DNA of 64,000 nucleotides from Mobula hypostoma. Its lineage: Eukaryota. Location of the stretch: NCBI RefSeq assembly GCF_963921235.1, contig NC_086108.1:8928001-8992000 (forward strand), read 5' to 3'. The first letter of the stretch is position 1. Every line of letters begins with the position of its first letter. Below, one piece after another: positions 1-64,000 of the stretch. The notes below the pieces were generated by a model, which did no database searches, had not been told where the DNA came from, and saw nothing but the letters and a program-made list of their open reading frames with translations. The translations under genes were made by a program, and so were the position numbers.

Positions 1-544
1 GTGAAATTAAGTCTCGAAGGTGCAGGATGGTTGTGGCATGGTGTGTACAGGTTGAATAGAGGCAGCAAGGTTACTATGCTATTATGGATTTATTAAGTAT
101 GCCTACAAGAAATGAATCGCAGGGTTGTATTTGGTGTCTTCGAGCTTTATCACATGCACATAACCATGCAATGAAATGTACTGTTTGCACTAACAGCTAG
201 CACAGCCTACCATGTGCTGGGGGCAGCCTGCAAGTGTCGCCACACATTCCAGCACCAACATGGCATACCCACGACGTTTGGTAGAACAACACAAGCAGCC
301 ACAGTTCTTGCCTCCCATCCATGCACACTTACAGTCCTCCAATCCCCAGGGCAGTCTGTCTCCAGGCTCCAGCCTCCAGCAGACTTGGACTTGCAGACAT
401 TAGCCCTTCAACATCTGCCTGCAGTGGACTCGGAGATACCAGACTCTTGTCATTAGGCCTTGACTTCTAGACTGCCGATTGACCTCTGAGCTTTGATCTT
501 TAGAATTGACCTTGAACTCACCAATGTCGACAAATGACAGCCTT

Positions 545-1015
545 GGACGAGGATGCCAGCACTAGATCTCAAACTCTGGACTCATCGATGATAGGACCCC
601 AAACACTAGGCCTCAAACTCCAGACTCGCCAATGAGGGAATCCTGAACACTAGTCCTCGAACTCTGGACTCGTCGATGATAGGACCCCAAGCACTAGGCC
701 TCAAACTCCAGGCTCACCGTTGATGGGACCTCAAACATTGGGCCTCTAATTCCAGAATCACTGATGATGGGACCCCAAACACTATACCTCAAAATCCAGA
801 CTTGCCAATGATGAGACCCCGAACACTAGGCCTCACACTCTGGACTCGCGGAAGATGGGACCCTGAAAACTAGGCCTCACACTCTGGACTCGCGGAAGAT
901 GGGACCCTGAAAACTAGGCCTCAAAATCCAGATTTGCCGATGATGAGACCCTGAACACTAGGCCTCAAAATATGGACTTGCTGATGATGGGACTCCAAAC
1001 ACTAGGCTTCGAACT
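545..1015. repeat. Diverged ~44-bp minisatellite, about 11 copies
   Basis: Recurrent unit similar to gatgatgggaccccaaacactaggcctcaaactccagactcgcc. Confidence 0.85.
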
Positions 1016-2519
1016 TCAATCACATCGACTTGCATGGCAAGGGGGTCACCGGCCCTCATGCCTCCTGCCCAGAACACTGACGAGGACTCCCTAACCTAGG
1101 TTGGTGTTGGGGGTCCAGCCCTTGGCAGATGGCAGGATTTATCAACGTGAAACAGTATCAGAGAACCTTCAACGGTTTGGTTGAACAGTTGAAATCCCAG
1201 AGCAAAAAGCAGACCAAATATAGTGACAATGCCCTTTTAAATCTGGAATCTTTATCCCCGGAAATGTTGTGACTGGAAAGGAATGCAAGGCACAATAGCA
1301 GGAAATAGGACTGAGGGTTTAACCAGGGTGATATAATCTGTGTACGGCGTTAATCATTTGTACAGACCTCGGCAGAGGTTCAAAAGACAGACCTGCGTTT
1401 CTCCGGCACTTTTCCTCATCTCTGGAAGACACAGAATTCCCCACAGTTTGTGAAATGCAAATGAAGTCACTACCTCAAAGCTGCAGTGAGCCAAGGTCAT
1501 GGGATATGAAACAGGAAAGCCCAGGAAAAGGCCCTTCAGCCCATCACCTCTGTGCTGTACGTGATGCCTAATTAAACATCCCTTCTGCCTGCTCATAATT
1601 TGCATCATTCCGATCCCTGTCTATCTAACAGCCTCTTGAACACCTCTGATAATTCCATCTCCACCATCAGCCCAGCACATTCCATGTACCCAACGTTCTC
1701 AGAGCAACAAAACACGGGTCACTTTTAACCTTCCTCCCACTCACCTTGAAGCTGCGCTCTCTAATATTTGACACTTCTACTCAGGGACAGCATGGTGGCG
1801 GGGTGGAGAAGCAAATCATAAACATGGTTCTCCCTACGGCCAAGCGTTTCCATATCTCCAGGAACGGCCTGGAAGACAAGCTCCTTTGGGGAGCATCCCT
1901 GTAGATGACCCGGTTCCTCGCTGACTTCACCTACTGATGCGTCGTGGGAGACCGAAACATCGGGACAGCAGGCGGCGTGTGTTGCTATCGGGAGAAGGCC
2001 CCTCGAGCAATCCCCCTCTCTCTTTTGATGGAGAGTAAGAGCCTGTCGGTTCTCAAGTCAGGGAGCTTGAAGAAACAGTGGGGAAGATTGTAACGTTGGA
2101 ACAGCGCATTGCTGGTCTCTGTTCTCGTTTTTGCAGGAGGGCGACCTCTCTCTCTCGAGCCTGTCTGAGATATCGAAGTGCTGGGATGGATTGTAGTTTT
2201 TGATGGACTCTAGATCAAGGTTTCTTTGGGGGCTTTGCTATTCCTTCCATGGGGGTGGGTGGTGGGGACTGTGCTTCTCCTACCGCAAGTGGGGGAGAGG
2301 GAGGGGAGCTTTGGGATCATTCATTCCATGGGGTTTCTTGTTTCGTGGATGTCTGTGAAGAGCAAGAATTCCAGGTTTTATACTGCATATATCCTCTGAA
2401 TATATTACACTGACCCATTTGAGTCACATGATAGTCTGGAAATCCAGAGCAACACACACACCAAATGTTGGATGAACCAAGCAGGTCAGGCAACATCTTT
2501 AAAAATGCACAATGTGTTG

Positions 2520-2800
2520 GAGGAACTCAAGAGGTATGTCTTGGGCAAAGAAGGTGTCAGGTGCTCCTTCCCTCTGATAGCCTGCAGGTCACCCTTAGCA
2601 CCACCCCACCCCGATCAGGGTCACATGAAGCCATGGGAGCAGGTGGTGGCTGGTCGTATGAGCAGCCGGTGCAGATCACAAGTCCTGGTTATGTGACCAC
2701 TGACCCCAGGCAGACAATCTCTGCAGAGTATTGATAAAGGCTGGGGTCACCTGACTTCTAAAGACACTGTTCAGAAGGAGGCAATGGCAAACCACTTCTT
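2520..2800 (+). mobile_element. RTE-related short non-autonomous element (family A), partial
   Basis: Near-collinear with 18770-19150 and, in reverse, 15770-16160. Ends in gaaggaggcaatggcaaaccactt. Confidence 0.65.
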
Positions 2801-3499
2801 CCATTCAAGGGCACTGGCGTTTCCATACCAGGCCATGAGGCAACCAGTCAATACACTCTCCACAACACACCTATAGAAGTTTGCCAAAGTTTTAGACATC
2901 ATGCTGAATCTCTGTAAGCTCCGAAGGAAGTCGAGAGAAGGGAGGAGAATGGGGCTGAGGGGGATAATAAATCATCCATGATGGAATGGTGGAACAGTCT
3001 TGATGGGCCGGATGGCCTCATTATGCTCCTATGTGTGTGCTTATGAACCCAGATCGATGGCGACGTAAAGCATTGCGCTAACTACCATGCTACCGTGTGC
3101 ACCAAGTAACCCACCAACCCACGGTTTGGGATCCGGGAGGAAACCGGAATATCCAGAGGAAAATGAGGGAGCGTGCCAACTCCACATAGACAGTGGGCAA
3201 CGGCGCTGCTGTGGCACTTCATCGGATTGGACATCCAAGAGACTGTACAGTGGAATCCAAATTCCACTGGGGCAGAAGCCAGCTGGTGTTCCTGCCTTTC
3301 TGATGGCCCTGGCCCCACAATCCTCCTCCCAGATGGACATACAGATCCCAAATGAGGAGACCCTTGTCCATGAAGATTTTGCAATCAATTATCCCACCTC
3401 CACCCAGTGTCCTGAGATTCACAGCAAGCCAAAAACCCCCAGGGTTTAGGACAACATCACTCATCATCAGCAGGGAAGTCCAGACTTGGGAACAGACAA

Positions 3500-5590
3500 C
3501 TTCCATAATTTTAAGGTGATTGGAGGAAAGCACAGGAGGATGTCAATGGTGACACAGAGGTTGGTGAGTGTGTGTGGAATGCACTGCCGAGGTTGTGAGA
3601 GAGGGGTATTCAATAAACTTTTAGATAGGTACATGGAAGTTAGTCGATGAAGGCAAAGCAGTGGATGTTGTCTACATGGACTTTAGCTAGGCATTTGACA
3701 AGGTCCCACATGGGATGTTGGACAAGGAGGTTCAGTCGTTCGGTATTCAAGATGAGGTAGTAAATTGGATTAGACATTGGCTTAGTGGGAGAAGCCAGAG
3801 AGTGGTAGTAGATGGTTGCCTCTCTGACTGGAGACCTGTGACTAGTGGGGTGCCGTACGGATTGGTGCTGGGTTCATTGCTCTTCATCATCTATATGAAT
3901 GATCTAGACTAGAATAAGAGAAAGGATGTAACGTTGAGACATTATGAAGCATGGGTGAGGCCTCACAGAGTATTGAGAGCAGTTTTGGGCCCCTTATCTT
4001 AGAAAGGATGTGCTGAAACTGCAGATGGTTCATTGAAGGTTCATGAAAAGTGATTCCAGGATTGAATGGCTTATCATATGAAGAGTGTTTGATGGCTCTG
4101 GGCCTGTATTCACTAGAATTCAGAAGAATGAGGGGTGACCTCATTCAAAACTACAAGTGGTGAAAGGCCTTGATAGAGTGGATGTGCAGAGGATGTTTCC
4201 AATGGTGGGAGAGTCTAAGATCAGAGGACACAACCTCAGAATAAACGAGTGCCCTTTTAAAATGGAGATGAGAAGGAATTTCTTTAGCCAAAGTGTGGTG
4301 AATCTGTGGGATTCTTTGCCACAGGCAGCTGTGGAGACCAAGTCTTCTTGTATATTTAAGGCACAGGTTGATAGATTCTTGATTGGTCAGTGCATGAAGG
4401 GATACAGGGAGAAGGCAGGAAATTGGGCTGAGAGGAAAATTGGATCAGCCATGATGAAATGGCAGAGCAGACTCGATGGGCCAAATGGCCTAATTCTGCT
4501 CCCATCTTTTATGGTCATGTAATGTGATTAATTGGATCAGCAAACTTGAGTATGACACCAAGATTCAGGGTGTAGTGGACAGTGAGGAAGTCCATCAGAG
4601 CTTGCAGTGGGATCTGGACCGGCTGGAAAAATGGCAGGTGGAATTTAATGCAGACAAGTGTGAGGTTTTGCACATCAGCAGGACCAACCAGGGTAGCTCT
4701 TTACACACTGAATGGTAGGGCACCGAGAAGTGTGGTGGAACAACGCGATCTGAGAACACAGATCTGTGATTCATTGAAAGTGGCGTCATTGATAGATGGG
4801 GTCCTAAGGAAAGTTTTTGGCCCATTGGCCTGCATAAATCAAAGCACTGAGTACAGGAGATGGTATGTTATGTTGAAGTTGTATAAGACGTTGGTGAGGC
4901 CAAATTTGGAGTATTGTGTGCAGTTTTGGCCACCTACCTACAGAAAGGATGTAAATAAGTTTGAAAGAGTACAGAGAAAATTTACAAGGATGTTGTCGGG
5001 TCTGCAGGACCTGAGCTATAAGGAAAGATTGAATAGATTAGGACTTCATTCCTTGAAATGTAGAAGATTGAGAGGAGATTTGATAGAGGTATACAAAATT
5101 ATGAGGGGTATAGACAGGGTAAATGCATGCAGCCTTTTTCCACTGTGGTTGGGTGGGGCTACAACCAGAGGTCATGGGTTAAAGGTAAAAGGTGAAAAGT
5201 TTAAGGGGAACCTGAGGGGAAACTTCTTCACTCCGAGGGTGGTGAGAATGTGAAATGAGCTGCCAGCACAAGTGATGGTTGCAGGTTCGATTTCAACATT
5301 TGGACATTTGAAATTTGGATGGTTACATGGATGGGAGAGGCACAGAGAGATACGGTCTGGGTGCAGGTTGATGGGAAAACTGTGGAATGAACTGCCAGTA
5401 CAAGTGGTGCATACGAGCTTGATTTCAATGTTTAAGTGAAGTTTGGATAGGTACATGGATGGCAGGGGTATGGAGGACTATGGTCCTGATGTGGGTCGAT
5501 GGGAGAAAGCAGTTTAAATGGTTCAGCATGGACTAGATGGGCCAAAAGGCCTGTTCCTGTGTTGTACTTCTCTATGGCTCTATGACATGG
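3500..5590 (+). mobile_element. Decayed CR1 LINE ORF2 3' region with a second CR1 3' fragment nested at ~3910-4520
   Basis: RT motifs AFDKVPH and [19 protein letters not shown] stop at ~3910 and resume at ~4522. The CR1 C-terminus follows (LYKTLVRPNLEYCVQFW, RGDLIEVYKIMRG, TRGH). Confidence 0.85.
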
Positions 5591-5669
5591 ATGAAAGAAA
5601 ATTGGAGGGCTATTTGGTAAATTATAAACACAATTCTGATGGAGGGGCTTGGCCTGAAATGCTGACTTG

Positions 5670-6330
5670 ACAGCTAGTTGAGTAGTGTTGTAGCAACAAC
5701 CTTGAACTCAACGTTAGCAAGTCCATTGAGCTAATTGTGGACTTCAGAAAGGGTAAGATGAGGGAACACACATTAGTCCTCATAGAGGGATCAGAAATGG
5801 AGAGAGTGAGCAATTACAAGTTCCTCAGTGTCAATAACCTGGACTCAACACTTCGATACAGCTACAAAGAAGGCAAGACAGCAGCGGTATTTCCCTAGAG
5901 TGTGAGGCGATTTGATTTGTCACCTAAAGCACTAGAAAATTTCTACAGATGTACCGTGGAGAGCATTCTGACAGGCTGCATCACCGTCTGGTACGGCATG
6001 GGTGGGGGGGCTACTGCTCAGGATCGAAGTAAGCTGCAGAGAGTTGTAAACTCAGTCAGCTCCATCATGGGTACCAGACTCCATAGTGTCCAGGACATCT
6101 TCAAGGAGCGATGTCACAGGAAGGTGATGTCCATCCTTAAGGACCCCCACCACCCCTCTTTTCATTGTTACCATCAGGGAGGAGGTACAGGAGCCTGAGG
6201 CACACACTCAACGATTCAGGAACAGCTTCTTCCCCTCTGCCATCAGTTTTCTGAATGGACATTGAACCCATGAACACTACCCCACTACTTTTTTTAATTT
6301 CTGTTTTTGCACTACTAATTTAACTTAGTT
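5670..6330 (+). mobile_element. Rex1/Babar-type LINE 3' fragment
   Basis: Encodes LENFYRCTVESILTGCITVWYG...LQRVV, the C-terminal segment typical of Rex1/Babar ORFs. Confidence 0.75.
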
Positions 6331-6342
6331 ATTACATATATA

Positions 6343-6812
6343 GAACATAGAATAGTGCAGCACAGTACAGGCCCTTCGGCCCACAATGTTGTGCCAACCC
6401 TCAAACCCTGCCTCCCATATAACCCCCCACCTTAGATTCCTCCATATACCTGTCTAGTAGTCTCTTAAACTTCACTAGTGTATCTGCCTCCACCACTGAC
6501 TCAGGCAGTGCATTCCACGCACCAACCACTCTCTGAGTGAAAAACCTTCCTCTAATATCCCCCTTGAACTTCCCACCCCTTACCTTAAAGCCATGTCCTC
6601 TTGTATTGAGCAGTGGTGCCCTGGGGAAGAGGCGCTGGCTGTCCACTCTATCTATTCCTCTTATTACCTTGTACACCTCTATCAAGTCTCCTCTCATCCT
6701 CCTTCTCTCCAAAGAGTAAAGCCCTAGCTCCCTTAATCTCTGATCATAATGCATACTTTCTAAACCAGGCAGCATCCTGGTAAATCTCCTCTGTACCCTT
6801 TCCAATGCTTCC
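6343..6812 (-). mobile_element. Young CR1 LINE 3' fragment
   Basis: Uninterrupted [20 protein letters not shown]...RGDLIEVYKVIRG...FFTQRVVGAWNALP. Short-repeat tail (atagaac on the + strand). Flanked by an acatatata direct repeat. Confidence 0.88.
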
Positions 6813-7069
6813 ACATATATAATTACTTAATTCTGTTTTTTTAAATATGGCACAACAGCTGCTGCATTACAAGAAATTTCATGACAAATGTCGGTGATAT
6901 TAATCCTGATTCTAATTCTGTTTATTCATTTGCATAGATGTTGCCTGATCTGCTGAGTTCCTCCAGCATTTTGTGTGTGTTGCTCTGGAGAGTTATGTGG
7001 CCGAAGAAGGGTTAGATTGATCTTAGAGAAGATTAAAAGGTTGTCACAACATCATGAAACTCTGTCATA

Positions 7070-7310
7070 GATGGTCCCAAGCCCAACTGTGAACGGAGGA
7101 GGGTTGGGCATAGGGCTAGCAAACCCATCCCGTAAAATCCTGGAGCTACAGAAACACCAAGAGAAGCTCCGAAGATCTCATTCCTGGGAGAGGAAGGGTA
7201 CACCAAGAAGATGGTCTACACCTGGGGATAACATGAAAGACTGAGGCCCAGGACAGAGGTCTCTGGTGAGCTGCCATCGCCCGGTAAGTGTGTTGGGCTT
7301 AAGAAGAAGA
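7070..7310 (+). mobile_element. RTE-related short element (family B); related copy at ~8755-8930
   Basis: Both loci share agaagctccgaagayct...cctgggagaggaagg and ggcccag.acagagg...ggtgagctgc. Tail is aagaagaaga. Confidence 0.5.
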
Positions 7311-7369
7311 AAACACCATCATGGCGATAGCTTCCGTTTTGTGCTACAAAGTTCAAAATACATTTTGTT

Positions 7370-8460
7370 ATCATAGTTCATATATGTCACCATAAACAAC
7401 AGTGAGATTAATTTTCCTGTGGGCATACTCAATAAATCTATAGAACAATAGCTGTAACAGGATCAATGAAAGATCAACCAGAGTGCAGAAGATAGAAACT
7501 GTGCAAATGCAAATATAAATAAATAGCAATAAAGAACAAGAACATGAGATAATGAGATAAAGAGTCCTTAAAGTGAGATCATTGGTTGTGGGAACATCTC
7601 AATGGATGGGCAAGTGAGTGTAGTTATCCCCTTTGTTCAGGAGCCTGATGGTTGAGGGGTAGTAGCTGTTGATGAACCCTGTGGTGTGAGTCCTGAGACT
7701 TCAGTACTTTGTAACTGATGGCAGCAGCAAGAAGAGAGCATGGCCTGGGTGGTGGGGATCTCTGACGATGGATGCTGCTTTCCAGTGACAGCGTTTCATG
7801 TAGGTGTGCTCAGTGGTTGGGAGGGCTTTACTCGTGATGGGCTGGGCTGAACCCACCTACCTTTTTTCCATTCAAAGATGTAATAAATAAATAAGCAATA
7901 AGCATCAAGAACGTGAGATGAACAGTCCTCAAAAGTGAGTCCATAGGTTGTGGAAACACTTCGATGATGGGGTAAGTGGAGTGAAGTTATCCCCACTGGT
8001 TCAAGAGCCTGATGGCTGAGGGGTAGTAATTGTTTTCTGAACCTGGTGGTGTGACCCTGAGGCTCCTGTACCTTCTTCCTGATGGCAGCAGTGAGAAGAG
8101 AGCAAGGCCTGCTTGGAGGGGGTCCCTGATGATGGATGTTTCTTTCCTGCAACATTGTTGTCTTTACCCTGCATGTACTTGACCATATCCACTACTTTTT
8201 GTAGGATTTTCTGTTCAAGGGCATTGGTGTTTCCATACCCAGACGACAATGCAACTACTCAGTATACTCTCCACTACACATCTATAGAAGTTTGTCAAAG
8301 TTTTAGATGTCACGCTGAACCTACGTCGACGCCTCAGGAAGCAGGGGTGCTAGCGTGCATTCTTCACAATCGCATTTACGAGCTGGGTCCGGGACAGGTC
8401 CTCTGAAATAGCAACACTCAGGAATTTAAAGTTGCTGACCCTCTCAACCTCTGATCCTAT
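7370..8460 (-). mobile_element. Two adjacent Rex1/Babar LINE 3' fragments
   Basis: Reverse strand encodes GNTNALEQKILQKVV and carries the same 3' UTR as the copies at 22130-22815 and 53460-54210. Confidence 0.7.
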
Positions 8461-10034
8461 TGTACTGTTCTATGTGGAAAAAAAAGTGCGGTGAGCGCAG
8501 AGCTGTTGAACAAGGCTTGTTTTATTTCAGAATCCAATTACGTAAGATACATTGTAATAAAACTATAAATCAGATCAGGCAGAATATCCAATGAGTAAAA
8601 AATCTTATAACACAAAGACAGAGCGAGTGTTCATCATCCTGTGCACAGAGGGTGAAATGTTGCCATTACTCGGTGAAATATACTTTACTGACTATAAGAT
8701 AAACTGGACTGTTAAACATTAGCGCTCCCTAACAGTGGGACTACAGCACTGCCGACAGAAGCTCCGAAGACCTCCTCTCCTGGGAGAGGAAGGATCTTCG
8801 CCTGGAAGACAGATGAAGTCATGTGGCGAAAGCTGAAGTCTTCTCTCGGCCCAGCACAGAGGACGCCGGTGAGCTGCTTGTCGGCAGCCTACGTCCCGGT
8901 AGGGCCGATGGGCCGGGGAAGAGGAAGAATAGTCGGACTGCTTGGCACAACATTTACTATTTACATTTTACTCGTCATTCTCCTTAAATCCTGTGGCTGG
9001 CGGCGGGCGGGGGTCCGGAGAAGGGATGCGGAAGATTGGAACATTGGAGCAGTGGGCTGCTGGCCTCTGCTCTTGTTGTTGCAGGAGCGACCCCTCTCTG
9101 ATGAAGGAGAGAGAGAGCTTGTCTGGGATCCTGGTTTTGGTTTGTGGAGTGTAGTTTTTGGTGAATGAGATCTAGGACTCTTTGGGGGGCTTTTGCTATT
9201 GCTTGCATGGAGTGGGGGGGGTCGGTGCTTTTGCTGGGTTCAAGTGGGAGGAGGGGAAGGGGAACTTTGATGCCACTTGTGTGCGGGGAGCGGTCCTTTG
9301 GGGTTCTGATGTTTCCGTCATTCATTCTTTGTTTTTTTTTTGTTTCGTGGATGTCTGCGAGGAGTAAGAATTTCAGGGTGCATACTGTATACATTCCCTG
9401 AGATTAAACTGAACCATCTGAAACTCCCCACTGAACCGACCTGCTCTCTGGGAGTTCGCAACTCCTGTGCAGGGAGCAGAGATTTAATGTGAGTGCTGGA
9501 CGAGTGAGGGGCAGGGGAACGGGTGTGTAAGGATTTCCCATTATTCCAGGCAGATCTGGGGCTCACAGACTGAGAAAGTGTTGGAGAAGCCCATTCAATA
9601 CATTAAAGGAACCCAGGTGGGAAGCTGCTGAGCTGTGGACTACAGGCTTCAAACCAAGAGTTAATTTTTTTGGTTGGCATTGATTTGATGGGCTGAATGG
9701 CCTCGATTGTCCTTCAACTTTAGTCAAGTCTGGGAGTAATCACAGTCAAGAGCTAAGACTGCAGAACATTTATTAGGGCTTTTAAAATATTCATTAGTTT
9801 GAAAGTTACTAGTAAAATATATTTGGGGAAACAAATGGAAAACAGCATAAAATGACAGCTGTCGTATAATTGGATAACGATGAAGGAAGCTGGTTTTCCA
9901 GTTGGCTGTAGAGGAGCCAATGGTAGAAGCCTGGGAGGTGGGGTGGCATGGAGCCTCAGGCAACCAATGGTGGGCCAGTGAGGAAAAGGACAATGGGAGG
10001 CTGGTCCATGTGGAGGTGGTGACCCTGATAAATA

Positions 10035-10470
10035 AGACATAGGAGCAGAATTAGGCCATTCAGCCCATTGAGTCTGCTCTGCCATTCCACCATGGCTGAT
10101 TTAGTATCTCTCTCAACCCCATTCTCCTACCTTCTCCACGTAACCTTTAACATCCTGACTAATCAAGAATCTATTAACATCTGCTTTAAACATACTCAAT
10201 GATTTGGCTTCCACAGCCACCTGCGGAATGAATTCCACAGATTCATCACCCTGTAGCAAAAGAAATTCCTCCTCATCTCTGTTCTGAAGGGAAATTCTTG
10301 TATTCTCAGGCTGTGCCCTCTGATCCGAGACTCCCTCACTACAGCAAACATCCTCTCCACTTCCACACTATATTCGATAGGTTTCAATGAAATTCCACTG
10401 CTTTCTTCTAAACTCCAGCAAATATACGCCCAAACCTATCAAACGCTCTTCATGTGTTAACCTTTTCATT
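10035..10470 (-). mobile_element. CR1 LINE 3' fragment
   Basis: Encodes RGHSLRIQ..FRTEMRRNFF..RVMNLWN, followed by a CR1-type 3' UTR. Confidence 0.8.
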
Positions 10471-10679
10471 CCCAAGATGACCCTTGTTGGATGTGTCCAT
10501 TTGCTGCTTACTAGAACATCGATAACTGTGGGGAATTGTACGGCTCAGATCCTGCCCCAGCTGGGAGAACTGGTGGTCCCAGAGATAATAAAAGGGTTTG
10601 GGAGAAAGTGGCAGGAGTGAGGAAATGGAAATCACCTCTTCCAATTAAAGACAGGAGGTCCAAAAGCTTAACACTCAAG

Positions 10680-11330
10680 GCAATGTAAGATTAAGAAGGC
10701 ATGTGGTGTGTTGGCCTTCATTAGTCGGGGTACTGAATTCAAGAGGTAATGTTGCAACTCTCTAAATCCCTGGTTAGCTCAATACAACTCTAGATAGACC
10801 ACACTTGGAGCATTGTGTTCAATTCTAGTCGCCCCATTATAGGAAGGATATGGAAGCTTTCGAGAGAGAGTACAGAGAAGATTTACCAGGATGCTGCCTG
10901 GATCAGAGAGCATGTCTTATGAGGATAGGTTGAGTGAGCTAGGGCTTTTCCCTTTGGAGTGTAGAAGGCTGAGAGCTGACTCAATAGAGGTGTATGAGGC
11001 ATGGGTAAAGTGGGTAGCCAGAGACTTTTCCCCAGGGCAGAAATGGCTACTACAAGGGGGGATAATTTGAAGGTGTTTGGAGGAAAGTGTAGGGGGAGTT
11101 GTCGGAGGTAGTTTTTTTTTACACAGAGAGTGGTGGGTGTGTGGAACACCCTGCCAGGGGTGGTCGTAGAGGCAGAGACATTAGGGACAGTTAAGAAACT
11201 TGTAGCTAGACACATGGATGATAGAAAAATGGAAGGGAAGGGTTAGATTGGCTCTTGGAGTAGCATAAATAGTTGGCACAACATTGTAAGCTAAAGGGCC
11301 TGTATTGTGTTGTATTGATCTACGTTCTAC
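10680..11330 (+). mobile_element. CR1 LINE 3' fragment
   Basis: Decayed RPHLEHCVQF / RFTRMLPG / FFTQRVVGVWN coding segments and a CR1 tail. Confidence 0.8.
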
Positions 11331-11354
11331 AGTATGGTTCTTTAAGGTTATTAT

Positions 11355-11725
11355 AGCTGGGGGCTGGTAATGGGGACCAGCTCTCACTACTTACTAAATG
11401 TTCCCAATGGTGTGCACCTCAAATAGCCTCTGACAACCAAGTGCAGCTCCTGGCCTTCAAATGTGGTTTAGCCACTAAGCCCTGCAGAACCATTTCTACT
11501 GACAGGAGTAGAGGCAAAGGCGGATTACTGGTGCCTTAAAACCAGTTGCTTTGGACAGATGGGGCTTATCGGTGTCTGCCATTCCTTTGGATTCATCAGC
11601 TGCGTGGAGAGGGGGGGCTTGCTGCGTGGGCAACGGCCTGCTATCGTACAGCCCTGGCTTACGTGTTATTTAGACAGCTGGGTCACAACATCCACGGTCG
11701 ACCCCGACCGACGGAAGGCCTCTGT
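11355..11725 (+). mobile_element. Putative RTE-related short element, internally deleted
   Basis: GC-rich segment resembling fish RTE 5'-UTR-derived repeats. Recognised by resemblance only; there is no second copy in the window. Confidence 0.35.
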
Positions 11726-12059
11726 CCCTCTCTCTATAATCCGTACCAAGCGGTGATGATGTGTGATGTCACACTGGAGAAGCCAATGGTGATGCATTGA
11801 CTTTGTTCACTGTGAACATCATCTCCACCACGACTCATGGCCGTAGGGTTTATGAAAACAGGTCGGTGTTCCCTCACTCTTCACTACATACTACCCTCGA
11901 GGGTAAAGTCCTGATGATCTCAACCAAAACCAGCAGTGGAAATTCTTAAAATCTCTACACTGACAGACGAGCATGCACATGGGCAAGACATGAAATCTCC
12001 AACTTCGAACCTTGATATACACGAACATAACGCAGCACTTTAGGCTGGACTGACCTGGA

Positions 12060-12402
12060 GAGATACATTGGCTGGAGTCAGGGCTTTATGCCTTGGTTCT
12101 TGGTAGGGTCACCCATGCCAAACAGGTCAAAGGGTAGAGGTCAGTCAAAGGGTGGTCCACCGGCTCTCTAGTCTCAGGGCTAACAACCTGACTGGCAAAA
12201 CAGAACTGTTATGGAAACAGCAATGAAGAATCCTTGTGCTTCTGAGTGTGATGGTATTCCTGAGTCTCCAGCCAGGATTTGCATGACTGACAGTAGTGAA
12301 AACTGAGAGGAAGCTACTGACATGATGAAGGAAGCCCTGAACACCACCAGAGATGGAGGACCTTCACTGCTGCCCTAAACGTAATGGGCAGTTTAAGTAA
12401 GT
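12060..12402 (+). mobile_element. RTE-related short element (family C)
   Basis: Collinear with 17440-17851 (ttggctggagt.agggctttatg...gggtcacccatgccaaacaggtcaaagggtagag...gctgccctaaa) and has a (taag)n tail. Confidence 0.7.
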
Positions 12403-12826
12403 TAGTGCTAGATGCTTGGGAAAGAATATACTCTTTTCTGCTTACACGGGGTGGGTGGAGAACAGACTGTGAGGATGTCAGGGCAGAACCACAGCCGAGG
12501 GTCAAATAAGCCAGGTCTTCAGCTTTGGAGAAAGGAGAGATTGAAGAATTCAAGGCGCAGCAGTGAACTAACAGTGGATATCGGAGAACTCATCAGGTTG
12601 GGCAGCATCTGAGGAGGGAGAGGGAATTGACATTTCAGGGTGATGGCCCTTCCTTAGAGAGTTCTGACAGAGGCGGGAACACCAGAGAGCGTAGATGCTG
12701 GAACATGGGACAACACACAAAGCCAAGGAAGAATTCAGTGGGTCAAGATGGTCGACATTTTGGGTCAGTCCTGACAAAATAGCTTGACCTTTGACCCGAG
12801 ATGTCGACTGTCCATTTCCCTCATAG

Positions 12827-12827
<1 letters not shown>

Positions 12828-12870
<43 letters not shown>
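12828..12870. repeat. (GT)n microsatellite
   Basis: About 21 perfect GT units. Confidence 0.95.
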
Positions 12871-12874
<4 letters not shown>

Positions 12875-12929
12875 CTGATAGAGCAGTCACTGGTCTGAAA
12901 CGTCAACTCTCTTGGTGTTGGACACACAC

Positions 12930-13240
12930 CGTATCAGGAAATGCACAGGAGGCTTGACCCAAACATAGAGCAGTGGACATGATTCAGCGGTGAGCGATCG
13001 CTTTAATAATTAACTGCAAAATAACAAAGCCAAAACAAGAGAGAAGGGATACTTAAACACGACGAGGCAACAAGGTAACTGAAGGTTAGGAGTAACTGGT
13101 TGAGGCTGGCTGGGTCGATGGGTGGACAAGGACCGTGGATGAGCGCTGTGTTTAATAGGCTGCAGGTGATGGGTTGGGAACGAGTAGCGGGTGACTCCTA
13201 TTAGCTGGGTGGGGACTGGGAGGTGCCTGTACAGGCCTGA
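12930..13240 (-). mobile_element. Possible solo LTR
   Basis: About 310 bp. Ends are tcagg...cctga inverted. A TATA-like tattaaac and an ATTAAA occur in LTR order on the minus strand. Confidence 0.3.
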
Positions 13241-13955
13241 TTTGCTGCTTTCTCAATGATTTATGTATCAGTTTCAGGATTTGCAGCAGAATTCTGACTT
13301 TGTGTTGATGTTTAACCTTGGCCTCCACTTCAGGCTAAGCCACTGCAGCAGCACTAGATGAGAATTGCTGAGAGCTGGCGTCACACACAACAAGGAACAT
13401 GATCCCAGTTTGGTGTGGGAGGCCAAGACCCTCTCAGTTACCGGGTTGACGGGAGGTAAACCAATGGACACCTCGGTTTCTAAATTCCCTCGGGGCAACC
13501 TCAGTGACTGATCTACACAGCAGAGTCAGGGCTAAGATGGCTTGTGGAAGGCTCTCAGGAACCAGAATCAATTAGAAATGTGCAAAAGAACTTTGGGGCC
13601 ACAAGTGTATCCGTGATAAAGTGCAGAGGAGCGGCCAAGCAAGATGTGGGAGGGAGCTGTGGAAATGGTCTCTGGGCTGTGGGGGTGAGGGCACCCTTAA
13701 CCCTTTACCCACCTTACACCAGAGTCTTCGCTTGATGCACGAATGGGGTTTTAAACAACAGTGTGTAGCTTTGCAAAGGGAACCCATGATCCTGGAGACA
13801 GTCTGGAATCAACACGGATCCAGAATAAGCCCGAGGATCTGTTTATCAGTCACCTGTTTCCACAAAGGCCAATCACCTTCGCCCTTCCCTCAGCCTGCAG
13901 CAACCAGTAATACACTCATCAAGCAGAAGACCCCCAAGTGTTTCCTGTGCAGAGG

Positions 13956-14492
13956 TTACTCAGCCGATCCCACCTGCCTCCTCTTGGATGGGGGGACCAG
14001 GTAACCTGGCAACTCATTGGGCAGCCCGTGGCCGTCCAGCTTGACCTCAATGAGGTGGCTGGCCAAGGCAAACTCCTCGTCATCCAGCATCCCATCCTTA
14101 TCAACGTCAGAGAGTTTCCAGATCTTGCCGAGGACGGAGTTTGGCAGCTTGGTGGTGATCATCCAGTTCTTGGCCTTCACTCCATTGATCTTCCCGTCGG
14201 TGGGCGACAGGTTGTAGAAGATCTCATCATACTTCGGCTTGTCCTTCGTGACGACCCACTCGTCTTCGTCCGTCAACTCGTAGACCCCGTCCCCGATCCC
14301 TTCGATGAAGGGTCCGTTGGAGGTCCCGTCAAATGCTCCACCGTGCACCATCTGTTCCGGCATCCCCAGCTCCTCCTGCCTCACCAGAGGCATCAGCTTG
14401 GCAATCTCATACGTCATCATGTCATCTAGTGACTCCATCATCTTGGGCTTGAGCGAGGGGAACTTGGTGAAATCATGGACCATCAGCTGCTC
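13956..14492 (-). CDS. EHD2: EHD2 last coding exon: linker with GPF motif, EH domain with EF-hand, stop codon
   Basis: Translates as EQLMVHDFTKFPSLKPK...NGPF...EWVVTKDKPKYDEIFYNLSP...KLPNSVLGKIWKLSDVDKDGMLDDEEFALASHLIEVKL...PPSKRRQVGSAE*. Acceptor is ccccaacag|GAG and the stop is TAA at 13958-13956. The C-terminal ...GSAE tail is typical of the EHD2 paralogue. Confidence 0.95.
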   Translation of the reverse strand, partial: EQLMVHDFTKFPSLKPKMMESLDDMMTYEIAKLMPLVRQEELGMPEQMVHGGAFDGTSNGPFIEGIGDGVYELTDEDEWVVTKDKPKYDEIFYNLSPTDGKINGVKAKNWMITTKLPNSVLGKIWKLSDVDKDGMLDDEEFALASHLIEVKLDGHGLPNELPGYLVPPSKRRQVGSAE

Positions 14493-15059
14493 CTGTTGGG
14501 GAAGACATGTTAGGTCAGATCCAAACTTGACCAGCACCCCAAACCCATTACTACCGAAGAGGAACTGTCACATCAAGAAAGTTTTTACTTCTTGAGTTCC
14601 TGCAAGGAAGAGTATCACCCCGCTCTGCTTCATAGAAACCTTCAATGAGCGACGCAAAGACACTGGAGAGCCAGTGGCAAATTCTTGGTCAAAAAAGACC
14701 ATCTTGAACAGCATCTTGAAGTGAGAAAGAGAGAGGGGTGGAGAGAAATGAGATACAGAGGAATTTCTGTATCTAAAGGGTACTGGGTCTACAGAATCGT
14801 CTACACAAGAACAGGCTTCATCGCTGAGCGTTCTGTTTAGAAACTAACGGAAGTTTGACTAGTTTAATCAGATAAAATTACAGCAGGAAAAGGGAAAGGA
14901 AGGACGGAGGGACCAACTCTCCTACTCCTGTTCTTTGGATAAGCTGGCTTTCCCGGAAAATAAACAAATAACGATTCTTATAGTCCTATTGGGGAGGGAA
15001 TTCCAGAGGTCAGTAAAGTTGCTATTTAGGGCCAGTGTTGGGCAATGGCAAACCTTAAG

Positions 15060-15765
15060 GGTCTTACAGAGGGTGCAGAGGAGATTTGCCAGGAAAATGC
15101 CTGGTTTACAGAGCATGTCTCGTGAGGGTAGGTTGGGTGAGCTGGGGCTCTTCTCTTTGGAGCGAAGGAGGATGAGAGGTGACTCGATCAAGGCGTACAA
15201 GATGGTACGAGGCAGATAGAGTGGACAGCCAGAGACTTTTCCCCAGGGTGGAAATGGCTAATATAAGGGGGCATAACATTATTTATTTATTGAGATGTAG
15301 TGCAGAATAGGCACCTCAGGCCACCCACGCCGTGCCCAGTGATCCCCCACTGAACCCCAGCCTAATCACGGGCCAATTGACGATGACCAGTTAACCTCCT
15401 AACACAGGGAAAATGGACAAACTCTTTATAGGCCTGGGCAGGAATTGAACCTGGGTCACTGGTACTGTAAAGTGTTGTGCTAACGTGCCACCCCAAAGCC
15501 GTTGTCTGGGATGGGAAGGGGTTCTGTGGAGAGACTGAAGAAGCTGGGGTTGTTCTTCTCAGAGGAGGGATGGGTATTTATTTATTTATTAGAGACAAAG
15601 CACAAAACAGGCCCTTCCATCCCAATGAACTGCACCACCCAGCAATCCCCCAATTTAATCCTGACCTAATCACGGGACAACTTACAATGACCAGTTAACC
15701 TACTAACCGTCATGTCTTTGGACTGTGGGAGGAAACCAGAGCACCCGGAGGAAACCCACGCGTTC
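15060..15765. mobile_element. CR1 fragment (+, 15060-15280) followed by two V-SINE-like copies (-, ~15280-15500 and ~15575-15765)
   Basis: The CR1 part encodes RVQRRFARKMPG...RMRGD. The SINEs have (ttta)n tails and the reverse V-domain ctttggactgtgggaggaaaccagagcacccggaggaaacccacg. Confidence 0.7.
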
Positions 15766-15769
15766 TGCA

Positions 15770-16160
15770 GTTTGTTCATTCTGCGCTGTGTCGTATGATT
15801 TGGGCGATCATGGTCTTATCCATGACCATGATTGCTCTTGGCAAATTTTCCTATAGAACTTGTTTGCCATTGCCTTCTTCTGGGCAGTGTCTTTACAAGA
15901 CCGGTGACCCCAGCCACTATCAATACCCTTCATAGGTTGTCTGTCTCGTCAGTGGTTGCATAACCAGGACGTGATATGCACCAGCAGCTCATACCAGCAT
16001 CCACCACCTCCGACCATGTCTTCACGTGATCGGGGCGGCGAGGAGAGGAGGGGGGACTAAGCAGGTACTACACCTTGCCCAAGGGTGACCTGCAGGCTAG
16101 AGGAGGGAAGGAGCACCTTACACCTCCTTTGGTAGCTACGTATCTCCACCCCACCACCTG
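15770..16160 (-). mobile_element. RTE-related short element (family A), near full length
   Basis: Reverse complement of 18770-19150. Confidence 0.7.
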
Positions 16161-16912
16161 CTGCTCTATAGAGGCGGACAAAATCATAGAAATTAAGAAG
16201 CTGCTAGGGTCAGTAATTAGAGGGCATGGACTGAGTTGGAGGAAGGAGACTATCACATTCATCCTGTGGGTTGCTGGCATCTGGGGCAGACTGGGATGGA
16301 CAGTGGACACAGACTCAACAGGAACTTTCAGAGGCAAGGTGGCGATCACTGGGGGAAGAGACTGGAGATGCAACAAAAACAATTGGCCGGAAGAACTCGG
16401 GGGTGGGGGGGGTCAAGCAGCAACTGTGGGAGAAAAGGAATTGTCAATGTTTCCAGTCAAAACCTTTGCCCAAAATGACATTCCCTGTCCTACCAAAGAT
16501 GCTGCTCGAGCTACTGAGATCTCCCAGCAAGTCGCTTGTTGCTGGGAGAAGGAGTGGGGAGAGGGCCAGGTGGATGTACTGGGATGAAATCATCTCCACC
16601 ACCATTGAACCTTTACCCAGACCTCAGCAATAATCTGTATAGCGGAGTTGAGGCTGTCTGTCACCCTTCCCCAGCACCAACATCCCACTGCTGCTTGAAG
16701 GGAAGTCGGTGTGGAATGTGCAAAGAATGTGTTCGAAAGGGCAGTAGAGAAATGCCAAAATGGGCGCAATAGGTTATGAACCTGTGGGCAAAGAGCAGGG
16801 GCTCTGGGACAAATTTGACACTAATGGACCAGCACAAGCACGATGGCCCAAATGGCCTCAGTGTTCCATGTACGATTTGATGTTGCTGTGAATTGTCTGC
16901 AGACATTTCACG

Positions 16913-17425
16913 TGGCACGGTAGCTTAGGGGTTAGTGCATTGCTTTAGAATGCCAGTGGTCCACCGATCAGGACTCAAATCCTGTCGATGTCTATAAGGG
17001 GTTGGTACGTTCTCCGCGTGACCGTGTCGGGTTTCCTCCGGGTGCTCCGGTTTCCTCCCACATTCCAAGGGCGTATGGGTTAGGGTTTGTTACGTGTGCG
17101 TGGAACCGAGTAGTATAGTTAAACGTTTTGACTGAGTGATGGTAGTAACGGTACACATCGGGCACCTTACAGTGTGGGAGCAATGAACTGGGCCCGCCGA
17201 CACTAGGAAACCTGCACAGAGAAGAGAGTGACAGCCCTCCGCACGTAGGAGGCCCAGTCGATTCGCTGTATGGACAACCGGCCGCACGTATTCTCACCAT
17301 CGATCCGACACAGTTCAGCGGTAGTGAGGTGTGGGCTTGCCCCCAGCAAATCCTCGGGCTGTGTTGGTCAAATGCACAAGCTACGCATTTCACTGTACGT
17401 TTCGATGTACGTGTGACGTAAAGCT
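16913..17425 (+). mobile_element. tRNA-derived V-SINE (HE1-like) carrying a ~235-bp insertion
   Basis: A-box-like tggcacggtagc and B-box-like gactcaaatcc. V-domain gggtttcctccgggtgctccggtttcctcccaca. The 3' part gcatttcactgtacgtttcgatgtac is shared with other copies. Confidence 0.8.
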
Positions 17426-17439
17426 GAGCTCTGGTGTGG

Positions 17440-17851
17440 TGCCTCCAAGAGGACCAGGGGATCACAACCTTGTCTTAGGGTTTGGGAGCCATGTTGGCTG
17501 GAGTAAGGGCTTTATGCTTTGGCTCTTGGTAGGGTCACCCATGCCAAACAGGTCAAAGGGTAGAGACCAGACCAAGAGCGGTCCAGCTGGTCCTCCAGGT
17601 TTGGAGGTTCAGCTCAGGGCGAACAACCCTGGCTGGTAAAACAAAACTGTTGCAAAAACAGCAATGAAGAATCCTTCTACATCTGAGTGTGATGGTATTC
17701 GTGAGCATGCAGCTGAGACTTGTGTGACTGACAGTAGTGAAAACTGAGAGGAAGCTACTGACACGATGAAGGAAGCCCTGAACACCGCCAGAGACAGAGG
17801 ACCTTCATTACTGCCCTAAATGCCAGTGGCGTAACGGGCAGTAGGTAGGTT
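17440..17851 (+). mobile_element. RTE-related short element (family C), ending ~24 nt from the exon 5 donor
   Basis: Collinear with 12060-12402. Tail is gtaggtaggt. Confidence 0.7.
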
Positions 17852-17874
17852 TGGTGTGGCCGAATTGCACTCAC

Positions 17875-18039
17875 CTGCATTTTTGTGCAGTCTGGAAAGT
17901 CTCCTGGAGAGATGTGATGCTCCAACTGGATCTTGGCGAATATATGCCCCAGTTTCGAAATCAACTGCTTCTTCTTATTTTCCTTCCCGAACACAGACGG
18001 CATCTCCTTCTTCAGGTAGCTCATGATATAGGCATGGAC
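17875..18039 (-). CDS. EHD2: EHD2 coding exon (exon 5 equivalent): helical domain with the lipid-binding tip
   Basis: Translates as VHAYIMSYLKKEMPSVFGKENKKKQLISKLGHIFAKIQLEHHISPGDFPDCTKMQ. Acceptor is (ct)n gcccgcag|GTC and donor is CAG|gtgagt. It is 165 nt, phase 0-0, and in frame with both neighbouring exons. Confidence 0.96.
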
Positions 18040-18119
18040 CTGCGGGCAGAGAGAGAGAGAGGCTGAACGCACTGCTGCCCAACAGCTCTTGACACACATC
18101 ACCCTGGTCAGTCGTACCT

Positions 18120-18520
18120 GAGAGGCTACCCCCACAAATAATAACAAACATAATGTACTGGTCCGAAGTGGAGACTGCCTCACACACGACGTAGGACAGA
18201 TGGGGAGAAAACTACCCACGAGACTACGTGAATATCAGCTAGCCATAGGAAGACCCGGTCCTCTGTCACTCATCTCAGCACATGAAGCCCCAGAAGGTCA
18301 CAAGTTCATCTGGGAAACTATAAAGATCCTGGCTGAAGCACAAAGAAAGAAATCAAGAGAATCCTTAGAAGCTTGGTTCTCAGCGGTAGACTATTAACAA
18401 GCGTATTGAATGGACGCAATTTACAAACCGATGTGTCTGCGGGAGCAAGACCGAGGGGTGAGCAGCGGACACCCGATGAACCGACACTCACAATGACCGA
18501 TAACCAGAGGTACGGGCCAG
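18120..18520 (+). mobile_element. Penelope-like element GIY-YIG endonuclease remnant
   Basis: Encodes (H)DVGQMGRKLPTRLREYQLAI...SLISAHE..EGHKFIWETIKILAEA.RKKSRESLEAWFS, matching the YVGQT...R..EH...RE.LEAW pattern of Penelope endonuclease C-termini. Confidence 0.75.
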
Positions 18521-18769
18521 TGGAGAAAGACGTAGGGTCAAAGGGGGTACATGCAGACTTCACAAGGACAGTGCGAGAACTAAGGATCGAACCTGCGCCC
18601 TGAGAGACGGCAGCTCCACGGTCTGCACAGCCGGATGAGCTGGGTCCGTTCCAGAAGAGCGGAGAAGGTTAAGAAGATAATGTCCAAACTCACAAAGTTT
18701 CTGTTACTGCAAAATGTGTTATGAATCTTCAAGGATCAACTTTATTTGCCAGATATAGTTACATGAATT

Positions 18770-19152
18770 AGGTGGCGGGGAGGAAATAGGTCTCTGCCAA
18801 AGGAGGTAGAAGGTGCTTCTTCCCTCCACTAGTCAGCAGATCACTGTTGGGCAGGGTGTAGCACCAGTTTAGCCCCCCTGCCACACCCTCCCCATCAGGG
18901 TCATGTGAAGCCATGGGATGGTCATATGAGCAGCTGGTGCAGATCACAAGTCCGGTTATGTGACCACTGACACCAGGCAGACAATCTCTGAAGAGTATTG
19001 ATAATGGCTGGGGTCACCCACCTTGTAAAGACACTGCCCAGAAGGCGGCAATGGCAAACCACTTTTGTGGAAAAATATGCCAAGAACAATCATGGTCATG
19101 GAAAGACCATGATCGCCCACATCATACAACATGGCGCATAATGATGGTGATG
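18770..19152 (+). mobile_element. RTE-related short element (family A), full length
   Basis: Third copy of this family in the window. Contains ggcaatggcaaaccact...gccaagaacaatcatgg and has a (gat)n tail. Confidence 0.7.
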
Positions 19153-19719
19153 ATTAGAGTTGCTGTTGTGTGTTAGAACATAGAAAATTACAGCACAGTA
19201 CAGGCCCTTCGGCCCACAATGTTGTGCTGACCTTTTAACCTACTCTAAAATCAATTTAACCCTTCCCTCCCACATATCTCTCCAGTTTCACTGGTGTGAC
19301 ATGCAACAAAAACATTAAACAATTGTAGAGAATAAAAAATTAGATTAAGAAGACATAGTTAGAAGTGTAGATATGGAATAAAATCTGCATAAATATATAA
19401 TTACCAGCATGTATTTACAATGTAAACAACATTATAAGAAGTGGTTTAAAGTATCTGCAGAGCAGTGACTAGAATGGTTGATCAGATTAACTGCTGGGGG
19501 TGGGGGGGGGAAGGAAATGTTTAAGATGGCTTGAAGATTTTGTTTTAATAGCCCTATAGCATTTTCCAGAAGGGAGCTTTTGGATGAGACAGTTTGCTGG
19601 GCAGGTCAAAAGGCAAAGCTAGTGTCTTTGGAGATATTGTAAGAGCTGGCATAGATGGCGAGCAGAGTGATCTCCTGGGTCATGAGACACTGTGGCCAAG
19701 AACAATCGTAGTCATGGAT

Positions 19720-20260
19720 TGAGCATTCTAACTGATGGCATCACTGTCTGGTACGGGGGAGCGGGGCAGGGCACAGGATCGGAAAAAGCTGCTGCAGCAA
19801 GTTGTAAACTCAGTCAGCTCCATCATGGGCCCCAGCATCGAGGACACCTTCAAAAGCTGAAGCCTCAAAAGGGCGGTATCCATCGCTGAGGACCCCCATC
19901 ACCCAGGACATGCCCCCTTCTCACTGTTACCATCAGGGGGGAAGTACAGGAGCCTGAAGGCACACACGCAATGATTCAGGAACAGCTTCTTCCCCTCCGC
20001 CATCTGATTTCTGAATGGACACTGAACCCATGAACACAACCTTGTCAACGTAAACGTGAGGAATTCTGCAGATGCTGGAAATTCAAGCAACACACATCAA
20101 AGTTGCTGGTGAACGCAGCAGGCCAGGCAGCATCTCTAGGAAGAGGTACAGTCAACTGTAACACTATCTTGTATTGTTTTCCTTTTTCTCTCCTCTCTTT
20201 TTGCACTAATTCACTTAATTTTTATATATACTTCTTACTGTAATTTATAGTTTTATTTAT
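19720..20260 (+). mobile_element. Rex1/Babar 3' fragment interrupted by a Penelope-end-derived insert at ~20046-20159
   Basis: Encodes SILTDGITVWYG. The insert is nearly identical to 34612-34720. Confidence 0.75.
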
Positions 20261-20857
20261 ATATATAAAACATCAATTAGCAGCAGGTGGAGGGGAATGG
20301 GAGCAGCCTGATGCAGAGGGAGAATTACCAGCCCGTGCCAAGCGATGAATCACCTTCGTTGCTGTAAAGACATCAAGAATTTAACAAAATCGAGGCATGG
20401 TGCAATCTTCTCCAGCTGGCAGCAGGAAGATCCACATACACATCCAGTTCTGGTGAGTTTGAGCAGCAAGGTAACAAAAGCCAAGTGGTATCAATCAGCA
20501 CAGGAGCTACGGTTTCAGGAGCTTCCAGGAGGCATCCGCTCTTGACAGCAGCAGAGGCATAGCATCAGCCTGAGCCAGGGGCCAGGGATGGCTTCAAAGT
20601 ACCCTCAATCTATGACAGGGGAACTCCCATTTCCTGGCCATATTTTAAATTTCTGGAGCTTTAAGAAAAAACAATGGCTGCAGGATTCTGGGGAAATAGT
20701 CTCTCTCTCTCTCTCCCTTATCCCTCTTGTTCTCTCTTTTACACTCTTCTCTTTTCAGTCCCACACCTTTCTTCCTCCCTCATGCTTGCCCTGCTGCTTC
20801 CCCATTCCTTTTCCCCACCCAGTCCCTTCAGTCTCTTCGGCTAGAAGATGGCACCTC

Positions 20858-21632
20858 TGACAGTGTGACCTTCCCTCAGTACCACTCCTCCCACAGTGTG
20901 ACCCTCCCTCAGTACCACCCCTCCCACAGTGTGACCCTCCCTCACTGCCACCCCTCCCACAGTGTGACCCTCACTATCACCCTCCCAAAGTGTGACTCTC
21001 CCCCAGTCCCGCCCCTCCCACAGTGTGATCCTCCCTCACTACCACCCCTCCCACAGTGTGACCCTCCCTCAGTACCACCCCTCCCACAGTGTGTCCCTCC
21101 CTCACTACCACCCCTCCCACAGTGTGTCCCTCCCTCACTACCACCCCTCCCACAGTGTGACCCTCCCTCAGTAACACCCCTCCCACAGTGTGACTCTCCT
21201 TCAGTACCTCCCCTCCCACAGTGTGACCCTCTCTCACTACCACCCCCCCACAGTGTGACCCTCTCTCAGTACCACCCCTCCCACAGTATGACCCTCCCTC
21301 AGCACCACCCCTCCCACAGTGTGACCCTCCCTCAGTACCACCCCTCCCACAGTATGACCCTCCCTCAGCACCACCCCTCCCACAGTGTGACCCTCCCTCA
21401 GTACCACCCCTCCCACAGTATGACCCTCCCTCAGCACCACCCCTCCCACAGTGTGACCCTCCCTCAGTACCACCCCTCCCACAGTATGACCCTCCCTCAG
21501 TACCACCCCTCCCACAGTGTGACTCTCCCTCAGAACAACCCCTCCCACAGTGTGACTCTCCCTCAGTACTGTCCCTCCCACAGTATGACCCTCCCTCACT
21601 GCCACCCCTCCCACAGTGTGACTCTCCCTCAG
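20858..21632. repeat. 33-bp minisatellite, about 23 copies
   Basis: Unit cacagtgtgaccctccctcagtaccacccctcc, which produces the spurious [13 protein letters not shown]s. Confidence 0.95.
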
Positions 21633-22129
21633 AACTGCTCTGGAATTCCAGATTGGTTTTTTTACAGTGGTCTGTGATTAATGTTTGAACTACTGTTCTT
21701 CAGATCAAAGGCTGTGCCTGGCACCGCCTGATCTTGTCCCCACCCCTGGCTCAGATTGATTTGTTGTTTACAGGCATTTCACCAGGAAAGCATGAACATG
21801 TTTGTGATGTGTGAGTGCCTGTGAGATAATGCAGTCTTCTAAAAAGGATGTCCAAACTTGCCTTGGATTACATTCCTGGCAGCTGGACAAAAATGTGGGA
21901 GATCTGCCGATCTGTGAAAGCTGCAGCTGGATTAAAGCCCCAGGAGCAAACAGCTCACTGCTGTTTGCAAACTGTTTTCCCTTTTCCATGAAGTCTCTGA
22001 GGTGAGGAAGGAGATGATTTAGACCGAGCCCTGGGTCACCCACACCAGGAGTGGTCCAGGAAAACCCACCTCAAAGAGGAGCCAGCAGCCTCAGGTAGGG
22101 TGCTGGGCCCAGCATGAATGTTCAATTAT

Positions 22130-22815
22130 GAAGAACGCACAGCAATGCCTCTGCTTCCTTAGGTGTTTGTGAATATCCAGCATGACATCGAAAACTTTGA
22201 CAAACTTCTATAGATGTGTAGTCGACAGTATATTGACTGGCTGCATCATAGCCTGGTATAGAAACACCAATGCCTTGAATGGAAAATCCTACAAAAAGTA
22301 GATTTGTCCCAGTCCATCACAGGTAAAGCTCTCCGTACCTTTGAGCGCATCTACGTGAAACGCTGTCATAGGAAGCACCCATCATCAGGAATCCCCACCA
22401 CCCAGGCCGTGCTCTCCTCTCACTGCTGCCATCAGGTAGAAGGTATAAGAGCCTTAGGACTCACATCACCAGGTTCAGGAACAGTTGGTTCTTGAAGCAA
22501 AGGAGATAACTTCACTCAAATTCACTTGCCCCATCATTGAAATGTTTCCATAACAATGGACTCACTTTCAAGGCCTCTTCATCTCATATTCTCGATATTT
22601 ATTGTTGATTTATTTATTATTATTATTTCTTTGTTCTTGTATTTGCACGATTTGTTGTTTTTTTCACACTGGTTGCACGCTCCAACTGGTGCAGTCTTCC
22701 ATTGGTTTTGTTATGGTAATTATTCTACGGATTTATTGAGTTTGCCCACAAGAAAATGAATCTCGGGGTTGTATGTGATGACAGATGGGTACTTCGATAA
22801 TAAGTTTACTCTGAA
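22130..22815 (+). mobile_element. Rex1/Babar LINE 3' fragment
   Basis: Contains an NFYRCVVDSILTGCIIAWY-like segment and a 3' UTR ending gataataagtttactctgaac. Confidence 0.75.
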
Positions 22816-23743
22816 CTATGGATTTATCTATTTATTTAGCGATACAGGCCCTCCCAGTCCAATGACCCGCACTGCCCAGCAGCCCACCTATTTAACCCTG
22901 GCCTGACCACAAGACAATTCACAATGGCCAGTTGACCCACTCTCCCGCACATCTTTGGACTATGGGAGGAAACTCGAGTAGCCACATGGTTCACGTGGAG
23001 AACCTGTGGGTTCAGTCCCGTGGGCCAGTGGGTGGTGTTCACACCCCTTAGCGGGGGCTAGACTCATAGAGCACTAACACCAAGGGCTCAAATCCAATTC
23101 TGTGAAATGGGGTCAATTTACATATCTCGTTGTTAGATAGACGTCACAGACATGATGGGCCAAATGGTCTGTTTTGTGCTGTATATAATTCGAACATATA
23201 ACACAGACCAGTACAGTGCAGGAACAGGCCCCTTGACCCACAATGTTCTGCCAAACCGGCTAAAAATCAAATCAAAAACACTAATCCCTCCTACCTTCAC
23301 CATGTCCATATCCCCACATCTTCCTCACATCCATGTGCCTATCCAAATATCTCTTAAAAGCCTCTAACATACTTGCCTCTACCACCATATCAGTCAGCAC
23401 ATTCCAGGCATCCCCCACCCTCTCAGTAAAAAACTTAACCCTCATATCCCCCCTTAATATATCCCTCTCAATTTCAATGCATGCCTACCCTGAGATTCTA
23501 GGGTCTAGCTATGCAAACAGGGTGTTGCCTTTCCAACAACAGAGACCAGGCCTCAACAAGTTCCCCAGGAGCAGGATGTGATCAAAGACCCCTCACCATC
23601 CAGGCCATGCTCTCCATGCAAGTTCTCACGGAGAGGAAATTGCCTCTACTAAAACGAAACATGTTCCCCCGTAGCAGGATGAGATCAAAGAACCTCACCA
23701 TCCAAGCCCTATTCAAACTGCTACCATCAGGCAGGAGGTACAG

Positions 23744-24022
23744 GAGCCTCAGGTCCACACCACCAGGTTCAGGAACAGTTATTACCCCACAACCATCAGG
23801 CTCCTGAACCAGTGTGGATAACTTCACTCACCACAATGAGCCTCAGGTCCCACACCACCAGGTTCAGGAACAGTTATTACCCCACAACCATCAGGCTCCT
23901 GAACCAGTGTGGATAACTTCACTCACCACAATGAGCCTCAGGTCCCACACCACCAGGTTCAGGAACAGTTATTACCCCACAACCATCAGGCTCCTGAACC
24001 AGTGTGGATAACTTCACTCACC
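23744..24022 (+). repeat. 95-bp tandem repeat x3 inside a Rex1/Babar 3' end
   Basis: Unit gagcctcaggtcccacaccaccaggttcaggaacagttattaccccacaaccatcaggctcctgaaccagtgtggataacttcactcaccacaat starts at 23744, 23838 and 23933. Confidence 0.92.
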
Positions 24023-24939
24023 TCAATACTGAACTGATTCCACAACCTACAGATTCACTTTCAAGGACTCCACAACTCTTGTTCTCAATATTATTTTTTT
24101 ATATCACTTGAACTATTTATCTCCTGTGGTGTAGCGGTGTCCAAGGAGAGGTAGCACCTCTGGTGAAGGATCTAGTCATGTCCATTCTGGGCAGTTCACT
24201 CACCTTCAGTCCCCACCAGACACTCATCTCTTACCTGTGGCCCCAAGTAGCTGTTCTCATGTGACAATGGCCACATCCCGGTACACTGCTACGACAGGCG
24301 GGCTAAACCAGGTGAGGGTAGACGGTGGGCCCCATACCATGGTGAGATAGGGACATGCCTGACCCAGCGTTTGAAGCCAGCTCCGGCAGACTGGGTGGAT
24401 GAGATCGACAGTGTGATCCGACGGCCAGGAAGGTGGTACTGTAATGCTCCGTGGAGAGCGAAGGGCACGACAAGACACAGAAGACGTCACCATCATCCAC
24501 TGCAACCAGGGAAGACCCCAGTTTGTGACGCTTGTATGTACAACTGGACCCGGGCGTCTGAGGTCAAGAGAGTGGAACTGCCCCAATACAACAGTTTTTC
24601 CACTTTCAAAACTCCACCGCACAGGTTTTTTGTCATCGTCAGACACGGTGGACAACCAACATAAATCTCCTTTTGCACATCAGTTGTTTGCCCAAAACTT
24701 ATTGTTGAAATTTTTTATAAATTCCATTGACTTTCCTTATTTTCCTGTAAATGCCTGCAAGAAAATGAATCTCAGGGTGGCACACGGTGACATAAATGTA
24801 CTTAGATAATAAATCTACTTTGATTTGGATTTTGGTTGATCTGTAGGATTCTCACCTCTGCATGGCTATCATCACAATCTCTGTGTTCACTCAAACAGAG
24901 ATTGGTATTAAAATTGGGTTCTTATCGTCACGAAGAGTC

Positions 24940-26080
24940 ATAGAATCACAGAGAAGCACAGGGCAAAACCAGGCCCTTTAGCCCATCAAGTCCATGCCAA
25001 ACTATTTAAGCTACCTACTGCCATCGATCTACACTGGGCTTCCATATAACTACTATCCATGTACCTACCCAAACTTCTCTTAAATGTTGAAATCGAGCTC
25101 ACATGTACCACTTAACACTGGGAGCTCCTCCCACACCCTCACCAACCTCTGAGTGAAAACATTCCCCCTCATGTTCCCCTTAAACTTTTCACCTTTCACC
25201 CCTAACCCATGACCTCTAGTTGTCATCTCTCCCAACCTCAGTGAATTGAACTAATTTTATTACTTACATCCTTCATATACATGAAGGGAAAAAAATCTTT
25301 ATGTTACGTCTCCAACTAAATGTACAATTTATAGTAATTTATAATAAAAGTATATACAACATTATAGTCAATATAACAGAGGTGCAATTGTATCAATGTG
25401 AATTAATCAGTCTGATGGCCTGGTGGAAGAAGCTGTCCCAGAGCCTGTTGGTCCTGACTTTTATGCTGCGGTATCATTTCCCAGATGGTAGCAGATAGAA
25501 GATTTTGTGGTTGGAGTGACTCGAGTCCCCAATGATCTTTCAGGCCCTTTTTACACACCTGTCTTTGTAGATGTCCTGAATAGTGAGAAGTTCACGTCTA
25601 CAGATGTGCTGGGCTGTCCGCACCACTCTCTGCAGAGTCCTGCGATTGAGGGAAGTACAGTTCCCATACCAGGCAGTGATGCAGCCAGTCAGGATGCTCT
25701 CAATCGTGCCCCTATAGAAAGTTCTTAAAATCTGGGGGCCCATACCAAACTTCCTCAACCATCTGAGGTGAAAGAGGCGCTGTTGTGCCTTTTTCACCAC
25801 ACAGCTGCTGTGTACAGCCCACGTGAGACCCTCGGTGATGTTTATGCTGAGGAATTTAAAGCTGTTCACTCTCTCAACCCCAGATCCACTGATGTCAGTA
25901 GGGGTCAGCCTGCCTCCATTCCTCCTGTAGTCCACAACCAGCTCCTTTATTTCTGTAACAGCAGTGGAAATAGCCTGCTTGCATTTACCCGATCTACACC
26001 CTTCATAATGTTGTATACTTCCATCAAATCTACGTGGCAAGAAATAAAGTTCTAAACTATTCAATCTTTCCTTATAACTC
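24940..26080 (-). mobile_element. CR1 3' fragment split by a Rex1/Babar insertion (~25245-25955)
   Basis: The CR1 sequence ccaacctcagtg|gaaatagcctgcttgcattta is contiguous in the copy at ~56350. The intervening part encodes KKAQQRLFHLRWLRKFG...FYRGTIESILTGCITAWYG. Confidence 0.8.
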
Positions 26081-26587
26081 ATGTACCAAGATACAGTGAA
26101 AAAGTATAGGCCTGCAAGAAAATTCATCTCAGGTTTGTATATGGTGACACAAATGTGCTCCGATAATAAATTTACTTTGATCTTTCACTTTTTGACTTTA
26201 TGATAATGCACAATCTGTCCTTTGTTTTAACAGCCACCAGGCTCTGTGATCTTTTGGCAGGCAGTGCAATGAAGGAAGGTAATCTGGTAAAATAATTGCA
26301 AGGTTAAGTTCCAGATGAGGAGTTTCCTGGACCCCAGATAACAATTTAACCAAGCGCTCCCTGCGGACGATTCTCGCAGGATGCCAGCGCAAAGGGAGAA
26401 AGGGAAGGGAAGATACAATTGTTTCCAGTCACCATCAGGGAGAACGGCTTCAGTGTAAACTACATCCTCCTCTCACAGCCCGGAGACTGCAGTCCATGAA
26501 TAGAATGGAGGGTGGGGTCCCAGTTATATCAGGGAAAAAACAACTTCACTAGTTATATTCACAGATGCTGCATTCTGATTTGAAAGC

Positions 26588-26589
<2 letters not shown>

Positions 26590-26681
<92 letters not shown>

Positions 26682-26892
26682 GAGAGAGAGAGAGAGGAGA
26701 GAGAGAGACAGAGAGAGAGAGAGGGAGAGAGGGAGAGAGAGAGAGGGGGGAGAGAGAGAGGGGGGAGAGAGAGAGATGGGAGAGGGAGAGAGAGAGAGAC
26801 AGAGAGAGAGAGGGAGAGAGGAGAGAGAGAGACAGAGAGAGAGAGGGAGAGAGGGAGAGAGAGAGAGGGGGGAGAGAGAGAGAGGGGAGAGG

Positions 26893-26934
<42 letters not shown>

Positions 26935-26940
26935 GAGACA
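26590..26940. repeat. (GA)n-rich compound microsatellite
   Basis: About 350 bp of nearly pure purine GA repeats. Confidence 0.95.
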
Positions 26941-27099
26941 CCTAGCAATACACTTGGTGAGTCTCCCAACCTTTATAAAGACAGGGATTGGCTTTGTTTG
27001 TCGCATTCCATGGGGTTTCTTGTATTGTGGATGTCTGTGAAGAGTATGAATTTCAGGTTGTGTACTGTATACAGTCTCCGCTATTAAATGAACTTTTGA

Positions 27100-30000
27100 A
27101 ACTTGGTACATCAAAGCATACAGTGAAACCCGTCGTTTTGAGTCAAATCTAATCAGTGGGAATTGTGCCGGGCAGCCCACAGGTGTTGCACATTTCTGTT
27201 GCCAACGTAGCACGGCAACAACTCACTAATCCTAACCCTTACAGCACGCCAATAACTCACTAATCCTAACCCTTACAGCACGCCAATAACTCACTAATCC
27301 TAACCCTTACAGCATGCCAACAACTCATTAATCCTAACCCTTACAGCACGCCAACTCCTCACTAATCCTAACCCTTACAGCACGCCAACAACTCACTAAT
27401 CCTAATGCTTACAGCACACCAACTCCTCACTAATCCTAACCCTTACAGCACGCCAACAACTCACTAATCCTAACCCTTACAGCACGCCAACAACTCACTA
27501 ATCCTAACCCTTACAGCACACCAACAACTCACTAATCCTAACCCTTACAGCACGCCAACAACTCACTAATCCTAACCCTTACAGAACGCCAACAACTCAC
27601 TAATCCTAACCCTTACAGCATGCCAATAAATCACTAATCCTAACCCTTACAGCACGCCAACAACTCATTAATCCTAACCCTTACAGCACGCCAACTCCTC
27701 ACTAATCCTAACCCTTACAGCACGCCAACAACTCACTAATCCTAATGCTTACAGCACACCAACTCCTCACTAATCCTAACCCTTACAGCACGCCAACAAC
27801 TCACTAATCCTAACCCTTACAGCACGCCAACAACTCACTAATCCTAACCCTTACAGCACACCAACAACTCACTAATCCTAACCCTTACAGCACGCCAACA
27901 ACTCACTAATCCTAACCCTTACAGAACGCCAACAACTCACTAATCCTAACCCTTACAGCATGCCAATAAATCACTAATCCTAACCCTTACAGCACGCCAA
28001 CAACTCATTAATCCTAACCCTTACAGCACGCCAACTCCTCACTAATCCTAACCCTTACAGCACACCAACAACTCACTAATCCTAACCCTTACAGCACGCC
28101 AATTCACTAATCCTAACCCTTACAGCACACCAACAACTCACTAATCCTAACCCTTACAGCATGCCAACTCACTAATCCTAACCCTTACAGCACGCCAAGA
28201 ACTCATTAATCCTAACCCTTACAGCACGCCAAGAACTCATTAATCCTAACCCTTACGGCACGCCAACAACTCACTAATCCTAACCCTTACAGCACGCCAA
28301 CAACTCACTAATCCTAACCCTTACAACACGCCAACAACTCACTAATCCTAACCCTTGCAGCACACCAACAACTCATTAATCCTAACTCTTACAGCACACC
28401 AACAACTCACTAATCCTAACCCTTACAGCACACCAACAACTCATTAATCCTAACTCTTACAGCACACCAACAACTCATTAATCCTAACCCTTACAGCACA
28501 CCAACAACTCACTAATCCTAACCCTTACAGCACACCAACAACTCACTAATCCTAACCCTCACAGCACGCCAACAACTCACTAATCCTAACCCTTACAGCA
28601 CGCCAACAATTCACTAATCCTAACCCTTACAGCATGCCAACAATTCACTAATCCTAACCGTTGCAGCACACCAACAACTCACTAATCCTAACCCTTACGG
28701 CACACCAACAACTCACTAATCCTAACCCTTACGGCACACCAACAACTCACTAATCCTAACCCTTACGGCACACCAACAACTCACTAATCCTAACCCTTAC
28801 GGCACACCAACAACTCACTAATCCTAACCCTTACAGCACGCCAATATCTCACTAATCCTAACCCTTACAGCACGCCAACTCACTAATCCTAACCCTTACA
28901 ACACGCCAAGAACTCATTAATCCTAACCCTTAAGGCATGCCAACAACTCACTAATCCTAACCCTTACAGCACGCCAACAACTCACTAATCCTAACCCTTA
29001 CAGCACGCCAACAACTCACTAATCCTAACCCTTACAGCACGCCAACTCACTAATCCTAACCCTTACAGCACGCCAACTCACTAATCCTAACCCTTACAGC
29101 ACACCAACAACTCACTAATCCTAACCCTTACAGCACGCCAATTCACTAATCCTAACCCTTACAGCACGCCAACTCACTAATCCTAACCCTTACAGCACGC
29201 CAAGAACTCATTAATCCTAACCCTTACGGCATGCCAACAACTCATTAATCCTAACCCTTACAGCACGCCAACAACTCACTAATCCTAACCCTTACAGCAC
29301 GCCAACTCACTAATCCTAACCCTTACAGCACGCCAACTCACTAATCCTAACCCTTACAGCACACCAACTCCTCACTAATCCTAACCCTTACAGCATGCCA
29401 ACAACTCATTAATCCTAACCCTTACAGCATGCCAACTCACTAATCCTAACCCTTACAGCACACCAACAACTCACTAATCCTAACCATTACAGCACGCCAA
29501 CAATTCACTAATCCTAACCGTTGCAGCACACCAACAACTCACTAATCCTAACCCTTACGGCACACCAACAACTCACTAATCCTAACCCTTACGGCACACC
29601 AACAACTCACTAATCCTAACCCTTACGGCACACCAACAACTCACTAATCCTAACCCTTACGGCACACCAACAACTCACTAATCCTAACCCTTATGGCACA
29701 CCAACAACTCACTAATCCTAACCCTTATGGCACACCAACAACTCACTAATCCTAACCCTTACAGCATGCCAATATCTCACTAATCCTAACCCTTCCAGCA
29801 CACCAACAACTCACTAATCCTAACCCTTACAGCACACCAACAACTCACTAATCCTAACCCTTACAGCACGCCAATTCACTAATCTTAACCCTTACAGCAC
29901 GCCAACTCACTAATCCTAACCCTTACAGCACGCCAAGAACTCATTAATCCTAACCCTTACAGCATGCCAACAACTCACTAATTCTAACCCTTACGACACA

Positions 30001-33000
30001 CCAACAACTCACTAATCCTAACCCTTACAGCACGCCAACAATTCACTAATTCTAACCCTTACAGCACACCAACAACTCACTAATCCTAACCCCTACAGCA
30101 CACCAACAACTCATTAATCCTAACCCTTACAGCACACCAACAACTCACTAATCCTAACCCTTACAGCACACCAACAACTCATTAATCCTAACCCTTACAG
30201 CACACCAACAACTCACTAATCCTAACCCTTACGGCACACCAACAACTCACTAATCCTAACCCTTACGGCACACCAACAACTCACTAATCCTAACACTTAC
30301 GGCACACCAACAACTCACTAATCCTAACCCTTACGGCACACCAACAACTCACTAATCCTAACCCTTACGGCACACCAACAACTCACTAATCCTAACCCTT
30401 ACAGCACACCAACAACTCATTAATCCTAACCCTTACAGCACACCAACAACTCACTAATCCTAACCCTTACAGCACGCCAACAATTCACTAATCCTAACCG
30501 TTGCAGCACACCAACAACTCACTAATCCTAACCCTTACGGCACACCAACAACTCACTAATCCTAACCCTTACGGCACACCAACAACTCACTAATCCTAAC
30601 ACTTACGGCACACCAACAACTCACTAATCCTAACCCTTACAGCATGCCAACAACTCATTAATCCTAACCCTTACAGCACACCAACAACTCACTAATCCTA
30701 ACCCTTACAGCACGCCAACAATTCACTAATCCTAACCGTTGCAGCACACCAACAACTCACTAATCCTAACCCTTACGGCACACCAACAACTCACTAATCC
30801 TAACCCTTACGGCACACCAACAACTCACTAATCCTAACACTTACGGCACACCAACAACTCACTAATCCTAACCCTTACGGCACACCAACAACTCACTAAT
30901 CCTAACCCTTATGGCACACCAACAACTCACTAATCCTAACCCTTACGGCACACCAACAACTCACTAATCCTAACCCTTACGGCACGCCAATATCTCACTA
31001 ATCCTAACCCTTCCAGCACACCAACAACTCACTAATCCTAACCCTTACAGCACACCAACAACTCACTAATCCTAACCCTTACAGCACGCCAATTCACTAA
31101 TCCTAACCCTTACAGCACGCCAACTCACTAATCCTAACCCTTACAGCACGCCAAGAACTCATTAATCCTAACCCTTACGGCATGCCAACAACTCACTAAT
31201 CCTAACCCTTACAGCACGCCAACAACTCACTAATCCTAACCCTTACAGCACGCCAACTCACTAATCCTAACCCTTACAGCACACCAACTCCTCACTAATC
31301 CTAACCCTTACAGCATGCCAACAACTCATTAATCCTAACCCTTACAGCATGCCATCAACTCACTAATTCTAACCCTTACGACACACCAACAACTCACTAA
31401 TCCTAACCCTTACAGCACGCCAACAACTCACTAATCCTAACCCTTACAGCACGCCAATAACTCACTAATCCTAACCCTTACAGCACGCCAATTCACTAAT
31501 CCTAACCCTTACAGCACGCCAACTCACTAATCCTAACCCTTACAGCATGCCAAGAACTCATTAATCCTAACCCTTACGGCATGCCAACAACTCACTAATC
31601 CTAACCCTTACAGCACGCCAACAACTCACTAATCCTAACCCTTACAGCACGCCAACTCACTAATCCTAACCCTTACAGCACACCAACTCCTCACTAATCC
31701 TAACCCTTACAGCATGCCAACAACTCATTAATCCTAACCCTTACAGCATGCCAACAACTCACTAATTCTAACCCTTACGACACACCAACAACTCACTAAT
31801 CCTAACCCTTACAGCACGCCAACAACTCACTAATCCTAACCCTTACAGCACGCCAATTCACTAATCCTAACCCTTACAGCACGCCAACTCACTAATCCTA
31901 ACCCTTACAGCACGCCAAGAACTCATTAATCCTAACCCTTACAGCACGCCAAGAACTCATTAATCCTAACCCTTACGGCACGCCAACAACTCACTAATCC
32001 TAACCCTTACAGCACGCCAACTCACTAATCCTAACCCTTACAGCACACCAACTCCTCACTAATCCTAACCCTTACAGCATGCCAACAACTCACTAATACT
32101 AACCCTTCCAACACGCCAACAACTCACTAATCCTAACCCTTGCAGCACACCAACAACTCACTAATCCTAACCCTTACAGCACACCAACAACTCATTAATC
32201 CTAACCCTTACAGCACACCAACAACTCATTAATCCTAACCCTTACAGCACACCAACAACTCACTAATCCTAACCCTTACAGCACACCAACAACTCACTAA
32301 TCCTAACCCTTACAGCACGCCAACAACTCACTAATCCTAACTCTTACAGCACGCCAACAATTCACTAATCCTAATCTTTACAACACGCCAACAATTCACT
32401 AATCCTAACCGTTGCAGCACACCAACAACTCACTAATCCTAACCCTTACGGCACACCAACAACTCACTAATCCTAACCCTTACAGCACGCCAATTCACTA
32501 ATCCTAACCCTTACAGCACGCCAACTCACTAATCCTAACCCTTACAGCACGCCAAGAACTCATTAATCCTAACCCTTACAGCACGCCAAGAACTCATTAA
32601 TCCTAACCCTTACGGCACGCCAACAACTCACTAATCCTAACCCTTACAGCACACCAACAACTCACTAATCCTAACCCTTATGGCACACCAACAACTCACT
32701 AATCCTAACCCTTACAGCATGCCAACAACTCATTAATCCTAACCCTTACAGCACGCCAACAACTCACTAATCCTAACCCTTACAACATGCCAACAACTCA
32801 CTAATCCTAACCCTTGCAGCACACCAACAACTCACTAATCCTAACCCTTACAGCACACCAACAACTCATTAATCCTAACCCTTACAGCACACCAACAACT
32901 CATTAATCCTAACCCTTACAGCACACCAACAACTCACTAATCCTAACCCTTACAGCACACCAACAACTCACTAATCCTAACCCTTACAGCACGCCAACAA

Positions 33001-33490
33001 CTCACTAATCCTAACTCTTACAGCACGCCAACAATTCACTAATCCTAACCTTTACAACACGCCAACAATTCACTAATCCTAACCGTTGCAGCACACCAAC
33101 AACTCACTAATCCTAACCCTTACGGCACACCAACAACTCACTAATCCTAACCCTTATGGCACACCAACAACTCACTAATCCTAACCCTTACAGCACACCA
33201 ACAACTCACTAATCCTAACCCTTATGGCACACCAACAACTCACTAATCCTAACCCTTCCAGCACACCAACAACTCATTAATCCTAACCCTTACAGCACGC
33301 CAATATCTCACTAATCTTAACCCTTATGGCTTTGGGTTGTGGGAGGACACCAGAGCACCTGGAGCAAATTTACACAATCACGGGGAGAACGTACAAACTC
33401 CTTACAGACAGCGGTGGGAGTTGAACCTCGATCGGAGGTCGCTGACTCTGAAAAGTGTTGTGCCTCCTGCCACACGACCGTGCCATCCCA
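27100..33490 (-). mobile_element. V-SINE split by the 34-bp satellite (5' half 33310-33490, 3' half 27100-27230)
   Basis: The right flank is the reverse tRNA head plus V-domain (tgtgggaggacaccagagcacctggag...gttgaacctcgatc). The left flank is the SINE 3' part matching 17330-17410. Confidence 0.8.
27217..33328. repeat. 34-bp satellite, ~6.1 kb, about 180 units, with 31-bp variants
   Basis: Unit aacaactcactaatcctaacccttacagcacgcc in head-to-tail arrangement with no unique spacers. Confidence 0.97.
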
Positions 33491-33999
33491 CACGCAGTCA
33501 AAGATAATTCTTCTTTGATATAATTTCACGTCGACTCTTCTCAGCGCTCTCGTTTGTATCCAGCACGTTTACCAATCACCCTCAGGTCTGACTTTCCTCT
33601 AGTTTAAAGATTCAAACTACATTTATTATCAAAGTTAACAACCCTGAAATTCGTCTTCCCACAGACAGCCACAAAACAAACACCACGGAACCCAAAGAAA
33701 AAAAATCAAACACCCAACACGCAAAAAAAAAAGAATAAATCACACAAACAGGAAAAAATGAGTGAGTAATGCACAGAATATTAAACATCAAACCACAGAA
33801 TCATTGAAACAGTCCAGGGGCTGTTCAGTTTAGTTCAGTCGAGCACTGTGTCATTCATTGGCTGCAGTTCACAGAGCCAGAAACCAGAAACACATCATCA
33901 CATGAACTGTAGAGTCCTCTAAAAATGAATCCAATCCACAAACCGTGCTGAGCAAACCTTGCCGAACACCCAAGATCTCTGCATCTTCTTCCAGCAGCA

Positions 34000-34340
34000 G
34001 TGAGTGAGAGGGAGAGAGGGAGAGAGGGAGAAGAGGGAGAAGAGGGAGGGGAGAGAGGGGGAAGAGGGAGAGAGGGAGGGGAGAGAGAGAGGGGGAGGGG
34101 AGAGGATGGGAGAATGAGGGACAGAGGAGAGGGGAGGAAGAGGGAGGCAGGGAGAGAGGGGGAGGGAAGGGGAGAGAGGGAGAGAGAGGAGGAGGGGAGA
34201 AGGAGAGGGGTGAGTGAGAAAGAGAGGGAGGGAGAGAGAGAAGGGAGAGGGAGAGGGGGAGGGGAAGGGGAGAGAGGGAGAGAGAGACAGAGAGAGAGGA
34301 GGAGGGAGAGGGAGAGAAGGAGAGAGGGAAGGAGACAGAG
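34000..34340. repeat. GA/GGA-rich low-complexity purine tract
   Basis: Irregular G/A repeats. Confidence 0.9.
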
Positions 34341-34617
34341 ATGATCATGGGTTCGTGCTCCACCATGAGGCCACACACTGCCTTCCCAACCTTGTTCTCG
34401 ACTCTGCCAAATTTCCCCAAAGACAGCAAAAGCGCCAGATCACTCAGTCGACCCAAAAGCCCATTATCAAAATGTAAATTATGGGCTACAATTGCACACA
34501 GATTCATAGTAGGATTATATTTAAAAGAAGGAGAAGAAGTAGTAGCTTTGTAAACTGTCTGCATGACGTCACCATAAGCCGCCTTGGTCACTGGCTCCAT
34601 TGCCCTTTTGACAATGT

Positions 34618-34801
34618 AAACATGAGGAATTCTGCAGATGCTGGAAATTCAAGCAACACACATCAAAGTCGCTGGTGAATGCAGCAGGCCAGGCAGCATC
34701 TCTAGGAAGAGGTACAGTTGACGTTTCGGGCTGAGCCCCTTCGTCCTGACGAAGCGTCTTGGCCCGAAACGTCGACTGTACCTCTTCCTAGAGATGCTGC
34801 C
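34618..34801. mobile_element. Foldback Penelope-terminus-derived mini-element flanked by a 17-bp direct repeat
   Basis: tgcccttttgacaatgt occurs at 34601-34617 and 34802-34818. Inverted arms lie at ~34691-34745 and ~34748-34802. Confidence 0.8.
34743..34776 (+). ncRNA. Minimal type-I hammerhead ribozyme motif (Penelope type)
   Basis: gtc-CTGACGA-a-gcgtcttggccc-GAAA-cgtc-gac. It has the CUGANGA and GAAA core, a palindromic ACGU stem III, a GUC cleavage triplet and a 3-bp stem I. Stem II carries one mismatch. Confidence 0.6.
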
Positions 34802-35149
34802 TGCCCTTTTGACAATGTCTGTTCTGATGAGATGAAACACTTCTGTTGAATTTCTCTCTTGTGCACCATTGAAGAACATCACAGAACTGAAGTTCCCCAT
34901 CCTGGGCACCAACCCTTCCCACACCGTTGCTGACCTCTTCTCAAAGTGCAGGAAACAGAACCGAACAAATGGCCATAAACTTTTATGTTCCAAGTGAGAA
35001 GATAAACCGACAATGGCTGAGCTTCGGATCACAGTGTGCGTAAATGATTGGTCGGCAGGTCAGTGTCACACCGCCTGTGGGATGTTTCCTGTGTCCTGTG
35101 GACCGGTGTGAAACACTTCTTATGAGGAGGAAGATCTCACTGAAACCAA

Positions 35150-35470
35150 CTGAATATTGAAGATAGAGTGGATGTTTCTTATAGTGGGAGAGTCCAGGGC
35201 CAGAGGGCACACCCTCATCTCTTTAGAATAGATGAGGAGGAATTTACCTGGCCAGACTGTGGTGAATCTGTGGAATTCATTGCCACAGGAGGCCATGGAG
35301 GCCAAGTCATTGGGTATATCTAAACTGGAGGTTGATAGGTTCTTGGTTAGTCAGGGTGTCAAAAGTTACGGGAAGAAGGCAGGAGAATGGGGTTGAGAGG
35401 GATAATAAATCAACCATGATGGAACGGCAGAGCAGACTCGATGGGCCAAATGGACTCCTATGTCTTGTGG
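35150..35470 (+). mobile_element. CR1 LINE 3' fragment
   Basis: Contains a gatgaggaggaatt...gtggtgaatctgtggaattcattgccacag segment and the CR1 tail shared with 4270-4510. Confidence 0.75.
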
Positions 35471-35849
35471 TCCAATCCAGCCAGAAAACAGCTAGCAGAT
35501 GAGCGAATGGTCAAAAGCCCACCGAGGAAACGCTGTTCCTCCCACCCCACATACACCGAGTCCAGATTTCGGGTCATGAGCTGAAACACTGACAGTCCCC
35601 CAGAGATGCTGCTGGGACCACTGAGATCCTGCAGTAGATTCCAGCATTGGAAATCTCATGTCACCCCCCACCATTGTGCCTACTGACCAAACTCCACCAA
35701 CTCTCCAGTTAAGTACAGCATTGACAATCTAATTCTTAATCTCACTCTCGAATGCCTCTACAACTTCACCCGACCCTGACCCTGTTTGTTAGCAAAGTAT
35801 CTTGTGCAGGCTGCATTCTGCTGAGCTCAAAGTCTCAGCAATGATGCGT

Positions 35850-38350
35850 ATGTAATATCTGGGCACTTTTATAAATATATTGTTCGATTAAATAATTCAT
35901 TACGGGTTCCATGTAAAAATACGTAAATTGCATACGTCTTCAAGCTACCATTTCATACGTGTGCACCTCTCTTAAAGTAAAAACAATGTTAGACACATTA
36001 TTCCCAGCTCTGTGTATTTGATTAGTTTTATGTTTTGAAGTTACAAAACATAACAGTGGCAACCAGGAAGTTTTTAACAAACCCAAAATGACTACCTACA
36101 TGTTGAAACACAGCAAGACTTTCAAATTAAAAAGTACAGCAAGAATGGTTGAGTTAGAAAAACAGTGCAATATGCTTTCTTCACAAAGGGACAGACATAA
36201 TCCAATTTTTTTAAAAAGGCAGAAAACAGACAAATTCATGGATTCATAAACAGTATTGGATGATAATACTCATAGATCTTAAAAAAAAGCAGAAATGTCT
36301 CACTACATCAGAAAGATAGTTGTGTTCAAATGCACAAAAAGATTCCAGTAGCCAAGAACAATAGGTTAGTTAGGATCTATGGTGTCTTTAAGGTCACCAT
36401 CAACACAGTAATGAAGGTAGATCAATGCCCTTTGCCCAGGAGAGAGGATATCTTGGTAAATCCTTCTGGAGAGAAACACTTCAGCTAGGTGGACTTAGCT
36501 GAGGCCTGCCTAATGATGGAGATGGAAGAAGAATCCAAAATATTTCTCATCATGAATACTCAGAAAGGGTTTTATCGCTATAATAGGCTTATTTCTGGAG
36601 TAGCATCTGTACCTGCACTCTGGCAGAAAGCTATGGAACAGGTGCTGCGAGGCACTCAGAGTTACCCAGATGACATTATTGTTACCGGTAAAGATGAGTA
36701 CAAACATCTCCAAAATCTCAAGACAGTGTTACAAAAAATAAATTGTGGGCTTACAGCACGACGCAACAAGTGTGAATTCTTTAAACCAAGCATCACTTAC
36801 TGTGGTCACACCATTGACACACAAGGTGCTGAGAAAATTCAAGCGGTGGTGGATGCCCCAAGGCCAAAGGACATATCACAGTTGCAATTCTTTTTAGGAT
36901 TTTTCAATTACAGCCTGGCTACTGTGTTCCAGCCCTTGAACTCATTACTACAGATTGCGACAATGGACACAGCAGTGTGAGGTGGCTTTCCAAAAGAAAA
37001 GGAAATGGGATGTTAGACACTGTACTCACACATTCTGATTTATATCGGCCAGTGAGGCTTGCAGATGAAGCCCCACCTTATGGTATAGGTGCAGCCATGT
37101 CACATGTTATGAGTGATGGAAGTGAATGCCTCACACTATTTGCATAATATTCCCTTACTGCTGCGGAGAAGAATCACACACAGAATGACAGAGAGGCCTT
37201 GAGTCTGGTTTGGGGTGTAAAATATTTCAACCAGTACCTGTATGGGAGAGTTTACCCTTATTACTGATCGTCGGCCTCTGGTGTTCATTTTAATCCACAG
37301 AAGGCTGTTCCACTAACAGCAGCAGCACAAATGTAGCGATGGGGCCTGTTTCTTGGAGGACACAACTACAAGATCGAATTCAAAAGGACAACTAATCATG
37401 GAAATGCTGATGGATTACCCTGTTTACCCTGAGAAAAGGAAATACCTGAAAAATTTACGAAAATGGACATTCCTCATGATGTATTCTCCCTAATGTGAAT
37501 CCAAAGTCTCAGTATTACAGCAGTGGTGATCTAAGGGGAAAACAGAAAAGAGCCCACACTCTCTCAGGTCTACGTGGCCACCCAAAATGGCTGGAATATG
37601 CCCCAGAAACTTCTGTTTCCCATTTTTACCAGCACTAGGGTGAACCTGCCCTTGATCAGGGCTGTTGTACCATCCAAACTTAGAGCTAAAGTGTTGGAGG
37701 AGCAACATGCTGGTCACCCAGGTGTGGTCAAAATGAAGGTGTTGGCTTGAAGCTTTGTCTTGTCACCTGGGATAGACCAGCAGATCGAGCAGCTTGCCAC
37801 AAACTGTTCAGGATGCCAACACGCCCTGAAGAACAGTGACCAGAGCTGTCAGAACCACCTCCTACAGACCCAGAGTCAACTTCCTTCAACCATCACGGAG
37901 GAGGCTCCCGAACACGGGACTGCTACACGACTACAAGTCCCTCCCGCCAAGCAGAGTGGCCACAACCCCTCCGCCCCCCATCAGGAAAGCCGTTATCCCA
38001 GAAAGGTAAGAAATCCTCCACAGCGATTAAATCTTTGGGACTGAGTGGGACAATTTAAAATTTACTATGTTGTGGATATGTGTGTGTGAGTGTGTGTGTG
38101 TGTGTGTGTCTGACTACATTCATAAGTGGCAATGCTTCTATATTGAGATGGAGTTTATAGCTAAGCAGGGAGTGTAGTATATTTAATATTTCAGTGATAT
38201 TTGAGTAATATTATAAGAATACTGTTTGAGTAAGCATTCTTTTTTGTTGACATAATTTGTTATGGGTTATATGTAAAAGTATGTAAATTGCCTACGTCAT
38301 TATGCCACGTCATATGTGAGCATTTCGCTAAAGTAAAAACAAAACTAAGA
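35850..38350 (+). mobile_element. Decayed, internally deleted Gypsy LTR retrotransposon
   Basis: Two similar LTR segments (~35850-36055 and ~38170-38350) share tatgtaaaa.tacgtaaattgc.tacgtc...taaagtaaaaacaa. A PBS-like tggcaaccagg follows ...aaca. Coding remnants are RT (DLAEACL, INTQKGFYRYNRL, YPDDIIVTG), RNase H (DEAPPYGIGA.MSH) and the integrase H-H-C-C region (HAGHPGVVKMK...CSGCQ). Confidence 0.85.
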
Positions 38351-38635
38351 CGTAAGAGTGAGAGAGGTAGAGAGAGGGAAAGAGAGATAGAAACATAGAA
38401 ACCTAGAAAACCTACAGCACAATACAGGCCCTTCGGCCCACAAGGCTGTGCCGAACATGTCCCTACCTTAGAACTACCTAGGCTTTACCCAAAGCCCTCT
38501 ATTTTTCTAAGCTCCATGTATTCATTCAGGAGTCTCTTTATCTGCCTCCACCACCACCGCCGGCAGCCCATTCCACGCACTCACCACTCTCTGCGTAAAA
38601 AACTTACCCCTGATATCTCCTCTGTACCTACTTCC

Positions 38636-41600
38636 TTTTTAAATCTTTTTATTGAATAAGTATACCAAAAGGTAAGCCATATAAACATTACTACAATGTT
38701 AAAATATAATAAAATTACAGAAGGTATCAATACCAAAAAAAAATACTACAAACAATGTAATTTAAACATAAGAAACCAAGATAACATAATAGTATACTAA
38801 ATTTTATATATATATCAATGGAAAAAAAAAGAAAAAAAAAACCCCAAAAAAAAACCCACCGTGCAACTAACTAAAAGCAAAGCAAAGCAATGGGCTAACT
38901 TGAAACCAAACAGAGTTAAACTTAAAATCACGTCCTCAATCCCGACCTCCATTAAAAACAGTGAAAAAAAAACAAGAAGGGTATATATTACATTAAGTGA
39001 AAATATTGAATAAAAGATCCCCAAATCTGTTCAAATTTAAATGAAGAATCATAAAGGTTACTTCTAATTTTCTCCAGATTCAAACATAATATCGTCTGAG
39101 AGAACCAAAAAAAGGTAGTTGGAGCATTAAGCTCTTTCCAATGTTGTAAAATACATCTTTTCGCCATTAAAGTAAGAAATGTAATCATTCTACGGGCTGA
39201 AGGGGAAAGATTACTAGAAATTTTAGGTAGTCCAAAGATAGCAGTAATAGGGTAAGGAGAGATATCTATATTTAATACCTTAGAAATAATATTAAAAATG
39301 TCTCTCCAAAAAGTTTCCAAAGTAGGGCAAGACCAAAACATATGAGTTAAAGAGGCTATCTGCCCCGAACATCTATCAGAAAAAGGATTAATATGCAAGT
39401 AAAAATGCGCTAACTTATCTTTGGACATATGTGCTCTATGAACAACTTTAAATTGAATTAGGGAATGTTTAGCGCAAATAGAGGAAGTATTAACTAATTG
39501 TAAAATCTGCCCCCAATCATCCACAGAAATGGTAAGCCCCAATTCCTGTTCCCAATCTACCCTAATCTTATCAAATGGAGCTTTCCTAAGTTTCATAATA
39601 ATATTATAAATCATAGCCGATGCACCTTTCTGACATGGATTAAGGTTAATTATCGAATCTAAAATATATGTAGGAGGAAGCATTGGAAAGGAAGAAAGTA
39701 CAGTACTTAGGAAATTTCTAACTTGCAAATATCTAAAAAAATGTATTCTTGATAAATTATATTTATTAGATAGTTGTTCAAAAGACATAAGGGAACCATC
39801 TAAAAATAAATCCAAAAACTGTAAAATACCCTTAGTCTTCCAAGTTTGAAAAGCGCGATCCGTAAAAGAGGGAGGAAAAAATATGTTACCTAAAATAGGA
39901 ATCGCTAACCCGAATTGATTAAGATCAAAAAATTTTCTGAATTGAAACCAAATACGCAAAGCATATTTAACTATCGGGTTAGACACCTGCTTAAGGCGTT
40001 TTGAATCAAAAGGGAGAGAGGAACCTAAAATAGAGCCAAGTGTATAGCCCTGAACAGATTGTAGTTCCAATGCTACCCATTTAGGAATAGATAGTATATC
40101 CTGGTCAAGTAACCAAAATTTCATATGTCGAATATTAATTGCCCAATAATAGAATCTAAAGTTAGGTAATGCTAAACCTCCATCTCTCTTAGCTTTCTGT
40201 AAATGTATTTTACCCAGTCTCGGATTTTTATTCTGCCAAATAAATGAAGAAATTTTAGAGTCAACTTTATCAAAGAAAGATTTTGGAACAAAAATTGGTA
40301 ATGCCTGAAACACATATAAAAATTTTGGCAAAAAAAAATCTTAACTGCATTAATACAACCAATCAAAGTTAAATATAAAGGAAACCATTTAGATGAAAGT
40401 TGAGTAATATGGTCTATTAATGGTAGAAAGTTAATCTTAAATAAATCTTTATATTTACAAGTAATTTTAATCCCAAGATAAGAAAAATAGTTATCAATCA
40501 ATTTAAATGGAAATTTATAATATAAGGGAAGATGTTTATTAATCGGAAAGAGTTCACTCTTACTAAGATTTAATTTATAACCTGAAAAAAAACCAAATTG
40601 TGCTAATAACTCTAAAACAGCAGGAATGGATTTCTCAGGATTAGAAATATATAAAAGTAAATCATCAGCATAGAGTGATAATTTATGGGATTTTAATCCC
40701 CGAGTTATCCCAGTAATATTTGATGATTCTCGAATGGCAATTGCAAGAGGTTCTAATGCAATATCAAATAATAGGGGACTAAGAGGACAGCCTTGTCGAG
40801 TACCTCGAAAAAGAGGAAAAAAAGGTGAGTTTAAAGAGTTAGTACGGACCGAGGCTACAGGGGAATGATATAACAGTTTAATCCAGGATATAAATTTCAA
40901 GCTAAAGTTAAACATTTCAAGCACCTTAAATAAATAAGGCCATTCTACTCTATCAAAAGCTTTCTCGGTGTGTAAAGAAATAACACACTCAGGAACATTT
41001 TGTGAGGGAGTATAAACGATATTTAACAATGTACGAATATTATAAAAAGAGTAACGACCTTTAATAAAACCCGTTTGGTCTTCCGAAATAATAGAAGGAA
41101 GTACTTTTTCTAGTCTATTTGCTAATAACTTAGAAAAAACTTTAGAATCAACATTTAATAGAGATATTGGTCTATAAGATGCACATTGAGCAGGGTCTTT
41201 ATCCTTCTTTAATATTAAAGAAATTGACGCTCTATTAAAAGATTCAGGAAGTTTACCAAGTTTCAGAGAAGCCTCAAAAACCCTACAGAGCCAAGGGATC
41301 AATAAAGAAGCAAAACATTTATAAAATTCAACGGTAAACCCATCCGGGCCAGGAGCTTTCCCCAAATTCATAGAAAGAATAACATTCTTAATCTCATCCA
41401 TAGTAATGGAAGTATCTAATATAGAAGACATATCCTGTGAAATCTGAGGGAAGTCTAAATTATCTAAAAAATCATTCATATGTTTAGAATCTCGAGGAGA
41501 CTCTGATTGATATAAAGAAGAATAAAAATCACAAAAGGTTTGATTAATCCCCACATGATCCAGTATCAATCGATCATTTTGATTATAAATCTGATTGATT

Positions 41601-43356
41601 TGAGATTTAACATAATTAGATTTCAATTGATTAGCCAGCAGCTTGCCAATTTTGTCACTGTGAACATAAAATTCACTTCTTGTTTTCTTTAATTGGTTTA
41701 CAATCGAGGACGAGAGTAGTAAACTGTGTTCCATTTGAAGTTCAGTTCTTTGTTTGTATAACTCCTCAGAAGGAGCCATAACATATTTCTTATCAATTTC
41801 TTTAATCTTGTCCACAATTACCATCTCCTCCTGCTTCTGCTTCTTCCTCAAAGCAGCAGAAGACGAGATAATCTGACCACGAATATAGGCTTTAAAAGTG
41901 TCCCAAAGAATGTTAACCGAAATATCCTCTGTATGGTTAATTGTAAAAAAAAGCTCAATCTGTTCATTCATAAAGTTAACAAAGTCCGAGTCCTGAAGCA
42001 ACAGCGAATTAAAACGCCATTGTCTATTATTTTGTATATTGGCCATAATTTTAATAGAAAGCTTAAGTGGAGCATGATCCGAAATGGTTATAGAATCATA
42101 ATCACATTTAATCACTGAAGAAATAAGACGAGAATCAATAAAAAAAATAATCAATTCTTGAATAGGAATGATGAACATGTGAAAAGAAAGAAAAATCTTT
42201 TTCCTGAGGATGCAGAAAACGCCAAATGTCCGTCGACCCAGAATCAGAAAGGAAAGAGTTAATCAAAGTTGCAGATTTATTAGGTAAAGTCCGTAAAGGA
42301 GCCGAACGGTCCAAAGCTGAAGACAAACAGGTATTAAGATCTCCGCCCCAGATCAATGAAAACTCGTTCAAATTCGGAAACTGATTAAACAATGATTTAT
42401 AAAATTCCGGACAGTCCATATTAGGAGCATAAACATTAACCAAAACTACTTTTTTATTAAATAGTAAACCACTAACCAATAAAAATCTACCATTCGGATC
42501 AGAAAAAATATCCTGTTGTATAAAAGTAACTGAGGAATCTATAAAAATAGAGACGCCTCGAATCTTAGCATTGGAGTTTGAATGAAATTGTTGGCCCTTC
42601 CAGAATTTAAAAAAACGTAGTCTGTCCCCCCTCCGTACATGGGTCTCTTGTAAAAATAAAATTTGTGCTTTAAGTCTCCGGAACACTTTAAAAACTTTTT
42701 TCCTTTTAATAGGATGATTAAGACCGTTAGTATTCCAGGAGACAAAATTAATAATAGACTCCATAAATCCTAAAGTCAACCCACAGCGAGGAGGATTGAC
42801 GATAGGCTCGACCCACGAACCCGGAGAGGAAACAGAACATACAAAAGATACCGGGAAAAAGGACGCAACCAGTACTTCAATAATGTATATAGCCCGAAGA
42901 GAAAAAAACTAAAACGTGAAGCCCCTCCCACCACCCCCCACCCCAAGACCGCAAGGCAAAATCTAAAGCAGACCCGCCCGAAAGAAGCAAGCGCTAAAAC
43001 TACCCCCATGACTTCCGGTATACGCTCCCTAAAAAAAAGGTATAAATATGAAAAAGATCAGCTAATTGTAAAACAGTAAAAAAGTAGAAAAAAAGGTAAC
43101 TCAATTAAAATACACACACAACAGAACAAAAGCCAGAAAATATATATTAAAAAAAAACCACAATAAACCCCAAACCCATGAATAAACAAAACAACAAGAA
43201 AAAATAAGATTATTACCATAAACTAGTTATAAAAAGCAAAACCAAATAAAATTTTTTTAAAAACTACAAAATTTAAGGCCACACAGGAAATACGTAAAAT
43301 GACAATAAGTAACCACCCAGAATCCCCTGGGAAAAGAAAGAAATGACGCAGTTAAA
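38636..43356 (-). mobile_element. 5'-truncated L1-clade LINE (ORF2 plus upstream spacer) with a 16-bp TSD
   Basis: TSD ctctgtacctacttcc at 38620-38635 and 43357-43372. AATAAA and a short A tail at the 3' end. AT-rich composition. ORF1 is absent. Confidence 0.93.
38988..42764 (-). pseudogene. L1 ORF2 (APE endonuclease, reverse transcriptase, Cys-rich C-terminus) with two frameshifts
   Basis: Endonuclease motifs SWNTNGL, LQETH, NVYAPN, GGDLN, SRIDYF and SDHAP. RT motifs KAPGPDGF, YRPISLLN, KAFDRVEW, GTRQGCPLSPLLF and YADD. C-terminal HMFWSCP. The reading frame is split over three ORFs. Confidence 0.9.
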
Positions 43357-43624
43357 CTCTGTACCTACTTCCAAGCACCTTAAAACTATGTCCTCTCATG
43401 CTGGATATTTCAGCCCTGGGAAAAAGCCTGTGACACGATCAGTGCCTCTCATTATCTTGTACACCTCTCTCAGGTCACCTCTCATCCTCCTTCGCTCCAA
43501 GGAGAAAAGGCTGAGTTCACTTAACCTATTCTCATAAGGCATGCTCCCCAATCCAGGCAACATCCTTGTAAATCTCCTCTGCACCCTTTCTATAGTTTCC
43601 ACATCCTTCCTGTAGTAGGTAGGT

Positions 43625-44030
43625 AGAAAGAAGGATGGAGAGTGAGAGGGAAAGAAGTGGGGAGGGGGAGGGAGAGGGAGAAGGGGAGGGGGAGGTGGAG
43701 GGGGAGAGGGAGAAGGGGAGGGGAAGGGGGAGGGAGAAGGGGAAGGGGAGGGAGAGGGGGAAGGGGGAGGGAGAGGGGGAGGGAGAAGGGGAGGGGAAGG
43801 GGGAGGGAGAGGGAGAGGGAGAAGGGGAGGGGGAGGGAGAGGGGGAGGGAGAGGGGGAGGGAGAGGGAGAGGGAGAGGGGGAGGGAGAGGGGGAGGGAAA
43901 GGGGCAGAGAAGTGGAGATGAGAGAAAAAGAAAGAGAGGAAGAGAGGGGTAGAGAGAGAGAGGTAGATGGAGAGAGAGATAGGGAGTTGGGAAGAGAGAG
44001 AGTAGAGAGATGGAGAGAGGGAAATAAACA
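43625..44030. repeat. (GGGAGA/GGGGGA)n and GA-rich tract
   Basis: Hexamer purine repeats. Confidence 0.9.
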
Positions 44031-44232
44031 AGTAGATGGGTAGATGACAAGATAGATGGTAATTTAGATAGATAAAGAAACAGATTAAAAGACAGATAAT
44101 AGTGAGATAGATAAGAGGAAGGAGCTGATCGTGGAAGTGTTGGATCCAGGTTTGATTTCAGTATCTAAGAGAAGTTTGGACAGGTACATGGAAGAGGGGG
44201 GTCTGGAGGGCTATGGGCCGGTGGGAGCAGGC

Positions 44233-44437
44233 AGGTTGGTGGCGCAGTGACACCAGCGCCGGGCCCGAGAACGGAGGCTCCCGAGTTTGATCCAGTGACA
44301 GACCACTCCCGAGTGTGCTCTCCATCTGTGCTGGGTTGATGTCGAGTTTGCAACTCGACCTCGTTAAAAAAAACACTGCCACCTCCAGTTTAAATTCCTA
44401 CGTGGAATACTGTGGAGGATCAAATACCAATACCAAT
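44233..44437 (+). mobile_element. tRNA-derived SINE inserted in a CR1 tail
   Basis: A-box-like tggcgcagtg, B-box-like gagtttgatcc and an (aaatacc)n tail. CR1 3' UTR sequence lies on both sides. Confidence 0.6.
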
Positions 44438-45454
44438 AGTTCGGCACTGACTCAATGGATCGAAAGGCCTGTTTCTGTGCTGTAGTGTTCTATGACACTG
44501 AGATAGATAGACAGGCAGAGGGATAGAGGGAGATAAAGAGAGATGGAGTGACACAGGAAGAGATATAGGTACAGATAGCGAAATGACAGACATACACAGG
44601 GAAGTAGAAAGAGAGTGAAATATACCGGGAGAGGCGTATAGAGAGAGAGAGGTACAGAGAACTGAGAGTGCCTGTGAGTGCATTCGAAGATCAGAATCAG
44701 AATCAGATTTATTATCACTGGCATGTGACGTGAAAGATGTGTAAACGCTGGGTGAACAGCTCCTACAACCTCCTCCCACGGTCAAACAGCCACCTTGGGG
44801 AGTCTTCATGAACAGTCGTTAGCCGAGAGATGGAGGACTCTCGAGTGGGCTTGGCTCCACTGAGGGACAACATCTACAGATTTAGGTGGGCTGGGTTGAA
44901 AATGGAAAAGGATATCAAATTTCATCCAAATTCCTTGAAAACTATTTTTAAAAGGAATCCATAAACACGATTTCCTTGGTAACACCATTCAAGCTGAATA
45001 AACAAGATTTCAGCAGGAGTTGCTTAGAATCTTGACTCAACCTTATTCAAACATCGGGATGTGTCATCGCTTGCAGCTGATTGTGTCTGGAGAGTAATAC
45101 CTAACCAGCATCTCCTTATCCGAGAGAGTTCCGGAGGATTAAAATAACAATGCATCAGATAGTGCTAGACAGATCCCACTGTTAGCACAAATAAACATGT
45201 CCTTATCATGATAAAGATATGTTTGTGTTGGCTGCACCCTTGGCCCACTGGAGAATCCACTGTAGGCTGCATTCTCACTATTTATGGCCATGTCCACGCA
45301 GTCGGTGAGTCACGGAAAACACAAAGGCACGAGAGGGTTGGGAGGCGGAGGGGAGTCAGGTGGTCCATTTTGCTGAATGTACGCTGCTAGTTGGTAGATG
45401 GGAGGTATTGAGCGAGCATCACACTGTATCTCAGTACCTCCCTCTGTCCCACCC

Positions 45455-47500
45455 CCTTTTTTACAAACTACAGAAGTTTATTTACACAAAAATACACAAA
45501 ATAGAAGCATTCAGTATTTACAAGACAGTGAACAAATTCAAATTAAAATAGATTACTATTCTCTATAAAACAATCAATTCCCTAGGGGGCCCACCATTCC
45601 CAGAAATCCCCCACTGTACCCACGTTCCCTCTCCAAGGACAGCCGGGCATGAACGTATCCTCAGAAAAGGGGCAGGCAGTCAGCCCGGGCAGCGCCCTCG
45701 ACTTTCCACCACCTAGACCCGTGAATGGCCATCTTGGCCAGGCCCAGGAGCAAACCCACCAGGAGATCCTCCTCGCGACCCGCACCCTTCCGAACTGGGT
45801 ACCCGTATATGAGGAGCGCAGGGCAGAAATACAAACAGAACCTCAGCAGCCCCTTCAGATACTCAAACAGGGGCTGCAACCTCTCACGCTACATATAAGC
45901 GGGGTCCACTGACTCCTCCCGGCCACAGAATGGACAGGTGGGTGGGGTGTCAGTGAACCTGTTGTACGGTACTGCCTGATGCAACACCTTCCTCCCTGGG
46001 TCCCCATGTACAGGGGAAGGACCCCTGTGTAAAGAGATTTCCACTGGGAACCTCCTCCAATGCCAGACGGTAAAACAGGCCGCCAAGGTGAGTCCTGTCT
46101 GACATGGGGCACCCTGACCCACGCCCCTCCCAAAGCACAAGAGCGCTGTCAAAGACCCATTAACCTTAACTAGGCACTCCGCAGCAGTCGGATGTGGGCC
46201 ACCAAATGGCCCCTCGCTGTCACCCACCCCGTGTCCAACCACAGCTTCCACAGCTTGTGGCACAGGGGGAGGGACAGCTGGAAGGGGGACAGATGGGGGG
46301 GGTCAGCTGGAGGCGGGGGTCAGCCGGGGAAGGCCCATCCATATCACCCTATGCCTCCGAGGCAGAGTTGGCCCGATGGTTCAGGCAATTCTTCCGAATG
46401 TGCCCAAACTCCCTACAGGCGACCCATAGCCCTCGGGACGGTATAGTAATGCCCCTCAAAATAAACCTGAAGCCGCCCCTCGGCATGCCCGCCCCACTCT
46501 AACTGCATAAGCAGACGGCGCTGGAATGAGAATCGGTGCTCGTTACCCCACTGAGGTGCCGCGTACCGTATCGGGGTTATTTTCGAACGCACCTCACCGA
46601 TGGAGCACAGACAGGAGAAGAGGGCCTTGTCATGGGGTGGGAGTCAGAGAGTATTACCAACTGCACGGGGGCCAACACCGGCTCCACCTGCTTAAAAACC
46701 CTCCCTGAGTTTAACCCCTGACTCAGTCAAAAACACACCCCTCGGTGACTTCAAATAGAAAATAGTTTTCCCATTCAAAACCGCTACCACAACAATACCC
46801 TCACGACCTCCAACAGTCTCCGCCTTGGCTCTTATGTCGGCATTCCTACCGACTGAAGTAGGCACGGTACACTGTACAGCGTTCTTTAGAGTCAGTAATT
46901 TCAACGGGCGGTCCTCTTCGTCAGTGGCAATCCCCGACCCCGCGGCCTCCACATACAACTTTGGCGTGGACAACTTGGAGCTGCACCCCGCCATTATAGT
47001 GTTCAAATTGAAGGGTTCAAATACTGCTGCTGGGATACTCCACACTCCACACCCAGGGGACACCAGCAAACAGTCAAAGAGAAACAGTTCAGAGACTGGA
47101 CGGGAGGGGACGGGAGGGAACGGGAAAGGAGCGGGCAGGCAGGGAGGTCCGTGTGGTGTTAAAAACCTCACACCATCTGTGCCACTGCAAACAATGATGC
47201 CATCTCCCCGGGCCAGTGTTCCTCCAGCCGTTCCAAAGTCCAAAAGTACTCTTCACCCAGTGCCCTGGGCTAGGAATTCCAAACAGGTGGGGTTTTCCAT
47301 TGTTACAAACAGAATAAATTTATTAGACTCGAAACTCCGGCAATCCAACAGCCGCACCCACTGCTCAGTGCCAAAAAAACCTTCACCGAACAGAATCCTT
47401 CCAGGAAAGGAGACTGTTTCAGTCTGCTGCCGAGATGATACGCCACACTCCCAAAGTCTTCAGGCAGTCTCCAAAATCGATCTTTGCGATTTTGCAGCAA
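45455..47500 (-). mobile_element. Internally deleted Tx1-like LINE remnant
   Basis: ORF2 C-terminus CPFCGREESVD...QPLFEYLKGLL...LLLGLAKMAIHGSR. ORF1-like segment LKLLTLKNAVQC...IVVVAVLNGKTIFYLKS. AATAAA near the 3' end. A related tail lies at ~56730-57075 (+). Confidence 0.65.
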
Positions 47501-47526
47501 ATTTTCAACTTTAGGAGAGAGAGCTC

Positions 47527-49690
47527 CAACAGTGTGAGCCTCTCTCATATGCCCCTCCCACAGTGTGACCCTCCCTCGGTACCACCCCCTCCCACAGTGA
47601 GACCCTCCCTCAGTACCACCCCTCCCACAGTGTGACCCTCCCTCAGTACCGCCCCTCCCACAGTGTGACCCTCCCTCAGTACCACCCCTCCCACAGTGAG
47701 ACCCTCCCTCAGTACCGACCCCTCCCACAGTGTGACCCTCCCTCAGTACCGCCCCTCCCACAGTGTGACCCTCCCTCAGTACCACCCCTCCCATGGTGTG
47801 AATCTCCCTCAGTACCGCCCCCCCCACAGTGTGACCCTTCCCACAGCGTGACCCTCCCTCAGTACCGCCCCTTCCATGGTGTGAATCTCCCTCAGTACCA
47901 CCCTTCCCACAGAGTGACCCTCCCTCGGTACCACCCCTCCCACAGTGAGACCCTCCCTCAGTACCGACCCCTCCCACGGTGTGACTTTCCCTCAATACCA
48001 CCCCACAGTGTGACCCTCCCTCAGTACTGCCCCCCCACAGTGTGACCCTCCCTCGGTACCACCCCTCCCACAGTGTGACCCTCCCTCAGTACCGCCCCTC
48101 CCACAGTGTGACCCTCCCTCAGTACTGCCCCCCCCACAGTGTGACCCTCCCTCGGTACCACCCCTCCCACAGTGTGACCCTCCCTCAGTACCGCCCCTCC
48201 CACAGTGTGAATCTCCCTCAGTACCACCCCTCCCACAGTGTGACCCTCCCTCAGTACCACCCCTCCCACAGTGTGACCCTCCCTCAGTACCGACCCCTCC
48301 CACAGTGTGACTTTCCCTCAATATCACCCCCACAGTGTGACCCTCCCTCAGTACCGCCCCTCCCACAGTGTGAATCTCCCTCAGTACCGCCCCTCCCACA
48401 GTGTGACCCTCCCTCAGTACCGCCCCTCCCACAGTGTGAATCTCCCTCAGTACCGCCCCTCCCACAGTGTGACCCTCCCTCAGTACCACCCTTCCCACAG
48501 TGTGACCCTCCCTCAGTACCACCCCCTCCCACAGTGAGACCCTCCCTCAGTACCACCCCTCCCACGGTGTGACCCTCCCTCAGTACCACCCCTCCCACAG
48601 TGAGACCCTCCCTCAGTACCGACCCCTCCCACAGTGTGACCCTCCCTCAGTACCGCCCCTCCCACAGTGTGACCCTCCCTCAGTACCGCCCATCCCATGG
48701 TGTGAATCTCCCTCAGTACCGCCCCCCCCACAGTGTGACCCTTCCCACAGTGTGACCCTTCCCACAGTGTGACCCTCCCTCAGTACCGCCCCTCCCACAG
48801 TGTGACCCTCCCTCAGTACCACCCTTCCCACAGTGTGACCCTCCCTCAGTACCGCCCCTCCCACAGTGTGACCCTCCCTCAGTACCGCCCCTCCCACAGT
48901 GTGAATCTCCCTCAGTACCGCCCCTCCCACAGTGTGACCCTCCCTCAGTACCGCCCCTCCCACAGTGTGAATCTCCCTCAGTACCGCCCCTCCCACAGTG
49001 TGACCCTCCCTCAGTACCGCCCCTCCCACAGTGTGAATCTCCCTCAGTACCGCCCCTCCCACAGTGTGACCCTCCCTCAGTACCACCCTTCCCACAGTGT
49101 GACCCTCCCTCAGTACCACCCCCTCCCACAGTGAGACCCTCCCTCAGTACCACCCCTCCCACGGTGTGACCCTCCCTCGGTACCACCCCTCCCACAGTGT
49201 GACCCTCCCCCAGTACTGCCCCTCCCACGGTGTGAATCTCCCTCAGTACCACCCCTCCCACAGTGTGACCCTCCCTCAGTACCGACCCCTCCCACAGTGT
49301 GACTTTCCCTCAATATCACCCCCACAGTGTGACCCTCCCTCAGTACCGCCCCTCCCACAGTGTGAATCTCCCTCAGTACCGCCCCTCCCACAGTGTGACC
49401 CTCCCTCAGTACCACCCCTCCCACAGTGTGAATCTCCCTCAGTACCACCCTTCCCACAGTGTGACCCTCCCTCAGTACCACCCCTCCCACAGTGTGACCC
49501 TCCCACAGTGTGACCTTCCCACAGTGTGACCCTCCCTCAGTAACGCCCCTCCCATGGTGTGACCCTCCCTCAGTACTGCCCCTCCCACAGTGTGACCCTC
49601 CCTCAGTAACACCCCTCCCATGGTGTGAATCTCCCTCAGTACCGCCCCCCCCCACAGTGTGACCCTTCCCACAGTGTGACCCTCCCTCAG
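47527..49690. repeat. 33-bp minisatellite, ~2.15 kb, about 65 copies, starting ~43 nt downstream of the exon 4 donor
   Basis: Same unit as 20858-21632. Confidence 0.95.
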
Positions 49691-49732
49691 GTCCTCCCTC
49701 CTCCCCTTGCAGGCCGGGTCACAGTAACTTAC

Positions 49733-50145
49733 CCTCACAAGCCTTGCTCTTTTCACCAGATCATTCAGCTTCCTTAGGGCCGCGTTCCTGGGCAGGTTCT
49801 GGAGATCCTGGAAGAGGTCTTGTTCCTCCAGCTCGAAGAGCTTCCGGTTGTCGGAAATGAGGAGCGGCTCGGACCAGAAGGAGCCGATGTAGACCCGGAG
49901 GACCTCAGGGGTGTTGATGACCTTGCCGAGGGACCACATGAGGGCCCCGTAGACCCTCATCAGCTGCTGGGTGTCCACTTGGTCGGCCTTGTTCAGCACC
50001 ACGCGGATCTTGTCCTCGTTGCCCTTCAGAGCTCGGATTGCCTCCGAGAACTCATCCGAGATCTCCAGCTTGTGGGCGTCGAAGAGCAGAATGATGCGGT
50101 CCACTCGCTCAGCGAACCACTGCAGAACCGCCGGGTAATCGTAAC
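49733..50145 (-). CDS. EHD2: EHD2 coding exon (mammalian exon 4 equivalent): G-domain C-terminal part into the helical domain
   Basis: Translates as (G)[90 protein letters not shown]...[13 protein letters not shown] and contains the EHD NKAD motif. Acceptor is tccag|GT and donor is AGG|gtaagt. The 413-nt length matches the size I recall for this exon in vertebrate EHD genes. Confidence 0.96.
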
Positions 50146-51239
50146 CTGGAACGCAAGGAGGAATGTTTCAGAGGGAGCCGTGCACAGAGCGGTGTCTGAC
50201 CTGGAGTTCAGAGTCCGAGCAAACCTCGAGAGCTCCCAGAACCCGACACGTCGGGTGGATGTTCTGGGATGCAGGTTGGATAGGAAAGGCTTCCTGGAGT
50301 AGGTCTTAGCCCAAGACGTTGACTGTTTATTCCCCTCCATAGATGCTGCCTGACCTGCTGAGTTCCTCCACCAATTTTTGTGTGTTGCTAAGGTTTAGAA
50401 AATTAGGAACCACATGCTTTATTGAAAGTGGCAGTTTTGATAAGTTCTTGATTAGTCAGGGTTACGGGGGGAATGTAGGAGAACGGGGCTGAGAGGGATA
50501 ACAAATCAGTCATGATGGAATGGCAGAGCACACTCAATGGGCTGAATGGCCTGATTCGGCTTCTATGTCTTATTTATATTTGCATTTGCACAGTTTGTTG
50601 TCTTCTGCACTCTGGTTGATCTTTCACTGATCCTGTTACAGTTGCTATTCTATAGATTTACTGAGTATGCCCACAGGAAAATGAATCTCGGTTGTATATG
50701 GTGACATATATGTACTCTGATAATAAAATCTACTTTGAACTGTAAACTGTTTGTGATCTTATGTTATTGGCCAGCACGGTAATGTTATTCGGAAATGGTG
50801 CACAGAAGATTCTGAAGAGTCCAGAGTCACACACGCAAAATGCTGGAGGAACTCAACAGGCCAGGCAGCACCCATGGAGAGGAATAAACAGTTTTTGATT
50901 TGAGATGAGACCCAACATCGTTCTCCACCCTATAGCCCTGTTTGTGTGTGTTGCTCTGGATTTCCAGCATCCGTAGAACCTCTTGTGTCTCATTTCCCAA
51001 CAACCTGTCCAGCATCCTAATCTGCACACATTCCATTCACCACCACCCACCCACCGCTCCCCCAAGATTCAACCCTTCACCTACCCACCAGGGACATTCT
51101 ACAGTAGCCAACCCACAAGTCTCTGAGATGTGGGAAGAAAACTGGATCACCTGGGGTGGTGGGGGGGGGAGGGAAACCAATGTGATCACAGGCAGAACAT
51201 GCAAACTCCACACAGACAGCATTGAGGTCAGGATTCGTG

Positions 51240-51665
51240 AGGCAGCATCAAGCAGACCAGGTTATTGGAAATTACTCAGAAGATGGGATTGGACGTCAAT
51301 TTGGAAACTCAGTGAAAGCCATGGTGCAAGTGAACACACAACATGCAAGAGAATTTCTAGCAGCGTGGGTTTTCCGTAAACAATTCTGTAAACGGACACG
51401 TTGACCTCAATCCCGTTTATGAGCCAATGCGGGCAAAATTCCAGATCACAACAGAAGAAATTTGCCACACAGCCATGAGATTTCCTCCCCAGATCACGAC
51501 TGAGTTTCTGACATGATGTCCAATCAGCTGATTGATACGTATATAGAGGCCAAGCATTCGGAGAGCACCCCACAATCAACAGTGCGCTGACGATGTCTTC
51601 CCACATGGTGATGAACCATTTGCAAGTAAATTGCCCAGATCGGAGAACAACTCAACTCAGACTAG
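51240..51665 (+). mobile_element. Penelope-like 3' remnant with a degenerate hammerhead
   Basis: Encodes NTQHAREFLAAW...NSVNGHVDLNPVYEPMR. Followed by ctgacgatgtcttcccacatggtgatgaaccatttgc at 51587-51623. Confidence 0.65.
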
Positions 51666-52188
51666 GTTATAACCCAGTTATGTTGAGGTCAGGGGTCAAT
51701 ACTGAGCTGCTCTGCAGGAGCACTACCGGCCCGTGACAGCTGTGAAGTGTGTTGACGGAGAATGCAAAGGGCGCTATGGAAACACGGTTCCTTCCATTCC
51801 TTCCTCAGCTACATCCTGGTCTGGAGACCGTCCAGGAGGCCGCCCGCAGACCTCCAGCGTGCAGAATTTGAGTCCCAGGCAGCCGCACTCAGCTGTGTCC
51901 AGTAACCTCTCCCTCTTCGCTCAAAGTTCAAACCGATTTTATTATCAGAAAACAGATATACAACATACAACCCGCAGATCCCTTTTCTTGCAGACATTTA
52001 CAGGAGAGTAAAGAAATACAATAGAATTTATGAAAATATGTAAATAACAAAGACTAACAAACAACCAGTGTGAAAAATTAGACAAATAGTGAAATATATT
52101 TTAAAATATTAAATAAATAAATAATATTGAGAACATGAGTTGTAGAATCCTTGGAAGTGAGTCTGCAGGATGTGTAATCAATTTGGAG

Positions 52189-52560
52189 TTGTGGTGAGTG
52201 AAGTTATCCACACTGGTCCAGGAGCCTGATGGTTGTGGGGTAATAACTGTTCCTGAACCTGGTGGTGTGGGACCTGAGGCTCATTGTGGTGAGTGAAGTT
52301 ATCCACACTGGTCCAGGAGCCTGATGGTTGTGGGGTAATAACTGTTCCTGAACCTGGTGGTGTGGGACCTGAGGCTCATTGTGGTGAGTGAAGTTATCCA
52401 CACTGGTTCAGGAGCCTGATGGTTGTGGGGTAATAACTGTTCCTGAACCTGGTGGTGTGGGACCTGAAGCTCATTGTGGTGAGTGAAGTTATCCACACTG
52501 GTTCAGGAGCCTGATGGTTGTGGGGTGATAACTGTTCCTGAACCTGGTGGTGTGGGACCT
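52189..52560 (-). repeat. 95-bp tandem repeat x~4 inside a Rex1/Babar 3' end, inverted relative to 23744-24022
   Basis: Reverse complement of the same unit with the same unit junction. The ORF-track peptides at 23814 (+) and 52204/52299 (-) are almost identical. Confidence 0.92.
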
Positions 52561-53229
52561 CCTACCCAACAGAAGCACCAAGAAGAGAGCATAGCCTGGG
52601 ATGTGGGGGTCTCTGATGAGGTATGCTGCTTTCTTCTGTCAGTGCTCCGCACAGATGTGCTCAATGGTGGAGGGGGCTTTGCCTGTGTTGGACTGGGCCG
52701 TATCTACCAGTGTCTGTAGCCTGTTCTGTTCCTGGCCATTGGTGTTTCCATACCAGTCCATGACACAACCATTCAGGATACTCTCCACTGTGCATCTATA
52801 GAACTTCCTCAAAGTCCCTTGGCAAGGAGTCAAACACACAGCAGCAGAATGTTCCTTAAAAGGCAGTTGTGAGCTTTGAACAGAAGTGCTGAATGAGTGG
52901 CTGGGGGGCTCAGCTTGATGGACGAGGCCATTAACCGTCAGGTGCCCAGCACAGTGCCAGGGACTTACTTGTCCCCTTCAACCTCCATGCATCAGCTGGG
53001 CCAGGACACGGGCAGGAGCTGGATCTAAGTAGCGACCTGGGGAAGTGATGGGCAGTGGCTCAACATCAAAACTACCGGAATGTTCTGCCTTGCGATGAGC
53101 TTTGGTGCCACAGCACAACAAGCTCCTGTGTTTGTATAGCATCTTGAATGAAGTAATCAGTCCAGGGCCACTTCAAAGCAACAGGCAGGAACTGAGCCTA
53201 CAGCACCCAAGGAGGTATGGACGTCAGAA

Positions 53230-54345
53230 GACATTGGAGCAGAATTAGGTCATTTGTCCACGCCATTCCATCCTGGCTGATTATCATTCCTCTCAACACC
53301 ATTCTCCTGCCTTCTCCCCGTAACTTTTGATGTCCTGACTAATCAAGAATCCATCAACATCCGCTTTAAATATACCCAATGACTTGGCCACTACAGTCAT
53401 CTGTGGCAAAGAATTCCACAGATTCGCCACTCTCTCTTTTCTAAAGGGGCGCCTCTGGAGAGGGTTAGCAACTTTAAATTCCTAAGTGTTATTATTTCGG
53501 TGGACTGTCCTGGGCCCAGCACGTAAGCACAATTACAAGGAAAGCACGGCAGCACTTCGACCTCCTTAGAGATTCGGTGTGGCATTTAAAACTCTGTAGA
53601 TGCACAGTGGAGAGTATACTGGCTGACTGCACCACGGCCTGGTATGGAAACACCAATGCCCTTGAACGGAAAATCCTACAAAAGGTAACAGATACGACGC
53701 AGGCCATCACGGGTAAAGCCCTCCCAACCATTGAGCACATCTACATGAAACCCTGTCGTAGGAAAGCAGCATCCATTATCAGAGATCCCCAACACCCAGG
53801 TCATACCCTCTCTCGCTGCTGCCATCAGGAAGAAGGTACAGGAGCCTCAGGACCCTCACCATTAGGTTCAGGAACAGCTATTACCCCTCAGCTATCAGGC
53901 TCCTGAACCAGAGGAGACAACTTCACTCGGCCCATCCCTGAACTGTTCCCACAACCAATGGGCTCACTGCCAGGGAGTCCTCATCTCATGTTCTTGATAT
54001 ATATTGCTTGTTTATTTGCTATTACTTTCTTTTTGTATTTGCACAGTTTGTTGTCTTTTGCACTCTAGTTGATCGCCCTAGTTAGGCCGTCTTTCACTGA
54101 TCCTTGTTATGGTTATTTTACTGTAGGCTTGCTGCCCGCAGGAAAATGTATCTCGAGATCGTAAGTGGTGACATACATGTTCTTTGATAATAAAATTTAC
54201 TTTGAACTCTTCTCTGAGGCTATGCCCTCTGGTCCAGACCACCGTCCCCCACTATAGGAAACACCCACTCTGTTGAGGCCTTTCAATGAGATCCCCCCTC
54301 ATTCTTCTAAACTCCAGTGAGTACAGGACGAAAGCCATCAAACAC
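53230..54345. mobile_element. CR1 3' fragment (-) split by a Rex1/Babar fragment (+, ~53460-54210)
   Basis: The Rex part encodes RCTVESILADCTTAWYGNTNALERKILQKV. CR1 sequence lies on both sides. Confidence 0.75.
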
Positions 54346-54509
54346 TCATTGTATGTTCTGATATACAGCACTACGCAAAAGTCTTAGGCACATTACACAA
54401 AGAGAGGGGGAGAGGAGAGAGAGAATTCCCTGAATGTTAATTTGCAGGCTGAGTTTGTGGTGAGGAGGGCAATCGGAATGTTTACAGTCATTTCCAGAGG
54501 ACGAGACTA

Positions 54510-55110
54510 TAAAAGCAACGGCGTAATGTTGAGACTTTATGAAGCCCTGGTTTGGCCTCACTGAGAGTATTGGATCCTCCCTCTCTCCCTGCATCTCAGA
54601 AAGGATGTGCTGACATGGACAGGGTTCAAAGGAGGCTCATAAAAATGATTCCAGGACTGAACAGCTTGTCATACGAAGGGCGTTTGATGGCTCTGGGCCT
54701 AGATTCACTAGAATTCGGCAGAATGAGGGGTGACCTCATTAAAACTTATCGAATGTTGAAAGGCCTTGATAGAGTGGATATGGAGAAGCTAGTTTCTATG
54801 GTGGGGGAGCCTAAGACCAGAGAACACATGCTCAAAATAGAGGGGTGACCTTTTAGAATGGAAATGAGGAGGAATTTCTTTAGCCAGAGAATGGTGAATC
54901 TGCAGAGTTTGTTCCCACAGGTGGCTGTGGAGGCCAAGTCTTTATGTATATTTATGGCAGAGGTTGACAGAATCATGATTGGTCAGGAAATGAAGGGATT
55001 TGGGGCGAAGGCAGGAGATTGGGCTGAGAGAGAAATGGATCAGCCATGATGAAATGCCAGAGCAGACTCTATGGGCCGAATGGCCTAATGCTGCTCCCAT
55101 ATTTTATGGT
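54510..55110 (+). mobile_element. CR1 LINE 3' fragment
   Basis: Encodes RVQRRLIKMIPG...RGDLIKTYRMLKG...RRNFFSQRMVNL. Confidence 0.82.
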
Positions 55111-56059
55111 TTTATAAGAGCTGAAGCTCAAAGCAGGATTACAAAATGAAACCGATGAAGCAATCACCTCTCTCTCTGCAGACTGCACCAACAATACCAG
55201 TTAAGCTGAATTCAGGAGAGCTCCCTTTGAACAGAGTGTGAGAAGAAACATCTGCTCAGAAAGCAGGGGGAGTTCAGGGTCGGGGATGGCGACAAACACA
55301 CGCACCGTCACCTCAGCTCCCGTGGACCCAGTAACCGCCTTCCACCTCAGCCACAGACGCGTTGAAGCCTTGTTCTCTCTCAGTGTAAGTTCCAACACCC
55401 TCTCTGCCATTCAGGTGGTAGAGATGGGGTTGCTGCATTTTGTGATCAAACTCCGAGACACTGGGCATCAGCCGACATCTGAGAGGAGTGCGCTGCACAA
55501 GTGGGACATCGGGAGACATCACCCCTGAACACTGGACGGTGAATGAGAGGGTTACAGGCAGTGGGGCTGTAGCAACACAAACATAAACACCAGATTAGAA
55601 CCGCTTTATCGATTTTCCGAAGGTTTGTCCGGTGTTTATCTTGTGACAGGAAGCACTTAACAAAGGCAGTCTGTAACTGTTTGCTCCAAGTTCAAGGCAG
55701 CTCCAGATTTCTGCCCACATCTTCAAAGCCCCATAGTCTGGTGAAAGCACATTCCAATGCACCAGACAGGGGGGGTGAACTGGGATTCGTTACTGTCCCC
55801 TTGTCTGAAGCTGGGTGGGGTTTCTCCCTGTTCAGCTGAGAGCTGCCTTCCCTGTAACTGTAACAGTGCTCTCTGCTTTCTTCCTGACTGTACATATTTA
55901 TCCATTGATGTGTCTGGATGGCACGAAACCAAAGATTTTTACTGTATATCAGTGCACGTGATCAATACCTCCATCACAAAAAGGTGCTGTAGAAGTGTTG
56001 ATAATGTGCTAAGTTGTTCTGTATTTCATTTAAGTACATAATTTGTTACTCAGTTAGTG

Positions 56060-56590
56060 TCAGAGAAGTACAGCAAACAGACCCTTTGGCCCATCTAGTC
56101 TGTGCCGAACCATTGAAACTGTCTATTCCCATCCACCTGTACCGGGACCCTACTCCTCCATACCCCTACTATCCATGTGCCTATCCAAACATCTGTTAAA
56201 TGTTGAAATCGAGCTCGCATGCACCACTTGCGCTGGCAGCTCGTTCTACACTCTCACAACCCTCTGAGTGAAGAAGTTTTCCCTCATATTCCCCTTAAAC
56301 TTTTCACCTTTCACCCTTAACCTATGACCCCTGGTTGCAGTCCCATCCAACCTCAGTGGAAAAAGCCTGCTTGCATTTATCCTGTCTATACCCCTCATAA
56401 TTTTGTATACCCCTATCAAATCTCCTCTCAATCTTCTACGTTCTAGGGAATAAGGTTCTAACCTATTCCATCTTTCCTTATAGCTCAGGTCCTGCAGACC
56501 CGGCAACATCCTTGTAAATTTTCTCTGTACTCTTTCAACCTTTTACATCTTTCCTGTAGGTAGGTGACCAAAACTGCACACAATACTCCA
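56060..56590 (-). mobile_element. CR1 LINE 3' fragment
   Basis: Encodes MLPGLQDLSYKER...RGDLIGVYKIMRG...TRGHRLRV...FFTQRVV. Confidence 0.85.
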
Positions 56591-57924
56591 ACACAGGCAA
56601 AATGCTGGAGGAACTCAGCAGGCCAGACAGCATGGAAAAGAGTAAACGGTTGATGTTTTGGGACAAGACCCTTCATGAGGACTCATATACCACAGCAGAT
56701 TCGCAGGCAGAGTGTTGCCTCACCTGGAAGGACTGTCTGGGGCCCTGTCCAGTTAACCTGCTCCTGGGGCTGGCTAAGATAGCTATCCATAGGTCCTGGA
56801 GACAGGCAGTGGAGGGCTCTGACCGGGCTGACTGCCTGCAATGTTCAAGGGGTAGGTCTGTGTCCAAGTAGCTGTGGCAAAGATATATGTGGCATCCATG
56901 AGTTACATAGAGGAGTTTCAAAACTGGTGGGCACTGCAGAGGATAAATGCCATCCTCAATGAGGACAGGAATGTGTTAGATTAGTCTGTGTTGGTTTTTG
57001 CTTATAATGCGATTGTCTAATGGTATTGTACTGGTTTGAATTTATAATAAATGTATTTTTTTGTAAATAAAAAGATGCTACTGGAAAAGGATTTATTGCA
57101 CCCAGTTCAAAGATTAATTTTAATATCAGGGAATGTATACAGCATACAACCTGAAATTCGTACTCTTCACAGACACCCACAAAAACAGGGGAACTCCACA
57201 GAATGATAGGACCATCGGAACCCCAAAGCCCCCCTCCCCATCCTGTCACATAAGCTGCAGCAAATTCATCAACCCTCCTCTCCCCACACCCCCCACCTCA
57301 GCCAGCAGAAGCATTGACCACCCCTTCCTCCCAGCCCCACCGTACAAGCAACAGCATCGGCCCCTAAGAGACCTTGTTCTACAGTTCACAATCCAGCAGT
57401 TTGGTATCTCAGACAGACTCTCGCTCTCCAGTGCGGGACAGGGAGGTCACTCCTGCAGCAACGGGAGCGGGAGATGTGCAAGTCACTGTTCCAATGTTAC
57501 AACCTTCTGCGTCACTTCTCCAAGCCCCGTCTCCAGGAGTGACAGGCTCTCACGCTCCATCGAAAGACCGCCTGCTGTCTTGATGTTTCAGTCTCCCATT
57601 TATGCTTCAGTCGTAGAAATCGGGCGTCCGCGAGGCCACTCCGTGACTGAGGGCGCAGGTCTCCCAAGGCGAGGAGGAGATGGGTGCAGGCCCCAAACTC
57701 CTACCTCACAGATGACAGGTCTCCCAACTGCTACAAGATTGCCACTGTTTTCAGCCACAGCTGGACTGCAGTGCTGTGTGTTGGACATACCACTGCACTC
57801 CGCCACCAGCAGGAAGAAAGGCAAGGTGAACAGAGGGCAGCTTTTTCCAAAGAGAGCAACACTGGGGTGAAAATGCCCCCTCGAGGGTGGGCAGGCCAGG
57901 GCCTCTTCCAGCACTGTGCTTTTG

Positions 57925-58490
57925 ATATCCGTCACAAAGAGCGGGATCTCCCGGGAGCCACGCATTTCAACCTACATCGCATTCCCATCCCCACACGTCA
58001 GTCCATGGTGTCTGCTACCGTCAAGATGAGGCCGCACTCAGGTTGGAAGAGCAACATCTTATATTCCGTCTGGGTAGTCTCCAACCTGATGGCATGAACA
58101 TCGATTTCTCTAACTTCCAGTAAGCTCCCTCCTCTCCTTCACCATTCCCCATTCATTTCCCTCTCTCATCTTACCTCCTTACCCGACCATCACCTCCCTC
58201 TGCTGCTCCTCCCCCTTCCCTTTCTTCCATGGTCTTCTGCCCTCTCCTATCAGATTCCCCCTTCTCCAGCCCTGTATCTCTTTCACCAGTCAACTTCCCA
58301 GCTCTTTACTTCACCCCTGCCCCTCCCGGTTTCACCTATCACCTGCCACCTTCCTCTCCTCCCCTCCCTCCACCTTCTTACTCTGACTTCTCAGGCTTGA
58401 AGAAGGGTCTCGGCCTGAAACATCGACTGTACTCTTTCCCACAGACGCTGCCTGGCCTGCTGAGTTCCTCCAGCGTTGTGCGTGCAACTC
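57925..58490 (+). mobile_element. Penelope-like 3' end: GIY-YIG C-terminus, pyrimidine-rich UTR, degenerate hammerhead
   Basis: 58025-58123 encodes [32 protein letters not shown]. The sequence ttgaagaagggtctcggcctgaaacatcgactgtac at 58397-58432 is homologous to the ribozyme motif at 34746. Confidence 0.75.
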
Positions 58491-60879
58491 TAGAGCAGAG
58501 TGCTGAGATTCAGAATGACAGTCCTTTGCTCTCTTGGCGTCCGGGCATCAGGCTGGGAGTGTCACTGGTGAATCAGAAGGGTTTGTGTGACCGTGCTTTG
58601 CCCTCGACTCGTCTGCTTTAGGGAGATTTTCAATCCCCTTGCTGGTCTATACTCACATCGTTCTACAGGTGTGCAGTAGAGAGCATCCCGACAAGCTGGT
58701 ATGGACAGAAAGCCTCTACAGCGGGTAGTCAAGACTGCCCAATGCCTCACCAGCACACCCACCATCAAGGAGATTTATACAGAAAGGTGCTGGAACAGGG
58801 CCAGTACCATCATGAGGGATCCCACCCACCCTGCTCAGGGACTGTTTGTCCCACTCCCATCGGGGAGGAGGCTACATAGCATCCAGCATCAGATTGACAC
58901 ACAGTTCCCTTCCCCAAGCAGTAAGGCTGATCAACACCTCCGCTACTAACCCACCCCTCCACACCCCCAACCACCACTACATAATCACTTCCTGCCAGAG
59001 TCACCTTATGTACAGACACTCCTGTGCCCAGCGTCACTTTATGGACGTACAATCAATGTTTATCAACTCTGGAAGAAAATGGGGCCAGAGAATAACGCCA
59101 CCATGGGCTACATTCTCCACAAAACGGTTTCATTTACTTCTGTTACGTATGCCTTTTCTTCCCAATGTGGTCCCGTATTGCTGGAGCCTGCGATCTACAG
59201 TTTGATGGTGCATTTTCGAGCCAATTGAGTGATCTGGCACGTTGCTGTCTCCTTGAAGGTTCTGGGAGGTGAACAGCCTCAAGACCAAGAAGCCGAGAGA
59301 TTGCAAACAGAGGCGAGTGAAATATTCAGCGCCATCTTCCAGCCTCTCACTTGCCACTGCCGGAGGAAGGCGTCCGCGTGTGACGGACCCTCGCCCTCTC
59401 TGCTCCTGAGGGAAGGTCCCTGCGTTCGAACGGTCACTCTCTCCCTCGATGCTGTCGGAGGATGCTATCCAAGTTCTGGTCTGCGGTCTGCCGATTAGAC
59501 TGTCGTTCTTGAGTCGCTCCGTTTTTCTTTTGGGTGACTTTGAATCGGGGCAGCCTACAGATAATGAACACTGAGCTGAGCTGAATACCGACTCCTTTGA
59601 TTGTGTGCTTTATTTTCTGTATTTTTGCTTGTTCTGTTTTGTTGCCATTTGCGCGATTTGTTTTTTTGCGCACAAGGGGTTGTCAATGCTGTTCCTTAAA
59701 CGGGTTCCAGGGCGTTTCTTTGTTTCGTGGCTGTCTGTGAAGAAGATGAGTCTCAGGGTTGTATACTGCAGACATATTTTCATAATAAATGCACTTTGAA
59801 TCTTTGAAGCTATCTTATATATTTATACTTACTGTGTATTTTTTTTACTTATTGTGTTTTTTTATGCAGCATCGGATCCGGATTAACAATGATTATTTCC
59901 TCCTTTACACTGTGTACTGGAAATGACATTAAATAATCTTGAATGTTGGTATTAGGTTCTTCATTAGAAGTATCACATGAAAAGACATGTATTCAGATAC
60001 AAACACAAAATAACCCCAGGCAGATTCCCTCGCTGTTTACCAGATTTCTAATGTTCGGTTGTGAAACTCGTCAGTCTGAGGAATGAAGGAATTAGAAGAA
60101 CAACGGAGGCCAGTCTTCTCCAAAATTCAGCACGAGAGATCTATTGGAAACTTCCAAAAGGATCCTACAGGCTGGGTGCAAGGGAATTTCTACTTATGTA
60201 CCGTGAAGGGCATTTTAACTGGCTGCATCATGTCTGGTATGGGGGGGGGGGGTGGGGAGCAACTGCACAGGATTGAAATAAGCTGCAGAGAGTTGTAAAC
60301 TCAGTCAGCGCCACCGTGGGCACTGGCCTCCGTAGGCTCCAGGACATCTTCGAGTTGAATCAGGACATCAACCAGTTTAGAGGCATTAGCAGTTATGATG
60401 ATAGGGCAAGGAAGGTCAGTCACGGTGACAGGCAGAGCAAGATAGGCTGAATGGCCTCCTGTTCCCTTATTTTTATGGAAAGAGTTACTGATTGCATCGA
60501 TAATAATCCAAGGTGAATGACTGCAATTTAGTTCTGTAATTTTAATGAAATATTTGCGGTTGGCAAAGGATTAAAGCTCGTGATTATTTTTATTAAATTA
60601 ACTCCCTTCCTGAGTCTAAGGCTGTATCACAGCATCAGTTTGCACAAAAAAAAACATTTCTCCAAAAAGATTCCTTTGTGCAGCTCTGCATTTATGGTTA
60701 TCGAACAACAGACCAGGAGCGACCACTCAGCCCATCTCTACCTGCCTATCCACTGCATGCACCACCACACCGTTGCACAGTCGGTGAGTTGGATGCTCCG
60801 TCACACGGACCCCCGCAGCCTGACCTTGGCTCTGAGTCCACGATCTGTGGTTTCTGTGTCTGAGGGGTTAGTATTAGAA

Positions 60880-61450
60880 GCTAAAAAAATTTGGCCTGTC
60901 CCCTAAAACCCTCACTATTTTTTATAGATGCACCGTAGAAAGCATTCTTCTTGGGTGCTTCACAACCTGGTATGGAAGTTGTCCTGTCCAAGACCGGAAG
61001 AAGCTGCAGAAGATCGTGAACACGGCGCAGCACATCACACAAACCAATCTTCCGTCCTTGGACTCACTTTACACCGCACGCTGTCGGAGCAGTGCTGCCA
61101 GGATAACCAAGGACACGACCCACCCAGACAACACACTTTTCGTCCCTCTTCCCTCCAGGAGAAGGCTCAGGAGCTTGAAGACTCGTACGGCCAGATTTGG
61201 GAACAGCTTCTTTCCAACTGTGATAAGACTGCTGAACGGATCCTGACCCAGATCTGGGCCGTACCCTCCAAATATCCGGACCTGCCTCTCGGTTTTTTTT
61301 GCACTACTTTACTTTCCCTTTTCTATTTATGATTTATTATTTAAATTTTTAATATTTACTATCGATTTGTACTCCAGGGAGCACAAAGCGCAGAATCAAA
61401 TATTGCTGTGATGATTGTACGTTCTGGTATCAATTGTTTGGCGACAGTAA
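60880..61450 (+). mobile_element. Rex1/Babar LINE 3' fragment
   Basis: Encodes FYRCTVESILLGCFTTWYG and NTAQHIT...LPSRRRLRSLKTRTARFGNSFFPTVIRLLN. Further fragments lie at ~58620-59060 and ~60130-60350. Confidence 0.78.
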
Positions 61451-61454
61451 AGTC

Positions 61455-62995
61455 CAGGTGTCCCACGCTTTTCGAACATTCGCTTTACAAAACCTCACTG
61501 TTATGAAAGACCTACATTAGTACCCTATTTTCGCTTTCAGAAGGTGTTTTCACTGTTACGAAAGAAAAATTCAGCACGTGATAAAAAAATCAGCGCGCGA
61601 TAAAAGCTGCTCTCCCCCAGATTTGGAACTGCTTTGCTTTAACACGTGCCTGTGAGCAGCCGTTTGCAAGATGAGTTCTATGGTATCGGAAAAGCCTGAA
61701 AGAGCTCGTAAGGGTGTTACACTTATGGTAAAACTAGACATAATTAAGCGTTTTGATCGTGGTGAACTAAGTAAGGACAACGTGAGTTTGACTTGTGGAG
61801 GCTGACGAACATGATGTTGAAGAGGTTTTGGCATCCCATCTCCAAGAACTGACAGATGAAGAGCTGATGCAAATGGAAGAAAAAAAGGATAACAATCAAA
61901 ACCGCATGAGTAATGATAAAGTACAACTTTAATTTTGAAAGGGTACGTAGGTTTAGGAGATATTTGCAGGATGGTTTGAGTCCTTATTAAAGAACTGTAT
62001 GATAGAAAAATGTGCGAGGCTCAGCAGTCAAGCAAGCCTTCCACATCAGCCACAGCAGACGACGAACCTCGACCTTCAACATCGAGGCGGGCAGAGATAG
62101 AAGAAGATGAGCTGCCTGCTCTAATGGAAACAGACAACGAGATGACACCCCAGTGTCTCACCACCCCAACAGCCAGGCCACGGACAGATACTGTACTGAT
62201 TCGCGGAGAATGCAAAGGTAGCCGGGAGGCACACAGCACATCTTTAAGAAAAAAGCCGAAATAAACATGCTAATTATTAGGTGCCGCCCGGCACGTGATT
62301 GTCGGCCCAGATCAGAGACGACGCAATCGGAAATCGGCACTGATCTGGGCCGACAATTACGGGCGGCACCTAATTAATTAGCATGTTTGTTTTGGCTTTT
62401 TTCTTAAAGATGTGCTGTGTACCTCCCGGCTACTGCTGGACCCCTGCGTTCTTCAGTGGCCTGGAGGGTGGGGGGCCACTGCACCACCCAAACTCCGACT
62501 CAGTCTAACACACCATCATCAGTGTGCTCTGCCTGAACCAATTCCGGTCAGTGATACTACACTGTACATACATTATTTCTACTTTATATCGGCTGTGTAT
62601 TTTTACGTGTTATTTGGTTTGATTTGGCAGCTTCATAGTTTAAAGGTTACTGGAGAGCGCTTGCGCCGTGTTTTTGCCAACAGCGCTTGCGTGAGATTTT
62701 CTGCCGACGGCGCTTGCGTGAGATTTTCGCTGCGGAGAACAGTTCAGTAATGATTGTGGAAAAGTATTTCTACTTTATATCGGCTGTGTATTTATCATAT
62801 CATTCCTGCTTTTACTATGTGTTACTGTTATTTTATGTGTTATTTGGCATGATTTGGTAGGTTATTTCTGGGTCTGCGAACGCTCACAAATTTTTCCCAT
62901 ATAAATAAATGGTAATTGCTTCTTTGCTTTACGACATTCCGGCTTACGAACCGTTTCATAGCAACGCTCGACCTTCGGATGGCGGGGGAAACCTG
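61455..62995 (+). mobile_element. Non-autonomous Tigger/pogo-like DNA transposon
   Basis: Imperfect TIRs: caggtgtcccacgcttttcgaa on the left and, in reverse complement, caggtttcccccgccatccgaa followed by TA on the right. Transposase remnants are the N-terminal HTH (RKGVTLMVKLDIIKRFDRGE) and the acidic C-terminus (DVEEVLASHLQELTDEELMQME). The DDE domain is deleted. Confidence 0.75.
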
Positions 62996-62999
62996 TATG

Positions 63000-64000
63000 A
63001 AGTATTGGTGGGTCTTGGCCTGCACTCACTGGAACTCAGAAGAATGAGGGGGGATTTCAATGAAAATTATTGAACATTGAAAGGCTTCAGCAGTGTGGAC
63101 GGACAGAAGATGCGTCCTATGGTGGGACCAGAAGGATGTCCATTTAGAACGGAGATGAGGAGGAATTTCTTTAACCAGAGAGTGGTGAATCTGTGGAATC
63201 TGTTGACAAAGGCAGCTGTGAAGGCCATGATGAAAAGGCTGTGTCCTCTAGTCTTCGACTTTCCCACCATAGGAAACAAACTCTCCACACCCACTCTACT
63301 GAGACCTTTCAACATTTTATAGGTTTCAATACAGTCACCCCTGTCTTCTGAATTCCAGTGAGTACAGGCCCAGTACCATCAAACGCTCCTCATACAACAA
63401 GCCTTTCAATCCATAGTAGTCATAGTCATACTTATTGATCCCGGGGGAAAATGGTTTTCGTTACAGTTGCACCATAAATAATTAAATAGTAATAAAACAT
63501 AGAAACATAGAAAATAGGTGCAGGAGTAGGCCATTCGGCCCTTCGAGCTTGCACCGCCATTTATTATGATCATGGCTGATCATCCAACTCAGAACCCCGC
63601 CCCAGCCTTCCCTCCATACCCCGATCACCATAGCCACAAGGGCCATATCTAACTCCCTCTTAAATATAGCCAATGAACTGGCCTCAACTGTTTCCTGTGG
63701 CAGAGAATTCCACAGATTCACCACTCTCTGTGTGAAGAAGTTTTTCCTCATCTCGGTCCTAAAAGGCTTCCCCTTTATCCTCAAACTGTGACCCCTTGTT
63801 CTGGACTTCCCCAACATCGGGAACAATCTTCCTGCATCTAGCCTGTCCAATCCCTTTAGGATTTTATACGTTTCAATCAGATCCCCCCTCAATCTTCTAA
63901 ATTCCAACGAGTACAAGCCCAGTTCATCCAGTCTTTCTTCATATGGAAGTCCTGCCATCCCAGGAATCAATCTGGTGAACCTTCTTTGTACTCCCTCTAT
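63000..64000. mobile_element. Cluster of CR1 3' fragments, including a young minus-strand copy at ~63495-64000 that runs off the window
   Basis: Encodes MIPGMAGLPYEERL...RGDLIETYKILKG...TRGHSLRI...FFTQRVVNLWNSLP and has an (atagaaac)n tail. Confidence 0.87.

Follow-up and report, generated by a model that had tools for sequence, protein, structure and literature searches.

A 184-bp hairpin insert with a hammerhead motif in a Mobula hypostoma intron, read as a decayed head-to-head inverted Penelope-like element insertion

Inverted Penelope-like insertions and their hammerheads

Penelope-like elements (PLEs) typically comprise an inverted pseudo-LTR (pLTR) beside a direct one, with an optional tail, an enclosing target-site duplication (TSD) and palindromes at the junction, as set out in the parts of PMC3846280 that deal with insertion structure. 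The same inverted-pLTR arrangement is drawn in Fig. 2 of PMC8557442. Very short, 5′-truncated PLE insertions are normal, with a median length of 128 bp in Chlamydomonas according to the relevant section of PMC9977147. In vitro, a PLE protein cuts and extends both strands and begins reverse transcription at internal sites, and an anole PLE inserts without hammerhead activity; the same sections of that work state that the later integration steps are not validated (PMC11167929). The pertinent parts of two accounts do not settle the step that generates head-to-head inversions (PMC3846280; PMC11167929), and a literature search on twin priming in PLEs, judged by title, found no paper on PLE mechanism.

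The pLTRs of these elements can harbor minimal hammerhead ribozymes. When intact, such motifs show no cleavage as monomers and low cleavage as dimers in the activity data of PMC4209133 that were available. Non-LTR retrozymes, as portrayed in the parts of PMC7229834 and bioRxiv 10.64898/2026.07.22.740005 that concern their organization, instead are head-to-tail tandems with at least two consecutive complete hammerheads.

The segment at positions 34618–34801 of the window (the whole 64,000-nucleotide stretch of Mobula hypostoma contig NC_086108.1 that was analyzed) is very likely one short, decayed PLE insertion in the known head-to-head inverted form. It is a new case of an already published class of PLE insertion, ordinary in kind, and a clean record of PLE integration. 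Like Pen2a_Av (PMC3846280) and the insertions in Fig. 2 of PMC8557442, so far as the structures given there extend, it has head-to-head pLTR pieces that meet in a palindrome or overlap, an extension confined to a single end and an enclosing TSD, and it shares with them strong 5′ truncation and the AT-rich targets of its family. Unlike those insertions, it is far shorter at 184 bp, has no ORF, and the truncation of either piece falls within the pLTR. Its one extension, of 70 nt, exceeds the 30–40 bp tail. The short arm stops ~70 nt short of the terminus, at an internal microhomology, whereas the corresponding end lies one tail length before it in the published insertions covered by these accounts, and the TSD is 17 nt compared to the 8–10 bp given in the relevant part of PMC3846280. 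The lengths of the extension and of the TSD weigh against the PLE reading. No published account of this ray PLE family was found in the literature on ray and shark PLE hammerheads, inverted-pLTR non-autonomous elements and PLE hairpin siRNAs; the tables of bioRxiv 10.64898/2026.07.22.740005, which have one chondrichthyan among their entries, may contain a related family.

The insert, its flanks and the empty site

The insert is located in an intron of an EHD-family gene that is transcribed from the minus strand:

18040–49732, minus strand: 31.7-kb GT-AG host intron of the EHD-family gene, from exon translations and splice sites
~50150–49733, 18039–17875, and 14492 to the stop at 13956, minus strand: exons of the EHD-family gene, with canonical splice sites

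The last exon of the gene specifies EH and DUF5600 domains. The same intron contains an L1/Tx1-like non-LTR ORF2 in three long broken frames (38988–42908, minus strand) with an endonuclease-like start and an RVT_1 match at E 1e-36. An open frame at 36489–36980 is, by eye, presumably akin to a Gypsy-type LTR retrotransposon RT region. Positions 27209–33326 are taken up by a minisatellite with a 34-bp unit that is repeated 182 times and includes telomere-like CCTAACCCT motifs, and arrays of one 33-bp minisatellite are present at 20860–21632 and 47524–49675, the second adjoining the donor site of the EHD exon. A triple or quadruple 95-bp repeat occurs at 23744–24027 and, in opposite orientation, at 52189–52560, and an unrelated ~215-bp self-inverted repeat with an arm identity of 85%, possibly MITE-like, is situated at 62218–62433.

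The insert and its immediate borders are made up as follows:

34601–34617, no strand: left TSD copy, 17 nt, whose last 6 nt match the PLE family 3′ tail at five of six positions (microhomology); found once in the empty site of organism C
34618–34745, minus strand: long arm, the 3′ part of a 5′-truncated PLE pLTR, including the tail, up to the family 3′ terminus at 34618
34743–34745, no strand: inversion junction, a 3-nt microhomology (GTC) common to both arms
34743–34803, plus strand: short inverted arm, a pLTR piece running from hammerhead stem I to an internal end
34743–34776, plus strand: minimal type I hammerhead motif, with a cut predicted after C34773
34802–34818, no strand: right TSD copy, 17 nt, from the sequence and the contig alignment

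As the initial annotation described, 184 bp are inserted between two copies of an exact 17-nt direct repeat, and much of the insert forms a near-perfect hairpin with a 2-nt loop. Positions 34690–34745 pair with 34748–34803 through 51 Watson-Crick pairs out of 56, with three G.U pairs and two mismatches. The predicted minimum free energy of the hairpin is −118.6 kcal/mol (z −12.8), and none of 200 shuffled sequences folded equally well. The two arms are pieces of one repeat that face head to head and share GTC at the join, with the inverted 5′ copy meeting the other at a palindromic or overlapping junction. The loop at 34746–34747 belongs to the short arm. The long arm has no ribozyme on its own strand because the truncation falls inside the hammerhead core. 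Microhomology to the target is present at both outer ends, at five of six nucleotides each; at the internal end of the short arm the overlap with the right TSD is exact over 2 nt and reaches five of six when extended. Within 34690–34745 the arms differ at five positions. The insert departs from the family majority at four of these, and the fifth, 34719, is outside the family rows that were listed. An 84-nt X1 contig (record 7, depth 13.5) crosses the fold center ungapped with 11 differences and probably represents a second locus with the same fold center.

Two trivial origins were rejected. A DNA-transposon MITE does not fit as the ends are not inverted repeats and the left 70 nt are an unpaired element tail. 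An assembly artifact is discounted as both outer junctions occur in X1 contigs without differences and the right junction is present also in organism B (X5 record 16, which over 353 letters shows one difference in addition to a 9-nt indel).

The 17-mer is identical at 34601–34617 and 34802–34818. Only two of the close, non-tandem exact 17-mer repeats that were listed are not simple or tandem sequence: this pair and one at 62574/62765. Contigs from four of 23 sequencing runs were aligned to 34345–35130. One contig from organism C (X9 record 29) aligns to 34429–34600 and then to 34802–35130 with two letters between, has one 17-mer and lacks the insert. It shows 26 differences in 501 aligned letters, and organism C is ~5% diverged. 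The empty site is represented by this one contig of one run, in which the two extra letters, of no apparent origin, precede the 17-mer. Because the related organism C has an empty site with one 17-mer, the 17-nt repeat is a true TSD, and the view that the insert arose in a single event with its own duplication is borne out. The simplest reading of the aligned sequences is a single insertion with a 17-nt TSD after the split from organism C and before the split between organisms A and B; a precise deletion in organism C instead is less likely. A single X8 contig, from a run guessed to be RNA, spans 34806–35074, which is outside the insert. The left flank (34399–34570) is part of an older low-copy repeat represented by ~50 contigs per DNA run at 85–90% identity.

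The repeat family and the hammerhead motif

Two further copies in the window bear on the identity of the repeat:

57926–58490, plus strand: related 5′-truncated PLE with a frameshifted GIY-YIG C-terminus, a 3′ UTR and a pLTR with a degenerate hammerhead
20046–20156, minus strand: closest paralog, 105 of 111 nt identical (95%), of the same subfamily and with the same 3′ terminus

The same arm had been said to follow a GIY-YIG C-terminus at 58397–58490. A pLTR copy indeed is present there, but the arms of the insert are only 79–80% identical to 58397–58475, the hammerhead core of the copy is degenerate, and it is situated ~275 nt downstream of the endonuclease ORF stop at 58123–58125. The end of this ORF is matched at 71–76% identity by three Mobula hypostoma and Hypanus sabinus proteins (three of five matches, with 11 candidates). 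These ray proteins possess RT motifs, a CxxxxCxxC zinc-finger-like linker, which was seen by eye in P0001–P0003, and, at the C-terminus, a GIY-YIG domain with an E value of 5e-4 that is below the Pfam cut-off. Because the repeat follows an ORF end that resembles ray RT/GIY-YIG proteins, it is the pLTR of an endonuclease-positive PLE, the PLE origin being as the initial annotation had proposed from the arm; the link is indirect, the 58-kb copy belonging to a related subfamily and not to the same one. The order RT, CxxxxCxxC linker and GIY-YIG in the related ray ORFs is a Neptune/Nematis feature according to the corresponding part of PMC8557442, and the element is probably of the Neptune type.

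A Pfam search with the 65-aa endonuclease fragment of the window returned no families, the query having crossed a frameshift, and NCBIfam produced only a match below cut-off to a group I intron endonuclease. For this exact pLTR subfamily no full-length partner was encountered, and a scan of viral contigs gave no matches. The 119 loci retrieved in a metagenome scan with a 16-nt motif were dismissed as chance matches because none aligned to the insert or to the 58-kb PLE over at least 26 nt.

The family is very abundant, with 58,659 X1 contigs aligned. Loose ends before position 34618 occur in 555, 563, 54 and 203 contigs of X1, X5, X8 and X9, respectively, with additional pile-ups at 34617 and at 34613, where 170 X1 contigs begin. 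The flanks at these three positions are unrelated and A-rich, with an agreement of 0.38–0.45 (0.42 before 34618 in X1). Judged from these alignments, position 34618 is the PLE 3′ terminus common to the family, and the sole insert end that is shared family-wide. The terminus is 122 nt from the start of stem II, near to the 111–118 nt at which the start of reverse transcription is placed for the anole PLE in the pertinent part of PMC11167929. The family combines this fixed 3′ terminus with variable 5′ truncation and an optional tail, and the window copies end mostly near model positions 112–120 or 148–154.

A profile search of the 64-kb window yielded 17 matches at E≤1e-5, 13 of which were its own seeds; the best control match had an E value of 0.78. 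The matches form 13 loci, four of which, including this insert, are head-to-head pairs with different junctions. The other pairs of the same pLTR group, at 12691–12829, 16355–16543 and 50788–50989, are older, and the sense arm of the pair at 12691–12829 also begins at hammerhead stem I. Joints in the contigs vary similarly: among the 15 listed of 146, 13 have their start within the short arm, with 10 different skip lengths between them, and four of the 15 are present in both organisms A and B. On their short side most of the listed joints comprise fewer than 30 letters, and private mutations of this copy shift the aligner and so make the break points uncertain. The joint list omits contigs with exactly this junction, so that loci sharing it fall outside the count.

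The paralog at 20046–20156 does not have the long inverted arm or the hairpin and is bordered by an imperfect 13-nt TSD (20033/20160). A TSD search around six other copies gave a plausible duplication only for this 20-kb copy. A 3–4-nt micro-inversion folded at the stem III palindrome is possible at 20153–20160 in the paralog, and is short enough to have arisen by chance. The solo copies at 5629, 35558, 50293 and 56691, and the loose ends before 34743, seemingly are 5′-truncated at the hammerhead 5′ edge. The flank agreement upstream of 34743 is only 0.37–0.41, and on this value the notion that most copies continue there as a normal pLTR was dropped. The T-rich consensus upstream of stem I terminates like a 3′ splice site, which may denote a truncation hotspot or a spliced template; a 3′ splice site-like sequence at the same kind of position in the D. 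virilis Penelope is described in the relevant portion of PMC4209133.

Shared boundaries among copies had been suggested as a check on the insert. The PLE 3′ terminus at 34618 is shared, but the inversion points differ among copies, and for the fold the refuting condition of differing boundaries largely applies. The initial proposal of a retrozyme-like mini-element that is mobilized as a foldback unit is not supported in view of these variable inversion points, the paralog at 20046–20156 without a long hairpin and the lack of a ribozyme tandem. The paralog and the varied joints also speak against a dedicated non-autonomous foldback family, and the X1 contig over the same fold center speaks for one.

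The letters of a complete minimal type I hammerhead core are placed at 34743–34776 as originally described. Stem I is formed by GUC (34743–34745) and GAC (34774–34776), CUGACGA spans 34746–34752 with an extra A at 34753, G10.1 and C11.1 are at 34754 and 34765, and these are accompanied by GAAA at 34766–34769, a palindromic ACGU and C17 at 34773. The core boxes and the G10.1-C11.1 pair are thus in place, as are the extra nucleotide after A9 and the palindromic 15.2-16.2 pair, which are features of the minimal PLE hammerheads in the pertinent part of PMC4209133. Helix II comprises 4 bp in this family compared to 7–8 bp in the schistosome motifs depicted there. Unlike the hammerheads of that account, this copy has a C.C in helix II, a helix I of 3 bp and a motif sequestered in a 56-bp hairpin (PMC4209133, as far as those motifs are presented).

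Neither a helix II of at least 4 bp nor a helix I of 4–5 bp is able to form in this copy, and the early reservations about the stem II mismatch, the 3-bp stem I and the microhomology at the element ends were right. A private G-to-C change at 34755 breaks stem II through the C.C mismatch. By depth-weighted share in X1, the family letter at 34755 is G (97%) and that at 34760 is C (74%); the probability of stem II is 0.89–0.99 with the family letters and <0.01 for the arm as it stands. When the whole insert is folded, the probabilities of stems I and II round to 0, and forcing the ribozyme fold costs a ΔΔG of 41.4 kcal/mol. The CUGANGA box is absent from the minus strand, which corresponds to the host pre-mRNA. 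Rfam gave no matches at gathering score over the window, and no hammerhead was among the six matches at E≤10; matches to the miRNA models mir-5681 and mir-1237 were set aside as they are far below gathering and reflect the hairpin alone. No tandem ribozyme is present, and TRF finds no array at the insert. The ribozyme in this copy is probably inactive because stem II is broken, stem I is 3 bp, the motif is buried in the hairpin and has no tandem partner, and it is on the strand opposite the host pre-mRNA. Cleavage after C34773, as had been predicted, concerns the right site in principle but is unlikely to take place in this copy, with stem II broken and a deficit of 41 kcal/mol relative to the hairpin. 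The hammerhead would be a passenger inherited from the pLTR.

Integration mechanism and rival explanations

The insert is very likely a heavily 5′-truncated insertion of an abundant, Neptune-like, endonuclease-positive PLE that was fixed in the intron and has decayed since. The GIY-YIG endonuclease would cut both strands 17 nt apart and leave two 3′ overhangs, each of which would anneal to element RNA by ~6 nt of microhomology and prime a cDNA. One cDNA would start at the normal 3′ terminus and the other at an internal site 70 nt inside; both would stop at the hammerhead 5′ edge and be joined through the GTC/GAC microhomology. Given the PLE reading, such twin priming from both overhangs has somewhat better than an even chance of being correct. 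In LINE-1 twin-priming inversions, too, microhomology joins two cDNAs primed at the target, and a TSD encloses them. The pieces of an L1 inversion are adjacent, non-overlapping parts of one RNA, whereas those of the insert overlap and therefore result in a hairpin.

Still within the PLE reading, and for the inversion step alone, self-priming is a possible though rather unlikely route, in which an antisense template would serve for snap-back at the GTC-nn-GAC mini-palindrome and the hairpin would then integrate. The junction reads as a 3-bp palindrome closed by a 2-nt loop, palindromes of this sort are so interpreted for rotifer Penelopes in the Discussion of PMC3846280, and other joints, with skips of 33 and 54, appear to lie close to the palindromes of stems II and III. 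The loop letters nevertheless exclude snap-back by the cDNA primed at the terminus because it would put the antisense loop on the top strand, which leaves a free antisense template as the possible substrate. Moreover, the other cDNA would need a second template to copy the 70 nt that lie past the point where it began, and both outer ends have primer-like microhomology to the target. Routes other than twin priming and self-priming account for the remainder of the probability assigned to the mechanism. At the level of the insert as a whole, a foldback master copy that is transcribed and re-mobilized in trans by PLE protein, generating a small non-autonomous family with this junction, much as initially proposed but without the retrozyme circle, is improbable. 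The X1 contig that covers the same fold center, another contig (X9 record 31) that folds within 7 nt of it, and the recurrence of skip 33 in three of the 15 listed joints (of 146) are in its favor, and the relevant parts of two papers report that pLTRs suffice in cis for trans mobilization (PMC3846280) and that non-autonomous PLEs exist (PMC8557442). However, such recurrence is also expected from fixed microhomologies, and the differences between the arms fit neutral decay of what began as two faithful copies of an ordinary pLTR. Its overlap with host sequence makes the right end look target-determined, and none of the 24 loose-end rows listed, with 1131 further rows beyond these, is at the mirror position 34689.

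The remaining explanations assign the insert to a ribozyme or to the host. As a type I hammerhead in a short, non-coding, pLTR-derived repeat, it resembles a non-LTR retrozyme monomer that spreads via ribozyme-cut circular RNA, and retrozymes derive from pLTRs and have been reported in one chondrichthyan in the part of bioRxiv 10.64898/2026.07.22.740005 concerned with their origin. In contrast to non-LTR retrozymes as delineated there, the insert has no head-to-tail tandem and its motif is minimal rather than canonical: it consists of one head-to-head unit whose only motif is damaged, no tandem array is detected by TRF, and neither insert end is at the cleavage site. The retrozyme reading is largely refuted by this anatomy and is judged extremely improbable. 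Retention of the hairpin for a host function, as intronic dsRNA, a small-RNA precursor or a splicing or editing element of the EHD gene, is also very improbable. The host pre-mRNA strand folds the same hairpin at −119.3 kcal/mol and the insertion is common to organisms A and B, but it is absent from organism C at ~5% divergence, most of its changes are CpG decays that form no compensatory pattern, and the Rfam miRNA matches fall far short of the gathering scores.

The single locus, read as a PLE insertion, matters little: at least several hundred insertions have this terminus, and it is one decayed copy among them. It does reveal how long the TSD is, what microhomology each of the two primers had and where the loop letters come from. 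A minimal hammerhead within a genomic hairpin is an expected by-product of PLE insertion and, as a caution, not evidence for a retrozyme. A broader proposition, which is unlikely at present, is that the inversions of this PLE in these rays are templated by the hammerhead region, with cDNAs stopping at the ribozyme 5′ edge and joining at the stem I/core, stem II or stem III palindromes, such that foldbacks of ~100–200 bp recur and some are self-propagating. If this is true, hundreds of foldbacks together with empty sites in close relatives could discriminate twin target-priming from antisense self-priming. Genomes of rays that have close relatives may constitute a large natural data set on PLE inversion.
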